Positions 1-64,000 of a DNA stretch of 64,000 nucleotides are shown here, one piece after another. The DNA lies in assembly GCA_964433675.1 (NCBI GenBank), contig CAYSSJ010000006.1:62656-126655 (forward strand). The letters run 5' to 3'. Every line of letters starts with the position of its first letter. Positions within the stretch are counted from its first letter, which is position 1. The stretch comes from an uncultured Candidatus Cloacimonadota bacterium (GTDB taxonomy: Bacteria; Cloacimonadota; Cloacimonadia; Cloacimonadales; TCS61). Made by a program: the position numbers and the translations under genes. A model generated the notes under the pieces. The model was given only the letters and a program-made list of their open reading frames with translations. It was not told the origin of the DNA and made no database searches.

Positions 1-60
1 ATGATCTTTATACATAGTTGCTCAAAAAGTTTAATTGCATCTTAAAAGTCAAGAGATTTG

Positions 61-363
61 TCACATAGTTTTAAATCCGATATTTTTGTCTTCCGGTTTT
101 CCGGGCAGCTTTATCTCACCGTGTTGCTTTTCGTAGTTAGCGATATTTTTTTCCAATATCTTCATCAACTGCTTGGCATGCTGAGGTGTGGCTATAATCC
201 GACTATAGATCTTTGCTTTGGAGAGACCCGGCACGATTCGACCGCAATCTATCACGAATTCTGAGGTGGAATGGGTAATCATGAAAAAGTTTGCATATAC
301 ACCTTCTCCTACTTGTTCATCCAGGGAAATATTCAACTGTTTTTTTTGTGATTTCTGTTGCAT
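61..363 (-). CDS. DUF3467-like small protein
   Basis: 100-aa ORF. The core 'GVYANFFMITHSTSEFVIDCGR' resembles the DUF3467 family. It lies 4 nt upstream of coaD on the same strand. Confidence 0.55.
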   Translation of the reverse strand: MQQKSQKKQLNISLDEQVGEGVYANFFMITHSTSEFVIDCGRIVPGLSKAKIYSRIIATPQHAKQLMKILEKNIANYEKQHGEIKLPGKPEDKNIGFKTM

Positions 364-367
364 TTTT

Positions 368-856
368 CTACTCCTTTTTAAAATATTTTTGTTTCAAAGC
401 CTGCTCGACCACAGGTGGTAAAAAATCTTGAACTTCTCCACCAAGACTAACTATTTGGCGTATCATAGTCGAGCTGAGATAGAGATATTTATGATCGGGT
501 ACAAAGAAGATCGTATCGATAGAATTTGACAAGGTCTTATTCATCAACGCTTGAGATAGTTCATACTCAAAATCGGAGATAGCTCTCAAACCCCGGATCA
601 TCACAATAGCTCCGATCTCATTGGCGTAATCTACTACTAATCCTTGAAAACTCGTCACCTTTACTTTGGGGATATGCTGAGTGGCTTGCAGGCAAAGTTC
701 GGTTCGCTCTTCAATACTAAAAATCGTTTCTTTGCCTGTATGTTCGGCTACGGCAAGAATGATTTCATCAAAGATATTGGCAGCTTTGAGCAAAATATCG
801 ATATGACCGTAGGTGATGGGATCAAATGTGCCGGGATAAATAGCTTTTCTCATCAA
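368..856 (-). CDS. coaD: phosphopantetheine adenylyltransferase
   Basis: 162 aa. N-terminal 'AIYPGTFDPITYGHIDI' is the nucleotidyltransferase T/HxGH motif, and the size is typical of CoaD. 4-nt overlap with the upstream peptidase gene. Confidence 0.9.
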   Translation of the reverse strand: MMRKAIYPGTFDPITYGHIDILLKAANIFDEIILAVAEHTGKETIFSIEERTELCLQATQHIPKVKVTSFQGLVVDYANEIGAIVMIRGLRAISDFEYELSQALMNKTLSNSIDTIFFVPDHKYLYLSSTMIRQIVSLGGEVQDFLPPVVEQALKQKYFKKE

Positions 857-2103
857 CGCTCCTCTGCCAACGCTTTTTCTCGGATGGCTATCAGTTCATC
901 TATCTCTTTGGGGATATTTTTGCTCAGATTTCGACATCCATTCTCGGTTACTAAAATATCATCTTCTATCCGAACTCCGATGTTCTCTTCAGTGATGTAT
1001 ATTCCCGGTTCTACTGTAATTACGCATCCGGTAGCCAAGGTAGATTCCCTACCGCCCACATCGTGAGCATCCATACCGAGATGATGGCTGACACTATGCA
1101 TATAGTATTCGCGATAATCATCTTTTGTTTCTATCAACTTCAATCTTATCAAAGCTTCTGCTATCATATCGGCTGCTTTACTGTTCAGCTCCGGCAGAGA
1201 AATGCCGGGTTTTACCATTCCTATGATCTCTTTTTGTACCTCCAAGACCTCCTGATATACTGCCTTCTGGCGTGGTGAGAAATCATCCGCTACCGGATAG
1301 GTACGACTGATATCAGCACAGTAATTATTGTAAGCTGCACCAACATCGAGTAAGATCATATCTTCAGCGCTTATTTTACAGTTATTTCTTTCATAATGAA
1401 GTGTGGTAGCATTTTTTCCCGCTGCTACTATCGGCTTGAAACCGATATGGCGCAGACCTTCACTCATAGTCTGATGATACAGTATCGCCTCCAACTCATA
1501 TTCATACATGTCTGCTCTGGTAGATCTCATCATCTTTTCTATCCCATGTCCGGTAACAGAGATCGCTTTCTCGATCTGTTTTATCTCCCACTCATCTTTT
1601 CTCATTCTGAGTGGTGTGATAAGCTGCTCCAGATCTTCCCAAATAATCACGGGATAGCGGTCTCTGAGGGCTGCTACATTTTGCTGGATTCTGCTTAATG
1701 TCTGGCATAATAACCCTTTCTCATAATTTACCGCACATTTTTTTACCGAATGAAAATGATAGTGAAGCCTGGCAGGCAGATCATCCAAATAGCTGATCTT
1801 TTCGATTCCGCTGATCTTTTTCGCCTCGTTCACACCGAGCTTTTTACCGTCCCACACTTCCCGATCGGCATTATTCCTTTCTATAAATACCTCGGCTATG
1901 ACATTCCCGTTCTTTTTTGTCATCACAAACAGAGCAGCGGGAGTCTCCAAGCCGGTCAGATAAAGAAAGTTGTTATCCTGCCTGAAATAGCCGGGATAAT
2001 GCGAATGAATATTGGCATATACCAACACCGCTTCTTTATCATCCAACTGTTCTGCGAGCTTTATCCTTCGCTTTCTCAAAATCTCAGTATCGATCATTTT
2101 CAT
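853..2103 (-). CDS. Xaa-Pro aminopeptidase/dipeptidase (M24B metallopeptidase)
   Basis: 416 aa with pita-bread metal-ligand blocks 'DVGAAYNNYCADISRTYP', 'HSVSHHLGMDAHD', 'VITVEPGIY' and 'GVRIEDDILVT'. Confidence 0.85.
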   Translation of the reverse strand: MKMIDTEILRKRRIKLAEQLDDKEAVLVYANIHSHYPGYFRQDNNFLYLTGLETPAALFVMTKKNGNVIAEVFIERNNADREVWDGKKLGVNEAKKISGIEKISYLDDLPARLHYHFHSVKKCAVNYEKGLLCQTLSRIQQNVAALRDRYPVIIWEDLEQLITPLRMRKDEWEIKQIEKAISVTGHGIEKMMRSTRADMYEYELEAILYHQTMSEGLRHIGFKPIVAAGKNATTLHYERNNCKISAEDMILLDVGAAYNNYCADISRTYPVADDFSPRQKAVYQEVLEVQKEIIGMVKPGISLPELNSKAADMIAEALIRLKLIETKDDYREYYMHSVSHHLGMDAHDVGGRESTLATGCVITVEPGIYITEENIGVRIEDDILVTENGCRNLSKNIPKEIDELIAIREKALAEER

Positions 2104-3329
2104 TCTCCTATTCTCACCTTTCCATATATTCCGTCGAATCCTGGTGGATCAAACCGGAATTTACCTGCTTTCACAGATAAAACGTGGTTGATAGTTTTTG
2201 GGTTAACTCTTTTGTCAAGAAGTTCCTCTATCCTCTTCGCATCAGCAAGCCAAAACTCTATCTCCGAATTGAATAAAGCTACGATCTCTTCATAGATAGC
2301 TAACACTTTTTTACTTTGAACCGAACGAGTTCCCAAAGAATCGGAAATAACTTCTATCAGAGGAATGAGATGATGAAATGGTTTGGGATGATTCTCTATG
2401 ATCTCATCACTGAGTTCCCTACAGCGGGCTTTCACACCTTGATGCATTTTCGCCTTACATACGGGACATATACCCCCATTAGCAGGCTCATCATAGAATA
2501 TCACATTTTCAACATGATCTTTCCTTGCGGCACGATGCCCGGTGAGATAATAACGCCCTTCGGCAGGATGAAACTCTGCGGTGAATTCCACTCGATTCGC
2601 CCTAAGAGCATCTATGATGGCATAGTAGTTCAGCTCAGCGGCTTCGATAACGGTAAACTCACGTCCGATCCTGTTTAATGCACTACTATGACAATCACTG
2701 TTGGAAATCATAGTTTTAGCGGTAAAGTCGGGGATCTTGATCAGCATCTCCGGATCAGCGCTCAGACCGGTTTCGATCATGCGAATATTATCATAGAAAT
2801 TCCCGTAGAACTCTTTGGTGGAAGACAATCCGTTTTTGCTGCCCATGATACCATCCGGTGTCATTACATGAGCCGGAATGATCTCGATATAAGGATCGAT
2901 TTCTTGGATAGAGAATAGTTGCTCTTCCAGTTGGGATTGGGAAGCGCTAACGATGAATGGTCTGCCGATCGTATTTTTCATCTTCCAATTATCGAGTAAT
3001 TTCTGCATTTTCCGCACAGCACTGAAATCGGGAAATAGTAGCACATGATGCGCCATGATCTTATGACGGTAATCCGAAAGCTTGGTAGAAAAGATCACTT
3101 CGGTTTGCAATATGAATCTACTGGTATCGTCCCTCAGTGCAAAGAGTCCCGCTTCTTTTTGACTTAGAGATTCTTTTAGCTCTTCAGTGCGAGTCGGATA
3201 CAGACAATCTCCCGTACCGAAGACATCTATCCCCTTCTTTTTCATAGTTTGAGATACGGCGGTCAGTTCGATCTGCCCCACTCCTCCGGCATATCCGGAA
3301 TGAGAGTGTAGATCCAAGCTCAATCTCAT
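2100..3329 (-). CDS. endonuclease Q-like PHP-domain protein (TIGR00375-type)
   Basis: 409 aa. 'DLHSHSGYAGG', 'GTGD', 'IIPAHVMTP', 'ETGLSADPEM', 'SNSDCHS...IGREFT', 'CPVCKAKMHQGVKARCRELSD' and C-terminal 'IYGKVRIGE' are collinear with archaeal EndoQ as I recall it. Confidence 0.65.
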   Translation of the reverse strand: MRLSLDLHSHSGYAGGVGQIELTAVSQTMKKKGIDVFGTGDCLYPTRTEELKESLSQKEAGLFALRDDTSRFILQTEVIFSTKLSDYRHKIMAHHVLLFPDFSAVRKMQKLLDNWKMKNTIGRPFIVSASQSQLEEQLFSIQEIDPYIEIIPAHVMTPDGIMGSKNGLSSTKEFYGNFYDNIRMIETGLSADPEMLIKIPDFTAKTMISNSDCHSSALNRIGREFTVIEAAELNYYAIIDALRANRVEFTAEFHPAEGRYYLTGHRAARKDHVENVIFYDEPANGGICPVCKAKMHQGVKARCRELSDEIIENHPKPFHHLIPLIEVISDSLGTRSVQSKKVLAIYEEIVALFNSEIEFWLADAKRIEELLDKRVNPKTINHVLSVKAGKFRFDPPGFDGIYGKVRIGE

Positions 3330-3336
3330 CTGTTTA

Positions 3337-6300
3337 TCATCCTATCTCTGCCAAACGTTGCAGAGCTTGCTGACCCCAGTTGCTATCTCTGCCATATTTT
3401 TCTACTATTCGCTCCAGGATACGCCTTGCTTTGTCGAATTCACGGTTCTGGATATAAGCCTCACCGGCACGAAGTTCAGCCGAAGCTGACCAATGAGCGA
3501 ATTCGGGATAAGCATAACTAACTTTCAGAAATTCAGTTACTGCTACTTCATATTCGCTCATTCCATAATAAGATTCACCAATCCAGTACTGCGCCTCCGC
3601 TTTCGTTTCCTTATCATCCAGCATGGTGAGAGCTTGCTGAAACATAGAGACTGCATTTTGATACTGTCTGTCTCGATAATGACAATAGGCAATATCAAAA
3701 ATGGTTTCTGCTTCGATATCGCTATCTCCCCATCGATCGAGGATAAGTTCATAGGCAGCGATCGCTTTTTGCCACTCTTCGATAGTTTTGCAGACGATAG
3801 CGAAATTTTTGGCAGCGTTCAGAGCTAGCTCACCTTCCGTATCGTTCTCTATAACATGATAATAATGATCCAAGGCAGCTTGATAATTTTCTTTGCTGAA
3901 TTGCAAAGTTCCCAATTTTAGATGTGCCTGGTTGATATACTCCTCATCTCCTAGCTGCAAAACTTCGATAAAGTCGGAGATAGCATCATCCGGTTTTTCG
4001 TTTTCTATATACAAAACTCCGCGCCAGAAATAGGCTTGCATCCTGATTTCTTGGGAAGCATCCTTGATCAAACGATCGAAGATGCGCTCAGCTCGTCTGC
4101 TATCTATAGGTTGGTAGTAAATAGCCTCGTGCAAGGCGATCTTATCTTCCGCTCTTTCGCTCAAAACTTTTCTGTATTTCCGCGTCTGACTCTCTGCCTG
4201 CGGTCGGTTTCCTACTTCATACAAGGTAATTATCGTTCTGGTCACCAGTTCTTCTATATCGGGATGCTCTTCAAACTCATTGCCCAATCCATCCAAAACT
4301 GCATTGAAATGTTTCAATGCCTCGGTGTAATTATCCAGCTCGTATTCCACATTTGCAAGGCGCTCGATGTTCTCCGTATCATCCGGCCTCTGATCTAGCA
4401 ACTGCGATAGAGTGTATTGTGCCATAGTAAAATCACCGGTCTCATACTGTAGTCTGCCCAGTTGTTTCAAAGTCTCGTAATCTTTCTCGACAATATGCAT
4501 CAGAGCTTCTTTGGCTTTTTCTTTGTTACCCAAAGTGATATAATCGTCGGCAAGTTGTTTGTAAAAAGCATCATTCCGTCTTTCCTGCGGAATTTGAAGC
4601 TGGTAATGCAGCGCTCTTTCATATTCTCCGTTCTGTCGCAATATACCGGTAAGATAGTTTATGGCTAACTCATAGCCATCGAAATCATCGAGATTATTTA
4701 CCAGAAACGTCAGTCTTTCCAAACCTTCTGCAGTATTTCCTGTTTCGTACAAAACCACAGCAAAATGGAAATAGATCAGCGGATTGGAAAGAGTGATATA
4801 ATCTGCGGCACGCTGATAATATTCGAGCGCCTCTTCATCTTCATCCAAACCATAATAATACTCTGCTACTTCGATCATAGTGTTGTAGTAGGAGAACTCG
4901 TCCAAACCACGCTTGTCGGTTATTTGTTTGCTATAGTCGATAGCAATTTCGGGTTGTTCATTATTCTTGTGATATTGGGAGAGGAGATAGAGAAACTCAT
5001 TTTTTGCATGATGGTCGGGATAATTCCGGACAAAATCATTCATGTTGGATGCGATCTCGGCGGTCATTTCTTTTTCATATTGCAGCCGGTTTCTGATGAG
5101 CAATTCATCATGATAATTATCGGTTTCTATCTGGGAGATCAGCGAACTTACACTCACCAAATGATTATCAGCAACATTCTCCATCCCTTCCAGCTGATTT
5201 TTCTCTGCCAGTCTGAGATGTACCAGTGCTTTCTGGTATCTCTGATGATCAGTAGCGGGATCACCGATCAGTTCCAATGCCTTGTCATATTCTTTCAATC
5301 TGTTTATATAGATGGAAACGATATCATGCCGGATCTGATCTTTATCCTCCTGTTCGAAAAAACCAAATAAGGAGCCCAGTAAATCGGAAAAAGCTTTGTC
5401 ATGTTCCTGCACTTTAAATTTTTGCAGATAGTTATGCTTTGCGATGATGTTATCTTTTAGTTCTTCATCTTTCACCGTATCAACAGATACTCTTTGCAGA
5501 TCGGCAATCGCCTCTTCATAATGTCCCAATTTCTCATTACAAAGTGCGAGTTGGTAGGCAGCTTTGTGCTGAAAATCGAGTTCGGCATGCTGCAGGAAAA
5601 TTTGCTGATAAAAGTTCTTCGCCATCTGATAATTGTTCAGTTTTTCATAGTAGATATTGCCAATTTTGAGCAGCAATTCTTCATCGCGGGCATAGGGTGA
5701 ACCGATCAGAGCCTGATAATCTGTGATAGCGGCACGGAGCAGATTACGCTCCTCTTTGATCTGAGCCAAAAGCATCCTACCCTCAAAGCGAAGTTCATTG
5801 TCCTCCGTCTGTTCCAGCAAGTTTTCGATCAACTGCTGAGATTCATCATAGCTGCCAAGTCTGAACCATGCCAAGGCGACATAATAGTAATACTCATCAT
5901 GCCAAGGACTATCCTGCATCACTCTGGCATACTTTTCCAGATCGGAAGTAACTTCTTCATAAAAACCGATCTCAATCTCACATCTTTTCAACAAAGTTAG
6001 ATATTCGTCCAGATCCTCAGAATGGTCAAATTTTTGCACCATCATTCTGAGCCGCTGCAGCGCTTCGGTATAGACTCCTGTTTCCAAATAGAACTGTACC
6101 AAAAGGTAGGATAACCTCTCTTCGAACTGACGCGGCACTTGCTTAGCTAAAATCTCCTCCAAAGTCGAAATAGCAGCCTCTATTCCGTCATCCTGTTTCT
6201 GTTGTTCGATTTGGAGCTCGATAGCCTGCCAATAAGCATTTGAGCCTTGATGCTCGGAGATAATCGTATTCAGAGTTGCCTTTCCATCTGAGGGGATATT

Positions 6301-6834
6301 ATTGGCAAAATACGCTTTTGCCATCCAAAGCAACACATCGGGCAAAGTACCGGCATTCTGGTAATCTCGCACCAATCTTTTGCCGCTGATGATAACCTGA
6401 TTGTAATCTTCGAGTTCGTAGTAGGAACGCACGATATATTCCAAGGCTGACGTTGCCTGCTCGGAGCGCGGGAATCTTTCTAACAATAAGAGAAAATTAT
6501 CTACCGCTCTTTTGTATTTTGCCTGCAAAAACTGAGACTCTGCCAGATTATATAATGCCCGGCTGGCATATATGCCGCTAGGATAGCCATCCCATAAGCG
6601 CGCATATGCCAACTCTGCTTGTTCATAATTTTCCCTGTTGGTATAACTATTGCCAATAAGCAGGAGTGCATGCTGCGCCTCGGATGATGTGGGAGACTCT
6701 GCCACCACTTTTTCGAATTCCATGATAGCTTCTTCATAGAGCCCGTCATCATACAAGCCTCTTGCAAACTCAAAACTCGCCCACATTGTCAGTGGTATTA
6801 TACTCAGCATTATTGCTATAAATACTACTCTCAT
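3337..6834 (-). CDS. large secreted tetratricopeptide-repeat protein
   Basis: 1165 aa. N-terminal hydrophobic signal-like segment, followed throughout by repeated 34-residue A/Y/L-patterned units ('YEEAIxxFxxVV', 'YxxAxxxYxxL'). Confidence 0.8.
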   Translation of the reverse strand: MRVVFIAIMLSIIPLTMWASFEFARGLYDDGLYEEAIMEFEKVVAESPTSSEAQHALLLIGNSYTNRENYEQAELAYARLWDGYPSGIYASRALYNLAESQFLQAKYKRAVDNFLLLLERFPRSEQATSALEYIVRSYYELEDYNQVIISGKRLVRDYQNAGTLPDVLLWMAKAYFANNIPSDGKATLNTIISEHQGSNAYWQAIELQIEQQKQDDGIEAAISTLEEILAKQVPRQFEERLSYLLVQFYLETGVYTEALQRLRMMVQKFDHSEDLDEYLTLLKRCEIEIGFYEEVTSDLEKYARVMQDSPWHDEYYYYVALAWFRLGSYDESQQLIENLLEQTEDNELRFEGRMLLAQIKEERNLLRAAITDYQALIGSPYARDEELLLKIGNIYYEKLNNYQMAKNFYQQIFLQHAELDFQHKAAYQLALCNEKLGHYEEAIADLQRVSVDTVKDEELKDNIIAKHNYLQKFKVQEHDKAFSDLLGSLFGFFEQEDKDQIRHDIVSIYINRLKEYDKALELIGDPATDHQRYQKALVHLRLAEKNQLEGMENVADNHLVSVSSLISQIETDNYHDELLIRNRLQYEKEMTAEIASNMNDFVRNYPDHHAKNEFLYLLSQYHKNNEQPEIAIDYSKQITDKRGLDEFSYYNTMIEVAEYYYGLDEDEEALEYYQRAADYITLSNPLIYFHFAVVLYETGNTAEGLERLTFLVNNLDDFDGYELAINYLTGILRQNGEYERALHYQLQIPQERRNDAFYKQLADDYITLGNKEKAKEALMHIVEKDYETLKQLGRLQYETGDFTMAQYTLSQLLDQRPDDTENIERLANVEYELDNYTEALKHFNAVLDGLGNEFEEHPDIEELVTRTIITLYEVGNRPQAESQTRKYRKVLSERAEDKIALHEAIYYQPIDSRRAERIFDRLIKDASQEIRMQAYFWRGVLYIENEKPDDAISDFIEVLQLGDEEYINQAHLKLGTLQFSKENYQAALDHYYHVIENDTEGELALNAAKNFAIVCKTIEEWQKAIAAYELILDRWGDSDIEAETIFDIAYCHYRDRQYQNAVSMFQQALTMLDDKETKAEAQYWIGESYYGMSEYEVAVTEFLKVSYAYPEFAHWSASAELRAGEAYIQNREFDKARRILERIVEKYGRDSNWGQQALQRLAEIG

Positions 6835-6918
6835 TTCTTACCTCCATCATAAGCATTCAATAGTTTTGAACACCTGATTATGTGTCAATTAAATCTGTGT
6901 GATCCCTATGGGAAGGTT

Positions 6919-7449
6919 TTACTCCTCAGATTTGGTTATATCACTATTTGCCTGTTCCGGTGGTCGGACGAGATCGCGTAATATCGGACGGAGCAGCCGA
7001 TGAATGATAGCGAGAACTAATACGCCAATTATTACGCCAAGCACGATCCGAAATGAGAAACCGTTTATCACTACCCCAAGGGCTGTACCGGCTGCCGGAG
7101 GATGTTCAGAATTGGTTATCGCCATGGTAAGCATCGCTCCACCGACTGCAAAAGCATACATAAAATCTTGCATAAGGGCAGTTCCGTTGAGAAAGATGGC
7201 AAACAGCGAACCGAATGCCAAGCCGATAATGTGTCCCAAGATCACATTTCTGGTAGAAGCAGTCACACTGCTGGGCATAGCGAATATCGTGAATGCCGTA
7301 GCTGCCAATGAAGCCGCTACCACTAAGTTCTGCTGTCTGAGGGCAATGAGGACCAAAAACACACTGATAGCTGCGAATATACTCTGCAAGACATAACTCG
7401 ACCAGTGAGTACGAAATCGTTTATCGAATACTCGCCGTATCACCTTCAT
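6919..7449 (-). CDS. HPP-family membrane protein
   Basis: 176 aa with 4-5 hydrophobic spans and the eponymous 'SEHPPAAGTALG' motif. Confidence 0.75.
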   Translation of the reverse strand: MKVIRRVFDKRFRTHWSSYVLQSIFAAISVFLVLIALRQQNLVVAASLAATAFTIFAMPSSVTASTRNVILGHIIGLAFGSLFAIFLNGTALMQDFMYAFAVGGAMLTMAITNSEHPPAAGTALGVVINGFSFRIVLGVIIGVLVLAIIHRLLRPILRDLVRPPEQANSDITKSEE

Positions 7450-7596
7450 AAAACCTCGACATCTATATATTGGATTCTAAGAAATAGCTACCGCTCAAAT
7501 TCGTCAAGAGTAATTTCCCGCTTCACAGATTTGAATTGACAGCCAACCGGCACTTTCTGCATATGCACTCTTGTAATAAGGTGAGAAAGGGAAATT

Positions 7597-8421
7597 ATGC
7601 TCTATATATTCTTAAGCATATTGTGCTCGGTGATCATCGGCAATATGCTGCTCTATTTTTCCAAGAATGATAAGAATGATATTCTGCTCATTTTTTTGGG
7701 AAATTACTTCTTCGCTGCCATATTCAGCTTTGTTCAGATAAAACCGGGAACGCTCAGCTTCGGTACTTTCGAGATTGTCTTCGGCTTTATCACCGGCTTT
7801 TTCTTTCTCTACAATTTTTTTGTCTATCAGAAAAATATCGCCTTGAACGGATTATCGCTCAGTGTAGGAATAATGCGCGTATCCGTACTTATCCCTACCT
7901 TCATGTCAGTTATCTTTTTCGACGATTTCATGAGTGTAGTTAATCTTATGGGTATCTTGGTGATCGTGCTGGCATTCTGGCTGATAACCGAGACCAGCAC
8001 GCTGCAAAAATTGATCTGGATTATCTTGCTTTTTTTCGTATCCGGTGCTACGGACTCTACGCTGAAAATATATAACGAACTCGGTCAGCCGGATCAATCT
8101 CCCTTTGTATTCATCCTCTTTAGCTCCGCCTTTATCTGCACTCTCATTTGGGTGGTGAAGACAAAAAGGGCATTTTCGCTTTCATGCATACTCTTCGGAT
8201 TTCTTTTGGGAATTCCCAACCAGCTCTCCACCCGCTTCTTCCTCATGGGACTGGAAACCGTTCCCGCCCCCATAGCTTATCCGCTTACCGCATCCAGTAT
8301 CGTGGTGTTCAGCATATTCAGCGATATTATCTTCTGGAGACGGATGTTCACTATCAAACAGCGCATCGCCCTGGCACTGCTGGTAGCGGGGATCGTGCTT
8401 ATAAACGCCCAAAACGGCTAA
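7597..8421 (+). CDS. polytopic membrane protein (possible DMT/EamA-like transporter)
   Basis: 274 aa with about 9-10 hydrophobic helices. No diagnostic motif recognised. Confidence 0.4.
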   Translation: MLYIFLSILCSVIIGNMLLYFSKNDKNDILLIFLGNYFFAAIFSFVQIKPGTLSFGTFEIVFGFITGFFFLYNFFVYQKNIALNGLSLSVGIMRVSVLIPTFMSVIFFDDFMSVVNLMGILVIVLAFWLITETSTLQKLIWIILLFFVSGATDSTLKIYNELGQPDQSPFVFILFSSAFICTLIWVVKTKRAFSLSCILFGFLLGIPNQLSTRFFLMGLETVPAPIAYPLTASSIVVFSIFSDIIFWRRMFTIKQRIALALLVAGIVLINAQNG

Positions 8422-9125
8422 TATACACTATCTCTTCTATAGCGTGTGCTCCTGTTTTTCCAGCTCTCTACAAAATGGGTATAAACCTGATCGTAGTTGG
8501 TTTTCATCTTCTTCTTTTTGTGAGAGAGTCTGTCCAATGTCTCTATATCTTTTAGTTCTATCTCCAAGTTTTCGTGTAATTTCTCTTTTTTGATGTACTG
8601 CTTCACATTCGGTGGTAGGATATTGTACAATAGAGCATAATCGGCATTATCCAGCTTGAATTCTTTGACCAGAAAATCGATAAATTCTTTTTCTTTGGGA
8701 TGAAACTCTTTATCTGCCACTATCAATAATAGTGAAGTTTCCAAGATCAGCATTTTCTCTTCTCTGGTTTTTATCTTTTTCAAAAGCTCTTTAAGCGGTG
8801 TCGGATTAGCAAATTCTTTTTCTATCTCTTGGATCTGCTCTTCGGTGAATTCTACATTGCCAAAAGCTTTATCAAAAGCCTTACGCTCTTCGGGCAAAAT
8901 CTTGCCGTCCTGCCAAGCAGCGCTGATTATCACCTTGATCGCATTGATCAGATTCGGGGTGAAAACAGGACATACCCTCTGATGCATATCTTCCGCCAAC
9001 ACTTGGTTTGTCTCTCTATCCACCAATTTGCCGACTTTTCTACCATCCTTATCTGTCATGATTGTGAACGAGTATTTTGAGTTAACAAAATATCCATCGA
9101 TACATTTAGCCATTTTTTCCTCCAA
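8418..9125 (-). CDS. TerB-like domain protein
   Basis: 235 aa. 'VIISAAWQDGKILPEERKAFDKAF' and a second 'LLLIVADKEFHPKEKEFIDFLV' match the helical TerB/DjlA-N-like pattern. The real start may be the Met at 9113. Confidence 0.45.
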   Translation of the reverse strand: MEEKMAKCIDGYFVNSKYSFTIMTDKDGRKVGKLVDRETNQVLAEDMHQRVCPVFTPNLINAIKVIISAAWQDGKILPEERKAFDKAFGNVEFTEEQIQEIEKEFANPTPLKELLKKIKTREEKMLILETSLLLIVADKEFHPKEKEFIDFLVKEFKLDNADYALLYNILPPNVKQYIKKEKLHENLEIELKDIETLDRLSHKKKKMKTNYDQVYTHFVESWKNRSTRYRRDSVY

Positions 9126-9392
9126 CTTTTTTTATCATTTCTTCATATAATAACTAATCTTTGACCATGTCAAAACATTATCTAATATATGACGCGAAAA
9201 ATACTCAACCTCAACAGCGGCAAGGTTTCTGATCTCATAGTGAAATCGTTTTTTCAAACTAATATCATTCTCCCGACCCTGCATCATCTCTGCTCCTTTG
9301 CAATTTATTTACTCAATTGCCACTTACAAAATTTTAGTCAAGTAGAAAATATCCCGACAGAAGTTTAGCAGAAAATTACACAGGTCTATCCT

Positions 9393-9428
9393 ATAAAAAA
9401 AAGTCCCGAGGGTGAAGTCGGGACTTTG
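9393..9428 (-). terminator. rho-independent terminator downstream of the four-helix-bundle gene
   Basis: The minus strand reads AGTCCCGA-cttcaccc-TCGGGACT followed by TTTTTTTT (stem 9402-9409 / 9418-9425). Confidence 0.7.
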
Positions 9429-9490
9429 GATTTATTTGGAGGAGACGGTCAGCCGTCAACTGTGTTATAGATTATTATGCTTTGCATAAT

Positions 9491-9539
9491 GGTTAGTGAT
9501 CAATGGTTAATGATCAATTGTTAATGGTTAATTTGGTGG
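9491..9539. repeat. degenerate tandem repeat array, inverted relative to 9887-9966
   Basis: 'ggttagtgatcaatggttaatgatcaattgttaatggttaatttgg'. Its reverse complement gives 'ttaaccatt(a/g)a..a'-type 14-bp units. It overlaps the last codons (LTINN*) of the four-helix-bundle gene. Confidence 0.7.
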
Positions 9540-9876
9540 ATTTTATGATGCTCGTTATTAATTTGATGATTTCAATGGCATCTTGGTTAATTGATTCAAA
9601 TTGCTCTGATGACAGATATTCAGTTTCTTTTAAAAGTTGAAGCCAGTAAATGGTTTCGTTTATTTCTTTTTGAGCGATGGCCATTTTATGTTTGAAATCC
9701 GCCTTGGTTTCAGCATGTTCAGCCTCCCGCACCATAGCGCCAACGCTCGTGCCACATCTCAACAATTGCTTTGAGAGTACAAACTCTTTTTTCTTTTGGC
9801 ACAAATACTGAAAAAGCCGCACGATCCTCACTGCAAAACTAAAACTCTTCTCCTTTACCACATTCTCTTTCACCAC
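9514..9876 (-). CDS. four-helix-bundle protein (23S rRNA intervening-sequence protein family, TIGR02436-like)
   Basis: 120 aa with a GTG start. 'FSFAVRIVRLFQYL...LSKQLLRCGTSVGAMVREAEHAETKADFKHKMAIAQKEINETIYWLQLL' is the characteristic pattern of this family. Confidence 0.8.
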   Translation of the reverse strand: MVKENVVKEKSFSFAVRIVRLFQYLCQKKKEFVLSKQLLRCGTSVGAMVREAEHAETKADFKHKMAIAQKEINETIYWLQLLKETEYLSSEQFESINQDAIEIIKLITSIIKSTKLTINN

Positions 9877-9886
9877 TCACCCCTCA

Positions 9887-9966
9887 TTAACCATTTACAA
9901 TTAACCATTTACAATTTACCATTTACAATTAACCATTCACAATTTACCATTTACAATTAACCAATA
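9887..9966. repeat. 14-bp tandem repeat, about 5.7 copies
   Basis: Units 'ttaaccatttacaa' / 'tttaccatttacaa' / 'ttaaccattcacaa' run head to tail from 9887. The array lies immediately upstream of the four-helix-bundle gene start. Confidence 0.9.
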
Positions 9967-10076
9967 ATGCTCATCTAAGTTTAATTGATACTTTGGATTA
10001 TAGTTTTCTAGTTTGCCACCATAATTCTGCATCTTTTTACCTTTTTCACCATCTTTTTCCCACTCATATTATGTTT
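9964..10076. repeat. direct repeat copy R1 (partner at 17983-18092)
   Basis: About 110 bp, roughly 80 % identical by eye to R2. The 25-nt core 'tgccaccataattctgcatcttttt' is identical (10014-10038 vs 18031-18055). Confidence 0.85.
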
Positions 10077-10094
10077 CTCCGCTCGATTAGCTGG

Positions 10095-10556
10095 TTAGTA
10101 ATCATTTATATGATGTTGTTTCTTATAGTAATCAATCGTTTGCAGCAGCCACCTTATTTGCACTTCATCTTTTGCTAGTTCAATTGCGCTCTGCTTTTCA
10201 AGTAAATCTTTTTGTTGTTGTAAGTTTTTATCAATGCTTTCCTGCAGAGCGACGAGGATATTTTTTTCTAAAGCGCTGCCAATTGCTACTAACTCTCCGC
10301 CTTCAAGATCGGGGTAACGAACACCGAAATATAACCTGTTATGGGTTTCACTGCCGATTTTTCGATCGAAACAAACAATCATCTCTTTTTTGTTTTGATC
10401 TTCTAACACAGCATATGTCGTTCCACCGTCACGATACTTATCAATCTCTACGATCGTAAAGGGCGGATTGTAGTCAAAAGCAATATGTTCGTGGTCAGAT
10501 GTCTTTGCACAAACAAAGAAAAGAGTGGTTATGATGATTAATAATGCTTTTTTCAT
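10095..10556 (-). CDS. hypothetical secreted protein/lipoprotein
   Basis: 153 aa. N-terminal 'MKKALLIIITTLFFVCAK' is signal/lipobox-like. No other motif recognised. Confidence 0.5.
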   Translation of the reverse strand: MKKALLIIITTLFFVCAKTSDHEHIAFDYNPPFTIVEIDKYRDGGTTYAVLEDQNKKEMIVCFDRKIGSETHNRLYFGVRYPDLEGGELVAIGSALEKNILVALQESIDKNLQQQKDLLEKQSAIELAKDEVQIRWLLQTIDYYKKQHHINDY

Positions 10557-10575
10557 AATTTTATGGTGTGTTTAT

Positions 10576-11409
10576 TTAATTGATAATATAACTTGCAGGT
10601 TGTAGCAGTTTTTTGCGTAATCTCCAAAATATAATTGCAATTACAATCGAACATATACTTACTCCAGCCCCCATCTCGCCGAGTAAATTTACCGTACTGC
10701 TTTTCTCGGTTAATAACTGGTCAAAAAAACCTTGAATTAAGAAATTGTGACTCGCATGATAGATTACTCCCACCCACAAACTGGCAGATTTTATTCGCAA
10801 CCACGTTAACATAAAGCTTAATGATATTAATGAAATACAACTAAACAAAACTTTTAGAATTAAGAAATCTCCACCGTAATTGGCGAGTATCATTAAAGGT
10901 AGATGCCATATAGTCCATACCAGACCAATGATAATTGATGTAGTTGTTAAATTTGACAACTTGTATAATCTTGGCGTCAGAAACCCACGCCAACCAACCT
11001 CCTCTCCAAATGCACCAATTGACCTGGCGATTATGCCTATCAGGAACAAAACAATTAATGCAAAACCAGAAGGAGAATCAGTTCCCATGATTGTAATCTG
11101 TTCATTAACAGAACCAATCTTAGTTAACCATGCAAATCCATATATTATTATCCCGTAAGTAATTGGAATTATAAAAGCCAAAAGCAGATACTTAGCTTTT
11201 CCGAATTTCCATCCAAGTTTTTTTATATTCCGTTCACATATTAATCTGGTAATTATAGCCGCAAGAAAAGGCGAATAAACCAATAAAAATGCAGCTATAC
11301 TATCTTCTGCTTTTGATGTTTCAGTTTCCGATATCAAGAAATAACTAATCCCACTTAAAATAAAAAGTAGGATAAAAAAAATACCGATTTCGCTTTTTAT
11401 CTTTCCCAT
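10576..11409 (-). CDS. CPBP-family intramembrane glutamic protease (CAAX/Abi type)
   Basis: 277 aa, polytopic. Carries 'GEEVGWRGFL' (EExxxR), 'TIWH' and 'YHASHNF' motifs. Confidence 0.8.
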   Translation of the reverse strand: MGKIKSEIGIFFILLFILSGISYFLISETETSKAEDSIAAFLLVYSPFLAAIITRLICERNIKKLGWKFGKAKYLLLAFIIPITYGIIIYGFAWLTKIGSVNEQITIMGTDSPSGFALIVLFLIGIIARSIGAFGEEVGWRGFLTPRLYKLSNLTTTSIIIGLVWTIWHLPLMILANYGGDFLILKVLFSCISLISLSFMLTWLRIKSASLWVGVIYHASHNFLIQGFFDQLLTEKSSTVNLLGEMGAGVSICSIVIAIIFWRLRKKLLQPASYIIN

Positions 11410-11444
11410 TTATTAAAAGTTACTCGCTTGTGTTTTATTAAATT

Positions 11445-11581
11445 GCCTGTAACGGTTGCGTGTATGAAACGTTGGGGATTGCGGGCTTCCTTCCTATCCA
11501 CCAACACAAACGCCGATGCGGGGCAGAACGCATGTTTTAACCACTTAAACCCCAATGTTTTATACACGATGTTGGCGGCAG
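11445..11581 (-). repeat. attC-like imperfect palindrome A
   Basis: Left arm 'gcctgtAACggttgcgtgtatgaaacgttgggg' pairs with right arm 'ccccaatgttttatacacgatGTTggcggcag'. It starts 25 nt after the S41 stop and ends 35 nt before the CPBP start. Confidence 0.55.
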
Positions 11582-11606
11582 TTTATAGTTCATAGTTCTT
11601 TGAGTG

Positions 11607-12851
11607 TCAGTACTTGCCTTGCTCAATCAGATTTATTATAAAATCTAATGCAACATCTCTTCCTTCAAAAAAATCATCCAGCGTTTCTTCAACATGATAA
11701 TGCGGTTCAATTGATTTACCCTCCATTGGGAAGCCCTGCGCAGAAAAATACGGTTGTTGTGTAGCCGCCCTGAACCTAATGTTGTTTTTTGTTGTGAAAA
11801 ACCGTGGACCACTTCCGGTATCACCTCCAGTAGGTTTTCCCACCAGAATAGCCTGGGCACCCTCTTTGAGGTCTATGACAAAACTTTCTGCTGCTGAAGA
11901 TGTTAGCCCACTAATCAATAAAAACAGGGTGCCTTTATAGTTATCGTTTCTTGGCGATAATGTTTTTTTAGACACACATGCCTTGTGCGGGTGTTTTAAT
12001 AAATAGGAAGCGATTTGCTCGCTTCTAGGGGAGTTGCCGCCAACATTATTTCGAATATCAATAATAAGATATGGTTTGTCTTTTACATCGTTAAAAGCAT
12101 TCGGGAAATCCAAAAGTGCACGTTCTTGCATTAAAGCAATAGATATATAACCAATGCTATCAGAGATGGCTCTGCTTTCAATCAAAGAACGAGGGGCACC
12201 GGCAGAACTTTTCCTTTTAAAAGGTTCAGGCTTACGGAAAACTACAGAAACCTCTTTTAATCCTTCATCAGTTCTAATTAAATAACTTCGCTCTTCCGGG
12301 AAATAACTCTGGAAAACATTAATTCTTGCTGTTTCTAACGAACCGACTATTGTAGATGCACTAACGTATGACATTTCCTGATTTAACCATTCCATTGCAG
12401 AAATATGATTTATTTCAACTATTTCATCTTTGGGCTGAATTCCTTTTTCTCGAAATGATTCATCAAACACATGGCTCAAATAAAGTCTATCTTCTAATAT
12501 CTTCGCCCAGTTATTAATTTCATACCTTCTTAAAGCTAAATTAGTATGCCCGTTTTCAAGTTCAGCAAAATATTGCAATAATATCCTTATGTATTCCTCG
12601 CCATTTTGAACGGCTTTAATTTGAGAATAAAAAGCTGAGAACAGCGAATCAGGATCGATGCCCTTATGCGAAAAAAATGAATAGTTCTCTTTAATGATAT
12701 GATGTATCTCTTTAAAATCCTCAAGAATTTCCGGCTGCTCAATTTTTAAATCCTCGACATATATAACATCATGTCTTTTTACACAACCAGTCATTAGAAG
12801 CATAAATGCCATAATAAAATAAAAGATACTTTTCTGATGATTATTAATCAT
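11607..12851 (-). CDS. S41-family (tail-specific/C-terminal processing) peptidase
   Basis: 414 aa with a lipoprotein-like N-terminus ('LLMTGC'). Carries 'LIIDIRNNVGGNS' and 'GLTSSAAESFVIDLK...LVGKPTGG' S41 blocks. Confidence 0.8.
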   Translation of the reverse strand: MINNHQKSIFYFIMAFMLLMTGCVKRHDVIYVEDLKIEQPEILEDFKEIHHIIKENYSFFSHKGIDPDSLFSAFYSQIKAVQNGEEYIRILLQYFAELENGHTNLALRRYEINNWAKILEDRLYLSHVFDESFREKGIQPKDEIVEINHISAMEWLNQEMSYVSASTIVGSLETARINVFQSYFPEERSYLIRTDEGLKEVSVVFRKPEPFKRKSSAGAPRSLIESRAISDSIGYISIALMQERALLDFPNAFNDVKDKPYLIIDIRNNVGGNSPRSEQIASYLLKHPHKACVSKKTLSPRNDNYKGTLFLLISGLTSSAAESFVIDLKEGAQAILVGKPTGGDTGSGPRFFTTKNNIRFRAATQQPYFSAQGFPMEGKSIEPHYHVEETLDDFFEGRDVALDFIINLIEQGKY

Positions 12852-12868
12852 AGTATTTGTTTTTTAAT

Positions 12869-12971
12869 TGCCGCCAACGTTCCGCGAGTATCCGAAGTTG
12901 GCGACCATCGGGAGCCAATTTGGGCGTAGCGAAGCGTAGCCGGGTACTCGCTGTTATGTTTAGTGCCCGGC
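12869..12971 (-). repeat. attC-like imperfect palindrome B
   Basis: 'tgccgccAACgttccgcgagtatccg...' pairs with '...cgggtactcgctGTTatgtttagtgcccggc'. The left 10 nt are the exact reverse complement of 11571-11580. The right 19 nt match the reverse complement of 14432-14450 at 17/19. Confidence 0.55.
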
Positions 12972-12989
12972 TGGTTGCAGATAGACGTC

Positions 12990-13012
12990 AAAAAGTACAT
13001 GGATGTACTTTT
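12990..13012 (-). terminator. hairpin terminator after the two-gene cassette
   Basis: Perfect palindrome AAAAGTACAT-gg-ATGTACTTTT with flanking A/T runs, 14 nt downstream of the 156-aa ORF stop. Confidence 0.6.
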
Positions 13013-13025
13013 TGATCATTTGGAA

Positions 13026-13496
13026 TTATTGTTCATCCTCCGTATACGGAATTGGTTTTCTCTCAATGACTATGCCCTTTAATAATTTTTCAAAATCTTT
13101 AAAAGCTGAGCATGCAGTATTCTTACTTATGTATTTAATAAACCCTGGATGTTCGGCTTTAATTGAGAATAGAGAATGTTTATCAATCGGATTTAAAATA
13201 ATGTCTTTCTCGTATAAATGATAATTGATTTTATCTTTTATTGATGGCCACAGCTCATCATAAAACAATGCATTCTTTAAATTCAAATAAGTTTCAGAAT
13301 TCCAAAATTCATTTATTGAAGCAAATACACTACTTGTTCTTAAGACAAATCCTCGAACCTTATTGGGTTTGCTTTTAATCAAGTAAAACCATTCTGTTAT
13401 AATTTCTTTTTCTGTTTCTTCTCCAGTTACTAATGCAAAGATTCCACCAAGCGTTGGAAAGTAGCCACAATGAAAAACTTCAAATTTACTGTCCAT
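13026..13496 (-). CDS. hypothetical protein, partner of the TIR-like protein
   Basis: 156 aa with no recognisable motif. Its own RBS (AGGGGG) sits in the 10-nt gap after the upstream ORF. Confidence 0.6.
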   Translation of the reverse strand: MDSKFEVFHCGYFPTLGGIFALVTGEETEKEIITEWFYLIKSKPNKVRGFVLRTSSVFASINEFWNSETYLNLKNALFYDELWPSIKDKINYHLYEKDIILNPIDKHSLFSIKAEHPGFIKYISKNTACSAFKDFEKLLKGIVIERKPIPYTEDEQ

Positions 13497-13506
13497 ATAT
13501 CCCCCT

Positions 13507-14379
13507 TTAATCTTGTTTATATATTACTTTAAGTCTTTTGTATAACTCATTACTTAAATCTCTCAAACCTTCTTCATTTGGCAAATATTTTAATGCTCTA
13601 TGATGCCCTAAGTCTGAGGGGATGTCATCTATTGATTGTGTAATTGGGATTACAGTTTTTCCTAGAGTATGTGCTATACCTGTTTCATACAACACATTAG
13701 GATTTTTTCCTGAAAAATCAACGACAATAACATTGGCGCAGAATATAAGATCAAAGATGTCCTGAATGAAAGTTGAATTATCCCATATATCATCTGCTCG
13801 GAGACATTCAAGTTTCATATATTCAGCAACCCTCTTTATTGCTGAATAAGTATTTGTAAAAGAACCTTGAAACGGTATCATGACAGAAATAAGTTTACTA
13901 TTAACCTCCTTTTGAGGTACTTGAAAAACACTCGGTTTAAATGTAATCAACCTCTCGGTTTGCACTTCATCAAATGATGTGGAAATAAATTCTCCATGAA
14001 TAGGCAAAACTTTAATCTTTCCATTTGGCTGTTCAGAAATGTTTAAATCATTTGTTTTTAATGATGAAGCAACTGCTTCCATTGCCTTTTCTCGGTTGAC
14101 ATCCTCGTTAAAAAGAAAATGATCTGGATGCAATAAATTTTCAATAACTTTAACAATTTCTGGCGAAGGCATATTAGCAGGTGATTGTTTTTTATTTAAT
14201 TCATCTAAGACATCGCGAACCCACACTCTACGTGTAGAACCATCATGTACATAGTCAAGATCCAAATCCACAAAAAAACGTGTTAGATATGATGAGCTTC
14301 GATAAGGGAAAAAGTTAAATGGATTATCTCCGCATATCATTTCAGCTAATTTAACGATTGTAGCAGATCCTAATTGCAT
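13507..14379 (-). CDS. two-domain protein with C-terminal TIR-like (PF10137-type) nucleotide-binding/NADase-like domain
   Basis: C-terminal 'VMIPFQGSF...IFCANVIVVDFSGKNPNVLYETGIAHTLGKTVIPITQSIDDIPSDLGHHRALKY' fits the bacterial TIR-like hallmark (..NVxFELGy..GkLG..rv..l....PSDL.G..y). I chose the ATG at 14379, preceded by GGAAGGAG. The ORF track extends to a GTG at 14403. Confidence 0.6.
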   Translation of the reverse strand: MQLGSATIVKLAEMICGDNPFNFFPYRSSSYLTRFFVDLDLDYVHDGSTRRVWVRDVLDELNKKQSPANMPSPEIVKVIENLLHPDHFLFNEDVNREKAMEAVASSLKTNDLNISEQPNGKIKVLPIHGEFISTSFDEVQTERLITFKPSVFQVPQKEVNSKLISVMIPFQGSFTNTYSAIKRVAEYMKLECLRADDIWDNSTFIQDIFDLIFCANVIVVDFSGKNPNVLYETGIAHTLGKTVIPITQSIDDIPSDLGHHRALKYLPNEEGLRDLSNELYKRLKVIYKQD

Positions 14380-14431
14380 TAATTCTCCTTCCCCCGAGGC
14401 CACGGATGGCCGAGGACTAAAAAGCCCTTAA

Positions 14432-14512
14432 GCCGGGCATTGAACATAACTACCGCATATATGCCATATGTCGTATATTCCACCATATTGGCACATATCA
14501 CGAATGTTTTAT
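14432..14512 (-). repeat. attC-like imperfect palindrome C (short form)
   Basis: 'acatAACtaccgcatatatgccatatg' pairs with 'catattggcacatatcacgaatGTTttat'. It ends 4 nt from the stop of the 98-aa gene. Confidence 0.5.
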
Positions 14513-14516
14513 TCTT

Positions 14517-14813
14517 TTATTTCTTAAGTGAATTTCTAAAATCATTAGCTCTTTTGTAGAAATCTTCATCTTCACCAAATTCCATAATTCTTGCCACTTT
14601 TCCGTTACAAACTTTACAGTTTCCTACAATCATAATATCATTTAGAGAATCCAATACATATTCTTTGATTTCTATTCCTTTTTCGCAAATACCTCTACAA
14701 GTAGAACAATAAACATTATGATTCACAATGAAGTCCAAACTTTTTTTTTGCTTATCATTTAGTAAAGCATTAAGCTGAAACTTATTAAGTTTAATTTCTT
14801 TCGGTCTTTTCAT
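14517..14813 (-). CDS. small zinc-ribbon-like protein (copy 1 of 2)
   Basis: 98 aa with two CxxC pairs ('CSTCRGIC', 'CKVCNG'). Near-identical paralog at 17668-17964. Confidence 0.65.
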   Translation of the reverse strand: MKRPKEIKLNKFQLNALLNDKQKKSLDFIVNHNVYCSTCRGICEKGIEIKEYVLDSLNDIMIVGNCKVCNGKVARIMEFGEDEDFYKRANDFRNSLKK

Positions 14814-14855
14814 TAAACCTCCTTCTTTGGTAAATTAATAGCACGGTCTTTCTTA

Positions 14856-15013
14856 GTATAACGGTTACTTATGTATGCCGTAATGCATTGCTGATCAGTT
14901 TCTTGTCCATCGACACGAAAGTCTGAGCAGTTTACAATGCATGAATACCAACTGAACCTACCGAAGGGAACTCAGCGAAGCTAATATCTTATGGCATATA
15001 CACTTTGTTATGC
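14856..15013 (-). repeat. attC-like imperfect palindrome D
   Basis: 'gtatAACggttacttatgtatgccgtaa' pairs with 'cttatggcatatacactttGTTatgc'. It lies between the serine-hydrolase stop and the 98-aa gene start. Confidence 0.5.
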
Positions 15014-15123
15014 TGCGTTTTATATTAATCATCATAATTTTTGATCAGTTCCGCAAGAAATAGTGAGGTTTCTTTCATATTGGCACTTTATTCCGCTTTA
15101 GTTTAACCGAAGTTGGTGGTTCG

Positions 15124-16239
15124 TCAGTTTTCTTTCCACATTGCTTTAATCAATCCGAAGCACAAGTTATCGATTTCACCCATATCTTTGTTAAAAGCCG
15201 AAACATTGGACAAAATTATTATGCCATTCTTATTATTTAAATCCAACGCCATTGATGAAGTGTAACCTCCTGTCCCTCCATTATGCCAAATTACCTCATT
15301 GTTCCCGTCACTTGCTTTTATGATGAGCCACCCTAAACCGATTTCCATTGTTTCGCTAAGTTTAAATGTCGGCTGATGGGTAAGCTGAAGTTCAGCATTT
15401 TCCTGCTCAAATTGAGCTAAAGAAAATTTCGTCAAATCTTCTACTGTTGATAGAATTCCGCCGGCTCCTACCAATACATTAAAATCCCAATTAGCAGTTT
15501 CTTTCCCATTACTATCAAGTCCTTTAACAAGTTCGCTTTTTAATTTGGATCGATCTGCGCTAGAAGATGACATTCCGTATTTTGAAAAGACGATCTCTTC
15601 AAGTAACTTGTTATAATTGGTAGTTGAAATTTCTTTCAATAGATAACCAAGAAGACCTGCACCAAGATTAGAATATTCATACTTTGTGCCAGGTGCTTGG
15701 TTAAGTTTGATTTTTTCTTTCAAGTATGATTTTAACTTTTCCTCATCATAATCTTTGTAAGGATTACTTGGGTCAGCAAGCATTAAGTTAAGATTGGAAG
15801 GTAATCTCGGCAAACCTGAAGTGTGATTGGCAAGCTGCTTAAAAGTTATCGATTCGTTAGTTTTAAGGTCAAAATCAACAAAATCTTGAATATTGTTTTC
15901 TAATTTGAGTCGATTATTTACCACAAAATTTGCTAATAAGGTAGAAGTGAAAATTTTGCTAATTGAGCCAATTTCAAAAGCACTTCTGTGGTTTTCAATT
16001 TGAATTATTGAGTCATTCACCCGCTTTATACCGATAAATTTGACTTTCCCCTTATCGATAATTGCGATAGAAAGTTGCGTGTTTTCAGGAAACGACTTTG
16101 TTTTTTCGTAAATCAATTCTGTTTGTTCTTCCGATATTTGGATTTGAGTACTTTTAAGACCGGTTTCGGCTATTTGGGTTTGTCCGTTTGAGCAACTCAA
16201 CAGAAAAAGCCCATTTAGTAACATTAATAGGTTTTTCAT
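15124..16239 (-). CDS. serine hydrolase, class-C beta-lactamase/PBP-like family, lipoprotein
   Basis: 371 aa with a lipobox 'LLSCS'. Carries SxxK 'GSISKIFTS' and YxN 'YEYSNLG', plus 'HNGGTGGYTS' near the C-terminus. Confidence 0.8.
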   Translation of the reverse strand: MKNLLMLLNGLFLLSCSNGQTQIAETGLKSTQIQISEEQTELIYEKTKSFPENTQLSIAIIDKGKVKFIGIKRVNDSIIQIENHRSAFEIGSISKIFTSTLLANFVVNNRLKLENNIQDFVDFDLKTNESITFKQLANHTSGLPRLPSNLNLMLADPSNPYKDYDEEKLKSYLKEKIKLNQAPGTKYEYSNLGAGLLGYLLKEISTTNYNKLLEEIVFSKYGMSSSSADRSKLKSELVKGLDSNGKETANWDFNVLVGAGGILSTVEDLTKFSLAQFEQENAELQLTHQPTFKLSETMEIGLGWLIIKASDGNNEVIWHNGGTGGYTSSMALDLNNKNGIIILSNVSAFNKDMGEIDNLCFGLIKAMWKEN

Positions 16240-16273
16240 TTTTAATCTTCCTCGATGTTTCGTTTATAATGAC

Positions 16274-16400
16274 CGCTAACGTCCCGAGTGTTTGCGGCGA
16301 CCGTCGTCACAATTAAAACCTGATGGAAAAAATGAAAATACAAAAAAGTTAAACTTTGACACTCCTTGGAAAATAGGATGTCGAAAACACTTTGTTATCA
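16274..16400 (-). repeat. attC-like imperfect palindrome E
   Basis: 'cgctAACgtcccgagtgtttgcggcga' pairs with 'tgtcgaaaacactttGTTatca'. The left flank 'aatgaccgctaacg' is identical to that of element F. Confidence 0.45.
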
Positions 16401-16411
16401 GACGTTCTGAT

Positions 16412-16933
16412 TCATATCTTATTCCTATACCACTTTAATGCTTTTTTTTCAAGACACTTTATAAAGTCGTTTTTTCCATCCATATAGGCCTCTATATCAT
16501 TTGGAAAACGTTCAGCAAGCATTTCTTTTAAATCACCATACCTTTTTGCAAAATAAGTATGCTGACGAAGAAAGTCACGAAAAGCAAGATGTCTCTCTAC
16601 ATCTTCACTATTAAATTGAAAAATATGGACATGGTGAGTACGATTATCCCCACCTTTTCGAAAATACCTGCGACCTGGGATCCCAAACTCCCCCATGGGA
16701 ACATATTGTAACCTAATCATTTTATCATTGAATTTATCAACTACTTCAATGTCCTTCAAAACAGGCATAATATCTATGGTTGGCTTTGCCTTTAAACCAG
16801 GCACAGAAGTGCTCCCGATATGGTGAACTTCAATCAATTCTTCGCCAAATATTTTTTGGATTTTTTCTGCTTCAGCCTTAAACATATCAGACCACTGGGG
16901 ATTATACTTTGTAACAATAACCTTCATGTTCAA
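16412..16933 (-). CDS. GrpB-family (UPF0157) nucleotidyltransferase-fold protein
   Basis: 173 aa. 'VHHIGSTSVPGLKAKPTIDIM' and 'HHVHIF' are typical of GrpB. Confidence 0.75.
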   Translation of the reverse strand: MNMKVIVTKYNPQWSDMFKAEAEKIQKIFGEELIEVHHIGSTSVPGLKAKPTIDIMPVLKDIEVVDKFNDKMIRLQYVPMGEFGIPGRRYFRKGGDNRTHHVHIFQFNSEDVERHLAFRDFLRQHTYFAKRYGDLKEMLAERFPNDIEAYMDGKNDFIKCLEKKALKWYRNKI

Positions 16934-16976
16934 AAAACTCCTTTATAATATTGAAAAAAGTAATTTAAAGAATGAC

Positions 16977-17098
16977 CGCTAACGGTCGAGTGTGTGTGCC
17001 GTAATGGATAACGGAGCAGTTACCTGCCCTTCCTTAATTGTTCTTCTGGATAAGCTGTTGAAGAAGCCATACTACTGACTTCATAACATAGGTTAGTT
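16977..17098 (-). repeat. weak attC-like element F
   Basis: Shares the 'aatgaccgctAACgg' end with E and has 'ggttagtt' at the other end, but arm pairing is poor (asymmetric spacers). Confidence 0.3.
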
Positions 17099-17101
17099 AT
17101 T

Positions 17102-17587
17102 CTATGCTTGTGGTTCAAGAACGAATACTATCTCATCCCAAGCGATTTCTCCTGTTTTTACAAACCCCAGTTTTTCACATAACCGGATCATGTTTTCATT
17201 ATTAGGTTCGATACTTGTATAAATAGCGGTGTTAGGATAGTCGGTATGCAACTTTTCTATAAGTAATAGAATAGCCGCTCCACCATATCCTTTGCGCTGT
17301 TCATCTTCAGCGATCATTAAACGACTCATCATAAGGCGTCGGTCTCCTACTTTATCAGCAAACGAGTTATCCCAATCATACATAAGGAACCCGACAATGC
17401 TGTCATTATCCCCAACTATAGCCATGGGATAACATTCATCCATGAATGTTGATTCTATTATTGAATACCAATTAGGAGCAACAAAACCTTCCTGCTCACT
17501 GCTAACTTCAAGATCACATACCTCTTCCCAGTTATCTGCATCAATTGGTATTAGTTTAACTTTATTCATCATATCCATCCTTTCCAA
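17102..17587 (-). CDS. GNAT-family N-acetyltransferase
   Basis: 161 aa. 'RLMIAEDEQRKGYGGAAILLLIEKL' is the acetyl-CoA binding motif A (Q/RxxGxG/A). Confidence 0.8.
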   Translation of the reverse strand: MERMDMMNKVKLIPIDADNWEEVCDLEVSSEQEGFVAPNWYSIIESTFMDECYPMAIVGDNDSIVGFLMYDWDNSFADKVGDRRLMMSRLMIAEDEQRKGYGGAAILLLIEKLHTDYPNTAIYTSIEPNNENMIRLCEKLGFVKTGEIAWDEIVFVLEPQA

Positions 17588-17667
17588 AATAAGTCTAGTT
17601 GTACTAACGAAAAAAGCAAAGATTGCTTATCACGACTACCTATGCTATGTTGCCTGTTGTTTGTCTA

Positions 17668-17964
17668 TTATTTCTCAAGTGAATTTCTAAAATCATTAGC
17701 TCTTTTGTAGAAATCTTCATCTTCACCAAATTCCATAATTCTTGCCACTTTTCCGTTACAAACTTTACAGTTTCCTACAATCATAATATCATTTAGAGAA
17801 TCCAATACATATTCTTTGATTTCTATTCCTTTTTCGCAAATACCTCTACAAGTAGAACAATAAACATTATGATTCACGATGAAGTCCAAACTTTTTTTTT
17901 GCTTATAATTTAGTAATATGTTAAGCTGAAACTTATTAATCCTAATTTCTTTCGGCCTTTTCAT
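17668..17964 (-). CDS. small zinc-ribbon-like protein (copy 2 of 2)
   Basis: 98 aa. Differs from copy 1 at only 6 residues: K8R, L9I, A16I, D20Y in the N-terminal 20, then one residue three from the C-terminus (K to E). Confidence 0.65.
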   Translation of the reverse strand: MKRPKEIRINKFQLNILLNYKQKKSLDFIVNHNVYCSTCRGICEKGIEIKEYVLDSLNDIMIVGNCKVCNGKVARIMEFGEDEDFYKRANDFRNSLEK

Positions 17965-17982
17965 TATATCTCCTTTGGCAAA

Positions 17983-18092
17983 TTATGGCTCATCTAAATT
18001 TTTAGTTGATACATTTTTAGTTTTCAAGTCTGCCACCATAATTCTGCATCTTTTTCCCCTTGTCACCTATTTTTTTCCATTCCATATTTCAC
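17983..18092. repeat. direct repeat copy R2 (partner at 9964-10076)
   Basis: See R1. On the minus strand it lies immediately upstream of the first array gene. Confidence 0.85.
17999..18027 (-). promoter_or_regulatory. candidate sigma70-type promoter for the cassette array
   Basis: Minus strand has TTGAAA (18027-18022), a 17-nt spacer, then TAAAAA (18004-17999), about 35 nt upstream of the ATG at 17964. The -10 is weak. Confidence 0.3.
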
Positions 18093-18822
18093 ACTGCTAT
18101 AGCAACTTACACTAAAATATTTTCATCCGCTTTTCGCAAGTAAATACAGCTTCGCCTCGTGACTTGCACAAATTTTTTGAAAAAACAGACATCTTCCAAA
18201 AAACTGTGAAGACGAGAATTGGGGCACTGGTAATTCTGCCAAAATAAATGTCAATCATTTTCTTTCTGTATAACATCCGAGAGAATTTAACTGCCGAAAG
18301 CACTTAGAGCTGAAAGCAGTTTTAAGTGATGAGTAATGAGTTTTTGAGAGAAGCAGGAAGAAAACTTAGCTAAAAGCTATAAGCTATAAGGGATAGGTGA
18401 TCCTTCTTCGCCTAACAGGCTTCGAAGGACACTGTATGTGATGCGGAAAGACAGGCGTAATGACGTACATGTGTCGCCCTGCCTGCCATTTCGTAGTAAA
18501 ACGAAGGATGGAGTGATCCCGATTTTTCGGGATTGTATCGAAGGGTGACAAATAAAATACCGCACTTACTAAGTTCACACTTCGATACGCTCCGGCTTAC
18601 GCCGAAGCTACTCAGTGTGACAAGCTTCTGACCTCTAAACCCTAAACTCTAAACTGCATCCTTGTCCTCCGTAGCCTCCCGAAGCATTTGCGAAGGGAGG
18701 CGAAGGAGGATTGCTACTCTTCCAATAAATCCTATTCTCCCAGCGCTCATCTGCAAAAATCGTTTGACATATATGACAAGAAACTTATTTGTTGATAAAT
18801 TCTAAGAATTAAGGAGAATGTT

Positions 18823-20283
18823 ATGGATGGGAAACAGCGTTATTTGAAAGCGGCAAAAGAGGCGATGGCGTGGATGCAAGAACAACGAGTTAAGATGCGA
18901 AAGTGTAAATTCGACACTATTGCGGTGCATGGACTTTATTCTATGCAAGAAGCATTGGATTTCAATCAGGGTTCTATCATCGAGCCTATATATTTATCTA
19001 CTTCCCAGGGTTATAGAGATGCAGATGAGATGGAGCTGGCTCTGGATTATCAGATCCCCACTTGGTGCTATGCTCGCATCGCCAATCCGAGTATGTATTA
19101 TTTAGAAGGTTTGCTGGCACTTTTGGAAGAGTACAAATCCGGCATGGAGTCCTCTTGTCTGGTTACATCTTCCGGTATGTCTGCTATCCGAGCGGTAGTA
19201 GAGGAATTTCTTCATCCCGATCCAAACGATCCTTCCCGTCCGCGCAATTTTGTAGCTACTTCTCAGGTTTACGGCGGCACCTATCAGCTTTTCTCCGTGC
19301 GCAAGGAAGCCGAAGGCGGCTGCGAATGGCGCAAAGTGATAAATTCTAATGACATCAACGAATGGGAATCTCTCATCGATGAGAATACACGTTTTCTCTA
19401 TGGTGAGTTACCGAGTAACCCGACATTGGCTTTCTTTGATATAGAGCAAGTAGCCGCTGTGGCGCACAAGCACGGCATTCCGCTCATTGTAGATTCCACC
19501 GTTGCTACTCCAGCTCTGATGCGTCCGCTGGCACATGGCGCTGATATTGTTATTCATTCTGTTACCAAATCACTCTGCTCTGCCGGTTTTGCCACTGCCG
19601 GAGCTATCATAGCTCGCAAGAATATCCCCGCACGAGTAGATAATGACAACCTGAAAGCCGATTTCTGTACCTATCTCAAACTGCTCCCCGGTCGCGATTA
19701 TGGTGCCAATCTCTCCCCTATCGTCTGTAATCTGATCATAAACGAAGTTCGCACTATCAGGATGAAAATGGATGCTATGTCCGATAATACCATGAAAGTC
19801 GCGGAGTACTTGGCAAAACACAAACATATCGAAAAAGTTAATTATCTCGGCTTAGAGAATCATGACCTGCACCAAGTCGCTAAAAAGTATATGTACCTTG
19901 TCGATGCCGAACATGACGATAAATATGGTAAGCCGATTAACCGTTATGGACATCTGATGTCTTTCGAAGTAAAAGGTGGAGCCGAGAATGCACGCATAGT
20001 TTTCGATAATCTCAGCACTATCTGGCGCGCTACCGATCTGGGCAGGATCAAATCCGTAGCTACCATCCCAGCTATCTCGACTCATTCACAGCAAGGTGAA
20101 GAGGGCAGAAAACTTGCCGCTATCCCGTCCAACCTGATAAGATTGAGTGTAGGTGCCGAACATCCGGACGATACCATAAAAGACCTCGAAAAAGCCTTAG
20201 CCGTCTTAGACGGTAAAAAACTAAAACACGACTCTCCGAACTATTCCGCCGGTGGAGCTTCGTCCGCAAGATTAAGAAAATAA
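18823..20283 (+). CDS. Cys/Met-metabolism PLP-dependent enzyme, O-acyl/phospho-homoserine sulfhydrylase-like
   Basis: 486 aa. Carries 'KFDTIAVHG', 'SSGMSAI' and a PLP-lysine block 'HSVTKSL'. RBS AAGGAG is 7 nt upstream. It is longer than a typical MetY (about 430 aa). Confidence 0.7.
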   Translation: MDGKQRYLKAAKEAMAWMQEQRVKMRKCKFDTIAVHGLYSMQEALDFNQGSIIEPIYLSTSQGYRDADEMELALDYQIPTWCYARIANPSMYYLEGLLALLEEYKSGMESSCLVTSSGMSAIRAVVEEFLHPDPNDPSRPRNFVATSQVYGGTYQLFSVRKEAEGGCEWRKVINSNDINEWESLIDENTRFLYGELPSNPTLAFFDIEQVAAVAHKHGIPLIVDSTVATPALMRPLAHGADIVIHSVTKSLCSAGFATAGAIIARKNIPARVDNDNLKADFCTYLKLLPGRDYGANLSPIVCNLIINEVRTIRMKMDAMSDNTMKVAEYLAKHKHIEKVNYLGLENHDLHQVAKKYMYLVDAEHDDKYGKPINRYGHLMSFEVKGGAENARIVFDNLSTIWRATDLGRIKSVATIPAISTHSQQGEEGRKLAAIPSNLIRLSVGAEHPDDTIKDLEKALAVLDGKKLKHDSPNYSAGGASSARLRK

Positions 20284-20299
20284 GACATGGAGAGCATAG

Positions 20300-21652
20300 A
20301 TGCTTTATTATTCCACTAACAAAAAGGCAGCCAAAGTCCGCTTCCCCGACGCTTTGCTAAAAGGCTTAGCTGAAGATGGCGGGCTTTATATGCCCGAATC
20401 TATCCCATCGATAGATATTTCCGAAATCAGAGCTATGAAAGATATGGACTATACCGATATCGCTTTTAGAGTGGTAAACAAATTCCTCGCCGATGAGATA
20501 CCGGACGCCGAGCTTAAACGCCTTATCGATGATGCCTACAACTATGCTGTCCCGTTGGAAAAGGTGACAGAGAGACAATATGTGATGCGACTCGATCAGG
20601 GTCCTACCGCTTCCTTCAAAGATTTTGCCGCCAGATTGATGGGCAGATTGATGCAATATTATCTGAAGATAAATAACCGCGAACTGCTCATTCTCACTGC
20701 CACTTCGGGTGATACAGGTAGCGCTATCGCAAATGCATTTTACGGGTTGGATAACATCAAGGTAGTAGTCCTCTTCCCCAAACTTGAAGTTACAGCCAGA
20801 CAGCGCAAACAGATGACCACTCTCGGCAGGAATATCGAGATCATCTCGATAGAAGGGAAATTCGATGACTGTCAAGCTCTGGTCAAACGTGCCTTCAGAG
20901 ACCCGAAGTTGGAACATCTGGGACTATCGTCTGCAAATTCTATCAATATCGGAAGACTCCTGCCGCAGACTGTATACTACTTCTATGCCTATGCCAAGCT
21001 ATTCGAGCAACATTCTGAAGAGATCGTCTTTAGTGTGGCATCGGGTAATTTCGGTGATTTGATGGGTGGGTTGATAGCCAAACAGATGGGACTGCCGATA
21101 CACAGATTCGTCGTAGCTACCAATGAAAACGACGAATTCCCACGCTATGTGGAAACCGGTAAGTATCAGACCATCTCCCCATCCAAAAACTGTATTTCCA
21201 GTGCGATGAATGTGGGGCATCCCAGCAATGTGGCACGGCTTATCGACCTCTATGACGGTGATATGAACGAAAATGGAGAAATTCTGAAACAAGCGGACTT
21301 AAACAAGATCAGGCGGGATATATATGCTGTCAGCATCACTGATAAGAAGACGGAAGCTACTATCAGCAGCGAATGGAAAAAGCATAAACTCTTGTTGGAA
21401 CCGCATGGAGCTGCGGGTTGGGCCGGTCTGATGCACTATCTAAAAGAGCATCCACAAGAACAAAAGCGTCTCTGTGTATCGCTGGAGACTGCTCATCCGG
21501 CTAAATTCCCCGAAAAGATCCGTGAATTGCTTCAGTTCGATCCCCAGCTACCACCTTCCCTCAAAGGTTTGGAAGAAAAAGAGGAGTTCATCGTAGCGAT
21601 GGATTTTGACTATCATTCTTTTGCAAATTATCTTTTGGAGAATTATTCATGA
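20300..21652 (+). CDS. thrC: threonine synthase
   Basis: 450 aa. 'GPTASFKDFAARLM' is the PLP-Lys motif as in E. coli ThrC ('..FKDFG'). Also has 'SGDTGSA' and 'SANSINIGRLLPQ'. Confidence 0.85.
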   Translation: MLYYSTNKKAAKVRFPDALLKGLAEDGGLYMPESIPSIDISEIRAMKDMDYTDIAFRVVNKFLADEIPDAELKRLIDDAYNYAVPLEKVTERQYVMRLDQGPTASFKDFAARLMGRLMQYYLKINNRELLILTATSGDTGSAIANAFYGLDNIKVVVLFPKLEVTARQRKQMTTLGRNIEIISIEGKFDDCQALVKRAFRDPKLEHLGLSSANSINIGRLLPQTVYYFYAYAKLFEQHSEEIVFSVASGNFGDLMGGLIAKQMGLPIHRFVVATNENDEFPRYVETGKYQTISPSKNCISSAMNVGHPSNVARLIDLYDGDMNENGEILKQADLNKIRRDIYAVSITDKKTEATISSEWKKHKLLLEPHGAAGWAGLMHYLKEHPQEQKRLCVSLETAHPAKFPEKIRELLQFDPQLPPSLKGLEEKEEFIVAMDFDYHSFANYLLENYS

Positions 21653-22851
21653 AATCTATAATCATACTCGGAGACGGAATGGCGGATTATCGTATCGAAA
21701 CTCTTGAGAACAAGACACCGCTGATGGCAGCCGAAAAACCAAATATAGATAAATTGGCTAAACTCGGAGCTAGCGGTTTACTGAAGACGGTGCCGGACGA
21801 TATGCCCCCCGGCTCGGAAGTGGCTAATATGGCAGTTTTGGGCTATGATGTGCAAAAAGTCTATCAAGGTAGAGGTGTGTTGGAAGCAGCAGCTATGGGA
21901 GTAGAGTTGCATGCCGATGATCTGGCTATGCGTTGCAATCTGATCTGTCTGCAAGGTAAGAACATCAAAAACCACTCTGCCGGACATATATCAACCGAAG
22001 AAGCACATGAACTGATCGAAGCTCTGAATTACGAATTTGAAGACGATGACATCCGCTTTTACCCTGGTGTGAGCTATCGGCATCTGCTGGTGCTCAAGCA
22101 GGGTAATCCTAATATAAAACTCACACCGCCACACGATGTGCCCGGCAAACCTTGGCGCGAGTATCTGCCACAAGCAAAAGCGGATGAAGCAGATTCAACC
22201 GCCAAACTGCTTACCGATCTTATCCTGCGCTCACATGCTGTTTTGGAAGACCATCCCATAAATAAAAAGCGACGGGCTAACGGTAAAGATCCGGCGAATT
22301 CAGTTTGGTTCTGGTCGGCAGGCACAAAACCACAGATGCAGACCTACCAAGAGATGTATGGCAAAAGCGGAGCTGTGATCTCAGCAGTCGATCTGCTCCA
22401 CGGAATCGGAGTTTATGCCGGTTTCAAAGTGATCCATGTGGAAGGCGCTACCGGACTTTATGATACGAATTATGAAGGGAAAGTTAAAGCTGCTCTGGAA
22501 GCATTAGAAGAAGTGGATCTAATCTATCTGCATATCGAAGCAGCCGATGAAGCCGGACACGAAGGTGATGCCGAGCTGAAAGTGAAATGCATCGAAGCTC
22601 TCGACCAGAGAGTGGTAAAACCGATAATGCAAGCTACCATAAACGGACATGAACCGATAGCTATCGCTCTGTTGCCCGACCATCCCACTCCCTGCTCGCT
22701 TCGAACCCATACCCACGATCCGGTGCCTTTCGTTATCTACAAACCCGGCACACCGACCGATAGTGTGGAACACTACGACGAGGAAAGCGTGAAAAACGGT
22801 GCCTATGGACTAATAGAAAACGGCGAGTTTATCAGGAAATTGTTTGAATAG
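21649..22851 (+). CDS. ApgM-like metalloenzyme, proposed non-orthologous homoserine kinase (TIGR02535-type)
   Basis: 400 aa. 'IIILGDGMAD', 'HIEAADEAGHEGD' and 'LLPDHPTP' are alkaline-phosphatase-superfamily motifs. It has a 4-nt overlap with thrC. Confidence 0.65.
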   Translation: MKSIIILGDGMADYRIETLENKTPLMAAEKPNIDKLAKLGASGLLKTVPDDMPPGSEVANMAVLGYDVQKVYQGRGVLEAAAMGVELHADDLAMRCNLICLQGKNIKNHSAGHISTEEAHELIEALNYEFEDDDIRFYPGVSYRHLLVLKQGNPNIKLTPPHDVPGKPWREYLPQAKADEADSTAKLLTDLILRSHAVLEDHPINKKRRANGKDPANSVWFWSAGTKPQMQTYQEMYGKSGAVISAVDLLHGIGVYAGFKVIHVEGATGLYDTNYEGKVKAALEALEEVDLIYLHIEAADEAGHEGDAELKVKCIEALDQRVVKPIMQATINGHEPIAIALLPDHPTPCSLRTHTHDPVPFVIYKPGTPTDSVEHYDEESVKNGAYGLIENGEFIRKLFE

Positions 22852-22960
22852 ACAGGAATTCACCATCTATCAGAACAATTTTACCAAATCTCAAAGTTTA
22901 CATAATATGATTATCGGCGGGAGCGAGATTTTCTGATCGATTCAAATATCTTCCGGTCTC

Positions 22961-23734
22961 TCATTCTTCTGATAAAGAAGTCTCAGCCTCCTTCCATTTC
23001 CTCTGAATCTTCATCAAACCCCACAAACCGACTAATGCTAAGAAGACAAAGACAAGCTCCAATATCCACCAACCTGTCATGGTTAGCTCATCCACTCCGT
23101 AAGCCAAATGAATGTAGGCAGCAATGGCATCAACCACCGTTTTATATAGAAATGAGAGCCAGAACCATTTCCACATTTTGGTGATGAAAGCATAGACTAT
23201 CAATATAGTGGAAAAGAGATGAATGACGATAGCCGCCGCTCTTTCTACGATCGGTATTGGTATATGCCACAATGACTCAGGCGGGCGGATAGCTTCCAAA
23301 ACATCTTGCGGTAAAACCTCCGGAAAGAATGCTACCAGAGACACGCTAATTAATGATCCTAGTCCCAGAAGTAAAGCTTCTACTGCCCCAAATCCGATGC
23401 CATACCCGACAGCATCTTCCCAATTTGCTTTCCTCAAACTGCTAACAACATAAATCAATCCCAGTACAATACCACACTCGAATATCCCTGTTAATAGCCC
23501 CACATAGATCCAAGCCAAAGGTCCGGCTAAACCGACAGGAAGTTGATTTTCCAAAAAATTGATGATCGGCGCATTCAGAGATACTGCCCAAGCGAATTTT
23601 AATGCTACGGCTATTATCCACGCCAAAGCTCCCCAGCTGAAATATTTATAGGCAGTGTTTTTTTTCCAATAAAGAATTGGGAATAGTGCAACTATGATCA
23701 TGCCGATCCCGGATAATAGAAATAACTGATCCAT
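22961..23734 (-). CDS. YhfC-like intramembrane protease family membrane protein
   Basis: 257 aa with about 7 TM helices. Has conserved-looking 'FECGIV', 'GAVEALLLG' and 'VERAAAIVIH'. The assignment is tentative. Confidence 0.4.
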   Translation of the reverse strand: MDQLFLLSGIGMIIVALFPILYWKKNTAYKYFSWGALAWIIAVALKFAWAVSLNAPIINFLENQLPVGLAGPLAWIYVGLLTGIFECGIVLGLIYVVSSLRKANWEDAVGYGIGFGAVEALLLGLGSLISVSLVAFFPEVLPQDVLEAIRPPESLWHIPIPIVERAAAIVIHLFSTILIVYAFITKMWKWFWLSFLYKTVVDAIAAYIHLAYGVDELTMTGWWILELVFVFLALVGLWGLMKIQRKWKEAETSLSEE

Positions 23735-23779
23735 ATTATCAATCTCCTTATCTTACTTGCAAATCTTATCTTTTTCTAC

Positions 23780-24229
23780 TCAATATCCATACACTCCCCG
23801 ATTGAGTCCGTCACGGATAGCAGAGATGATCTTCGAGCTTCTGATAGTTGCGCTGGTATAGCCCGCTACTTCTGTGCGGACAATATCTTCCGGACTGTAA
23901 AGATCTCTCAGGTGAACATTGATATCTTTGCCGATCAGATGCTCCAGCGCTTCCTTGTATTGCTGTATCACCGATTTGTACGGTTCCTGCTCGGCTTCCA
24001 GATGATAATTATCATCACGCCTAAGATACCTAAATCCTGCTGCTGTAACGATATTGTCTTCGAGTGTAAACTGCACATTCACCTGAATTGCATCTTTGTC
24101 GATAAACACTCCCCGATAGGTACCGTCTTCATAATCATACGCTATTTCTCTTTGAGCCGGGCGAACGATTAAAAAGACCACCAGCGCTATCAATATGATC
24201 ACTACGAGCATTCCTAATCCTTGTTTCAT
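23780..24229 (-). CDS. membrane-anchored FMN-binding-domain-like protein
   Basis: 149 aa with an N-terminal TM. 'DGTYRG...V.V.F' and C-terminal 'VAGYTSATIRSSKIISAIRDGL' resemble FMN_bind ('..SGATxSS..i..Av'). Tentative. Confidence 0.35.
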   Translation of the reverse strand: MKQGLGMLVVIILIALVVFLIVRPAQREIAYDYEDGTYRGVFIDKDAIQVNVQFTLEDNIVTAAGFRYLRRDDNYHLEAEQEPYKSVIQQYKEALEHLIGKDINVHLRDLYSPEDIVRTEVAGYTSATIRSSKIISAIRDGLNRGVYGY

Positions 24230-24259
24230 AACTATTCCTCCTTTATCATTGATCTCACT

Positions 24260-24730
24260 CTAATTCAAATAAGCAATGGCGAAATTTAGCACTGCTGCGA
24301 AACTCACCCAAAGGATATAAGGAACCAGCAGATAAGCGGCAAGTTTTTGTAAGCGGTAGAAGTATTTTATCGTCAGCGCTATCAATATCCAAAGCACGAT
24401 GATCTCCGCAAAGGCAAGCCAGGTAAGTTTCAAGCCGAAGAAGATGATCGACCAGAGGGCATTTAGCACTAACTGTATGATGAAAAAAGTGATTGCCAGT
24501 TTTTTAGTCTGTCCGCGCTCAGCTTTCTGCCAGACGAGATACAGCGCTATCCCGATCAGCAAGTATAGCAAAGTCCACACCGGTGCAAACAGCCAATCGG
24601 GCGGATTGAACACCGGTTTTTCTAATGTCGGATACCAGTTTGCCACCGCCGGTGCGGTAAAAAGCGAGCCGATCACACCGGCAAGCTGACATACCACTAT
24701 CGCTATCAACAGTTTGATAATTTTCGGCAT
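24260..24730 (-). CDS. tspO: TspO/MBR tryptophan-rich sensory protein
   Basis: 156 aa with 5 TM. 'WYPTLEKPVFNPPDWLFAPVWTLLY' is the TspO signature. Confidence 0.85.
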   Translation of the reverse strand: MPKIIKLLIAIVVCQLAGVIGSLFTAPAVANWYPTLEKPVFNPPDWLFAPVWTLLYLLIGIALYLVWQKAERGQTKKLAITFFIIQLVLNALWSIIFFGLKLTWLAFAEIIVLWILIALTIKYFYRLQKLAAYLLVPYILWVSFAAVLNFAIAYLN

Positions 24731-24752
24731 TTTAATCTCCTTATTCCCAAAT

Positions 24753-26027
24753 TCAGAAAGTGGTTACATCCACCAAGTTGAAATCATCACAGAGCAGAGT
24801 AGGCACTTTGGCATCATACTCTATCTGTTCCTGCTTCCCGACCGCCAATATTCGGCGGGTAAGATCGTGCAGCACTTCATTCCAGCGGAAATTATAGACC
24901 GCCTGTTTGACCTTACCATCTTCGAAATAGAGTACTCCGTCTCGGGTCAAACCTGTCCATTCTCCCGCTTTCATATCTATCGGTCGGATGTACCAGAAGC
25001 TATTGATGATGAGCCCGCGTTCTACTTTTCGCATCATCTCCTGCTCGCTCACATTGCCTCCATCTATACTGAGATTGTATATCGAGCGTGGTTCTATCCC
25101 CTGTTGTTTTGCATAAATCCTATCTGTCTGCATATTTTTTATCACACCATGATCGATCCAATCTATATTTTGGGTAGGAATGCCGTCGTTATGGAAACGA
25201 GGCGCATATAGCAGTGGATCGGTGGTTAGCGAACGCATACTGAAATTCTCTCCGAAAAAGCGCTTACCGATCTGATCGGAAAAGGCGTTTGCTCCTTCAT
25301 CAGCTTCGCGGCGCTGAAATGTCCAGACCAAGTATTTCAGCACAGAGAGCAACGCTTGCGGTCTGATGATGACCGGCAATCTTGTCGGTTCCAGTTTATG
25401 CGGCTCCTGCAGAGAATCGAACTGACCATTGAGCTGAGTGATCAGATCATCCATAGAGAAAATATCATAGTCACAAAGTGAGCGGGCGATCTTGGTTTCT
25501 ATCCCACCTTTTTTCATCGTCATAGAATGAGAAAAATATGCTTGTTCATCGTAGCCTTCAAAACCGTTTTTTGTGGTCAGATAAGTGGCTTTGATGCGCC
25601 GGTGAGAAATGCCGGCCAATTTTGCCTGTTTATTCCTCGCATTTTTGATACATTTTTCTATTCCATCGACAATATGCTCCAATTTCAGCTCTGTAGTTGC
25701 TTTGGACGGTTCTTCCAGTTCTCTGAGCTTATGAGCTTTTTCTGAGGGGACAAATTCCGGGTCCGGTTTATTCAAGCGAGCGATGTTCTGAGCTGTATCT
25801 ATCATTTTTTTCAAACTATTCTCGTCTATCTGATTCACAGCAGCGGAGCCGGTTTTATTATCGTAAGCCACATTCAGTGATAATTGCAGATTTTCACCGT
25901 CTATATGCTGCGTGATGGCATTCTGAGCGAAACGAGTATAAAGATTTTCGCTTTTGACAATATAGAGAGTATAATCATCCGCTTGGCAATGTTTATCTAC
26001 GAAAGTTGCAATATCTTTCATTTTCAT
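24753..26027 (-). CDS. PmbA/TldE-like metalloprotease modulator
   Basis: 424 aa. It lacks HExxxH, has a 4-nt overlap with the TldD gene upstream, and has a C-terminal beta-rich region typical of PmbA_TldD. Confidence 0.7.
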   Translation of the reverse strand: MKMKDIATFVDKHCQADDYTLYIVKSENLYTRFAQNAITQHIDGENLQLSLNVAYDNKTGSAAVNQIDENSLKKMIDTAQNIARLNKPDPEFVPSEKAHKLRELEEPSKATTELKLEHIVDGIEKCIKNARNKQAKLAGISHRRIKATYLTTKNGFEGYDEQAYFSHSMTMKKGGIETKIARSLCDYDIFSMDDLITQLNGQFDSLQEPHKLEPTRLPVIIRPQALLSVLKYLVWTFQRREADEGANAFSDQIGKRFFGENFSMRSLTTDPLLYAPRFHNDGIPTQNIDWIDHGVIKNMQTDRIYAKQQGIEPRSIYNLSIDGGNVSEQEMMRKVERGLIINSFWYIRPIDMKAGEWTGLTRDGVLYFEDGKVKQAVYNFRWNEVLHDLTRRILAVGKQEQIEYDAKVPTLLCDDFNLVDVTTF

Positions 26028-27466
26028 TGGGAACCTCCTATGCGAAGATCACGAAATCGCGCCATCGAAGCGCCATGTGTCATTCTACCGCGTTGACCGG
26101 GCTGACCTTTACCGCAGTTGGTCACGCCGAATGTTTTGAAAAATCTACTGTCACAGATGGCATCCACACTGTTCCAAAATTCCGGATTATTGGATTTGTA
26201 GAGGATTTTCTTCAGCGGTCTGATTTTTTTACCGTTTTTTATCTCCCAAAACATATCCCCGCCAAACTGAAAATTCACTCGATGCTGATCGATAGAGAAG
26301 CTGCCCTGTCCTTCGATATAGACCGCATCTTTACAATCGGCGATCAGATCATTCGGAGAGAGCTCCTCTTTGCCGGGTTGGAGATATAGATTGGGGATAC
26401 GATTTATGGGGAAGTCGAAATAATAGGTAGCCCGATTGCATCCCCGGCTCATATCCTGCCCGACAAAGGGCGCTGTAGCGCGAGTGGTACCATATTCATT
26501 CAAGATCCCAGCTTTGATGATATACCATTTTTGGGATGGAACTCCATCATCGTCATAGCCGGCAGTTGCCAATCCACCTTCGAGTGTATTGTCAGCTAAG
26601 AAATTGACGATCTCGCTTCCATAGCGGAAATTACCCAGTTTCTCGGGAGTAGCGAAACTGATGCCGGCAAAATCTGCTTCCCAACCCAGAACTCTATCCA
26701 ATTCGGTAGGATGCCCCACCGATTCGTGCATAGTGAGTCCGAGATGGATCGGATCGAGGATAACCGTGCGGCGCTCTTCTGCTCCCAAACTAGCGGCTTT
26801 CACCTTCATAATGGCTTCTTCCGCTACTTTCTCCGCCTTCTCCTGTAGATTCATACTACGGATATACTCCCAGCCACAAGCTCTGCCACCTTCACGGAAA
26901 CTGCGCGACTGACTCTCTTCCGGTGTGATCGCCGTAGCTCTGAACATCGGTTCGATATAGATTGTACAAATATCCAAGCGTGAACCGAGCGTGGAAGCAA
27001 AAAGTTTCTCATCTTTGGTACATTCCAAGATAAACATTGCCTGCTTGATCTGATCGTAGCTTAGAAGCGTTTTGTTTACCTCCATCATCATCTCCACTTT
27101 CTCATCGAGCGGTACGGTAAAGGGATCGATACAATGAGGCGTGCGATATGAATCGATATAACCGCGCTCATAAGCCAATTTGAGACCGTTATCATGTTTG
27201 AGTCGTTGTGACTGCTCTGCTATTATATACGCTCGCCTCGTAGTAGTTATCACCGCATCTTCTGTGAAAACATTACTATGCGCAAAGCCCCAGGCACCGT
27301 TCTTGAATACCCTGATACCGTAACCGTAGAGCTCGTGTAGCGAAGTTTTCTTCAAGCTGAGATTGCGCAAGAATATCACTTCCGACTGCGTCTTCTGGAT
27401 ACGGATATCAGCATAATCGGCACCCAAATTGTGGGCTTCCTGCATTGCCAAATCCAAATATTTCAT
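26024..27466 (-). CDS. tldD: TldD-family zinc metalloprotease
   Basis: 'LTMHESVGHPTELD' is the HExxxH motif. I chose the start at 27466 (AGGAGG lies 4 nt upstream). The track ORF extends to 27508. Confidence 0.8.
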   Translation of the reverse strand: MKYLDLAMQEAHNLGADYADIRIQKTQSEVIFLRNLSLKKTSLHELYGYGIRVFKNGAWGFAHSNVFTEDAVITTTRRAYIIAEQSQRLKHDNGLKLAYERGYIDSYRTPHCIDPFTVPLDEKVEMMMEVNKTLLSYDQIKQAMFILECTKDEKLFASTLGSRLDICTIYIEPMFRATAITPEESQSRSFREGGRACGWEYIRSMNLQEKAEKVAEEAIMKVKAASLGAEERRTVILDPIHLGLTMHESVGHPTELDRVLGWEADFAGISFATPEKLGNFRYGSEIVNFLADNTLEGGLATAGYDDDGVPSQKWYIIKAGILNEYGTTRATAPFVGQDMSRGCNRATYYFDFPINRIPNLYLQPGKEELSPNDLIADCKDAVYIEGQGSFSIDQHRVNFQFGGDMFWEIKNGKKIRPLKKILYKSNNPEFWNSVDAICDSRFFKTFGVTNCGKGQPGQRGRMTHGASMARFRDLRIGGSQ

Positions 27467-27550
27467 TGCTCCTCCTTGGGATTGCTTTAATCGTAACAAT
27501 TTCTTCATTTTTGTCTCATCCGGAAATCAATACAAATACTTCCATATTAC

Positions 27551-28291
27551 TCACTTATCATCTAAGATGAAACTAACTGTAAATCTGGTACTTATCGTTA
27601 TTTCGCCGAGTGCAATGGTAGATTCGGAGGCAGAATCGACACCGGTAGCACTTACACTCGCTCCCATAACACCACGTCCTCTCCAACCTTGTCTGCCTAA
27701 CATCTCATACAATGTACCATGTCTGGTCTGTTGTTCACGGATATCTTTCGGTTTTCCTACTTTCTGATCTAACTCCTGTGCAATTTTTTCTGCTTTCTCT
27801 TTGGCGTTTAGTATTGCTTGTCTACGAACTTCATCCTGATATTGCTTGAGTTCGGAATGGCCAAACTGAATATCTTGCACATAATTTACCCCGGCAGCGA
27901 GTGCATCGCTGAGCAGATCTTCGAATTTGGAGATATCTTTGAGTCTGAACAAGATCGATTTTCTCACAGCATAGCTCTCGATCTCATCTCCCCTACCTCT
28001 TTCGGTATATCGTGGGTTAATTGCGATATGATCGGTTTGCACATCTTGTGAGTCGATATCATATTTATCTGCCAGTGCCAACACTTTTCTCACACTCTCG
28101 TCATTCTGCGCTTTGGCTTCGCTCATTTCCCGATCGATCGTCTCCACACCGAAAAGCAGCACCACTTCATCGGGTACCACATTCACTTCGGCATTGCCGG
28201 TGACCGTAATCGAGCGAGGTTCGAGCGCTTCTGCAGCAACGAAGATAAGTAAAAATAGAGATAAGAATACAATCTTTTTTGTGTAACTCAT
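27551..28291 (-). CDS. SIMPL (DUF541) domain periplasmic protein
   Basis: 246 aa with a signal peptide. 'ITVTGNAEVNVVPDEVVLLFGVET' plus the coiled middle region are typical of SIMPL. Confidence 0.7.
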   Translation of the reverse strand: MSYTKKIVFLSLFLLIFVAAEALEPRSITVTGNAEVNVVPDEVVLLFGVETIDREMSEAKAQNDESVRKVLALADKYDIDSQDVQTDHIAINPRYTERGRGDEIESYAVRKSILFRLKDISKFEDLLSDALAAGVNYVQDIQFGHSELKQYQDEVRRQAILNAKEKAEKIAQELDQKVGKPKDIREQQTRHGTLYEMLGRQGWRGRGVMGASVSATGVDSASESTIALGEITISTRFTVSFILDDK

Positions 28292-28563
28292 ACCAACCTC
28301 CTGTAAACATGTTCCTTTATTTATTAAAGGTTGTATTAAATTTATTTTTTAGAAGAATGTAGTCAAGCGAAAAAATATAGATAAGCTGATAATGGCGATT
28401 AAAGCCATCTAAACTAAGAATATGTTTGGTAAATTACTATTTTATTATGAAATAAAGATGATTTTACTTGACGGGTTTTAGGTAGTATTGTTTTGTGTTC
28501 GCTGAATGTAAAAGCTTCTTAAGTTTAATACATTCAGTAAGAAAAAAAAGGAGTAAGAAGAAG

Positions 28564-28842
28564 ATGGTGAAAACCTTATTTGTTGGCAACTTGCCATTCA
28601 ATGTAACAGAAGAAGAAGTTTCCGGCTTGTTTAAAGAGCATGGAACAGTCCAGTCGGTCAAAATTATCAAAGACCGAGAAACCGGGAGATCCCGTGGTTT
28701 TGCATTTGTGGAAATGGAAGCTGAAGAAGCACAGAAAGCTATTCAGGCATTAGACGGAACAGAACTAGAAGGCAGAGCATTACGTATCAATGAAGCAAAA
28801 GAGAAACGCAATGATCGCCCTAATAATCGACAACGTTACTAA
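28564..28842 (+). CDS. RRM-type RNA-binding protein
   Basis: RNP2 'LFVGNL' and RNP1 'RGFAFVEM'. I chose the start at 28564 (AAGGAG upstream). The track ORF starts at 28495. Confidence 0.85.
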   Translation: MVKTLFVGNLPFNVTEEEVSGLFKEHGTVQSVKIIKDRETGRSRGFAFVEMEAEEAQKAIQALDGTELEGRALRINEAKEKRNDRPNNRQRY

Positions 28843-28868
28843 ACAGTAATCCTAAAATATATGGATGG

Positions 28869-28899
28869 AATGCACGGATTAATTTCCGTGCATTTTTTT
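28869..28899. terminator. bidirectional hairpin terminator between convergent genes
   Basis: AATGCACGGA-ttaatt-TCCGTGCATT followed by T7. The left arm and loop contain the last codons and stop of the minus-strand amylase gene. Confidence 0.65.
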
Positions 28900-31344
28900 A
28901 TGTTTCAATATCAGTCCGGAATATCCGGCAATACTCAGACTCTCTCGATAATCTGCTGATCTGATCAGGTCTGTTAAAATAACTTCTCGAGGTAGAGCTA
29001 GTTTTCTTCTTCTATTCTCGTTATTTATCACCACCAGAATCTTTTCTTCATTATAAACACGCCAAAATGCTATCAATTTACCACGACAGAGATAAGGGAC
29101 ATATTTTCCCAATCTCAGAGCTGGGTGTCTCTTTCTAATCTTGATAAGTTCGGAGTAGTAATTTTTCAGCGAAACTGCCTGCTCATCATTCTCATAATTC
29201 CAGTTCATCGGTCGCCTGTTCTCCGGATCATTTCCACCGAGTGTGCCAATCTCATCTCCATAAAAAATATGCGGGATTCCCACAAAAGTCATTTGAAACA
29301 GAATAGCCAGTTTCATTAGCGAGTCATTCTCTTTTACGGATTGCAAAAAGCGGTGTGTATCATGACAATCCAAAAGATTCATCATCACAGTGGAGTTTTG
29401 ATATGGATAATGAGCCAGTCCGGTGAGCAGTTCTTTTTCGAACTGAACAGCATCATATTGGCGCATAGCAAAGAAATGCATCACAGGTTCTCGAAAGTAT
29501 TTATAATTCATGACCGCATCGAAATAGCACTCGTTCACCCATTTTTCCGGTTCATGCCAAATCTCGCCAACCAGATAGATATCGGATTTTACCTGCTTCA
29601 TCTCTTGGCGGAATATTTCCCAAAACCAAAACGGAACTTCATTGGGCACATCCAGTCTGAATCCATCTATATCGAATTCTCTCAACCAGAATTTTCCCAC
29701 CGAAAGTAGAAAATCTACCACTTCCCGATTCACCTCTGCTTTTTCGATATCGGTTATACTATTCTCCACGGGATGCGGGCGGCTGGTATCATAATCCAGA
29801 TCGGGCAGTGTGGAATGCCCCCACCAGCATTGATAATACTGCAGTGGATCGAAATTATCCGGTAATGGTTTCGGGATGGGCCATTTCTTCCATTCGAACC
29901 ATTTGTAATATTTGGAGTCCGGTCCTTTTTGCAAGCTATCCTGAAATTGCTGGCTGGCTACTCCTACATGATTGAAGGCAAAATCTACGATGACTTTTAT
30001 ATCGGCTGCGTGAAATTTCTCTACCAATCTTTTGAAATCTTCGTTTGAGCCGAAATGTGGATCGATGGTGAAATAATCTATCGTATCGTATTTATGGTTG
30101 GACTCTGCCTTCACCAAAGGATTAAAATAGATAATATCAACACCGAGCCCTTTGAGGTACTCCAGTTTTTGTTCTACTCCGATCAGATCACCACCATAAA
30201 AAAGATGATGTCTGTTTTCATCTTCCTTCAATCTCTTCTGATCGTACCAATCCTTTACAAACCGGTACTTACCTTCCCTGGCAGCTTCTGAGAGATAGTT
30301 CTGCTCACTATAATACCACTCGGAGAAATCGGGATTCAAAGCATGCTTACCATTACAAAACCGGTCACAGAATATCTGATAGATAATCCCATGCTTTGCC
30401 CAATCGGGAGTCATCATTTTGTGCAGATCATTTTTATCGAACCGAAAAGCTTTCTGCTCATCTATATCTTCACTGAATCCTTCTCTATGGAGATATATTC
30501 TCTTTCCTCCATCCTGATAGATGAAATAGTATGAAAAAACCTGAGGTAGATCTGTACTATCGACAATGATATGATAAAATTCAAACACATCGTTTTGATC
30601 GTACAAGTGCATCTTATACTCTCTACCTTGTAGTATGAGGTAAACCGTTTGGACATCGTTTTTGTAAGCTTTGGCTCCGAAATCCAGTTCGGAATCGGAT
30701 ATAGGACTAATCTGCCTCGAAGTCTGCCGAGTTTCTATCCCATAGGTATGAATCTCCCCATTACCTCGCTTAGATCGCAAAGCCGGGAATCTGTCATCCA
30801 CCACGATGACTGCATCTTGACTTCCCATACCATCATCCACCAATTTTTTTGCCTGCGGATCGGTCAGCCATTTACCATCGACAAAGAACTTGTAATGATA
30901 TTTTCCTTCCTCAAGCAGAATGGTGATATGATAAACTCCATCTTCATCCATCTCCATCTTATCTCTGCCGATATCCCAGTCGTTAAATGATCCCACCAGA
31001 AATAGCGATTCCGCCTGCTCCTCCGACTTATATGAGAAATGAACATAATGGATGGTGGGAGTCTCTTCACCGACGATGACCACTGAATTCCAATCTCCAA
31101 AACCGTCTTCGCGAAAATGCTTGGCAGACTCATCGGTGATCCATTTCCCATCTACGATAAATTTGTAGGCATATTTTCCTTTGGGAAGCTCAAGTGTGAT
31201 GGTATAATAGCCATCTTCGGGATTCATCTTCAGCTCTTGGGGACGCCAATCATTGAAATCGCCCGTCAGATAGACCTCATGTTCACCACCGATAGGTGGA
31301 ATATATTCAAACCTGGTCGAAACTGTGTTTTTATCTTTCTGCAA
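28879..31344 (-). CDS. GH13 alpha-amylase-family enzyme (neopullulanase/cyclomaltodextrinase-like) with two N-terminal CBM48-like modules
   Basis: Tandem 'LTGDFNDW...YKFIVDGKW' and 'LVGSFNDW...YKFFVDGKW' modules. GH13 regions are 'DFAFNHVG', 'GFRLDVPNE', 'LVGEIWH' and 'LLDCHDTHR'. I prefer a TTG start at 31344 (AAGGAG 6 nt upstream). The track ORF runs to 31488 and would overlap the glgP start. Confidence 0.8.
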   Translation of the reverse strand: MQKDKNTVSTRFEYIPPIGGEHEVYLTGDFNDWRPQELKMNPEDGYYTITLELPKGKYAYKFIVDGKWITDESAKHFREDGFGDWNSVVIVGEETPTIHYVHFSYKSEEQAESLFLVGSFNDWDIGRDKMEMDEDGVYHITILLEEGKYHYKFFVDGKWLTDPQAKKLVDDGMGSQDAVIVVDDRFPALRSKRGNGEIHTYGIETRQTSRQISPISDSELDFGAKAYKNDVQTVYLILQGREYKMHLYDQNDVFEFYHIIVDSTDLPQVFSYYFIYQDGGKRIYLHREGFSEDIDEQKAFRFDKNDLHKMMTPDWAKHGIIYQIFCDRFCNGKHALNPDFSEWYYSEQNYLSEAAREGKYRFVKDWYDQKRLKEDENRHHLFYGGDLIGVEQKLEYLKGLGVDIIYFNPLVKAESNHKYDTIDYFTIDPHFGSNEDFKRLVEKFHAADIKVIVDFAFNHVGVASQQFQDSLQKGPDSKYYKWFEWKKWPIPKPLPDNFDPLQYYQCWWGHSTLPDLDYDTSRPHPVENSITDIEKAEVNREVVDFLLSVGKFWLREFDIDGFRLDVPNEVPFWFWEIFRQEMKQVKSDIYLVGEIWHEPEKWVNECYFDAVMNYKYFREPVMHFFAMRQYDAVQFEKELLTGLAHYPYQNSTVMMNLLDCHDTHRFLQSVKENDSLMKLAILFQMTFVGIPHIFYGDEIGTLGGNDPENRRPMNWNYENDEQAVSLKNYYSELIKIRKRHPALRLGKYVPYLCRGKLIAFWRVYNEEKILVVINNENRRRKLALPREVILTDLIRSADYRESLSIAGYSGLILKHKKMHGN

Positions 31345-31465
31345 AATCCACTCCTTTACATCATTGAGCTTCCAATATACAAAGCAGGAAACAGAGTCAA
31401 TAAAAAAATATGATATTGACAAATAAATGCTTGTAGAAAAATATATTATCGAATAGGAGGTAGAT

Positions 31466-34018
31466 ATGGGAAACAACATAAATTTCAAGCATTTCTATGT
31501 GCAGCCGAAATTACCGCAAACACTGGAGCCTTTGATGGAGCTGGCGCAAAACATTTGGTCTAGCTGGGATCCGGATGCTTACCGATTGTTTAGTAGAATA
31601 AATCCGGTATTGTTCAGAAAATTCAACCACAATCCGGTGAAACTACTACAAAAGGTATCGGAATCCAGGTTGAATGAACTGTCCAAAGATGTCGGTTTTA
31701 TCAACGAATTGAACATGGTGCACCACAAGTTCAAAACCTATCTTAAATATGAAGGTCATTATTTGAGCGAATCCGGAGAAAACAAACCGTTTGAAGATGA
31801 TTTCGTCATTGCTTATTATTCGATGGAATATGGACTACAGGAATCACTACCCATCTACTCTGGCGGATTAGGAGTATTATCCGGCGACTATCTGAAAGCT
31901 GCCTCCGATCTGGGTATGCCGCTGATTGCTTTTGGATTGCTCTATCGGTATGGTTACTTTATCCAGAAGATAAATATAGATGGTATGCAGGAAGAAGTGT
32001 ATGAAGAGAACGAATGGTATTCCAAACCGGTTCAGATAGTCAAAGACGAACGGGGAAATGATCTGATTGTGGAGCTAAAAGTTGCTAAAGAGACTATCTA
32101 TCTCAAAGCTTGGAAAATAAATGTGGGTAAAATAGACTTGTATCTTTTAGATACGGATATCGAGAAGAACGATGCCAAACATCGCCGCATAACAGATCAT
32201 CTTTATGTATCGGACAAAGAGATGCGTCTGTTACAAGAGATTGTGTTGGCTTTTGGCTCTTTGGAACTTATGGAAAAACTCGATATCAAACCGACTATTC
32301 ATCATATGAACGAAGGTCACTCGGCTTTTCTGATCATCAAAAGGTTGAAGCAATTAATGTCGAGAGATTCGTTTAGTTTCGACAAAGCAGTAGATCTGAT
32401 CAAAGCCAGCACAGTTTTCACTACTCACACACCAGTACCGGCTGGGAACGAAACTTTCGAGATGGACTTGGTAGAACAATATATGTCTGCCGAATTAGCC
32501 GGATGTAATATCAGTTTCGCTGAGTTTAAAAATTTTGCTGCCATGCCCGATCAAGAGGGCTTTTCTATGCCGGCTCTCGCTATCCGCTTTTCCTGCTATG
32601 TAAATGGAGTATCCAAACTACACAGCCTGGTATCCAAAAAAATGTGGCATCCTATCTATCCCCAACTTTATGAAGATGAGATGCCGATAGAAGCCATTAC
32701 AAACGGTGTTCATATCCAAAGCTGGCTGAGTAGAAATATCAGTGTGTTATTCAACCGTTATCTGGGACCGAATTACCTCCATACGGCTGAAGATAAATCA
32801 TTGTGGGAAAATATATTCTCTATCCCGGACAATGAGATCTGGGAAGCGCATCAGACCAGAAAAGCTCAGATGATAAACTTCATCCGTTCGCGATTGAAGG
32901 ATAGCTTGGTAGTGAAAGGAGCGGGAGAGTCCTCCGCCGAAATCGTGAGCTCGATTATCAATTTGAACTATCTGACTATTGGTTTTGCCCGTCGTTTCGC
33001 ATCTTACAAACGTGCCAATCTGCTACTGCAAGACAAAAACAGACTGCTCAGATTACTGAATCACAGCAGCAGACCGATCCAGTTTATCTTCGCCGGCAAA
33101 GCTCACCCGGCAGATGAGAAGGGAAAAGCGGCGGTGAAAGAACTGATCGATTTTGCGCATGAGAACAAGGTGGAAGATAGATTCGTCTTTATAGAAGATT
33201 ATGATATCAATGTAGCACGCCATCTTGTGCAAGGTGTGGATGTCTGGCTCAATAACCCGCAAAAACCGAATGAAGCGAGCGGTACTTCCGGCATGAAAGC
33301 CGGTATAAACGGAGTTTTGAATTGTAGTGTATTGGATGGCTGGTGGCCCGAATGTTACCATCCAAAAAACGGCTGGGCTATCAAATCTTATGAGTCTGTT
33401 TCCGAGAAAGCTATCCGGGATGATTTGGAAGCATCAGAATTATACGATATTCTCGAGTATGAGATCGCTAAACTATATTACAACAAAGATCAAAACGGAC
33501 TACCACATCATTGGGTAGAGATGATGAAACAATCTATCCACGATGTTGGACGGGGATTTAATATGCATCGGATGTTACGCGAATATTTGGATAAATTCTA
33601 TCTAACAAGTTTTGCTAATCTGCAAAAGATCTACAAGAATGATTTTGCTGAGTTAAGCAACATCCAAGAGCTAAAAAAAGAGATCGCAGATGTTTGGGAT
33701 AAGATAAAGATAGAGCATTTTGAGATCGAGATTGAAGAGAACAAAACCATCGTCAGTGGTGAGAAAGTAAAGGTGAATGGTTCTATCAATCTGGGTAAAG
33801 CTCGAGCGGAAATTTTCACACTCGAACTATTTTATCGTTATAACAATCATCAGCACGAGATCATACCATTAGAATTCGAAGAACAAAAGAATAACACCGC
33901 TTATTTTCAGGGTGAACTTATCGTCAAAGGTGCCGGCAGACAGAGTTTCAATCTGCGAGTTTGCCCCAAACCCTATCTTTTCAAAAGATTCAGAGAATAT
34001 GTTCGTTGGTATTATTAA
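31466..34018 (+). CDS. glgP: alpha-glucan (glycogen/maltodextrin) phosphorylase, GT35
   Basis: 850 aa. 'MEYGL...PIYSGGLGVLSGD', 'FTTHTPVPAGNE', 'FARRFASYKR' and the PLP-lysine block 'EASGTSGMKA'. Confidence 0.85.
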   Translation: MGNNINFKHFYVQPKLPQTLEPLMELAQNIWSSWDPDAYRLFSRINPVLFRKFNHNPVKLLQKVSESRLNELSKDVGFINELNMVHHKFKTYLKYEGHYLSESGENKPFEDDFVIAYYSMEYGLQESLPIYSGGLGVLSGDYLKAASDLGMPLIAFGLLYRYGYFIQKINIDGMQEEVYEENEWYSKPVQIVKDERGNDLIVELKVAKETIYLKAWKINVGKIDLYLLDTDIEKNDAKHRRITDHLYVSDKEMRLLQEIVLAFGSLELMEKLDIKPTIHHMNEGHSAFLIIKRLKQLMSRDSFSFDKAVDLIKASTVFTTHTPVPAGNETFEMDLVEQYMSAELAGCNISFAEFKNFAAMPDQEGFSMPALAIRFSCYVNGVSKLHSLVSKKMWHPIYPQLYEDEMPIEAITNGVHIQSWLSRNISVLFNRYLGPNYLHTAEDKSLWENIFSIPDNEIWEAHQTRKAQMINFIRSRLKDSLVVKGAGESSAEIVSSIINLNYLTIGFARRFASYKRANLLLQDKNRLLRLLNHSSRPIQFIFAGKAHPADEKGKAAVKELIDFAHENKVEDRFVFIEDYDINVARHLVQGVDVWLNNPQKPNEASGTSGMKAGINGVLNCSVLDGWWPECYHPKNGWAIKSYESVSEKAIRDDLEASELYDILEYEIAKLYYNKDQNGLPHHWVEMMKQSIHDVGRGFNMHRMLREYLDKFYLTSFANLQKIYKNDFAELSNIQELKKEIADVWDKIKIEHFEIEIEENKTIVSGEKVKVNGSINLGKARAEIFTLELFYRYNNHQHEIIPLEFEEQKNNTAYFQGELIVKGAGRQSFNLRVCPKPYLFKRFREYVRWYY

Positions 34019-34020
34019 TA

Positions 34021-37000
34021 ATGTTTGAAAAAAGCAAAGTTATGAAAGGATTGATTCTCAACCGGAAATTCATAAAAAATTATGAGAGTATCAGCGAGTG
34101 CAAAAATGCCTCCGGCAGATTGGATTGTGCTGATCCTCAAAAGCTTAGCAAAGTGATCCATAAGATCAATCGGCAAAAAGAAGCTGAACATAGCCAAACT
34201 TATCGACCGGGGGAATTGCAGGCGATTATCATCTTAAATTCTATCAACAGATATATCTTCAGGAAATTTGCTCATACACTCTATCCGGAATTCTCAGATA
34301 CATTTATCAAAAGGCTCGAAACTGATGCAAGGGGAGCATTAGAAAGATTAGCGCGTCGGTTTAAAGATAATTTTGTACCTTTCGATGGAATAGAAAAACC
34401 AATCGGGATCATAGAAGAAGCAATTCTGCTCAATGTGTTGAGCGATAACAAGGCAGCTGCTCGCTATTGCGAACTTTTCGATGGCACCTTATTGGAAGAA
34501 TCGAAAGATTATCAGAAACTGCTCACCTCTTTCGAACTTAGCTGCGATAGCTATCCATTACCGAATTCAAAAGAGAAGAATCTGATTGCTTTTCTGAAGA
34601 AACCTGCCAAACTCTATCCGGACTCACTGCTTCATCAGCTCAAGTATATCAGTAGCAACTGGACAGAAATGCTCGAAGATTTCTTGGATGATATCCTTAA
34701 AAGAATCGACCTTTTACAAGAGGAGGAGAAAACTCGTTTCGCCGGTCCTGCTGCAGCGCAGTCTTACACTTTTTCAGATGAAGAAGAGGCGAGCGAAAAT
34801 TTTTCTGAGGACAAAAATTGGATGCCCCGCTTGGTGATGTTAGCCAAGAGTACTTATGTTTGGCTCAGTCAGCTTAGACGTAAGTATCAACGCTCTATTT
34901 ATCATCTGGACGATATACCGGAAGAGGAGTTAGCTCTACTTGCCAAGCATGGCTTTACGGGTTTGTGGCTTATTGGTATCTGGGAACGTAGTGCTACCTC
35001 TGCCAAGATCAAACGTCTGATGGGTGACCATGATGCTATCGCTTCTGCTTATTCTCTGAAGAATTATCGAGTTGCCGAAGCTTTGGGCGGAGAAGCTGCC
35101 ATGAACAGACTCAAAGAGAAGGCAGCCCGCTATAATATCCGCATCGCCTGTGATATGGTTCCCAATCATACCGGTTTGGATTCCGACTGGATGATCGATC
35201 ACCCGGACTGGTTTCTGCAACTCGATCATTCACCTTTCCCTTCCTACACATTTTCCAAACATAATCTCTCCGAACATGAAGATATCGAGGTCTATCTCGA
35301 AGATAAATATTATGATAGGTCAGATGCAGCGGTAGTATTTAAGTATTATGATCATAGAGATAACAGAACCAGATATATCTACCATGGGAATGATGGTACT
35401 CATATGCCTTGGAATGATACAGCTCAATTGAATTATCTCAAAGAGGAAGTAAGAGAAGCTGTTATCCACACAATCGTCGAAATTGCCAAAAGCTTTCCGA
35501 TCATCCGTTTCGATGCTGCAATGACACTGGCGAAAAAGCATTACCAGCGACTTTGGTTCCCACAGCCCGGCAGCGGTGGCGATATACCATCCCGCTCTCA
35601 GTTTTCTATGAGCAAAGAGGAATTCGCTAAACTTATGCCTGCTGAATTTTGGAGACAAGTGGTGGATAGAATTGCTCTCGAAGCACCGGACACATTGCTG
35701 CTGGCAGAAGCATTTTGGATGATGGAAGGTTATTTCGTTCGCACACTCGGAATGCATCGAGTGTACAACAGTGCATTTATGAATATGCTCAAAGAGGAAG
35801 ATAATGCCAAATACAGAAAATCGATCTATAATATCTTAAACTATAACCCGGAAATCCTGAAGAGATTTGTTAACTTTATGAGCAATCCGGATGAAGAGAC
35901 AGCGATCGAGCAATTCGGTGTGGATGATAAATACTTTGGTGTCTGCATCCTCATGTGCACAATGCCCGGTTTACCGATGTTCGCCCACGGACAGATAGAA
36001 GGATTAAAAGAACGCTATGGGATGGAATACAAAGAACCACAGTGGGATGAATCAGAAAATCGACCTTTGATCGTAAGACACAAAACAGAGATATTTCCGC
36101 TTCTGAAAAAACGATATCTCTTTGCTGAAGTGAATGATTTCGTCCTCTACGATTTTATCACCGCCAGTGGAGCAGTTAACGAAAATGTCTTTGTCTATTC
36201 GAACAACTATGAGAATGAAGCTGCCTTGGTAGTTTACAACAACAAATATGAACAAGCTTCCGGAAAGCTCCATATTGCATATAGATACAGAAAAGATGAT
36301 AATGGTAACCTAATCAAAACTTCTATCGACATAGCAAAAGCCTTGAAGCTGGATAATAATCCTAATTGTTATGCTATTTTCAGAGATAATATCTCCGGAT
36401 TGGAATATCTGAAAAACTGTAAGGATCTACATCAAAGTGGTATCTTCCTAGATTTGAAGGCTTTTAAATATTTCGTCTTTGCAGATATTCGCCAAGTATA
36501 TGATGAGAACGGGCAATATAGCGAACTGGCACATCATTTGAGTGGTGGAGGCATACCCAGTATCAGTAAAGCTATCAAGCGGAAGAATTTCAAGCCGCTT
36601 CTGAGAAGATTCACCGCTCTTATCTCCAAAGAAACCACCAAAAAACTACTCGAACTAAAAAGTGCTAAAACGGGTATGATGAAACATTTTGAAGCTGAGA
36701 TGTGTATCCGGATAATTGACTTTTTGGATGAAATGGAGAAAAAGATATCTTTTGAAGTTTCTAAGGAAGATATTTACGAAAAAATCAGTCATAATATGAT
36801 AACTTGGTTGCAAAATGATCACATCGATCTGCTTGGGAAAAGACTCTCTGGCAAATTAGCGGATTGTAAAACCCTACGGATACTTACACTCTATTGGATT
36901 TATCTGCATCCCATCGCTGAGTATAGTAGCTCAGCTAGCGATAATATTCTCTCCGATTTGCTTCTTGATGAGCTCATAGAGCAAAACATAGTCGAAATGA

Positions 37001-37386
37001 AATTGAATATCGAATCAAAAATCGCCCCACTTACTTTGAGTGTTCTCCTCCAATATGGCAGCTTGGGAGATAGAATCATGGATAGACCTATTCATGTAAT
37101 TGCCAAAGAATTATTTGATGACTCCAATATCCGGCGAATAATCAGAGCCCATACTTACGAAGACAAACTCTGGTTTCATTATGAATCTTTGCAATTCTTC
37201 TTATCGTTACTCACTATTGTGAATTTGATCAATATCATGCAGAAACATAAACCATCCAAAGCAAAAAGAATGAGCGGTAAATATCGAATTTTTATCAAAC
37301 AACTTCTAACTGCCATAGAACGTTCCGATTATCAGATCCCAAAAATTATCGAGCAATTGGAGAAAGGTAAAAACAATGCAAAATGA
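34021..37386 (+). CDS. large GH13-like alpha-amylase-family protein of unknown specificity
   Basis: About 1120 aa. The central domain has 'GFTGLWLIGIWERS', 'DMVPNHTG' (region I), 'IIRFDAAMTL' (II), 'LLLAEAFW' (III) and 'FMSNPDEET' (IV, with Pro where His is usual). The ATG at 34021 follows the glgP stop directly. Confidence 0.6.
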   Translation: MFEKSKVMKGLILNRKFIKNYESISECKNASGRLDCADPQKLSKVIHKINRQKEAEHSQTYRPGELQAIIILNSINRYIFRKFAHTLYPEFSDTFIKRLETDARGALERLARRFKDNFVPFDGIEKPIGIIEEAILLNVLSDNKAAARYCELFDGTLLEESKDYQKLLTSFELSCDSYPLPNSKEKNLIAFLKKPAKLYPDSLLHQLKYISSNWTEMLEDFLDDILKRIDLLQEEEKTRFAGPAAAQSYTFSDEEEASENFSEDKNWMPRLVMLAKSTYVWLSQLRRKYQRSIYHLDDIPEEELALLAKHGFTGLWLIGIWERSATSAKIKRLMGDHDAIASAYSLKNYRVAEALGGEAAMNRLKEKAARYNIRIACDMVPNHTGLDSDWMIDHPDWFLQLDHSPFPSYTFSKHNLSEHEDIEVYLEDKYYDRSDAAVVFKYYDHRDNRTRYIYHGNDGTHMPWNDTAQLNYLKEEVREAVIHTIVEIAKSFPIIRFDAAMTLAKKHYQRLWFPQPGSGGDIPSRSQFSMSKEEFAKLMPAEFWRQVVDRIALEAPDTLLLAEAFWMMEGYFVRTLGMHRVYNSAFMNMLKEEDNAKYRKSIYNILNYNPEILKRFVNFMSNPDEETAIEQFGVDDKYFGVCILMCTMPGLPMFAHGQIEGLKERYGMEYKEPQWDESENRPLIVRHKTEIFPLLKKRYLFAEVNDFVLYDFITASGAVNENVFVYSNNYENEAALVVYNNKYEQASGKLHIAYRYRKDDNGNLIKTSIDIAKALKLDNNPNCYAIFRDNISGLEYLKNCKDLHQSGIFLDLKAFKYFVFADIRQVYDENGQYSELAHHLSGGGIPSISKAIKRKNFKPLLRRFTALISKETTKKLLELKSAKTGMMKHFEAEMCIRIIDFLDEMEKKISFEVSKEDIYEKISHNMITWLQNDHIDLLGKRLSGKLADCKTLRILTLYWIYLHPIAEYSSSASDNILSDLLLDELIEQNIVEMKLNIESKIAPLTLSVLLQYGSLGDRIMDRPIHVIAKELFDDSNIRRIIRAHTYEDKLWFHYESLQFFLSLLTIVNLINIMQKHKPSKAKRMSGKYRIFIKQLLTAIERSDYQIPKIIEQLEKGKNNAK

Positions 37387-38935
37387 GAATCAGAATACGA
37401 TCATCGATGAACTCTCGAAGGAGTATCATTCTTTGGTGCGAACTAAAACGAAACCGAGGATAATGATCTGTACACCGGAGATTACCGAGCTACCGGAAGG
37501 TATGGGCAATGCAGCCAACTTAGTCTCTGCCAAAGGTGGAGGTTTGGGAGATATTTCAGCCAGTTTGATCCGTTATCTGGCAGATAATAAAGATTTCGAG
37601 CTGCATGTAGTACTGCCCAAATATGACAATCGTATCAAACATATGGCTAGGATCACGAACAGGCAAATCGACCGCTTGGCTATCATTCTATCCGGTAAAG
37701 GTATTCATCTGATCAACGATAGTTCATTTTCTTACATTTTCGATCCCTATGAAGAGAATAAGTATCATACTCGCATCAGAAGAGCTATGGCACTAAACCG
37801 CGAAGTGATAAACTACCTTCTCGATAGTGTCGAACCGGATATTGTACACTGTAATGACTGGATGACAGCCCTCATCCCTGCTGCTGCAAAAGCAAAGGGA
37901 ATCAAGTCTCTGTTTACCTTGCACAATATCTTTACTGAGAAGCAGACTTTGATGGATATCGAGCTCAGCGGGATGAAACCATTCGATTTTGCTCAGTGGC
38001 TTTATTTCGAAGATTTTCCCGGCGACCTCAAAAAAGAATGGGAAAGAATCTTCACTACTAACAAAGTTGACTTGACTGCCTCAGGTATCTATGCTGCCGA
38101 TATTTTCAATACAGTTAGCGAGACATTTCTCGAGGAACTGGTTAATAACTACTTTGATGATATAGTACCCCCGGCAATCTATCGAGTCATTCGTGAGAAA
38201 TGGGAACAAGGCAGAGCATATGGCATACTGAATGCTCCCAATGATATGATCCACCCAGAGATCAGTCATAATATAATAAACTACAATGTCGGTAATGTAA
38301 TGGAAAAGAAATTGGAGAATAAGATCCGTTTTCAGAAGATGATGGGACTCCCTGCCGAGCCGGAGGTGCCGTTATTCTTCTGGCCAAACAGATTGTACTA
38401 TCAGAAAGCTCCTGAGATACTTATTGATAACATAAACTTTTTTCTATCCAAATATGAGATGCAAATTGCTGTTGTTGCCAATGGAGATAGCAAATTGGAG
38501 AAGAAATTGGCAGAATTGACAGAAAAACACACACGCCTATCCTACAAAAAATTCAACGAAGAGCTTAGCGGTATTGGTAAAGCAGCTGCAGATTTCATTT
38601 TGATGCCCTCTCGTTATGAACCTTGTGGATTGCCTCAGATGGAAGCTATCCGATTTGGTACACTCCCGATCGTAAGAGCTACCGGTGGTTTGAAAGACAC
38701 TATTCAGCATCTCGATTGGCATTCTGATAGTGGTAATGGATTTGTATTTGAAATCGCGGACAAAGCTGGATTGGAATATGGGATAAAGGAAGCGATCTCC
38801 TTTTACAAATTACCTCACGAGATCAAGAAAAAGCAAATTCAGCGCATTATGGTAGAATCTTTGGAAAAATACAATCTAAAGAAGACAGCGGAGAAATATC
38901 TTAATTTGTACGAGAAACTATTGCAAGAGGGATAA
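37376..38935 (+). CDS. glgA: glycogen/starch synthase-like glycosyltransferase (GT5)
   Basis: 519 aa. N-terminal 'AKGGGLGDISASL' is the KxGGL motif; C-terminal is 'YEPCGLPQMEAIRFGTLPIVRATGGLKDTI'. Confidence 0.75.
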   Translation: MQNENQNTIIDELSKEYHSLVRTKTKPRIMICTPEITELPEGMGNAANLVSAKGGGLGDISASLIRYLADNKDFELHVVLPKYDNRIKHMARITNRQIDRLAIILSGKGIHLINDSSFSYIFDPYEENKYHTRIRRAMALNREVINYLLDSVEPDIVHCNDWMTALIPAAAKAKGIKSLFTLHNIFTEKQTLMDIELSGMKPFDFAQWLYFEDFPGDLKKEWERIFTTNKVDLTASGIYAADIFNTVSETFLEELVNNYFDDIVPPAIYRVIREKWEQGRAYGILNAPNDMIHPEISHNIINYNVGNVMEKKLENKIRFQKMMGLPAEPEVPLFFWPNRLYYQKAPEILIDNINFFLSKYEMQIAVVANGDSKLEKKLAELTEKHTRLSYKKFNEELSGIGKAAADFILMPSRYEPCGLPQMEAIRFGTLPIVRATGGLKDTIQHLDWHSDSGNGFVFEIADKAGLEYGIKEAISFYKLPHEIKKKQIQRIMVESLEKYNLKKTAEKYLNLYEKLLQEG

Positions 38936-38943
38936 AACTCTCT

Positions 38944-39375
38944 CTACCGCACTGTTTCATAACCCATCTTACACCATTCTGCCAAACCATTATGCATGTG
39001 ATATATCCTTTTGAATCCTAATTCTCGGAAGATAGGCAAACTTCTCCGAGACCGTTTCCCGGTTCGAGAATAGATCAACAGAGTATTTTCCCGATCCATT
39101 TCTTTCAATCCATTGGGAAAATTTTTGAAATAATCGACTAAGATCGCTCCTTCGATACGACCGTTCATATACTCACCATAAGTGCGGATATCCACTATCA
39201 CTATCTTGGTAGAATCTTGTTCTATCAACTCTTTCGCATCTTCTGCCGATATATCGAGGATCATTGTCTCAGATTGCGATTGTATCATGGCTTCTGTTTC
39301 ACTATGCGATGAAACTATTGTAAGGAAAACTATGGTTAATACCGCTGATATACGCCTAAAAGTAAACATGTTCAC
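38944..39375 (-). CDS. rhodanese-like domain protein with Ser in place of the active-site Cys
   Basis: 143 aa with a signal/anchor. 'VIVDIRTYGEYMNGRIEGA' is present, and the loop 'LLIYSRTGKRS' sits where rhodaneses have 'C-R-x-G-x-R-S'. Confidence 0.65.
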   Translation of the reverse strand: MNMFTFRRISAVLTIVFLTIVSSHSETEAMIQSQSETMILDISAEDAKELIEQDSTKIVIVDIRTYGEYMNGRIEGAILVDYFKNFPNGLKEMDRENTLLIYSRTGKRSRRSLPIFRELGFKRIYHMHNGLAEWCKMGYETVR

Positions 39376-39408
39376 TCCATCCCCTTTTTTATATTACTAT
39401 ATGTTAAT

Positions 39409-40506
39409 CTAATTAGCCCAATTATGCAAAAATTTTACCAATCCCTTTTTTGAGGGGGTACTCCCATAGCGGACATAATATCCTGACATCCCGGTAGCTA
39501 CGATCAGACATTGCTGTTCAGATAGTCCGTTTTGCCAAGCATAGCATAATCCCGCATTGAATTTATCACCCGCACCGGTAGTTGATTTCGGAGTTTCAGT
39601 ATAAGGTCCGCCTTGCCACCAAATTCCATTTTTTGTAGCTAATGCAGCCCCATTGATCGGATGAATGACAATGCCTCCCAGATTCAATCTGCTTCTTATT
39701 CTGCCGGCTCTCTCCGGGATATTAGCTTCCGATATATTTAAGACATCAGAGATTGCTATCGATTCTTGATTATTCATCCCCAAGACAACCGAAGTATGAA
39801 ATTGCAAGTCGGAGAGAAATTCTAGAATGCCGGCAATATCCGCTGCTGATCTCTTATTTGGATCTGCTAGGTCAAAGAAAAAAACCGGTCTCTCTTTTTT
39901 ATCCATCTTCTCGATCATTTTTTTTAGTACTGACAAAATAGAAGGCAGGTTAGCGAGCATAGTCCAATTCGTAACAGCCACCAGATCCGCTTGTTTCAAT
40001 ATATTTTTGAGTTCCGCTTCTGAAAGCTGCTTTGCTAGGTTATTCCAACTTACCTCTTTGAGCTGTTCCATTTTGCCCATCATCAATTTACCATCGTAAA
40101 ACTCCAAAGCGATGGTATTTCCCGGATCGCTGATTGAGATGAATTGATCGGTTTTTTGGGTAAACTCCGAAAAGATAGGATGGACCTTCGTTTTCCCCAG
40201 AGCTCCGATATAGAAAACTGTTGAGCCCAGATTTAGCATACCGGCTGCCAGCAGCGGACCATTACCACCCATTCTCATCTGTTTGGTGATCAACTCGATA
40301 TTGGTGCTCTGTTTAGAGGCTCGCCCAATCCGCTCGGCATAGTCCGAAATGGTCTTGATCCGAGTATATGAATCTATGTCCTGCCGTTTATCGACGACAT
40401 GACAGATCTCATCCACAAAGCCGTCGAACCCACAGAGAATAGATGTCTCTTTCTCAGTCTGTTCGATCATTTCCGCCGTTTTTATGATCTCTGTTCTATT
40501 ATTCAT
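39409..40506 (-). CDS. PfkB/ribokinase-superfamily sugar kinase
   Basis: 365 aa with C-terminal 'TTGAGDKFNAG'. N-terminal 'GFDGFVDE' and 'GGNGPLLA' recall the ADP-dependent/ribokinase-like fold. Confidence 0.65.
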   Translation of the reverse strand: MNNRTEIIKTAEMIEQTEKETSILCGFDGFVDEICHVVDKRQDIDSYTRIKTISDYAERIGRASKQSTNIELITKQMRMGGNGPLLAAGMLNLGSTVFYIGALGKTKVHPIFSEFTQKTDQFISISDPGNTIALEFYDGKLMMGKMEQLKEVSWNNLAKQLSEAELKNILKQADLVAVTNWTMLANLPSILSVLKKMIEKMDKKERPVFFFDLADPNKRSAADIAGILEFLSDLQFHTSVVLGMNNQESIAISDVLNISEANIPERAGRIRSRLNLGGIVIHPINGAALATKNGIWWQGGPYTETPKSTTGAGDKFNAGLCYAWQNGLSEQQCLIVATGMSGYYVRYGSTPSKKGLVKFLHNWAN

Positions 40507-40650
40507 ACCTTTACCTTATATTGGGGTGAAAAGTTACATTGATGTTTTTTTTGTCAAAACAAATCTTGAGCGAGAAATAGTTAAGATAGACATTGACAAT
40601 AAGTGAACATCCCAACATATGAGAACGAAAGAGAAATGAGGTAGAAAAAC

Positions 40651-42120
40651 ATGAATTTTTCACGATCTGGTGGTATATTGTTGCATGTCTCATCACTGCC
40701 GGGAAATCAAGGGATTGGTTCACTCAGCAAAGATGCTTATAGATGGATTGATTTTTTGGCGGATTCGGGAACAAAACTCTGGCAGATATGCCCGTTGGGT
40801 CCGATCGGGTATGGCAATTCTCCCTATCAGACCTACTCCGCTTTTGCCGGCAATCCCTATTTTATAGATATCGAAGCACTATATGAGCTTGGGTTATTAT
40901 CCCAAAAGCAAAGCTTTGATACTGATTTTGCCGCCCATAAAGTGGATTATGATAAAGTAATAACTATGAAAAACAAGTTATTGAGATCAGCTTTTCAGAA
41001 TTTCACCAAAGACGAAGATTATCTTTCTTTTGAAGAGAATGAATCATACTGGCTTACCGATTATGCTCTATTTATGTCACTGAAAGAACATTTCGACGGT
41101 AAAAGCTGGAGCGAATGGCCCGATGATATCAGACTGAGAGAATCTGCAGCTATCGAAAAATACAAAAAGTTACTTTCTCAAATAATAGACTACCATAAAT
41201 TTTTACAGTATCTTTTTTTGAAGCAATGGCAAGATTTGCATAGTTATGCTGGTGAGAAGGGGATTCAAATCATCGGCGATATACCTATCTTTGTTTCTTA
41301 TGATAGCGTGGAAGCATGGTCAAAGCCGGAGATGTTTCTGTTCGATACCGATCGCAAACCGATCGTAATTGCCGGTGTACCTCCGGATTACTTCAGTGAT
41401 ACCGGTCAACTCTGGGGTAATCCATTATATGATTGGGAATATATGCGATCGGAAAATTTTGCTTGGTGGATCAAAAGATTCGAGCACATGATGAAACTGA
41501 CAGATATAACCCGCATAGACCATTTTAGAGGATTTGCTGCCTATTGGGCTATCCCCTATGGTGACGAAACAGCTGAGAACGGCAAATGGCAGCCGGTTCC
41601 CGGCGAGGAGTTTTTTGAATCCTTAGAAGAAAAACTGGGGAAATTGCCGATCATTGCCGAAGATCTGGGGTATATTACCGAAGATGTTCATCAGCTTAGG
41701 AATAAATTCGACCTGCCCGGCATGAAAGTGCTTCAATTTGCCTTTACCGATATGGATAATGCTTATCTTCCACATCACTATCCGGAGAACTGCGTCGTTT
41801 ACACCGGCACACATGACAATGACACACTATGTAGTTGGTACAAATCCCTGTCAGAAAAAGAGAAAAGCTTTGTGCACGAATACATAGATTACAACGAGGA
41901 TGAAGATATCTGTTGGCAGCTAATTCGGTTAGCTTGGCAGTCCCGCGCAGATATAGCTATTGCTCCGATTCAAGATTTTCTCTGCCTCGATAATTGGGGC
42001 AGAATGAACAAACCGGGGACAGTGGAAGATAATTGGCAATGGCGATTGGAGGAGAAATATCTGAGCGATGAACTAAGTAAAAGGATAGAAGATTTGAATA
42101 AAAGCTCGGGAAGGATATAA
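40651..42120 (+). CDS. malQ: 4-alpha-glucanotransferase (amylomaltase, GH77)
   Basis: 489 aa. 'RSGGILLHVSSLPG', 'GDIPIFVSYDS', 'TRIDHFRGF' and 'YTGTHDNDT'. Confidence 0.9.
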   Translation: MNFSRSGGILLHVSSLPGNQGIGSLSKDAYRWIDFLADSGTKLWQICPLGPIGYGNSPYQTYSAFAGNPYFIDIEALYELGLLSQKQSFDTDFAAHKVDYDKVITMKNKLLRSAFQNFTKDEDYLSFEENESYWLTDYALFMSLKEHFDGKSWSEWPDDIRLRESAAIEKYKKLLSQIIDYHKFLQYLFLKQWQDLHSYAGEKGIQIIGDIPIFVSYDSVEAWSKPEMFLFDTDRKPIVIAGVPPDYFSDTGQLWGNPLYDWEYMRSENFAWWIKRFEHMMKLTDITRIDHFRGFAAYWAIPYGDETAENGKWQPVPGEEFFESLEEKLGKLPIIAEDLGYITEDVHQLRNKFDLPGMKVLQFAFTDMDNAYLPHHYPENCVVYTGTHDNDTLCSWYKSLSEKEKSFVHEYIDYNEDEDICWQLIRLAWQSRADIAIAPIQDFLCLDNWGRMNKPGTVEDNWQWRLEEKYLSDELSKRIEDLNKSSGRI

Positions 42121-42121
42121 T

Positions 42122-43219
42122 TTATTTATTCACCCCATAGGTAGCACATTCACCACTTTCTTTATCGAAGAAGTGAAGTTGTGCTGCATCAAAACTAAGA
42201 TGGATAGTATCGCCATATTCCAATGTCATCCGAGATTCTATCCGACATAGTATCCTAACTTCATGAACCATACAATTGATAATAATCTCATTCCCCATAG
42301 GTTCGACTACTTCGACAATTGCTTTGATATCACCTTGTTGCTTATTTGGTTTCACATTCTCCGGTCGGATACCCAAGACTATTTTTTTATCAATATATTT
42401 GGACAAAACTTCTTTATAAAAATCGGGGATTTTTTCTTTGATCCCTTTTACCACAAAATACATATCATCTTTTTTTTCTATTTTCCCTTCGATGAAGTTC
42501 ATTGCCGGACTTCCTATAAATCCGGCTACAAAGAGATTTTTGGGGTTATCGTAAAGATTCAAAGGAGTATCCACTTGCTGGATAATACCATCATCCATCA
42601 CAGATATTCTGTCCCCCATTGTCATAGCCTCTACTTGATCATGAGTAACATATACCATAGTAGTTTTTAGCTGTTTCTGAAGTTTGCTAATCTCTGCTCG
42701 CATCTGTACCCGCAGTTTAGCATCCAGATTGGAGAGTGGTTCGTCGAAAAGAAATACTTTTGGTTTGCGTACGATTGCTCGCCCAAGTGCTACTCTTTGT
42801 CTCTGCCCACCTGAGAGAGCTTTCGGTTTTCGATCCAAAAGGGCAGACAATCCTAAGATACCGGCAGCTTCATCTACCAGTTTCTTGATCTCATCTTTTG
42901 GAATTTTTCTCAATTTCAGACCATAAGCCAGATTGTCATATACCGTCATGTGGGGATACAAAGCATAGTTTTGGAACACCATAGCGATATCACGATCTTT
43001 GGGTTGAACATTATTGATCAATCGCTCACCGATAAATATCTCACCACTTGTGACCTCTTCCAAACCTGCTATCATCCTCAGAGTAGTCGATTTGCCACAA
43101 CCAGATGGTCCTACCAATACCATGAATTCCTGATCATCTATCTTCAAATCCAGATCTTTGACCACATGAACATCTTTGTCGAATACTTTATTCACTTTCT
43201 TGAATATTACCTCTGCCAT
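42122..43219 (-). CDS. sugar ABC transporter ATP-binding protein (MalK/MsmX type)
   Basis: 365 aa. Walker A 'GPSGCGKST', signature 'LSGGQRQR', Walker B 'VFLFDEPLS', and a C-terminal regulatory TOBE-like domain. Confidence 0.9.
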   Translation of the reverse strand: MAEVIFKKVNKVFDKDVHVVKDLDLKIDDQEFMVLVGPSGCGKSTTLRMIAGLEEVTSGEIFIGERLINNVQPKDRDIAMVFQNYALYPHMTVYDNLAYGLKLRKIPKDEIKKLVDEAAGILGLSALLDRKPKALSGGQRQRVALGRAIVRKPKVFLFDEPLSNLDAKLRVQMRAEISKLQKQLKTTMVYVTHDQVEAMTMGDRISVMDDGIIQQVDTPLNLYDNPKNLFVAGFIGSPAMNFIEGKIEKKDDMYFVVKGIKEKIPDFYKEVLSKYIDKKIVLGIRPENVKPNKQQGDIKAIVEVVEPMGNEIIINCMVHEVRILCRIESRMTLEYGDTIHLSFDAAQLHFFDKESGECATYGVNK

Positions 43220-43243
43220 TTTTGCTCTCTCCTAACTGATATT

Positions 43244-44329
43244 TTACTCATGCAATATAGATACAATTGCCCCTTGATTGATCATACGCCATTGTTCATC
43301 TTCTGTATATGATGCAATCGTAAGTTGGGAAAAGATTTCTTCTGCTACGACTACAATATGACCGTCTATTATAAACCTGGTCTCTTTTTGTACACCATGC
43401 TCAGATCCGAGATTAATCACAACTCTGGTATCGGAAAACTGTATAACTTCACCCGTAGTTGCTTGTTCTCTTTTTTGTTGGTTTGAAAAAGGATAGAAAG
43501 CACTAATCTGTGCCAGCTTCTGTTCTTCGGTATCAAAGGAGGACAGCATCTGTTTTTGCTCAAAAGGATGTTCGGTTATCATATCTATCACATTCGGATC
43601 ATATCTTCGCAATAGTCCACCGCTGCCACCTCCGAAGCTATATTGGCTCGCAGTAGAGCGTACCTCTCTGATATAGCTGGTTTTAGCAATCGTATCAGAG
43701 AAATCATGACTGAACATCAAAACTGCAAAACCCCAGCTCTCTGAAATCTCTCCCAATCTGCTTTTCTCAATATCAACCGAGATTTCATCTCCGGCTCGAG
43801 AAATAGAAATATCTTCCGGGATAATTACCCGTCTGGCAATTTCCGGCTGTTGTCTCTGGACTACCGCTCTGTATCTATTTGGCATCGAACTGATCACGAT
43901 AGCTTTCTCCCAAGCATTTTCCGGTCTCATCTCGAGATTAGTTCCCCGGATAGTATTGATAAAACCGGATGATTCGATATTATCCACATCTATATAAATA
44001 TGGACTAGAGGTAAAATAAAATGCTCTGGCAGATCATATCTATATCTGAATTCAGCATGTCGAACCGGTTCAATTTTTCCTGCAATACCTACTGCAAATG
44101 TATAATGATCATCCTCTTCGTAGACTCGAAAGTAAGTAAGATCAAACAAGCCTTTGGTAAACATGGGATGCTCGGGATATTCTACATTGCCAGCGCCATG
44201 ATCGTCTCCGACAATGTCTGTGATTTCAAACAGTAGTTCTGCTATCAATAAGGTTGGAATCATCAACAGGATAATTAGAGCTATCTTCATAATTTTAATA
44301 GATGGCAGCCCCTTTCGGGACTGCCACAT
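43244..44329 (-). CDS. exported protein with glucodextranase-C-like domain (paralog of 46153-47016)
   Basis: 'GDDHGAGNVEYPEHPMF..GLFDL', 'IYIDVDN', 'PENAWEKAIV', 'FGGGSGG' and 'DPNVIDMI' are collinear with the 287-aa lipoprotein. It also has an extra C-terminal beta-rich domain. The real start may be the Met at 44290. Confidence 0.55.
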   Translation of the reverse strand: MWQSRKGLPSIKIMKIALIILLMIPTLLIAELLFEITDIVGDDHGAGNVEYPEHPMFTKGLFDLTYFRVYEEDDHYTFAVGIAGKIEPVRHAEFRYRYDLPEHFILPLVHIYIDVDNIESSGFINTIRGTNLEMRPENAWEKAIVISSMPNRYRAVVQRQQPEIARRVIIPEDISISRAGDEISVDIEKSRLGEISESWGFAVLMFSHDFSDTIAKTSYIREVRSTASQYSFGGGSGGLLRRYDPNVIDMITEHPFEQKQMLSSFDTEEQKLAQISAFYPFSNQQKREQATTGEVIQFSDTRVVINLGSEHGVQKETRFIIDGHIVVVAEEIFSQLTIASYTEDEQWRMINQGAIVSILHE

Positions 44330-44343
44330 AGTAATCCCTTTCT

Positions 44344-46134
44344 TTAGAATTTCACTTCGAAAGCAGCATGCAATGTATTGCTGCTCAGATCATCATCACC
44401 GTCTATATCGGTGCTATAGAATTTATGCTCACCACGAAGCCAGAAATCGAATCCGCCGAAATTGTAAACCCATTTATGGCTGATGATAATTCGATCACGA
44501 GTAGTTTCCTCTCCACCAACAGAATCAACTATCTGCTGGTAGGCTGGTTTCACTTCCAGATGCATAGCATTGGTAAGCTGTCTACCAAGTGGTAGTTCTA
44601 CCACCATAGCAGTAGTTTCCAGATCATCATTATCATCATCAGCATCTTTACCATCTATCCAGTTACCATAACGGAAATTCAAGCCCCAATCCATAACAGC
44701 GATTTTACCTTTGAGACCGAGACCTGCCACCATACCGGCAAAATCTCTTGCCGGGAGATACATGTTGCCATCACCTTCGTAAAGTTCGTCTTCTTTATCT
44801 GTATCACCACCAGTATCATTTGTAGCACCGATATAGTTGAACTGACCGGAAATTGTCATAGCTTGTAAATGATGACTGAAGTCCAGAGTTCCACCCCAGT
44901 ATCCTACCGGAGATTCATACAATCCTTCTCCGAGACGGAGATTTTCGTTATCTCTGAATTCATGACGAACAGCATTCTGTCCACCACCCCAAAGGAAAGT
45001 GTTCAAACCGAGTCTTTCGCCATAAGTATCTCTGATACCATCTACACCACCATTTATCATCAGCATATCATCTTCTCTGCGACTTCCCCAAAAAGAGACA
45101 TAGTTATGATGGATATAAAAGAATTGGAGATTGGGAGTGAGTCCCATATCAAAAGGATCGGTAGTTTTGAGAGTAAAGATAAAACTGGGAGATGTTACAC
45201 TGGCATATTTGGGAACCGGTTCCCAGCCGCCGAAATTATCGATAATATTGTCTTCATTCACATCTAGAGAATCATCTACTGTCTGACCGGTAAGCATTGC
45301 AACAAGATCGATACCCACAGCATCGCTCAGATCATAATTCGTGTTCATTCCGAATCCATAAGCTTGATACATGGGTTTAGTACTCATCATCCCGTCTGGG
45401 TCTTCATCACCGCTGACGAAGTTTGGATTATCCGGATCAGTAGGATCGAATTCCTTGTCGATAAACCAGACAGCATCGAATCCGAGCCCGAAATTATGTC
45501 CGAATTGTGTATTCACATTCAATGCCCAAGTACCATCTTCTGTCTTGAAATCACCTGTATTCCAATCCCAACCTTGCCATGCCGGTTGCCACATGCGGAT
45601 CAAGTTCCATTTCCAAGTTTCTCCCATATTACCCTGTACATAGATACCTTTGGCATTATCTCGATCTATATAGCGTCTGTCTGCCATGAACCATTTGCTA
45701 AAGCGAAGCCCCATCGGAGTACCGAGCTGGATAACATCAACATACTGCATCGGTGGCATGAAATCTATTCTGAAACCACGTAGCTTAAACCAGCCGGTTT
45801 TGGCATCCCAATATGTCTGCCAAGCTGCCGCACTTACTTCCCCCTCGGCATAATCATCATCCGCATCGAAGATAGTTTTCATACGCAAATATGTCTTTAC
45901 ATATCTGCTCACAGTCGCATTAATTTCAAATTCCACTTCGCTTCTCATGAAGTTACCTTTATGTGGATCCATTCTGCCACCATTCCAAGGTGCTTCCGTG
46001 TGAGCACCCATATCACTGATACCATCAGTCCAGCGGAATTGATTGTAGATTTTTCCGGCTACATCTACCTTAACTTGAGCAAAGGCGATCGTAACCAAGC
46101 TCAAAATCAACCCAACAATAATAACTCTTTTCAT
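44344..46134 (-). CDS. outer-membrane beta-barrel protein (putative glycan porin)
   Basis: 596 aa. Signal peptide 'TIAFA/QV', abundant alternating aromatic/polar strands, Asp-rich loops, and a C-terminal '...HAAFEVKF' ending in Phe. Confidence 0.6.
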   Translation of the reverse strand: MKRVIIVGLILSLVTIAFAQVKVDVAGKIYNQFRWTDGISDMGAHTEAPWNGGRMDPHKGNFMRSEVEFEINATVSRYVKTYLRMKTIFDADDDYAEGEVSAAAWQTYWDAKTGWFKLRGFRIDFMPPMQYVDVIQLGTPMGLRFSKWFMADRRYIDRDNAKGIYVQGNMGETWKWNLIRMWQPAWQGWDWNTGDFKTEDGTWALNVNTQFGHNFGLGFDAVWFIDKEFDPTDPDNPNFVSGDEDPDGMMSTKPMYQAYGFGMNTNYDLSDAVGIDLVAMLTGQTVDDSLDVNEDNIIDNFGGWEPVPKYASVTSPSFIFTLKTTDPFDMGLTPNLQFFYIHHNYVSFWGSRREDDMLMINGGVDGIRDTYGERLGLNTFLWGGGQNAVRHEFRDNENLRLGEGLYESPVGYWGGTLDFSHHLQAMTISGQFNYIGATNDTGGDTDKEDELYEGDGNMYLPARDFAGMVAGLGLKGKIAVMDWGLNFRYGNWIDGKDADDDNDDLETTAMVVELPLGRQLTNAMHLEVKPAYQQIVDSVGGEETTRDRIIISHKWVYNFGGFDFWLRGEHKFYSTDIDGDDDLSSNTLHAAFEVKF

Positions 46135-46152
46135 AAAACCCTCCTATTTTTT

Positions 46153-47016
46153 TTAATTCTTCCCCGGATAAACTAATCTAATAACAGCCAATCTATTATC
46201 GGAAGTATCCTCGGGATCCATACCACTTTCATAATCGGATAGCATCTCATACTGCAGGTGTTTCTCTTCTTCTCTACCTGCACCTTCGCCTACTATCATA
46301 TCAATTACATTGGGATTGCCACTACCGTCCGAGCCGCCACCGAAACGGTGCTGCCCTTCATATTCGTTTACTCTGCGAGCCAACACCGACCAATCTGCAG
46401 GGAAACCGGTAGCACTAAGCATAAGAATACCGTAGCCCCACTCTGTAATATCGGCATCTTCACTCACTCCGAGATCAGCTTTGCGAACTGATGCTCTAAG
46501 TGAACGTCCTATAGGTCGGATAGAAGATGGCAGGACAATATCATCTTTGAGATGCTCAGCTTTGAGGTCGATCTCACTGTTGATTTTAGACTCTGTGTGT
46601 GGTCCGATAAAAACAACCTTCTCCCAGGCACACTCAGGATGAACCTGAACCTGTACACCCGGAATTGTCTCTGTATGACCGGAACCTTCCACATTGTCGA
46701 AATCGAGATAGATCTGTACTAATTGGACATCCCACTTATCACCCCAATTAAACGATAACGGAGCATTGAACCTAACATTAAATTCAATCATCTCCCCTTT
46801 ATCTTCGATAGTAGTACCGACCAGATCAAATGATCCCGGCACATAGATTGGATCGGTCGGATAAGTATAATTACCCGGTCCTTTGTCATCACCGCTAGGA
46901 TCCTTCAGTTCGATTATCGTTCCATCTCTTGCCGGACTACCAGCTGAAGCACAGCCAGTTAGTATCAGCATGCTTAGAATGATCAGAACCATTACAAAGT
47001 ACCCTGCTTTTTTCAT
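46153..47016 (-). CDS. lipoprotein with glucodextranase-C-like domain
   Basis: 287 aa with a lipobox 'ILTGCAS'. 'DPSGDDKGPGNYTYPTDPIYVPGSFDL', 'IYLDFDN', 'FGGGSDG' and 'NPNVIDMI'. Confidence 0.6.
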   Translation of the reverse strand: MKKAGYFVMVLIILSMLILTGCASAGSPARDGTIIELKDPSGDDKGPGNYTYPTDPIYVPGSFDLVGTTIEDKGEMIEFNVRFNAPLSFNWGDKWDVQLVQIYLDFDNVEGSGHTETIPGVQVQVHPECAWEKVVFIGPHTESKINSEIDLKAEHLKDDIVLPSSIRPIGRSLRASVRKADLGVSEDADITEWGYGILMLSATGFPADWSVLARRVNEYEGQHRFGGGSDGSGNPNVIDMIVGEGAGREEEKHLQYEMLSDYESGMDPEDTSDNRLAVIRLVYPGKN

Positions 47017-47048
47017 AACGACCTCCTTTTGTTTGCTTTATCACCATT

Positions 47049-47891
47049 TTAACCTTTTACTCCACCTGCTGTTAAGCCTGATACCAAGAACCTCTGGAAC
47101 GACATAAACAATACAACAACAGGTATAGCAACCAACAACGAAGAAGCTGCGAAACTTCCCCATTCCGCTCCGAATTCCCCAACCATATCGCGTAATCCGA
47201 TAGGAAGCGTATATTTTCTCTCCGAATCCAAAAATGTAGCAGCCAAGATAAATTCATTCCAGGCCATCATAAAAGAGAACAGACCGGTTATTGCAATTGA
47301 TGGCTTACTAAGCGGCAGGATTATCTGCCAGAATATCCGTCCTCGCGAGGCACCATCTATTCTCGCCGATTCTTCCAAGGATATCGGGATAGTGTCGAAA
47401 TATCCTTTCAGCACCCAGATGGAGAAAGGTAAAGCCGTAGTAGAGTAGATTATCACCAGTCCCCAAATGGAACCGTATAGATTCAAAACCTGCGCAATCA
47501 AAATAAATTGTGGAATTATCAACAATACTCCCGGAAACATTTGAGTAACCAAAAGCGACATCATACCCGCACGCTGACCGGGAAATCTGAATCTGGAAAA
47601 TGCATAAGCAGCAGTTGTAGCGAGAAAAAGACTCGATATAGTCGTCACAAATGCTACTATGATACTATTTCTCAACCAGATGAAAAACGGTTTTTCTGTG
47701 AATACGATGCGGAAATTGTCCAAACTAAACTGCTCAGGAATTATACTCAGCGGTGATTCGATACTAAGAAAAGAAGTACCGCCAAATGCAACTTTAAGTA
47801 CCCATAGTACCGGATAAATCGTGATTATCGTTACAATGAGCAATATCAGGTATGTCATCACCCGTCGCAAAATTGTCTTACTCTCTATCAT
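47049..47891 (-). CDS. sugar ABC transporter permease (MalG-like)
   Basis: 280 aa with 6 TM and the EAA loop 'EESARIDGASRGRIFWQIILP'. Confidence 0.85.
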   Translation of the reverse strand: MIESKTILRRVMTYLILLIVTIITIYPVLWVLKVAFGGTSFLSIESPLSIIPEQFSLDNFRIVFTEKPFFIWLRNSIIVAFVTTISSLFLATTAAYAFSRFRFPGQRAGMMSLLVTQMFPGVLLIIPQFILIAQVLNLYGSIWGLVIIYSTTALPFSIWVLKGYFDTIPISLEESARIDGASRGRIFWQIILPLSKPSIAITGLFSFMMAWNEFILAATFLDSERKYTLPIGLRDMVGEFGAEWGSFAASSLLVAIPVVVLFMSFQRFLVSGLTAGGVKG

Positions 47892-49669
47892 TCATAAACT
47901 CCTTGAGTAGCTTTTGATACTTTTGCGGTAATCACACCATATGCGAAGAGTATCAGAAATATTATGATCGAGTAGGCAGCAGCATAACCATAGCGATACT
48001 GTTCAAATGCCAATCTATACGAATCTGTTATCAATATCTCCGTTGCACCGTCCGGTCCGCCACCGGAGACAAGATAGATCACATTGAATTGGTTAAAAGT
48101 CCAGATCGTACCTATAATAATCGCCGGTATCATAGCCGGTTTAAGCAATGGAGCCGTTACATTCCAAAACGATTGCCATTTGGTAGAGCCATCTATCGCT
48201 GAAGCTTCGTATAACTCACGTGGGATGCTCTGCAGTGCGCCAAGAGCTATTACCATCATAAAGGGGAATCCAAGCCAGACATTAGTTGCCAGATTGGCGA
48301 GAAAAGATGTTACAGGTTGGGTAAACCAGCTGATATTGCTATCGAAGCCCAATAGTCCGATAAAACTATTGACCGCACCAAATTGCTGGTGGAACAGTCC
48401 GCGCCAGATAAGTGCAGTAATATAGCTCGGTATAGCCCAGGGAAGGATCAACAGTACTCTGAATATAGTCCTCCCTTTCAAGCGTAGATCATTTAAGATC
48501 AAAGCCAATATCACGCCGATCCCTACATGCAATACCACATTACTAATTGTCCAGATGATCGTGTGAAGTAGGGTGAAATAGAAATTATTGTAGTCTGTAA
48601 AACTCACTTCGCTGAGAATGTTGATGAAATTCCCAAATCCAATATAATTATTAAACTCCGTAAAATAATCCCATACCGGCACGCTGAAATCTGCCAGTCC
48701 ATAATTGGTAAAGCCGATCAGAATTGCGTATATAAACGGGAAAAATACGAGCAAAAATACTCCCAACATTGCCGGGAGAATATAACCATAAGCCATCCTG
48801 TGTTTTATTAGGGATCTGATGATTTTCTCGAACAGCCCGGAAAAAATAAATACAAGATAGAGAACACCGAGAATCGATAAGGTGATACCCCAAGTTCTTA
48901 CCGATGTACTATAATCTCTCTCCAGTGGCTCATAGTCTATCTCCATATCCACACCTAAACTTGATATTGTGGCTTCCAAAGCTGCAGCTGTTAATGCTTT
49001 ATGCTCGTTCCATCTATTCACATTATCCTGCAATATACCACCGATACTTGTGGTGATAATCACAATAGCGAGGATATACAACACCGGTGCCGTAATGATG
49101 CTGAGCTGAGTGAAATACCTATCGCTGATAATTATAAATATCCCTAATAAAAATAAAACTAACACCGTATAAAAAAATGGTGACTTGATGGGTATCTCAA
49201 TTTGGTCGGTTAATTTGATATATACAAGACCGGTAAAATTTCCGTCTTCTATTAGAGCATAGTATAGATAGCTATCTTCTTCCCAAAGATAGTGTAATTC
49301 ATCTTCTACTTGAGAAAAAGAACGCTGTAGATTTCTTTGATTATCGAAAACCTCTTTTGAGATGCGCGCATCGACCTGATTCGAGTCGGAATGAGCCAGA
49401 TAAGTACGCCCTTGAACTACTGCCAGTTCGACTATATTATTGCTACTCTGTTCTATATTAGTTAGAAAAAAGTTAAGATCTTCACGTTGGATTAGATCGA
49501 GTTTATGATAGATTTTCCCGACTTGCTCGGCATTCATAAAGGCATAATCGAAGGTGAATTCTGACTGTTGATTTTTCAAAGACCTCTGGATCAACATATC
49601 AAAAAAGAGCCCCAGCACCACAATGGCAAAGACTACGGCAACAATTCTCCACCAGAAGCTTTGTTTCAT
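47888..49669 (-). CDS. sugar ABC transporter permease (MalF-like) with about 280-aa N-terminal extension
   Basis: 593 aa. The C-terminal half has the EAA loop 'YEASAIDGSTKWQSFWNVTAP'. The N-terminal part has one TM, an extracytoplasmic segment of about 150 aa, and extra TMs. Confidence 0.8.
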   Translation of the reverse strand: MKQSFWWRIVAVVFAIVVLGLFFDMLIQRSLKNQQSEFTFDYAFMNAEQVGKIYHKLDLIQREDLNFFLTNIEQSSNNIVELAVVQGRTYLAHSDSNQVDARISKEVFDNQRNLQRSFSQVEDELHYLWEEDSYLYYALIEDGNFTGLVYIKLTDQIEIPIKSPFFYTVLVLFLLGIFIIISDRYFTQLSIITAPVLYILAIVIITTSIGGILQDNVNRWNEHKALTAAALEATISSLGVDMEIDYEPLERDYSTSVRTWGITLSILGVLYLVFIFSGLFEKIIRSLIKHRMAYGYILPAMLGVFLLVFFPFIYAILIGFTNYGLADFSVPVWDYFTEFNNYIGFGNFINILSEVSFTDYNNFYFTLLHTIIWTISNVVLHVGIGVILALILNDLRLKGRTIFRVLLILPWAIPSYITALIWRGLFHQQFGAVNSFIGLLGFDSNISWFTQPVTSFLANLATNVWLGFPFMMVIALGALQSIPRELYEASAIDGSTKWQSFWNVTAPLLKPAMIPAIIIGTIWTFNQFNVIYLVSGGGPDGATEILITDSYRLAFEQYRYGYAAAYSIIIFLILFAYGVITAKVSKATQGVYE

Positions 49670-49675
49670 ATATGC

Positions 49676-50869
49676 TTATCTCATCCCGGCAGCTTGCAGG
49701 TTTTGCATCACTCTACGCTGCGCATTATCGAGTTCTGTTTTGGGATCTCTACCGTTTATCGTCGCATTTATGGCTGTCGTAGCCGGTGACCATACAAAAG
49801 TCATTTGGGGGATACTCGGCATTGGTCTGGAATGTAAAATCTGCTGTTTGAATATGGGAAGGTATTTATCGTTAGCAATATCGGGATGCTGATAGACATC
49901 TTGGATAGCTACCGGTTGTTTACCGACTCTTGCCATTATCATAGCCACTTCATCACTTATCAAATATTCCATTACCTCATAGGATGCATCTTTATTCTTT
50001 GACTGAGTAGACATCAACACACCTTCTGAGCTCATAAACGGAGTTGCCCGAGTCTCGGTCTCGCTAATAATGGGTAAGAGAGCTACTTCGTATGGTATTT
50101 TATCATCTATCTCACCTCTGAACCAAGGACCGTTTATCACCATTGCTGCTCTACCCTCGTTGAACAAGGTAGTAACAAGTACATTGGAAACTTCCGGAGG
50201 CACGATCTTTTCTTTTTGAAACAGGTCTTGAGCAAATTGGAAAGACCGGATATTTTCCTCGGAATTGAGTACCGGCAGATTATTCTCATCAAATATCCGA
50301 CCGCCGAAACCTTGCAGCCAAGCAGCATGATAATAGAAGTTTGCAATCTCATAAACCAGCCCATATTTACCTTCAGAGACATTCGTGTGGTGTTTTGCCA
50401 ACCTGATCATCTCATCTGTTGTTTGAGGTGGTGAGTCTATAAGATTGGCATTGTAAAATAGTACCACCGATTTAAGCGACATGGGCAGACCATAGACTGA
50501 GCCGTCGTAATGCATAGGACCAAAAGCACCTTCTACAAATTTATCTTCTATCCCCTCTTCCAGGTAAAAATCGATCGGCTCCAAGATCCCACCTTCTACC
50601 CAGCCTCCTATCCGATCGTGAGCAAAGATAAAGATGTCCGGTCCTTTACCACGAGGTACAGCGGCAGTGATCTTGTCCGGAAATGCATCGAACGGAACAG
50701 CCAATACTTCGATCTTGATATCTGATCTGTTTTGATTAAATCTTTGCACTGTTTGATTTATCGCTGTCCGCTCCTCACCACGATAGGAATGCCATAAGGT
50801 TACTTTTGTCTGTGAAAACAGAGCTACTGTCAATACCATAATAAACATAAAAACAAAAATCTTGCGCAT
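49676..50869 (-). CDS. maltose/maltodextrin-type extracellular solute-binding protein
   Basis: 397 aa with a signal peptide. Family-1 SBP pattern ('VTLWHSY', 'DIFIFAHDRIGGW', 'LFYNANL', 'GPWF'). Confidence 0.8.
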   Translation of the reverse strand: MRKIFVFMFIMVLTVALFSQTKVTLWHSYRGEERTAINQTVQRFNQNRSDIKIEVLAVPFDAFPDKITAAVPRGKGPDIFIFAHDRIGGWVEGGILEPIDFYLEEGIEDKFVEGAFGPMHYDGSVYGLPMSLKSVVLFYNANLIDSPPQTTDEMIRLAKHHTNVSEGKYGLVYEIANFYYHAAWLQGFGGRIFDENNLPVLNSEENIRSFQFAQDLFQKEKIVPPEVSNVLVTTLFNEGRAAMVINGPWFRGEIDDKIPYEVALLPIISETETRATPFMSSEGVLMSTQSKNKDASYEVMEYLISDEVAMIMARVGKQPVAIQDVYQHPDIANDKYLPIFKQQILHSRPMPSIPQMTFVWSPATTAINATINGRDPKTELDNAQRRVMQNLQAAGMR

Positions 50870-50890
50870 TATACTTCCCTCCTTCTTTTA

Positions 50891-53128
50891 TTATTTATCT
50901 ATTTCGAATAAAATCGCTCCTCTCGTTGGAATCGAAAATATAAAAAAATCACCTATATCAGTAGTTTCTACAGTAATAGAATAATCATATTCATCAGTAA
51001 TGTTGCGTTCGATTTGATAGATCTGCTGAAGTTTGGAAAAATCCAAGCTCTCTATTCTGATCCCGATCTTTTCATTCTCATGCAAATTGGTTATCAGAAG
51101 TATTTCACTTTCATCATCCGAGACAGTATATGCCATAGCTCGACGATACTCTTTCATCGTATCATCATGTTTGGTATAGGTTTGATGGAAATCTACTTTA
51201 CCTTCCGCCAACACCGGATAGGCATTTCTTAATCTGATCAAGTCGCGCACTAAAGATAGTTGGGAATCGGGATCGTCTCTCTGTTCTTGCACAGAAATAC
51301 CTGCGGTAGTCTCACTCCAAGTTGGGTACCAGGAAGTCATCCCTTCCCCCCGATGGTCTTCATACCATTGCATCGGTCTTCTGATTCCTTCGTCATAAGG
51401 ATCTTTCTGACCTTTCATGCCGAGCTCATCTCCATAATACAACATCGGCATATCGGGGAAAGTAAGTAGGATGGTTAAAGCTAAGTACGCTTGGTCATCA
51501 GTAATCTGTGTGAATATCCTGTTCATATCGTGATTATTGATAAAGCGGTTCATGACAGCCTGTTGGGGCAATATGTTTTGCTGGTATTCGACCAGAGAGA
51601 CAAATTCCCGTGATGTTCCGCTGGTGATCGCTGCTAACAAACTACCCTGAAAGGGAAAATCGAAAGCCATATCGAACTGATCTTCAAAGTATAAGGCAAT
51701 TTCATCCATACCTGTCCATGCTTCTGCCAAAAGCAAAGCATCCGGCTTGAACTTTTTTATCTCCTGACGGAACAACTGCCAAAATTCATGTGGCGGACCT
51801 TTTACATAATCCAATCTAAAACCATCTATACCGCTTTCACAATCATCAGCTTCGCATGGTTTGAGCCAATATTTTGCTGTCTCTATAAGATATTCTTGTA
51901 CCTCCGGATTATTCACATTCAGAGCGGGCATAAATGGCTTGAGCATACCTCTTTCATAGGGGTCATCACGAAAATACCAGTTATGAGCTCTGGTTTGTGA
52001 TTCGTTTGTAAAATAAAACCAATCGCTATAGGGAGATTCCGGATTACCATAGGCGTCTTGAAAATATGGGTGCTGAGAGGAACAATGATTGAGAACGAGA
52101 TCAGTTACAATTTTTATCCCCCGCTTTTTAGCTTCTCTAACCAACTCAAAAAAATCCTCTTTTGTACCATAGTCCGGATTAATTTGATAATAATCGGAAA
52201 CATCATAGCCATGATAACTGGGAGATTCAAACACCGGCATCAACCAAACAACGCTAATGCCCAGATCATCGTCTGTATCCGGATCACCATCATTCAGATA
52301 ATCCAATTTTCGGATCAACCCTCTTATATCGCCAATTCCATCTCCATCACTATCAAAAAAACTGCGGACGAAAATTTCATACATCACACCCTGAGTGGAC
52401 CAGTCCGGCGGAGGATAATGAACTATCTCAGAAACAGTAATGGGAACGTCTTCGCCAGTGTCAACTTTGGTATTATCTACAAATGCGATCTCTCCCAAAT
52501 GCCATTTGTTATCGAAATCACCCAGACACAACTCCAGAAATCTATCGGCAGTTACAGCCGGCTGAGTGGTTTGATAGATAATGTAGTCTTCCTGTTGGGG
52601 GATAAACCTCAATGCTTCGGGATGATTTGCTGCTACTACCCAAATATATCGATTCGGGTTAAATGGATTAGGAAAGCGAAGGTTATAGCCCTGATCATCT
52701 TCATCGAAAGCAGCATCCGCTATGGAAAAACCACTCTCTGTCATTCTGATGGGTAATACATTATTAATGTAATGCAAAACTTCATTTGATTCTGTGCAAC
52801 CGACCAGAATCAGATTATAATCGTTTTTTATCTGATCAGTAATAGCAGTATCCGGAATGATTTTTTTCACATTATCAGATTTACCCAACCACCTATCTAT
52901 ACGAAAAGCGACTACATTCTCAGCCACCATGTTATTGATTTCGTTTGTATAATCATCTTCGCTACTGTTACCCCATACTATCACAGACTCATTGGAAAAG
53001 AAATCTTGCATGTCGTTTTTTTCGATTAATTGAGGTAATCTTTTTAAGGATTGTGGCTTACCGCTAAGTGGCCAAGCAGAACTTGAAACCAACAAGACAA
53101 ACATAAAAAATAACAACCGCTTTCGCAT
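50891..53128 (-). CDS. secreted GH13 alpha-amylase-family enzyme
   Basis: 745 aa with a signal peptide. 'DLVLNHCS', 'GFRLDYVKG', 'LLAEAW' and 'FINNHDMNR'. The N-terminal region of about 230 aa is of unknown function. Confidence 0.85.
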   Translation of the reverse strand: MRKRLLFFMFVLLVSSSAWPLSGKPQSLKRLPQLIEKNDMQDFFSNESVIVWGNSSEDDYTNEINNMVAENVVAFRIDRWLGKSDNVKKIIPDTAITDQIKNDYNLILVGCTESNEVLHYINNVLPIRMTESGFSIADAAFDEDDQGYNLRFPNPFNPNRYIWVVAANHPEALRFIPQQEDYIIYQTTQPAVTADRFLELCLGDFDNKWHLGEIAFVDNTKVDTGEDVPITVSEIVHYPPPDWSTQGVMYEIFVRSFFDSDGDGIGDIRGLIRKLDYLNDGDPDTDDDLGISVVWLMPVFESPSYHGYDVSDYYQINPDYGTKEDFFELVREAKKRGIKIVTDLVLNHCSSQHPYFQDAYGNPESPYSDWFYFTNESQTRAHNWYFRDDPYERGMLKPFMPALNVNNPEVQEYLIETAKYWLKPCEADDCESGIDGFRLDYVKGPPHEFWQLFRQEIKKFKPDALLLAEAWTGMDEIALYFEDQFDMAFDFPFQGSLLAAITSGTSREFVSLVEYQQNILPQQAVMNRFINNHDMNRIFTQITDDQAYLALTILLTFPDMPMLYYGDELGMKGQKDPYDEGIRRPMQWYEDHRGEGMTSWYPTWSETTAGISVQEQRDDPDSQLSLVRDLIRLRNAYPVLAEGKVDFHQTYTKHDDTMKEYRRAMAYTVSDDESEILLITNLHENEKIGIRIESLDFSKLQQIYQIERNITDEYDYSITVETTDIGDFFIFSIPTRGAILFEIDK

Positions 53129-53276
53129 TTTTTCTCCTTTAATACGACCAACCAGAGTTGATCTTCATGGAGAATTTACTGATGAAAAGCATGCCGAAAT
53201 CACTGACTGCGAATCATTGTTGTATAACTGGAATAATGAGGTTATTTTTGTCAAGAAAAATGCATAAAAAAATAGA

Positions 53277-53353
53277 TGGGGTGGCTGATGGGACTTGAAC
53301 CCACGACCACAGGAGCCACAATCCTGTGCTCTACCGGCTGAGCTACAGCCACC
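53277..53353 (-). tRNA. tRNA-His (GTG)
   Basis: The reverse complement folds as a cloverleaf. It has an extra 5' G(-1), anticodon loop TTGTGGC, T-loop GGTTCAAGT, and an encoded CCA. Confidence 0.9.
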
Positions 53354-53358
53354 ATCTA

Positions 53359-53435
53359 TGGCACGCCAGAAGGGATTCGAACCCCTGACCTACGGATTAG
53401 AAATCCGTTGCTCTATCCAACTGAGCTACTGGCGC
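53359..53435 (-). tRNA. tRNA-Arg (TCT)
   Basis: Reverse complement 'GCGCCAGTAGCTCAGTTGGATAGAGCAACGGATTTCTAATCCGT...GGTTCGAATCC...CCA'. Anticodon loop TTTCTAA. Confidence 0.9.
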
Positions 53436-53444
53436 ATAATATTT

Positions 53445-53520
53445 TGGTAGCGGCGCAGGGACTCGAACCCCGGACACTCGGATTATGATTCCGATGCTCT
53501 AACCGACTGAGCTACGCCGC
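53445..53520 (-). tRNA. tRNA-Met (CAT), elongator-type (tRNA-Ile2/lysidine not excluded)
   Basis: Reverse complement 'GCGGCGTAGCTCAGTCGGTTAGAGCATCGGAATCATAATCCGAG...GGTTCGAGTCC...CCA'. G1-C72 is paired. Confidence 0.85.
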
Positions 53521-53523
53521 CAA

Positions 53524-53600
53524 TGGTAGCGAGGAGAGGATTTGAACCTCTGGCCTTCAGGTTATGAGCCTGACGAGCTACCTGACTGCTCCACCTCGCA
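53524..53600 (-). tRNA. initiator-like tRNA-Met (CAT), variant anticodon stem
   Basis: 'TGGAGCAGTCAGGTAGCTCGTCAGGCTCATAACCTGAAGG' resembles E. coli tRNA-fMet. Positions 1:72 are unpaired (T/T). The anticodon stem has only two consecutive G:C pairs. Confidence 0.8.
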
Positions 53601-53633
53601 TCACTATTTCACACTATAAATTACAAAAAAAAT

Positions 53634-53710
<77 letters not shown>

Positions 53711-53871
53711 CCACTATTATTGTTTCACATATTTTTCCTGCCGATCTGATGTCAAGAAAAAGTTCTAACCAAAATTATTCTACAAATTTCTCTTAGCGCT
53801 ATTAATACTATACTAATAAGCTTTATACTGGGTCGTATGTAGAAATTAAATAAGCTAACCAAAGAAAATCC

Positions 53872-53901
53872 TTGACGATTATGCAGCTCTTTGAGTAATA
53901 A
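53872..53901 (+). promoter_or_regulatory. candidate sigma70-type promoter for rng
   Basis: TTGACG (53872-53877), an 18-nt spacer, then TAATAA (53896-53901), about 30 nt upstream of the ATG at 53932. Confidence 0.3.
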
Positions 53902-53931
53902 TTTCAAAAAGTAAGAATTTGGAATTATAAG

Positions 53932-55425
53932 ATGTTTAATGAAATCGTTATAAATTCCACCGCTTTCGAAAAGCGTGTGGCAATTTTGGAAGACCATAAG
54001 TTGGTCGAGCTTTTTGCTGAGAAGAAAGAGCATCAGCATGTACTAGGCAATATCTATCTGGGTACAGTTCGCGATGTATTGCCCGGGATGGGGGCAGCAT
54101 TTTTGGATGTCGGTCTCGATCGGACTGCTTTTATCCATTACCGTGATCTTGAGCCTAAATTATTACCGGAAACTCCCAAGAAAACCAGGTCAAAAAAGAA
54201 ATCGTCCTCGATTCAGGATCTCATCTCTCCCGGACAAGTCCTGCCTGTTCAAGTAAAGAAAGAACCGCTAGGGAAAAAAGGTGCACGTCTAACCGGAAAG
54301 ATCTCCCTCCCCGGGAAATTTTTGGTCTATATTCCTTTCTCCAAGAAAGTGGCGATATCGCGTAAGATTACTACCAATGCAGAAAAAGAGCGAATCAAAG
54401 GAATTATAAAAAGTATCAAAGAGCCGAATGTCGGTGTGATTGTTCGAACCGAAGCAGAAGGGATTTTCGAGGAAGATCTCGTGCAAGAGTACAATGCTTT
54501 GGCAAAGACATGGAATCTAATATCCAAACAGATCAAATATGCCAAGCCACCGGTTTGCCTTTTCGATGAAAACGATCTCTCTTTCACTCTGGTAAGAGAC
54601 TTGTTCAGATCAGACATTGATCGTTTGGTCATAGATGATAAGAAACTATACAAACAGTTGGTTACTCATATCAAAGATCTGAGCCCGGAACTGGTAGAAC
54701 GGATAGAGTTGTACAAAGAGAAAACTCCGATATTCGATGCTTATGGTATCGAGAAGGAGATAGAGACCATTTTCAAATCGCGGATCTCATTACCCAGCGG
54801 CGGGAATATCACAATCCAACAAACCGAGGCATTGGTAGCTATTGATGTGAATACCGGCAGTTTCACAGGGACTAACAATTATAAAGAGACGATCCTAAAG
54901 ACCAATCTCGAAGCTGCCTACGAAGCTGCCCGGCAGATTCGCTTGCGAGATTTGAGCGGGATCATGGTAATAGATTTTATAGATATGACCTCAGAACATC
55001 ACCAGGATGAGGTCTTGAATGTTCTCAAAAACTCGCTGAAACGTGACCGAGCTAAAAATAAGATCTTCCCTTTCACTCCACTTGGCTTAGTGGAAGTATC
55101 CCGCAAAAGGACGAGGGCAAGCTTGCTTCTATCCTATTCCGAACAATGTCCGCATTGCAATGGTACCGGCAGAATGCTATCCAAAGATTCCATGGCAGTA
55201 CGTATTTCTCGCTGGCTCAAAAGAGCACAATTCTTTATCAAAAACGAACCCCTTATCATCGTCGTATCCCCAAACGTGAAGCAATATATTAGCGAAAACT
55301 TGCAGATGTTCAAAGATATCAGCAATACTATCGAATTCAAGGGAGACAAGTCCTGTAAAGCAGATGATTTCAAAGTATATTCTGCCAAAACCAATAAAGA
55401 ACTGACAAAACAATATAATGCTTGA
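53932..55425 (+). CDS. rng: ribonuclease G/E-family endoribonuclease
   Basis: 497 aa with an N-terminal S1 domain ('GNIYLGTVRDVLPGMGAAFLDVG'). 'LVAIDVNTGSF', 'IMVIDFIDM' and the zinc-link-like 'CPHCNGTG'. Confidence 0.85.
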   Translation: MFNEIVINSTAFEKRVAILEDHKLVELFAEKKEHQHVLGNIYLGTVRDVLPGMGAAFLDVGLDRTAFIHYRDLEPKLLPETPKKTRSKKKSSSIQDLISPGQVLPVQVKKEPLGKKGARLTGKISLPGKFLVYIPFSKKVAISRKITTNAEKERIKGIIKSIKEPNVGVIVRTEAEGIFEEDLVQEYNALAKTWNLISKQIKYAKPPVCLFDENDLSFTLVRDLFRSDIDRLVIDDKKLYKQLVTHIKDLSPELVERIELYKEKTPIFDAYGIEKEIETIFKSRISLPSGGNITIQQTEALVAIDVNTGSFTGTNNYKETILKTNLEAAYEAARQIRLRDLSGIMVIDFIDMTSEHHQDEVLNVLKNSLKRDRAKNKIFPFTPLGLVEVSRKRTRASLLLSYSEQCPHCNGTGRMLSKDSMAVRISRWLKRAQFFIKNEPLIIVVSPNVKQYISENLQMFKDISNTIEFKGDKSCKADDFKVYSAKTNKELTKQYNA

Positions 55426-55500
55426 CAGCTATCCGCTGTATAAAATTTTGTGATAAATCTATAAAATAAGTGAGTAAATAGATTAAGTGAAGGAGAAATA

Positions 55501-55821
55501 ATGTACGCTATAGTAGATTTCAAAGGCACTCAATTTCGAGTGGAAAAAGATAAAGTGATACGTGTTCCCTATCTCGGAGATCAAGAGGTTGGCTCCGAGG
55601 TAAAAATACCAGATGTCCTTTTGCTCAAAGATGACAATGGTATTACTATTGGGCAACCGACAGTGAACAATACTTCTGTTTTAGCTGAAGTGCTGGAACA
55701 CAAGAAAGACAAGAAGATCATCGTGTTCAAAAAGAAAAGACGTAAGGGATATCAGAAGAAGCAGGGACACAGACAGAACTTTACGCAAATAAAAATTAAA
55801 GATATTGTAAAACAGGGGTGA
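55501..55821 (+). CDS. rplU: 50S ribosomal protein L21
   Basis: 106 aa. '[15 protein letters not shown]' and '[15 protein letters not shown]' are typical of L21. It is followed directly by rpmA. Confidence 0.9.
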
Positions 55822-55824
55822 ATT

Positions 55825-56085
55825 ATGGCACATAAAAAAGGTGTTGGTAGTAGTAAGAATGGTCGTGACAGTAATCCCCAATATATGGGAGTCAAACGAT
55901 ATGGTGGACAGCAAGTTTCTGCCGGTAGTATCATCATTCGTCAGCGAGGTACAAGAGTACATCCCGGCGATAATGTAGGCAAGGGTAAAGATTGTACCCT
56001 GTTCAGTCTGATAGACGGCATAGTGAAATTTGAAAGAAAAAAAGCAGGACGTAAATTCGTAAGTGTCTATCCCGCAGCAAACTAA
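55825..56085 (+). CDS. rpmA: 50S ribosomal protein L27
   Basis: 86 aa. '[29 protein letters not shown]...[10 protein letters not shown]' is the L27 signature. Confidence 0.95.
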
Positions 56086-56116
56086 GAGTTCACTTTACGT
56101 TAGTTTAAATCAATAA

Positions 56117-56145
56117 AAGCAGTCTGTTTAGACTGCTTTTTTTTA
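56117..56145 (+). terminator. rho-independent terminator after rpmA
   Basis: GCAGTC-tgttta-GACTGC followed by T8. Confidence 0.75.
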
Positions 56146-56224
56146 TCTTCCAAAAAGATTTCCTTGACTGATAACTAAGATTCAAATTTTTCCCTTCAAC
56201 AATGAAATATTTTTTGGGGGAAGA

Positions 56225-57880
56225 ATGGCATTGACTGATGATTTTAATGATCAAATTTCAGAATTATTAGGTGAGCATGGAACTGTATATAACAACAGTC
56301 CCAGAGATTTTCTTATCAAACAAAGTATCGAAAACAAAGAAGCTGTAGTATCCGAGTGTGGTGCCCTAGCAGTGTGGAACGGAGTAGAATCTACCGGTAG
56401 AAGTCCAAAAGACACTTATATAGTTAAACATCCATCATCCGAACATACGATAGATTGGGATTCTCCCAACTGCATTCCGACTACCAGAGCGACCTTCGAT
56501 CTGGTAATGAAAGAAGCACTCGATATTCTGAATCGAAAAGAAGAAATCTATGTTACCGACCGTGTGCTGGGTGCAGATCCGAACTACTCACTTCCTTGCA
56601 AAACCATCACTGATAAGGCTCTGACAGCCCTGTTTACAGATAATATGTTTCGCCCTATTATTGATAGAAGCTCACAGAATGTTTTCGAAAATAAACCATT
56701 TACTATGATCGCACTGCCGAACTATAGTTTAAAGGGTGAGAAATGGGAAGGGAAACTACGTAAACTTGGTGATTCCGAATATTCCGAAATATATGTAGCC
56801 ATGGATTTCGACCGGCGTTTGGGTCTAATTGTCGGTTCTTCCTATTGTGGAACTGTAAAAAAAATGATGTTCACCGTAATGAACTACTATCTTCCCGAAC
56901 ATGGTATCTTACCTCTGCATTGTTCCGCTAATGAAGGCAATGATGGGGATTCAGCTTTGCTTCTCGGTCTATCAGGTACAGGGAAAACGACACTATCAGC
57001 CGATCCGACCAGAGCGTTGTTGGGAGATGATGAGCATGGCTGGGATGATAATGGGATCGCTAATTTCGAGAATGGATGTTATGCAAAGCTGATAAATTTG
57101 AATCCGGAGAAAGAGCCGGAGATTTATAATGCGGTGTTTCATCAAGATGACTATGAAAAACACGGGGTCATCATCGAAAATTGTCTAATGTATCCAAATG
57201 GAACTTTTGATGTAGATGATGATAGATTGACACCCAATTCGCGAGCATCCTTTCCGCTTACTTATCTCTCAAATACGAAAAAATCTTCTGTCTCTACCCA
57301 CCCAAAAACCATATTATTCCTTACCGCCGATGCAAATGGTGTGTTACCTCCCATCTCCAAGCTATCCAAAGAACAGACCATGCTGTGGTTTTTGATGGGT
57401 TACACTAGCAAATTAGCCGGTACGGAAACAGGGATCATTGATCCGGTTAGCGTTTTTTCTCGCTTCTTTGGCGAACCTTTCATGCCTCGCAATCCGGAGG
57501 ATTATACCTCACTGATGGGTAAGAAGATTGATCAGCATGACACTAATGTGTTTTTAGTCAACACCGGCTGGAGCGGCGGAGCATTTGGGGTTGGTAAAAG
57601 AATGGACATCACCTTGACCCGAACTTTGATAAATGCAGCTTTGAATGGGAAACTAGACGATGTAGAGTACAGAGAAGATCACTTGTTTCATCTATCTATT
57701 CCCATGCATTGCCCCGGAGTTGATCCTAAAATACTAAATCCGAAAGATACTTGGAGTGATCCCAGACTTTTTGAGCAGCGAGCCAAAATGTTAGCCCAGG
57801 ATTTTAGTGATCATTTCGATAAGCACTATGGGAATAAGAACATAAATCCAAAAGTTAAAGCGCAGTGTCCTGGCAAATAG
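56225..57880 (+). CDS. pckA: phosphoenolpyruvate carboxykinase (ATP)
   Basis: 551 aa. The kinase-1a loop 'GLSGTGKTTLS', plus 'LGDDEHGW' and 'NTGWSGG'. Confidence 0.9.
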   Translation: MALTDDFNDQISELLGEHGTVYNNSPRDFLIKQSIENKEAVVSECGALAVWNGVESTGRSPKDTYIVKHPSSEHTIDWDSPNCIPTTRATFDLVMKEALDILNRKEEIYVTDRVLGADPNYSLPCKTITDKALTALFTDNMFRPIIDRSSQNVFENKPFTMIALPNYSLKGEKWEGKLRKLGDSEYSEIYVAMDFDRRLGLIVGSSYCGTVKKMMFTVMNYYLPEHGILPLHCSANEGNDGDSALLLGLSGTGKTTLSADPTRALLGDDEHGWDDNGIANFENGCYAKLINLNPEKEPEIYNAVFHQDDYEKHGVIIENCLMYPNGTFDVDDDRLTPNSRASFPLTYLSNTKKSSVSTHPKTILFLTADANGVLPPISKLSKEQTMLWFLMGYTSKLAGTETGIIDPVSVFSRFFGEPFMPRNPEDYTSLMGKKIDQHDTNVFLVNTGWSGGAFGVGKRMDITLTRTLINAALNGKLDDVEYREDHLFHLSIPMHCPGVDPKILNPKDTWSDPRLFEQRAKMLAQDFSDHFDKHYGNKNINPKVKAQCPGK

Positions 57881-57883
57881 CAT

Positions 57884-59251
57884 TTGTTGATGGAAAAACG
57901 GCACATTCTAGCGAATGACAATATACTGAAGCTGCTATTCAAACTCTCCACACCAGCTACGATTGGTATGGCAGCTATGGCTATGTTCAACATAGTCGAT
58001 ACTATTTTCGTCGGTCGTGGTATTGGGTCTTTGGCTATTGCTGCGTTATCCATAGTTTTCCCTATCCAAATGTTCTTGCTGGCAGTCGGTCAGATGATCG
58101 GCATAGGAGCTGCCTCTCTGATCTCCCGTAGTTTGGGTGCAAATGATTATGATAAGGCGAACAAAACACTGGGAAATGTGGTATTGATAGTAATCTCTTT
58201 TGCTCTCATAATAACTGTTCTGGGTTCTGTTTTCATCACAGAATTACTCACACTCTTCGGTGCAACAGATACCATCATCGGATATGCCAAAGACTATATG
58301 CAGGTCATTTTATTTGGTTCGCTCTTTTTCATTTTTTTAGTTACCGGAAACAATATCATTCGCTCGGAAGGAAAAGCAAAGATCGCCATGACTACCATGC
58401 TGGTAGCAGCTGGTATTAATATTATCCTTGACCCCATCTTTATTTTCGCTCTCAATCTCGGTATCCGTGGAGCTGCACTTGCTACCATTATTTCCCAGTT
58501 CATTACTGCAATGTATATCTTCAGGTTTTTCATCGCGCAAAAAAGTATTCTTGTGTTTCGAGTTAAAGACATTATCCCCGATCTGAAAATAATCAAAGAG
58601 ATTTTCGCAGTCGGGATATCAGCTTTTTCTCAACAAGTAGCAGCGAGTATATTAATCATCGTAATCAACAACAGTTTGGGATATTATGGAGGTGAAATCT
58701 ATATAGCTGTTTATGGCATTATCAATCGTCTACTCCGCTTTGTACTGATGCCAATATTTGGCATAGCTCAGGGAATGCAACCAATAGCCGGATTTAATTA
58801 TGGACGCAAAGATTACCGAAAAAGCTGGAGAGCGATCAAATTGGCTATTATCGCCGCTACTACCGTATCCACGCTCGGATTTATTATTTTGATGACCATT
58901 CCGAATATCCTGATCGGTATATTCACCACCGATGCAGAACTGATAGATAAAGCAGTTCGTTCACTCAGGCTCATGATCATGGTATTCCCCATTGTAGGCT
59001 ATCAGATAGTATCGTCGGTAGCATTTCAAGCTATGGGAAAAGCCTTACCAGCGTTAGTTCTCTCACTCTCGCGCCAGATTATATTGCTTATACCATTGGT
59101 TTTGATCCTGCCTCGCTTATTTGATGTGTATGGAATTTGGATTGCCTTCCCGATTTCAGATGTGCTTGCTACTATGATAACTTCTATTCTGATATTCAAA
59201 CAATATAGAGAAATGAAGAAAGACTTTGTTTATCAAGTAGATAGAAAGTGA
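57884..59251 (+). CDS. MATE-family efflux transporter
   Basis: 455 aa with 12 TM. The N-terminal 'LLFKLSTPATIGMAAMAMFNIVDTIFVGR' pattern is typical of MATE/NorM. Confidence 0.8.
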   Translation: MLMEKRHILANDNILKLLFKLSTPATIGMAAMAMFNIVDTIFVGRGIGSLAIAALSIVFPIQMFLLAVGQMIGIGAASLISRSLGANDYDKANKTLGNVVLIVISFALIITVLGSVFITELLTLFGATDTIIGYAKDYMQVILFGSLFFIFLVTGNNIIRSEGKAKIAMTTMLVAAGINIILDPIFIFALNLGIRGAALATIISQFITAMYIFRFFIAQKSILVFRVKDIIPDLKIIKEIFAVGISAFSQQVAASILIIVINNSLGYYGGEIYIAVYGIINRLLRFVLMPIFGIAQGMQPIAGFNYGRKDYRKSWRAIKLAIIAATTVSTLGFIILMTIPNILIGIFTTDAELIDKAVRSLRLMIMVFPIVGYQIVSSVAFQAMGKALPALVLSLSRQIILLIPLVLILPRLFDVYGIWIAFPISDVLATMITSILIFKQYREMKKDFVYQVDRK

Positions 59252-59338
59252 CTAATCTTCTTTCTCAGTCCTATAGAGTAATATTTTCATTGACTGAAAA
59301 CCATCGACTAAATCTATATCTTAAAATAAGAAGGTAGT

Positions 59339-60883
59339 ATGAAAAGAATGTTATGGTTGATGCTCGCTCTTTTGTTGAGCGGGATTATAATTTTCCTGGT
59401 AATATATTACCAAAAGCCTGTCGAGGCAAGGCGCGATTTAGACGATATCTTAGCTCGTATTTTCAATTTCGTCTATATTACCACTATCATTGCGATTATT
59501 TTCCTAGTGATTCGAGAGAATTCAGCTCCGATAAATACAATAGCCTGGATCCAAGTTCTTATCTTTCTGCCAATTATCGGCATCATCCTCTATGTTTTTT
59601 TCGGGATAAACTATCGCAAGAGAAAAATGTTTAACCGCAAGGCATCCAAGGATTTCCAAGAGCTGGAAACTCTGACCCAATTCAAAGAAAGTGTAGCGAC
59701 ACCACAAAAGTTGTACGAATCAAATGTATCTTCCGCTCAGAAACAGATGTCCCAGCTCATGTACAATAATAACAAAGCACTGCTTACATATCATAACCAA
59801 GCCGAACTCTATACGGATGGCAGTAGTACAATATCTGCCCTTTTTGAAGATTTAAAACAAGCTCAAAAAAACATCCATTTGGAGTATTTTTCTATTATGC
59901 CCGATGAGGTCGGTAGGCAGCTACAAGCTATTCTGATAGAAAAAGCCAAAAGCGGAGTTCAGGTCAGATTGATCTGCGATGCAGTGGGTTCTTGGCGATT
60001 GCCTGCTTCATTCTTTCGCAAACTAAGAAGTGTGGGAGTGCAGGTCTATGAGTTCTTACCAGTCAAGCTACCATTTCTCTCCAGCAAGCTTAATTATCGT
60101 AATCATCGCAAAATATGTGTGATAGACGGAAGTGTAGGATACATTGGCGGAGTTAATCTGGGCAGAAAGTATTTAGGTAAGCATAAGTTCTATGGTTTTT
60201 GGAGAGATACGCATGTAAGATTGACCGGTGACGCTGTCTATTCACTTCAGAAAGTTTTTCTAACCGATTGGTCTTTTATTACCGGTAAGCTGGATTACCA
60301 AGCAGATTTTTTTCCACCTCACGATGTCGATGATCTACTCCCGGTACAGATATTATCTTCCGGTCCCGATTCGGATTGGGAATCTATCATGCAAGCATAT
60401 TTTGCTGCTATTAGCAGAGCTTCGAATTATATTTACGTTGCCACGCCTTATTTTATGCTGAACGAGAGTATGCTCACCGCACTAAAAACTGCAGCTCTTA
60501 GTGGAGTAGATGTTCGCCTGATTCTACCGGCAAAAAACGATTATCGCATTATCTATTATGGATCTCGCTCTTACTATGAGGAACTTTTACGCTCTGGTAT
60601 CAGAATCTATGAATACACCAAAGGATTTATTCATGCCAAAGTATTGCTGACAGACGATGTCTTTCTCTCTATAGGTTCGGCAAATATGGATATCAGAAGC
60701 TTTAAGCAGAATTTCGAAGTAAATTGTATCATGTATGATGACAAATATTCCGAAGAAGTGAAGATGCATTTTTATCAGGATTTCAATGATAGCAGGGAGA
60801 TAATCCTCTCCGAGTTTGTCAAGAGACCTGCTTTGAACAAAGTTTGGGAATCTATCGCCCGATTGTTTTCTCCGATTCTGTAA
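59339..60883 (+). CDS. cls: cardiolipin synthase
   Basis: 514 aa with two N-terminal TM helices and two HKD motifs ('HRKICVIDG' and 'IHAKVLLTDD...GSANMD'). Confidence 0.9.
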   Translation: MKRMLWLMLALLLSGIIIFLVIYYQKPVEARRDLDDILARIFNFVYITTIIAIIFLVIRENSAPINTIAWIQVLIFLPIIGIILYVFFGINYRKRKMFNRKASKDFQELETLTQFKESVATPQKLYESNVSSAQKQMSQLMYNNNKALLTYHNQAELYTDGSSTISALFEDLKQAQKNIHLEYFSIMPDEVGRQLQAILIEKAKSGVQVRLICDAVGSWRLPASFFRKLRSVGVQVYEFLPVKLPFLSSKLNYRNHRKICVIDGSVGYIGGVNLGRKYLGKHKFYGFWRDTHVRLTGDAVYSLQKVFLTDWSFITGKLDYQADFFPPHDVDDLLPVQILSSGPDSDWESIMQAYFAAISRASNYIYVATPYFMLNESMLTALKTAALSGVDVRLILPAKNDYRIIYYGSRSYYEELLRSGIRIYEYTKGFIHAKVLLTDDVFLSIGSANMDIRSFKQNFEVNCIMYDDKYSEEVKMHFYQDFNDSREIILSEFVKRPALNKVWESIARLFSPIL

Positions 60884-60888
60884 TCATC

Positions 60889-63800
60889 TTACGGAAAAGT
60901 TGTTTTCCAAAACAGATCAATTCCGGTAGATTTATTGTCTCCGGACGTTGCTTGCAGAAAGAGATAGCGGTTTATCTCATATTCCAGTGATATCCTTTGC
61001 GGATCGAGATTCTGGGATTCCTTCAATGCTATCTGTCTTTCATAATTCAAATATAACCGATCGGAAAGATATTTCCCTACGATGATGGTAGCATTACGCC
61101 AATTCTGATCTCCGGAAAATTCGATCACATCCAGCTGCAGATTCCGTCTGATACTGCCGGTCAGCCTGTCGGTGATCTGTCCTAATAACAAACTTCCGAC
61201 CATACCCATGTTACCTGATTCTTCGTCCAGTTGTGCTTTCTCTCCCTGAGTTAACTGCTGGGTATTTCTTCGGAAGATTAGGTAAGATATAGCATCTGCT
61301 TCTGTGATAAGCTCTTTACCGAGATAAAACTGAAATATGGGATCGGATGGAGTACCGGACAATTCAAAACTCAGGACCTGCCTCTTCCCTTCTATATCTC
61401 TGAATACATGCCTAGCTACCAAATCGAAGTGCGGCTCTATTTCCGTCCCACCTGTAAATGTGACAGTACCACCTCGCAGGTCGAATCTTCTGCCATAAAG
61501 CTCATAATTACCTCTGATGATACGGACGTTACCGAATAGCTCGAACTCTGTGCCGGTTTTGACCACTTCAATTTCACCACCGATCTCCAGATCAGCTCCC
61601 AATCCTCTCAACCAATTATTGCCCGGTATGTAGATGGATAATGTTCCTCTCAGGTTTTCTATGACATCCGGCATAGAAATAGCCGCTGATTCCGCTTTGG
61701 GAATTGCGGCAACTTCCGTTCTGGTCGGCTCTCTGAGTAACATGGGTTTATACATTTCTTCTTCCTGTTTGAAACGATCGAAAGCTTCCAGATTGATGCG
61801 TGAATTGGGCAATGTGATAGAACCACTGTAGCGTGGATTTTCGATTGTCCCTTCCAAAAGTAGATCCGCATCCATTGAAACGCGAAGATTTCTATCGTCC
61901 AATACTTGAAACCGCTCCGCTTTTACAGTAATATTAAAATGATCTAATCCAAAGCTGACCATATCCTCCAATCTGACTGATCCGGCAATATCCATATATC
62001 CCCGTCTAGCTCTTATATGGCTATCGATACGAAAATAATTTGCTTCATCAGCAGAAATATCCATCTGAATATCTCTGTAATCTATGCCCAGATCGGGATA
62101 TCTGAATCTTCCATCACTAAGGTTCAATCTGCCAAGCATTTGCAGATCTTTCCAGCTGTTTCTCAATGCCAAATTGAGGTTCAAATTACCCGACAGATCA
62201 TAATCTATCAGTTCGGCAATTTCATCTAAGTTGATAATGCTGATCTCGATATCTGCAAATAGATGTCCTTCGGTTTGTTTGAGAATCTCGTCCTGACTGA
62301 AATCGAACGAAATCGGAAAAATCCCTTGCATTGCTATCTTTTGCCCTTCTTTCAGGTTAGAAACCAAAGAGAGTTCCATACTTTCGTCATTGTACTCTGC
62401 TTCCAACAAGATATTATCGATCGAGATGTTTTGGTAGTTTCCCTCTTCCAAAGCAAACATAAGCTCAAACTGCGGAGTGCTGATCCTGCCTTTCAGATCA
62501 AATTCGAGCTCTATTATACCACTCAATGGAAAATCAATTTCTATCACTTCATCAATTAGTGCCAAATCGAACCTGCTAATTTGAAAACTTAGATCATTTA
62601 CACCCTCAAAGTCTAATATGCCGTCAAGGAATAGAAAATGATCTTCAGATGCGAGATAGAGAGAATCAACAGATACACTCTCCCCATCGATATCAATATA
62701 TACCGGTGCTTTTGCTAATTGCCAAAATTGATCTGAGACTTTAATATCAACTTGGTCAAGCTGAAATTTGGGAGATTTTTCAAAACTGTATCGACCGGCA
62801 AGATCGAAACGGTTATTCTGCTGAATTACGGTAACTTCTACTCCGGCGATATCTTCTTCCAGGTTTCCTTTTAGTAAAATCGTCTCCAGCTTGATAGTCT
62901 CATTTTCGATCTTGTCAATCTCCGCATAGACATCTCCTGTCATCTTATCTGCCCGTTTTTCAAGCGAAGTATTTCCGCTTAGATTAGCAATACTCGTCTC
63001 TTCAAAGACAATTTCCGCAAAGTCGAAATCGGCAGTTAGATCAAAATCATCCGGATTGCCGACAAAGGAAACACCCAATCTACACCTCAAAGATACCTCT
63101 TGCAAACCGGGGAAATCTGATACTGAATATATGAAGGAATCGAACTGCAGATCGTGGTCTTGCTCCATATGACCCGACCCTGTTAGACTGAAACTAATAT
63201 TTTTATTTACTACAATAAACTTGGTAAGTTGGTAATTCATATCTTCTAAAGCAACAGTTGTGCTCAAAGCTACATTTCCAATAGCAGTATCATCGATGAT
63301 AGGATTTATGGCACTCATATCCAATTCGAGATCGACTTTTTCATCCACAATACTTGCTACGATCTCAGAATTGATCTCAGGTATAGAGATGTTTTCATAT
63401 TTTATACTTTCCGCAACAAGTTTGCTTTTGATATAGTAATTATCATCTATGGTTTGGACTGATCCGGAGAGGTTGGTTTTTCCGATCGCAAACGGCAGCT
63501 CTATCAAAGGTAAAGCAGCCGGATCATCGATCGAAACAGTATAATCCACTCTGTATTCTGCCAGTGTTCCCTCACCGGTAGCTAAGATTGCTATCTCATC
63601 GGAAACTAACTCTATATGTTCCAGATAGAGGTGTCGGTTACTATACTGTACTCTGCAAATCAAATTATCTATAGAATAATCACCAAGGCTGGAAGGAGCA
63701 GCATCGAGGTTCACGCTCGCTTCCAATATATCTGCGTGCGTACCACTGCCATCTATAGTAGCAGTCAGATTAATCTCGGAAGTAAAACCCTCATCTTGTA

Positions 63801-64000
63801 GTAAAACTGCCAGATCTACCTTGTTAACCGCTAAATCTATTTTGTAATTCATTTGACCGAAAATATCATTTAACGATAGAGAAGTATGCAAAGCTCCAAA
63901 ATCTCCATCCAGATCTAATTCCGCATCCACTGCATCAGCAGCTTTAGTCCCATGCAAAGCGAGATGCTCTACGCTATAATGACCAAAAGTGGAGTTATCC
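60889..64000 (-). CDS. tamB: TamB-like translocation/assembly module protein (DUF490), N-terminus outside the window
   Basis: The open frame runs to the window edge. It is a long, repetitive beta-rich sequence with a C-terminal DUF490-like region ('GKYLSDRLYLNYERQI...LEYEINRYLFLQATSG'). Confidence 0.7.
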   Translation of the reverse strand, partial: DNSTFGHYSVEHLALHGTKAADAVDAELDLDGDFGALHTSLSLNDIFGQMNYKIDLAVNKVDLAVLLQDEGFTSEINLTATIDGSGTHADILEASVNLDAAPSSLGDYSIDNLICRVQYSNRHLYLEHIELVSDEIAILATGEGTLAEYRVDYTVSIDDPAALPLIELPFAIGKTNLSGSVQTIDDNYYIKSKLVAESIKYENISIPEINSEIVASIVDEKVDLELDMSAINPIIDDTAIGNVALSTTVALEDMNYQLTKFIVVNKNISFSLTGSGHMEQDHDLQFDSFIYSVSDFPGLQEVSLRCRLGVSFVGNPDDFDLTADFDFAEIVFEETSIANLSGNTSLEKRADKMTGDVYAEIDKIENETIKLETILLKGNLEEDIAGVEVTVIQQNNRFDLAGRYSFEKSPKFQLDQVDIKVSDQFWQLAKAPVYIDIDGESVSVDSLYLASEDHFLFLDGILDFEGVNDLSFQISRFDLALIDEVIEIDFPLSGIIELEFDLKGRISTPQFELMFALEEGNYQNISIDNILLEAEYNDESMELSLVSNLKEGQKIAMQGIFPISFDFSQDEILKQTEGHLFADIEISIINLDEIAELIDYDLSGNLNLNLALRNSWKDLQMLGRLNLSDGRFRYPDLGIDYRDIQMDISADEANYFRIDSHIRARRGYMDIAGSVRLEDMVSFGLDHFNITVKAERFQVLDDRNLRVSMDADLLLEGTIENPRYSGSITLPNSRINLEAFDRFKQEEEMYKPMLLREPTRTEVAAIPKAESAAISMPDVIENLRGTLSIYIPGNNWLRGLGADLEIGGEIEVVKTGTEFELFGNVRIIRGNYELYGRRFDLRGGTVTFTGGTEIEPHFDLVARHVFRDIEGKRQVLSFELSGTPSDPIFQFYLGKELITEADAISYLIFRRNTQQLTQGEKAQLDEESGNMGMVGSLLLGQITDRLTGSIRRNLQLDVIEFSGDQNWRNATIIVGKYLSDRLYLNYERQIALKESQNLDPQRISLEYEINRYLFLQATSGDNKSTGIDLFWKTTFP

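Follow-up and report, generated by a model that had tools for sequence, protein, structure and literature searches.

Background

CALINs are orphan arrays of integron gene cassettes in which several co-oriented attC sites lie less than 4 kb apart among unrelated accessory genes, with no integrase nearby; they average about 6 sites (PMC4889954; PMC9024848). Very few integron elements are reported for the Bacteroidetes/Chlorobi group (PMC9024848). Off-target insertion of cassettes at genomic attG sites can give rise to SALINs and small CALINs, the first cassette then starting at a G|WT junction (Loot et al., bioRxiv 10.1101/2022.09.11.507474). Intergenic imperfect palindromes are also typical of REP/BIME sequences and MITEs, which are conserved in sequence and dispersed genome-wide. 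As a reference for canonical attC we take the sites of mobile and Vibrio integrons, such as attC of aadA7, with the order R''-spacer-L''-variable loop-L'-spacer-R', outer AAC/GTT triplets, crossover at G|TT, and an R' remainder at the cassette start that complements R'' at the cassette end.

We analyzed a stretch of 64 kb (hereafter, the window) containing a block of accessory genes that is very probably a CALIN. The element type is already known, and the host belongs to a lineage in which integrons have rarely been reported.

Results

Cassette genes

The block had been predicted to hold ten consecutive minus-strand ORFs with unrelated accessory functions, and all ten are present, co-oriented and low in G+C, at 10095-17964. 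They make up eight cassettes, and all genes and sites given below are on the minus strand. Cassette 1 (17668-17964) encodes a Zn-ribbon protein of 98 aa with no Pfam match. Pfam supports GNAT, GrpB, Beta-lactamase, Peptidase_S41 and Rce1-like assignments in the others: a GNAT acetyltransferase in cassette 2 (17102-17587; PF00583, E = 2.5e-10), a GrpB-family protein in cassette 3 (16412-16933; PF04229, E = 1e-52), a serine hydrolase of the beta-lactamase/AmpH family in cassette 4 (15124-16239; PF00144, E = 8e-39, with NCBIfam AmpH and class C scores far under the cut-offs), an S41 C-terminal processing peptidase in cassette 7 (11607-12851; PF03572), and a 277-aa CPBP/Rce1-like protease in cassette 8 (10576-11409; PF02517), followed there by a 153-aa protein (10095-10556; whole cassette 10095-11409). 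Cassette 5 (14517-14813) encodes a second 98-aa Zn-ribbon protein; the two are 95% identical, their DNA identity is limited to about position -25 through the stop codon, and homologues elsewhere lie in cassette arrays or directly 3' of Fic/RhuM genes. Cassette 6 (13026-14403) holds proteins of 298 aa (13507-14403) and 156 aa (13026-13496), with 10 nt and no attC between them. This had been called a TIR-like pair, a name supported by one weak PADLOC match of the 298-aa protein to a TIR(-effector) model (E = 3e-4); searches of Pfam and PDB sequences gave nothing significant for that protein, and its single-sequence AlphaFold model has a pLDDT of 33. Since no element lies within the 298/156-aa or CPBP/153-aa gene pairs, each pair is counted as one cassette.

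Anatomy of the intergenic elements

Seven elements bounded by AAC on one side and GTT on the other, as predicted, occupy 7 of the 9 gaps between the genes; the earlier count of six gives way to five well-formed (B-F) and two degenerate (G and A) elements. The cassette layout is likewise borne out, with R'' starting 0-107 nt past a stop codon and R' ending about 20-46 nt before the next start. Sites B-F all lie 3' of ORFs in the same orientation, and share the order R'' (..AAC), a spacer of 1-4 nt, L'', a loop of 31-110 nt, L', a spacer of 3-7 nt and R' (GTT..). On average, 8.6 of 10 positions pair between cognate L'' and L' arms, against 5.7 +/- 1.2 between non-cognate ones; across sites, structure is conserved while sequence is not. 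AACA stands at the 5' side of all five good sites and CGTT at the 3' side of four (not D), so that a G.T wobble beside the AAC/GTT triplet would form on the bottom strand only. Folding of the bottom strand is preferred in 3 of the 5 good sites in the window and in 9 of 11 overall, a preference that, judged by stem mismatch types, is not significant (own estimate, p about 0.13). Clear extrahelical bases, as sought in bottom-strand folds, are not consistently present, and R' matches the consensus GTTRRRY reliably only as GTTR.

The best covariance-model match in the window is attC F (11443-11581; AACTGCCGCCAAC-ATC-GTGTATAAAACATTGGGG..//..CCCCAACGTTTCATACAC-GCAACC-GTTACAGGCAATTT), with folding energies of -19.6 kcal/mol for the bottom strand and -15.8 for the top. 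Next to it in the array, attC E (12868-12963; ACATAAC-A-GCGAGTA..//..TACTCGC-GGAAC-GTTGGCGGCAATTAAAA) folds at -14.6 (bottom) versus -7.9 kcal/mol (top). The short attC D (14440-14516; ATAAAAC-ATT-CGTGATATGTGCCAATATG..//..CATATGGCATATATGCG-GTA-GTTATGTTC) begins at a stop codon and has a top-strand hairpin of -9 kcal/mol. attC C spans 14852-15017 (GCATAAC-AAA-GTGTATATGCC..//..GGCATACA-TAAGTAACC-GTTATAC), and attC B, which also folds better on the bottom strand, spans 16270-16404 (CTGATAAC-AAA-GTGTTT..//..AAACAC-TCGGGAC-GTTAGCGGTCATT). Directly 3' of the hydrolase stop codon, a possible remnant mini-attC (15101-15123; CGAACCACCAAC TTCG GTTAAAC) is suggested by an R''-like box that matches R' of attC B at 7 of 10 positions by eye; about 85 nt without an ORF separate it from attC C. 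In the partly degenerate attC A (16973-17102), R'' (AACTAAC) overlaps a stop codon and the L'-spacer-R' half (ACACTCGACCGTTAGCGGTCATT) is good and near-identical to that of attC B, with no L'' partner. The degenerate attC G (17599-17666) retains an R''-like ..ACAAAC(AAC) and R' GTTAGTA with hardly any L stem, and its forced AAC/GTT fold costs +3.7 kcal/mol. Separate terminator-like hairpins also occur, e.g., at 12988-13015.

Crossover signature at cassette boundaries

For each cassette, the 12 nt following G|TT at the start were compared with the 12 nt that precede AAC at the end of that same cassette. Complementarity reaches 10/12 in the 298/156-aa cassette and in the S41 cassette, 8/12 in GrpB and 6/12 in GNAT (R' of attC G against R'' of attC A), and is at background in the hydrolase (5/12) and second Zn-ribbon (4/12) cassettes; non-cognate pairs have a mean of 3.56 and a maximum of 6 (n = 36). 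R'' of E and F pairs with R' of the upstream site, D being the cognate partner of E, while R'' of E matches its own R' at only 2/12. Such pairing is expected if cassettes circularise through G|TT. In array L028, on another contig, the pattern recurs in 7 of 7 cassettes (6-10/12).

Specificity of detection

A strict descriptor, for which L028 was the only source of sites, has B, E and F as its sole matches in the window; dinucleotide shuffles yield a mean of 0.01 matches, with two or more in 0 of 300. A looser version adds C at 0.05 expected matches, and D fails because GTAGTT stands where CGTT is expected. On 368 kb of other loci the descriptor gave one match, within coding sequence. Covariance model R3 was trained on cassette arrays from other contigs, with no window sequence in the training set. 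Its top two matches are F (26.2 bits, E = 1.9e-4) and C (20.5 bits, E = 7e-3, full length), the only ones at E < 0.01; the next match has E = 0.15, E scores 12.2 bits (E = 1.5), D is partial and B is missed. R3 also finds sites in the cassette-like arrays L032, L044, L080, L081 and L082. No match came from a model stripped of the variable loop. Three different scans detected no elements in the other 55 kb of the window; the earlier proviso was that the palindromes might prove to be a genome-wide REP/MITE family, and within the window they are not one. An Rfam search returned no relevant match and the models are our own, so assignment to canonical attC is based on anatomy and on these purpose-built models rather than on IntegronFinder's attC model.

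The S41 cassette in a second context

Contig L082 carries the S41 cassette with 92.6% identity over 12880-11570 of the window. Identity begins exactly at ..AC[G/A]|TTGGCGGCAATT, so that G|TT of attC E (12878|12877) is the exact homology breakpoint. Upstream, an IS91-family transposase gene replaces attC E; at the other end, the outer R'' and R' parts of attC F are retained, and the loop and the next gene differ.

Boundaries and flanks of the block

Composition breaks cleanly at the block, more so than the spot G+C counts behind the original prediction had suggested. G+C in 1-kb windows is 0.315-0.380 across 9001-18000 versus 0.38-0.48 elsewhere, bar one window at 0.373, and GC3 is 0.20-0.35 in the ten cassette genes and 0.36-0.59 in all 34 core genes. 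The block lies between core genes in conserved flanks, with a TerB-like gene on the left and a metY-like gene on the right. Among metY homologues, the nearest come from MAGs labelled Cloacimonas (78%) and Bacteroidales (66-70%); the host is probably not a typical Bacteroidota. In the flanks, about 85% nucleotide identity is shared with a close relative (contigs L036 and L035). Homology ends at 9183 and restarts at 18747, and the adjoining 225 and 95 nt are unrelated. The block is absent at these junctions and not conserved in this relative; by this comparison the strain-variable block, at 9184-18746, is wider than the 9964-18092 given earlier.

Both terminal cassettes are damaged. The first has no 5' end: direct repeat DR1 (17988-18078, minus strand; weaker similarity perhaps to ~18125), immediately upstream, abuts the promoter region of the gene, and no G|TT boundary lies upstream. 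The last has no attC, and the expected R'' (AATTGCCTGTAAC) was not found downstream. DR2 (9969-10060, minus strand) starts at most ~35 nt after the last cassette gene (~12 nt with weaker similarity) and runs into 14-nt tandem repeats upstream of a 23S_rRNA_IVP gene. The repeats are 82% identical over 95 bp and share an exact 24-mer that occurs only twice in the window. These ~95-bp direct repeats bracket an array whose ends are not G|TT junctions, and have no place in the standard integron model.

The block is spanned end to end, with core genes to either side of it, by two JGI assemblies that are independent of each other (107 and 147 kb), which makes an assembly error unlikely; in ENA assemblies, the break falls within the duplicated Zn-ribbon gene.

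Search for an integrase

In line with the earlier reading, no tyrosine recombinase or attI-like region was found: no Phage_integrase domain occurs in any window ORF tested, tblastn with IntI1 (E <= 10) gave only noise in the window, and no integrase gene, fragment or attI was seen in the 64 kb. This covers ~9 kb beyond the array tail and ~46 kb beyond its head. Nor does an integron integrase stand next to any array of the same attC family in the roughly 0.9 Mb of sequence covered, and the acting recombinase is consequently inferred rather than seen. In L037, L080 and L081, consecutive attC sites of this family carry within their R'' box an IS91-family element that encodes a tyrosine recombinase and a Y2 transposase; the element is absent from the window.

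Discussion

The block has attC-like anatomy and a G|TT crossover signature, and one of its cassettes recurs as a module elsewhere. The CALIN-like reading survived all tests run, drawing support from cassette boundaries, descriptors, the covariance model and module recurrence. Like described CALINs, this is a small array (five good and two degenerate sites) of co-oriented sites among unrelated accessory genes; it differs in its two damaged terminal cassettes and bracketing direct repeat, and in that its sites were detected with our own models instead of IntegronFinder. Box order, triplets, crossover point and cassette-end complementarity agree with canonical attC, as do the total length of 77-166 nt and a spacer that is longer on the ' side than on the '' side. 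Boundary complementarity is longer here, at 10-13 nt (AAC-N7-AAC / GTT-N7-ATT) versus 7, the unpaired spacers are more asymmetric (1-4 versus 3-7 nt), extrahelical bases are not consistently visible, and only GTTR of GTTRRRY is kept. Insertion at attG would offer a route by which cassettes come to lie among core genes in places that lack a nearby intI or attI. The first cassette here, however, is missing its 5' boundary and adjoins a direct repeat, so that a G|WT junction cannot be read.

Other explanations of the block were weighed. The cassettes and sites may be real and yet served by a non-IntI recombinase, the tyrosine recombinase of the IS91-family element, in a distinct integron-like system. 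No IntI lies near any array of this attC family, whereas in L080, L081 and L037 a recombinase with the same Pfam pair as IntI (PF13495 + PF00589) and a Y2 transposase stand ~100 nt from attC, divergently oriented; in L082, the 3' part of an IS91-family transposase gene (C-terminal 106 aa, at the contig start) and ~310 nt of non-coding DNA precede the S41 G|TT; and the R boxes extend beyond the canonical 7 bp, as AAC-N7-AAC and GTT-N7-ATT. We nevertheless regard this as improbable. The junctions resemble insertion of an IS into GTTC inside R'' (..GCGATT|GTTCAAC), and GTTC is a known IS91 target. The element has inverted ends of its own (GTTGAACTA.../...TAGTTCAAC) and, as an invading IS would, recurs at several attC sites in a row instead of standing once at the array head. 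Its recombinase shares only 26% identity with IntI1 and is shorter by about 40 residues, hence without the IntI-specific insert, and outside arrays its homologues regularly occur paired with Y2_Tnp. With no trace of it in the window, a likeness to attC-targeting elements (IS1111-attC, group IIC-attC introns) and to the ISCR1/IS91-like elements of complex class 1 integrons is confined to L037, L080 and L081, where the tyrosine recombinase besides the Y2 transposase sets it apart from them.

We give even less credence to a complete chromosomal integron of which the array is the distal end, with intI beyond the window, or to a separation of the array from intI by rearrangement or an assembly artefact. 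The stretch covered is 64 kb long, contigs of this organism extend to 200-280 kb, and ENA assemblies break within the duplicated Zn-ribbon gene; against this stand the JGI assemblies that span it and the distances free of intI past tail and head, and the IntegronFinder rule (no intI within 4 kb) would still give a CALIN. Least credible, and largely refuted, is an ordinary horizontally acquired island whose palindromes are terminators or REP-like repeats with chance AAC/GTT ends. A hairpin 3' of a gene can serve as a terminator, and two degenerate sites, the separate terminator-like hairpins and the missing integrase would suit such an island. However, the elements lack the T-run of intrinsic terminators, and terminators would not be expected to show complementarity of a cassette start to an R'' box 1.2-1.5 kb away. 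Unlike REPs or MITEs, they differ mutually in sequence, are confined to the block within the window and bear cassette-boundary signatures. Together with the S41 module breaking exactly at G|TT in another context, recognition by descriptors and by an independent model from other arrays, and variability in the relative, this identifies them as integron-type attC sites and not as REP sequences or terminators.

For the orphan cassette array, the following history is proposed. Each cassette would once have been a small circle closed by its own attC, inserted by a tyrosine recombinase of the integron-integrase type that would recognise the folded attC bottom strand (the plus strand of the window) and cut the R' box at G|TT. 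Later decay may have removed the 5' end of the first cassette and the attC of the last, and eroded sites G and A. We infer that the array is now passive, having either been parted from its integrase or been built in trans and then damaged. As there is no Pc/attI region, its genes would have to be expressed from cassette-internal promoters or by read-through. The internal cassettes between the intact-looking sites B-F carry the serine hydrolase, the second Zn-ribbon protein, the 298/156-aa pair and the S41 peptidase, and could still be excised or reshuffled if the genome encodes an integron integrase elsewhere.

Results

Gene content and base composition of the block

A TerB-like gene (8418-9125) and a metY-like gene (18823-20283, plus strand) flank an interval that contains a 23S_rRNA_IVP-family gene encoding a four-helix-bundle protein (9514-9876) and ten consecutive minus-strand ORFs. 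Our analysis bears out the run of ten accessory-type ORFs described in the original prediction. Pfam assigns GNAT (17102-17587), GrpB (16412-16933), a beta-lactamase-family protein (15124-16239), Peptidase_S41 (11607-12851) and an Rce1-like CPBP protease (10576-11409), all on the minus strand. No significant Pfam match was obtained for the remaining five array proteins, namely the two 98-aa Zn-ribbon proteins, which carry two CxxC pairs and are encoded by a gene duplicated in the array (17668-17964 and 14517-14813, minus strand), and the proteins of 298, 156 and 153 aa. Searches of PDB and of Pfam at lax thresholds added nothing for these proteins of unknown function. The nearest NCBIfam family to the beta-lactamase-family protein is AmpH, although its score falls far under every curated cut-off. 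The designation of the 298/156-aa genes as a "TIR-like" pair is backed by one weak PADLOC match (E = 3e-4), which concerns the 298-aa protein only; an AlphaFold model of this protein, built from the single sequence without an alignment, had a pLDDT of 33 and was unusable. The cargo is typical of chromosomal cassettes and includes no recognised resistance gene.

On other contigs fetched for comparison (L025, L028, L032, L033, L034 and L037), homologues of the Zn-ribbon gene overlap another gene at its stop codon, this neighbour being either a Fic/RhuM gene or a 182-aa ORF. Because of this arrangement, the 98-aa protein is suggested to be a small partner protein, perhaps antitoxin-like, that has been orphaned in the array.

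The predicted low G+C of the block was confirmed in 1-kb windows, with values of 0.315-0.380 over 9001-18000 versus about 0.38-0.48 elsewhere; the exception outside the block is 36001-37000 (0.373). Separation by GC3 is clean, with the ten cassette genes at 0.20-0.35 and 34 core genes at 0.36-0.59.

Strain variability and host

Two independent JGI assemblies (107 and 147 kb) span the whole block and reach core genes at either end, and ENA assemblies end within the duplicated Zn-ribbon gene. Relatives in GTDB have metY proteins 57-78% identical to that of the window, the best being from a MAG labelled Cloacimonas, followed by Bacteroidales MAGs. They share nothing upstream of metY, and are too distant to be informative on the block. 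A much closer relative, represented by two contigs from SRR32456876, was reached via 90%-cluster variants of metY and of the EamA gene. Its homology (~85% at the nucleotide level) reaches 9183 from the left and 18747 from the right, after which 225 and 95 nt, respectively, are unrelated to the window before both contigs end. The variable block is thus 9184-18746. The region originally proposed as accessory (9964-18092) is therefore strain-variable and not conserved in this relative, but its true extent is wider, since it also covers the 23S_rRNA_IVP module and the 650 nt upstream of metY, which are non-coding and rich in hairpins.

The 23S_rRNA_IVP gene is flanked by 14-nt tandem repeats (ATTAACCATTTACA-like) on one side and by inverted copies related to them on the opposite side (9487-9533 and 9872-9977); similar 14-nt tandem repeats occur in contig L023, and the whole IVP module falls within the strain-variable block. 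The non-coding stretch at 18100-18746 has inverted repeats at 18665-18710 and 18530-18593 as well as the short tandem motifs GTTTAGAG and CTTATAGC; the close relative (contig L035) lacks it, and no Rfam family matches it.

A Shine-Dalgarno-like motif was present within 22 nt upstream of the start in 25 of 34 core genes, a frequency that is unusual for Bacteroidota. Together with the metY result, this suggests that the host belongs to another lineage of the FCB group, and it speaks against a typical member of the Bacteroidota even though most metY relatives are labelled Bacteroidales. Five tRNA genes (His, Arg and three Met with CAT anticodons) are clustered on the minus strand at 53277-53710.

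Anatomy and folding of the attC-like sites

Read on the gene strand, seven of the nine intergenic gaps inside the array hold an element bounded by AAC and GTT. Sites B (16270-16404), C (14852-15017), D (14440-14516), E (12868-12963) and F (11443-11581), all on the minus strand, form clear imperfect hairpins with a common plan, in which an R'' box (..AAC) is set off from L'' by a 1-4-nt spacer, a 31-110-nt loop joins L'' to L', and a 3-7-nt spacer separates L' from the R' box (GTT..). The predicted palindromes between genes therefore exist, but two of the seven elements are degenerate and two gene pairs have none. In site A (16973-17102, minus strand), L'' has been lost, leaving the L''/L' inner repeat half-missing; R'' persists, and the L'-spacer-R' half is almost identical to its counterpart in B. 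Site G (17599-17666, minus strand) consists of vestiges only, with the inner repeat missing. No element separates the 298/156-aa genes (10 nt apart) or the CPBP/153-aa genes (19 nt apart), and each pair is accordingly taken as one cassette. Neither an element nor the expected R'' box was found downstream of the last gene, which encodes the 153-aa protein.

The outer boxes (5' AAC and 3' GTT on the gene strand) are present in 7/7 elements. Compared with the consensus GTTRRRY, R' begins with GTTR in every element, and positions 5, 6 and 7 fit in 4/7, 3/7 and 2/7 sites. Cognate L''/L' arms pair at 8.6 of 10 positions, versus 5.7 +/- 1.2 for non-cognate combinations, and therefore it is structure and not sequence that is conserved. 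The R boxes are longer than the canonical 7 bp (left AAC-N7-AAC, right GTT-N7-ATT(AAAA)), a feature common to the window and to L028, a reference array reached via homologues of the Zn-ribbon protein. A perfect 13-bp palindrome (TCAAAAAGTACAT/ATGTACTTTTTGA, 12988-13015) between the 156-aa gene and site E looks like a separate terminator-type hairpin.

When both strands were folded, the bottom strand, which is the plus strand of the window, was the more stable one in 9 of the 11 family sites, and in 3/5 when the window sites are taken alone. Of the extrahelical bases expected on folded bottom strands, single-base bulges on the '' arm occur only in site D and in site a6 of L028. The stems are enriched in top-strand A.C, equivalent to bottom-strand G.T; this enrichment is suggestive only, since it is not significant versus the non-cognate control (p about 0.13 by our own estimate).

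Crossover signature at the cassette boundaries

In L028, small ORFs of one orientation follow each other, and the elements between them are built on the plan of those in the window. The bases that follow G|TT at the start of each L028 cassette are the reverse complement of that cassette's own terminal R'', as in the start/R'' pairs GTTACATGC/GCATGTAAC, GTTAGGCTCT/AGAGCCTAAC and GTTAGCGTAC/GTACGCTAAC. Such complementarity, a classical signature of cassettes, is expected if they circularise through attC and recombine between G and TT. In L028, the match is 6-10/12 in 7/7 cassettes, versus a non-cognate mean of 3.86. For the window, the 12 nt after the cassette-start G|TT were compared with the 12 nt at the same cassette's R'', with 36 non-cognate pairs as the control (mean 3.56, maximum 6). 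The 298/156-aa and S41 cassettes each matched at 10/12 positions and the GrpB cassette at 8/12; the GNAT cassette was marginal (6/12), and the hydrolase (5/12) and second Zn-ribbon (4/12) cassettes were at background.

For the R'' boxes of both E and F, the upstream site provides the best-matching R' (10/12 each), and the score with their own R' is 2/12 for E and 8/12 for F. The mispairing within E is explained if each cassette carries, directly after its G|TT, sequence that comes from its own attC. The 11-mer GTTGGCGGCAA, which is the R' box of site E (12868-12878, minus strand), has a second copy inside the S41 coding sequence (12034-12044) that is probably due to chance.

One cassette, that of S41, was compared between two contexts. 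The second is contig L082, reached via a variant of the S41 protein from its 90% cluster; L082 is 92.6% identical to the window over 12880-11570. Identity starts exactly at ..AC[G/A]|TTGGCGGCAATT, the G|TT of site E. Upstream of this breakpoint, L082 has the 3' end of an IS91-family transposase gene and about 310 nt, where the window has site E. At the other end, L082 keeps both R boxes of site F, together with the first part of L'' and the last part of L', around a different loop, and the gene that follows also differs. On this sequence comparison, the S41 cassette is a module bounded at the canonical crossover point, because identity breaks at G|TT and both neighbours differ.

Specificity of the sites within the window

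A simple descriptor (AAC, a 7-of-8 stem, GTT) proved too permissive, with dozens of chance matches, and was replaced by AACA...[AG][AC]CGTT[AG]. The strict form, defined from the L028 sites alone, joins AACA, an L stem and [AG][AC]CGTT[AG] within the spacer and length ranges of L028; the stem is 10 bp with a score of at least 9, bottom-strand G.T being given half weight. On both strands of the window, the strict descriptor found B, E and F only. In 300 dinucleotide shuffles, the mean was 0.01 matches and none gave two or more. A looser version also recovered C, with 0.05 matches expected. The strict descriptor matched once over 368 kb of other loci, within coding sequence; the match in contig L012 was dismissed as chance, since it lies inside a dihydrolipoyl-dehydrogenase-like gene.

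Three covariance models were built. R3, trained on eight sites from L028 and L037 only with the loop treated as an insertion, ranked site F first in the window (26.2 bits, E = 1.9e-4) and site C second (20.5 bits, E = 7e-3). Both matches are full length with the expected ends, and they lie 3.4 kb apart on one strand. The next window matches were noise (E of at least 0.15). Site E scored 12.2 bits (E = 1.5), D was matched partially and B was missed. R3 also matches contigs L032, L044, L080, L081 and L082. R1, for which four window sites with their loops served as the training set, found these sites again and no further copies in the window. R2, made from the L028 sites with the loop replaced by GAAA, gave no match, a design that cannot bridge real loops. 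No attC-like family of Rfam was matched at gathering and E-value thresholds.

A dispersed REP/MITE-type repeat would also give palindromes between genes. R1, the descriptor and R3 found no further copies of this type in the 64-kb window, which argues against a repeat family unrelated to genes.

Integrase search and IS91-family elements

The original prediction of no tyrosine recombinase held: a Pfam scan of 39 window ORFs revealed no Phage_integrase domain, and tblastn with IntI1 (sequence identical to P0030) at E <= 10 returned only noise from the 64 kb. Following IntI1 homologues in search of intI yielded IntI1-like proteins only. None of the features at the head of a complete integron (intI, attI and Pc) is seen: at this end the array borders on a direct repeat, followed by 650 nt of non-coding DNA and metY.

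Arrays with this attC family occur in the window, L028, L032, L037, L080, L081 and L082, from uncultured FCB-group-like bacteria. In three of them, an IS91-family element (L037 3995-4700; L080 9766-15200; L081 1-12100) interrupts successive attC sites within their R'' box (..GCGATT|GTTCAAC), and L037 carries several decayed fragments of it. The element has the ends GTTGAACTACATCC...GGATTTAGTTCAAC and encodes a tyrosine recombinase of 289-298 aa and a Y2 transposase. Because the insertions are at GTTC, a known IS91 target, it appears to be an attC-targeting insertion sequence. Its recombinase shares 26% identity with IntI1 and falls about 40 residues short of it in length, and is therefore not an IntI. 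A truncated tyrosine recombinase in array L037 was considered as a decayed intI and rejected, as its intact homologues partner IS91/Y2 transposases.

It is conceivable that these arrays form a lineage-specific cassette system without a canonical IntI, run by the Xer-like recombinase of the IS91-family elements. The R boxes of 10-13 bp and the position of the elements beside or inside attC sites are the features that suggest it, and it would represent a second, independently evolved mode of running a cassette array. No part of the element was found in the window, and we regard this reading as very improbable.

Damaged array ends and the flanking direct repeat

The whole array is bracketed by a ~95-bp direct repeat, with one copy at 17988-18078, just upstream of cassette 1 (the first Zn-ribbon cassette), and the other at 9969-10060, just beyond the last gene; weaker similarity extends to about 18125 and 10083, respectively. 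The copies are 82% identical and share the exact 24-mer AAAAGATGCAGAATTATGGTGGCA. No other copy was found in the window or fetched loci, and a scan of a metagenome collection for the 24-mer gave 0 matches, the collection evidently being without the host organism. The repeat may be the scar of a homologous or Campbell-type recombination that introduced or trimmed the array. DNA identity between the two Zn-ribbon genes is confined to the region from about -25 nt relative to the ATG through the stop codon. Cassette 1 lacks the 22 nt that lie between G|TT and the start of identity in cassette 5 (the second Zn-ribbon cassette), and abuts the direct repeat instead. Within the array, CCACCAAC-TTCG-GTTAAAC directly follows the hydrolase stop codon and precedes about 85 nt without an ORF; we infer that the two may represent an attC that has collapsed and a cassette devoid of any ORF.

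Discussion

A CALIN is defined as at least two attC sites within 4 kb of each other on one strand, with no intI within 4 kb (PMC4889954, PMC9024848). The array has five well-formed minus-strand sites 0.5-1.5 kb apart and no integrase in 64 kb, and its assignment as a CALIN, a known kind of element, is supported. The CALIN-like reading originally put forward is thus upheld by the attC anatomy, the G|TT boundary complementarity, the S41 cassette in two contexts, the R3 matches to F and C and the lack of an integrase. Thousands of CALINs are known. In contrast to a standard CALIN, this array has damaged ends and a flanking repeat, and its sites differ from canonical attC in their longer R boxes and asymmetric spacer. 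CALINs have been proposed to arise when intI is lost, by rearrangement, or by off-target insertion in trans (PMC8618304; bioRxiv 10.1101/2022.09.11.507474). The damaged ends here point tentatively to intI loss or rearrangement.

Few integron elements have been reported for the Bacteroidetes/Chlorobi group (PMC9024848), and Bacteroidota are listed among integron-carrying phyla (PMC8618304, a review). Our full-text literature search found no paper connecting Cloacimonadota with integrons and attC. The array does not change the general understanding of integrons. It is a well-documented cassette set in an uncultured lineage outside Proteobacteria, for which the boundary complementarity and the two-context S41 cassette provide evidence independent of the training set of IntegronFinder. 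The array suggests that attC sites in such lineages differ somewhat in box lengths and spacers, and surveys tuned on proteobacterial attC may undercount the sites of such lineages.

Follow-up and report, generated by a model that had tools for sequence, protein, structure and literature searches.

The segment from 18.0 to 10.1 kb of the window (the whole stretch of 64,000 nucleotides that was analysed), read on the minus strand, is very probably an integron-type gene cassette array without an integrase and with the classical cassette and attC structure. The array of about seven cassettes lies between metY-thrC and TerB genes (metY/thrC and TerB/EamA are the flanking genes nearest to it), and its seven ORF groups are co-oriented on the minus strand with palindromes of 69-158 nt, bounded by AAC...GTT, between them (Table 1). 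Each unit would consist of one or two promoterless co-oriented ORFs and then an imperfect, attC-like palindrome bounded by ...AAC and GTT.... A tyrosine recombinase would cut the downstream GTT between G and TT; because the cut falls there, all bases 3' of that G would belong to the next cassette in the array, and each cassette would have at its 5' end the outer arm of the site that belongs to it. In the excised circle the two arms would meet and the outer (R) stem would be fully paired again. Because the arms meet in the circle, the first bases of a cassette would complement its own downstream palindrome and not the palindrome that they touch. The enzyme, the circular intermediate and the single-stranded bottom strand as substrate would be those of established integron biology, and the cassettes would be mobile only with an integrase supplied in trans.

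Table 1. Cassettes, attC-like sites and bordering elements of the array, with positions in the window
Feature	Position	Strand	Details
Conserved non-coding leader, array head	17988..18250	-	homologous to L125:8400-8700, head of another array
First 98-aa gene copy with doubtful site G	17602..17964	-	gene 17964-17668; site G 17662-17602
Site F, after GNAT gene 17587-17102	16977..17098	-	3' arm and R' GTTAGCG alone recognisable; z=-0.2
Site E, after GrpB gene 16933-16412	16274..16400	-	R'' TGATAAC, R' GTTAGCG; weak palindrome, z=-0.7
Site D, after beta-lactamase-fold gene 16239-15124	14856..15013	-	158 nt; R'' GCATAAC, R' GTTATAC; fold z=-3.9
Site C, after second 98-aa gene copy	14444..14512	-	69 nt; R' GTTATGT 14450-14444
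Two-gene cassette	12878..14449	-	298-aa ORF 14403-13507, 156-aa ORF 13496-13026, then site B
Site B, after two-gene cassette	12872..12972	-	R'' extension AGCCGGGCACTAAACATAAC 12972-12953; R' GTTGGCG 12878-12872
S41 peptidase cassette	11453..12877	-	TT of GTTGGCG to G of GTTACAG; gene 12851-11607; Pfam Peptidase_S41
Site A, after S41 gene	11447..11580	-	R'' extension TGCCGCCAAC 11580-11571; R' GTTACAG 11453-11447; R''-R' 131 nt
Last unit	10090..11452	-	CPBP/Rce1-like protease 11409-10576 and 153-aa ORF 10556-10095; starts GTTACAGGCAATT
Direct repeat, right copy	9975..10067	-	just past last cassette; identical 25-nt core AAAAAGATGCAGAATTATGGTGGCA

Sites A to E are bounded by AAC and GTT, extended in most to the 4-nt TAAC/GTTA; in the 7-nt consensus of the window sites these triplets are kept and the purine/pyrimidine pattern is only partial elsewhere. 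Published attC sites end in RYYYAAC/GTTRRRY and measure 57-141 bp (PMC3053210; the same range in PMC5027507). Sites A (131 nt), B (88 nt), C (69 nt) and E (127 nt) fall inside this range, and site D is slightly outside. Between their R and L boxes, sites A to E have spacers of 3x6, 1x5, 3x3, 3x8 and 3x7 nt, in that order. Extra bases stand on the expected arm in sites C (one) and D (two), and sites A and B have G·T/A·C mismatches only. Site A is predicted to fold into a single hairpin, long and imperfect, whose inner stem has 19 bp; site C also forms a single hairpin in its minimum-energy fold, where the coding strand has its one extra base in the 5' arm. The 298-aa ORF probably starts at an ATG at 14379, which gives a protein of 290 aa, and a terminator-like hairpin lies at 13014-12989 of the same cassette.

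The promoter-proximal part of the array, with the 98-aa, GNAT, GrpB and beta-lactamase-fold units and degenerate sites, looks decayed, and these units are probably no longer mobile. The 3' halves of sites D and F are 72% identical, and sites E and F have in common the L'-R' part and the next 13 nt (GTTAGCGGTCATT). The 5' arm of site F is missing: no complement of GGCACACACAC was found, and the fold is no better than those of shuffles. Site G is not a palindrome (fold z=-0.8). The first 98-aa gene copy has 96% nucleotide identity to 14513-14812, limited to the ribosome-binding site and the ORF. At the other end, the last unit stops at ACTAAC with no palindrome after it. The 3' part of the leader (18082-17988) is the left copy of a direct repeat of about 95 nt, whose right copy follows the last cassette. 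No other copy of the GC-rich hairpin region at 18100-18820 was found in the window or the related loci, nor any Pfam or Rfam match for it. A scan of the array for sigma-70 promoters and terminators was uninformative, and Rfam searches at gathering and permissive thresholds gave tRNAs and one terminator-like chance match only, with no family for the sites. None of the unitig ends (12973, 12928 and about 11549) coincides with a cassette boundary.

The bottom strands of attC sites fold more stably than the top strands (PMC5027507). In all of the 12 circular sites that we reconstructed from four arrays, the strand complementary to the ORFs folded better (mean -4.6 kcal/mol), and the circular form was more stable than the array form, again in 12/12 (mean -7.6 kcal/mol). 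For the bottom strand of site A the energy fell from -25.0 to -33.3 kcal/mol once the S41 cassette's own first bases were attached, and for that of site B it was -33.3 kcal/mol in the circular form against -20.3 kcal/mol in the array form. In the array form, sites A and B agree with the preference for the bottom strand, site C is reversed, and sites D and E are about equal; the array-form energies of B, C and E are barely better than those of shuffles, and the array-form z-scores, being too weak, were not used as evidence.

No Phage_integrase domain was detected in the window ORFs of at least 140 aa, and no tyrosine recombinase or integrase in a further 9 kb of the source contig; the integrase-free span around the array extends for about 19 kb to one side and 46 kb to the other. 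Searches by tblastn with IntI1 gave no match in the window or in 133 related loci; they replaced a regular expression for box II of tyrosine recombinases, which was insensitive and missed a phage-type integrase in locus L119. Because no integrase is encoded nearby, the array would be a CALIN, provided that its sites count as attC, for which five (A-E) are structurally plausible. CALINs without a nearby intI are common, and chimeric attC sites have been described in arrays and CALINs (PMC4889954). In a scan of a genome collection with the metY-like neighbour, the closest match was in a Candidatus Cloacimonas MAG (78% amino acid identity), where no array lies beside the gene, and exact-protein matches of the window genes came from the same population only. 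Judged by title or abstract, the papers found by a full-text search that combined integrons with Cloacimonas names are all community or resistance-gene surveys.

It is improbable that these are integron-like cassettes served by a recombinase other than the canonical IntI. This explanation could draw on the lack of IntI in the window and the 133 loci, on a lineage-specific site consensus with spacers of 1-3 x 5-8 nt and no clear extrahelical bases, and on the leader of about 250 nt, which is conserved at the head of two arrays with different cassette content, neither with an adjacent integrase. However, with short contigs and arrays that may be long, not seeing intI is weak evidence, and the AAC/GTT crossover triplets, the cassette organization, the bottom-strand bias and the CALIN-like context are all integron-like.

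The strings quoted in the initial annotation all lie at the positions it gave. On the minus strand, the start of the S41 cassette (12878-12869, GTTGGCGGCA) pairs at 10/10 positions with 11580-11571, just as had been reported there, and the pairing reaches 12/13 when extended, with A opposite C at position 11. The start of the two-gene cassette (14450-14431) pairs at 18/20 positions with 12972-12953; the earlier count had been 17/19, and the repeat finder, with arms 12953-12972 and 14431-14450 of 20 nt and 90% complementarity, adds one more pair. We then compared each R''-side (AAC end) with each R'-side (GTT start) of the seven sites in a matrix. Beyond the AAC/GTT core, the pairs formed by the ends of one cassette matched at 15/17 positions for the two-gene cassette, 11/17 for S41 (7/7 of them contiguous), 10/17 for GNAT and 6-8/17 for the remaining three, and all of the 36 non-adjacent site pairs were at or below 8/17. 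The two ends of a single palindrome had been said to share AAC/GTT only, and the same-site pairs bear this out (2/17 for site B and 8/17 for site A). The first bases complement their own R'' clearly in two of the six window cassettes, with a third borderline; in the other three the complementarity stops at TAAC. It had been noticed by eye that D/C, E/D and F/E match only around this motif, which is correct. Own pairs other than those of the two-gene and S41 cassettes score at background level or close to it; E/F reaches 11/15, with scattered mismatches. In nine further cassettes of the arrays L035, L076 and L125, own-pair stems of 9-25 nt were found.

Complementarity alone is unable to assign a palindrome to an ORF: a crossover at the AAC end predicts identical pairs. 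In that case the site of each cassette would be the palindrome upstream of its ORF, and the direction of the array would be opposite to that of its ORFs. As far as sequences can tell, comparison with other arrays settles the question for a crossover between G and TT, with the palindrome owned by the upstream ORF. Array L035 carries the cassette of the 298-aa gene (a 291-aa homologue with 81% amino acid identity) without the 156-aa gene. The similarity to the window begins exactly at the GTT upstream of this gene and runs on past the 3' UTR, across the R'' extension and the interior of the downstream palindrome, up to the downstream GTT. Site B is homologous to the site following the 291-aa gene (global alignment z=4.4; 3/2000 shuffles equally good), whereas the upstream palindromes are unrelated (z=-0.9). 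Between the two copies GTTATGT/ACATAAC is changed to GTTGTGT/ACACAAC, so that an A/T pair is replaced by G/C and the pairing is kept. The upstream site in L035 is of the repeat type of the host array, and the downstream site is foreign and resembles site B. Among 24 homologous cassettes, the start and its own downstream R'' covary through 13 different sequences. When the inner 60 nt were compared in the 276 pairs of homologous cassettes, the downstream site alone was similar in 12 and the upstream site alone in three, all marginal.

The S41 cassette has a homologue in array L125 (89% amino acid identity) that starts with GTTGCCGGCAATTAAAAA and is followed by the same TGCCGCCAAC, and its upstream site is unrelated. 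Conservation between the window and L125 does not extend to the inner part of its downstream site; the L125 contig, however, stops 60 nt into the site, of which only the R'' part can be verified. The 298-aa and S41 cassettes both occur in different arrays with different neighbours, with breakpoints at GTT. The L035 breakpoints and the covariation uphold the earlier claim of a crossover within GTT, but its corollary, that the distal half of each site belongs to the neighbouring cassette, went too far: the neighbour owns no more than what follows the G of GTT on its 3' side, namely the outer arm of the R box and its extension, and both inner arms and the loop remain with the upstream ORF.

A crossover at the AAC end appears very unlikely in view of these comparisons, in all of which (the L035 sites, the repeat types and the count of 12 against three) the downstream site is favoured, and of the orientation of the ORFs. 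The folding of the ORF-complementary strand also argues against it, as does the excess of G·T wobbles on that strand (14 vs 2). It predicts the flank complementarity equally well, and it would accommodate the additional unpaired bases in the central spacer, which lie on the arm opposite the textbook extrahelical bases, as well as the last unit, whose end (...ACTAAC, with no palindrome) is the one expected of a first cassette beside an attI. The S41 flanks would also agree with it, since the upstream site, like the downstream one, has an inner part that is not conserved in L125. The two positions would differ in the junctions they produce: an AAC-end crossover excludes a junction of the 3' arm of site A to TTGGCGGCA... 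and allows ...TGCCGCCAA joined to C and the inner part of site B. Complementarity, covariation, breakpoint positions and the dependence of predicted folding on strand and form are direct observations in these arrays.

The ends might also be terminal inverted repeats of cargo transposons or MITE-like elements inserted in palindromic intergenic targets, which would agree with the inverted matches of 18/20 and 10/10 and with the conserved S41 unit of the window and L125, which looks bounded by repeats. We regard such an origin as highly improbable. There is no transposase and no target-site duplication at the ends, the terminal sequence differs from unit to unit, and among homologues of the same gene the ends change yet stay self-complementary (the 13 versions mentioned above). 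Moreover, they always adjoin the AAC/GTT of a palindrome. The initial annotation had named a family of such repeats around unrelated DNA as an alternative; instead, the window has no further copies of the repeats, and L035 and L125 have these ends around the same gene as here, not around unrelated DNA.

Matches no better than AT-rich sequence gives by chance had been named as a second alternative; taken by themselves, the matches of one cassette only were better than that. Against a background of 22,473 GTT...AAC pairs 300-2000 nt apart in the whole window, an anchored match of 18/20 was observed once and never in 200 shuffles, and a chance origin for the ends of the two-gene cassette is refuted by the shuffles and the comparative data. 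Anchored matches of 10/10 occur about 2.4 times per strand in shuffles, and the window has three, one of them an internal GTTGGCGGCA at 12044 within the S41 gene; because 10/10 alone is not rare, the S41 match is meaningful only by its exact placement on two predicted boundaries. Chance pairing of AT-rich flanks around ordinary hairpins (terminators or REP-like repeats) has therefore, despite these 10/10 frequencies and the weak folding z-scores of several sites, a negligible probability, given the matches on predicted boundaries, the covariation and compensatory changes among homologues and the 9-25 nt stems in three other arrays.

By Pfam, the cargo includes GNAT, GrpB, beta-lactamase-fold, S41 and CPBP proteins together with unknowns, and is typical of cassettes. 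The 290-aa protein has 1221 homologues in different phyla (identities of 70-81%), and some of these bear the name 'AbiJ N-terminal domain-containing'; in PADLOC it gave a weak match to TIR. It may be regarded from these matches as a putative anti-phage protein with AbiJ-N-like and TIR-like domains, very widespread. The close homologues P0015, P0012 and P0026 lie in defence or genomic islands, not in arrays, and have no IntI; homologues also occur in defence islands of Shewanella and other bacteria.

The matching of cassette ends is the classical proof of the cut position in integron cassettes; the crossover between G and TT is long established and no new inference, and our data add nothing on the mechanism. 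The array is ordinary apart from its unusually long outer stems; what it does show is a Cloacimonas-like anaerobe carrying an integrase-less cassette array. In this array and the three related ones, the outer stem of 9-25 bp has a nearly invariant A·C (G·T on the bottom strand) at position 11, with the extended consensus AAC-N7-AAC ... GTT-N7-ATT. L035 and L076 have one conserved site family each (62-nt and 132-nt repeats); a crude AAC-stem-GTT site finder, with many false positives in AT-rich coding sequence, was used only for locating the L076 family. We tentatively raise the possibility, itself rather unlikely, that the window, L035, L076 and L125 have a distinct attC architecture (an R stem of 13-25 bp that can form only in the circle, a nearly invariant bottom-strand G·T at position 11 and a 1x5-nt spacer), and that the leader without an integrase points to a recombinase, perhaps non-canonical, that acts in trans. 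The long R stem, the wobble and the 1x5 spacer might take the place of extrahelical bases in selecting the strand, and they might favour folding of free over arrayed cassettes. If functional, the extended R stem and conserved wobble would give single-stranded recombination sites a second way of selecting strand and form, and would help in the search for attC sites beyond the Proteobacteria.

Like known integron cassettes and their attC sites (59-base elements), the units consist of a promoterless ORF and a 3' palindrome, the sites in the array are chimeric and more stable on the bottom strand, the first bases complete the cassette's own site in the circle, and the same cassette is found in different arrays. 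Textbook attC sites have extrahelical bases on the '' arm, a G at about position 16 and a T at about 23-24; sites A and B have no clear extrahelical G/T bases. The sites here also differ from the textbook in the outer stem (9-25 vs 7 bp), the near-invariant A·C at position 11 with a second AAC/ATT box, the strongly asymmetric central spacers (1-3 vs 3-8 nt, the textbook having 5-6 per arm) and the length of site D, above the usual 57-141 nt. In pdif/Xer modules, too, units are bounded by inverted repeats with one composite site between neighbours, but those sites are of 28 bp (XerC-spacer-XerD) and the present ones are hairpins of 69-158 nt; the start of the two-gene cassette (TTATGTTCAAT) resembles the XerD arm (TTATGTTAAAT), and the other cassette starts do not. 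The array resembles CALINs (Cury et al. 2016, PMC4889954) in its number of attC-like sites (five or more), in the lack of an integrase within 4 kb of them, in its chromosomal location and in cassettes that are not antibiotic-resistance genes; here the host is Cloacimonadota-like, and the identification comes from structure and comparative evidence, not from the IntegronFinder model. L035 and L076, homogeneous within each array, are like sedentary chromosomal integrons such as the Vibrio cholerae repeats, whereas the window sites are heterogeneous in length and sequence and thus nearer to a mobile integron or an array of mixed origin.

The window contains a new cassette array, integrase-less and in part decayed, and its genome is Cloacimonas-like. 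On the minus strand between about 18.0 and 10.1 kb of the window, co-oriented ORFs alternate with G+C-richer imperfect palindromes, each of which starts ...AAC and ends GTT.... We name these attC-like sites A (after the S41 gene), B (after the two-gene cassette of the 298-aa and 156-aa ORFs), C (after the second 98-aa copy), D (after the beta-lactamase-fold gene), E (after GrpB), F (after GNAT) and the doubtful G (after the first 98-aa copy). Housekeeping genes flank the array. The nearest genome match of an array-neighbouring gene (78% at the amino acid level) was in a Candidatus Cloacimonas MAG, in which no array stood beside the matching gene. Identity between the two 98-aa copies is confined to the RBS and ORF. 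In a public contig from a sister sample (L005), the first copy was joined directly to site C: either recombination between the two genes deleted 3151 nt, or the contig is an assembly chimera. Breaks within this repeat occur in several assemblies.

Features of the cassette array and its surroundings (window positions; R'' is the outer arm on the AAC side of a palindrome)
Feature	Position	Strand	Remarks
Flank, one side			Cys/Met PLP enzyme, threonine synthase, phosphoglycerate mutase
Hairpin-rich non-coding stretch	18100-18820		~700 nt, between metY-like gene and array
Leader	18250-18010	minus	~250 nt, non-coding; includes left ~95-nt copy
~95-nt direct copy, left	18082-17988	minus
98-aa protein, first copy	17964-17668	minus	CxxC-rich; 96% nt identity to second copy
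GNAT acetyltransferase			single cassette gene
GrpB protein			single cassette gene
GTTAGCGGTCATT, GrpB cassette start	16983-16971
Beta-lactamase-fold protein			single cassette gene
GTTAGCGGTCATT, beta-lactamase-fold cassette start	16280-16268
98-aa protein, second copy	14813-14517	minus	CxxC-rich
Two-gene cassette start, GTTATGTTCAATGCCCGGC	14450-14432	minus
298-aa protein	14403-13507	minus	function not assigned by domain search
156-aa protein	13496-13026	minus	function not assigned by domain search
Hairpin of two-gene cassette	13014-12989
R'' of site B, GCCGGGCACTAAACATAAC	12971-12953	minus
S41 cassette start, GTTGGCGGCA	12878-12869	minus
S41 peptidase
Stray GTTGGCGGCA	12044-12035		within S41 gene
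R'' of site A, TGCCGCCAAC	11580-11571	minus
CPBP/Rce1-like protease			with 153-aa partner
~95-nt direct copy, right	10067-9975	minus
14-nt tandem-repeat arrays	9487-9532 and 9872-9977		inverted; AATGGTTAATTGTA-like
23S_rRNA_IVP / four-helix-bundle gene	9514-9876		between the 14-nt arrays
Flank, other side			TerB, EamA, HPP proteins
Five clustered tRNA genes	53277-53710	minus	His, Arg-TCT, three Met-CAT
Glycogen/maltodextrin gene set	28.8-53 kb		amylases, phosphorylase, glycogen synthase, 4-alpha-glucanotransferase, ABC sugar transporter

The initial annotation held that the first bases of each cassette match the inverse core of its own downstream site. Both of its examples were recovered in place, 10/10 for the S41 cassette and 17/19 for the two-gene cassette, and a repeat finder lengthened the latter to 18/20. 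We scored all AAC sides against all GTT sides of the seven sites, and call the start of a cassette and the R'' of the site downstream of the same ORF group its own pair. Beyond the core, the two-gene own pair matched at 15/17 positions and the S41 pair at 11/17 (7/7 contiguous). These two stand out and the GNAT pair does so weakly (10/17); the remaining three own pairs scored 6-8/17, and the maximum over 36 non-adjacent site pairs was 8/17. At site B, the two ends of the palindrome are alike at AAC/GTT only (2/17). An anchored 18/20 match arose in 0/200 window shuffles. For the S41 10/10 match, about 2.4 occurrences were expected per strand and 3 were found in the window, including a stray exact copy of GTTGGCGGCA within the S41 gene that is probably a coincidence and shows 10 nt taken alone to be weak evidence. 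The S41 match is therefore meaningful solely through its exact fit to both predicted boundaries.

Flank complementarity does not tell a crossover at the GTT end, where the downstream palindrome is the ORF's own, from one at the AAC end, where the upstream palindrome is, since either model predicts it; the same cassettes were therefore sought in other arrays. Homologues of the 298-aa protein number 1221 (70-81% identity) and come from widely differing phyla; one of them, at 81% amino acid identity, sits in another low-G+C array (L035). On the 5' side, similarity to L035 begins exactly at GTT (GTTATGTTCAATGCC vs GTTGTGTTCAATGCC), and the palindromes preceding the gene are unrelated (z=-0.9). On the 3' side, the 3' UTR, the R'' extension (AGCCGGGCACTAAACATAAC vs AGCCAGGCACAAAACACAAC) and the inner palindrome are homologous as far as GTT (z=4.4; 3/2000 shuffles equally good), and an A-to-G change in the cassette start is matched by T-to-C in R''. 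The upstream site in L035 belongs to the 62-nt repeat type of the host array itself; the downstream site is foreign to that array and similar to site B. Scanning metagenomes added 79 loci. The comparison covered 24 cassettes whose ends are clear: the window's own and 23 drawn from the scan or L035. Their starts were complementary to their own downstream R'' across 7-20 nt, in 13 different sequences. The inner 60 nt were similar downstream but not upstream in 12 pairs; upstream-only similarity, as an AAC-end crossover would have it, occurred in 3 pairs and was marginal. The S41 cassette recurs in another related array (L125; 89% amino acid identity) with the start GTTGCCGGCAATTAAAAA, then the same TGCCGCCAAC, and an unrelated site before it; its downstream site, 60 nt into which the contig stops, showed no recognisable conservation in the inner part. 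The proposal that recombination occurs inside the GTT box was thus right, given the breakpoint in L035 and the downstream site that goes with the ORF.

The 298-aa family is very widespread, and some members are named 'AbiJ N-terminal domain-containing'; the window protein had a weak TIR match in PADLOC. Members occur in cassettes and also in defence islands, adjoining OLD-like ATPases, SLATT and type I R-M genes. Neither the 156-aa partner nor the hairpin after it is present in the two other cassette copies with neighbours examined, L035 and Photobacterium carnosum (L036/L037).

Known attC sites are imperfect palindromes bounded by RYYYAAC and GTTRRRY (PMC3053210). It is the bottom strand that folds, and cleavage falls in the AAC of R', the GTT-side outer arm, which on the top strand corresponds to the step from G to TT (PMC5027507), so that arrayed sites are chimeric, as has been described (PMC4889954). 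The established integron mechanism, with which the window and the comparative data agree, is the most likely one. For the window array, we infer the enzyme, the excised circle and the single-stranded substrate. The circle would bring a cassette's own first bases onto its site, with predicted junctions of ...CATACACGCAACCG + TTGGCGGCAATT at the 3' arm of site A and ...ACTCGCGGAACG + TTATGTTCAATGCC at site B; predicted empty junctions are ...G + TTGGCGGCA at site C and ...G + TTACAGGCA at site B. With DNA parameters, we computed folds of each site in its array form and in this circular form. The bottom strand went from -25.0 to -33.3 kcal/mol for the S41 cassette site and from -20.3 to -33.3 kcal/mol for the two-gene cassette site. 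Among 12 cassettes from four arrays, the circular form was always the more stable (12/12; mean -7.6 kcal/mol), as was the strand complementary to the ORF over the coding strand (12/12; mean -4.6).

No tyrosine-recombinase domain was found in any ORF of at least 140 aa in the 64-kb window or in 9 kb of further contig, and tblastn with IntI1 gave no match in the window or 133 related loci. The array thus falls under the CALIN definition, attC-like sites without a nearby integrase, and cassette movement would require an integrase in trans.

On either side of the array stands one direct copy of a ~95-nt sequence; the two are 84% identical across a 68-nt repeat core and share a 25-nt identical stretch (AAAAAGATGCAGAATTATGGTGGCA), with no additional copy in the window. 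Candidate explanations of the pair are an att-like duplication, the scar of a Campbell-type insertion and a repeated leader. A sequence homologous to the leader stands at the head of the L125 array (L125:8400-8700), whose cassettes are different. Leader and homologue are identical in the blocks AAGTCACGAGGCGAAGCTGTA and GAAAAGCGGAT.AAAATATT, and no integrase lies beside either. The leader may be a promoter or an attI-like platform. The non-coding stretch nearby contains many G+C-rich CCTTCG...CGAAGG hairpins not bounded by AAC/GTT, with no Rfam or Pfam match and no second copy in the window or loci. Beyond the other end, the 46-nt arms around the 23S_rRNA_IVP gene are 78% complementary. Farther away, the large glycogen/maltodextrin set lies around the tRNA cluster.

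The promoter-proximal half of the array appears decayed. Site G fails to form a palindrome, site F misses its 5' arm, and for the 98-aa, beta-lactamase-fold and GrpB cassettes own-pair complementarity does not rise, or hardly rises, above background. Sites E and F carry an identical GTTAGCGGTCATT. They also have their 3' arm in common, which points to duplication or gene conversion between sites. The same sequence opens three different cassettes, those of GrpB and the beta-lactamase-fold protein and one in a further related array (L076, 3737), and the matching R'' (ACCGCTAAC) is present in the L076 cassette only.

End complementarity is an already-known hallmark of integron cassettes, and the sites depart from textbook attC in other respects. 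Textbook sites have a 7-nt consensus, whereas here just the AAC/GTT triplets are well kept. Central spacers are asymmetric (1-3 nt vs 3-8 nt) instead of 5-6 nt per arm, and where textbook sites bulge, A and B show G·T/A·C mismatches instead; the array-form folds of B, C and E were barely above shuffles. Against a canonical R box of 7 bp, own-pair complementarity reached 12/13 and 18/20 in the window, 20/24, 20/23 and 23/25 in L035, 9/9, 14/15, 15/17 and 14/15 in L076, and 13/14 and 11/13 in L125; proteobacterial-type homologues in the 24-cassette set have 7-12 bp. Mismatches in the extended stems gave 14 bottom-strand G·T wobbles vs 2 on the top strand (binomial p=0.004). A survey of cassette starts and R'' extensions of window sites A, B, D and E and of L035, L076 and L125 yielded the consensus AAC-N7-AAC ... 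GTT-N7-ATT, derived from few sites, all in related arrays. At position 11 from the G of GTT, A stood opposite C in 11/12 own pairs of these four arrays. We found no published description of the long stem and position-11 feature, for which the literature was not searched specifically. The long stem with its position-11 wobble is a lead rather than a result, and such lineage-specific departures from known attC sites may be worth specialist attention.
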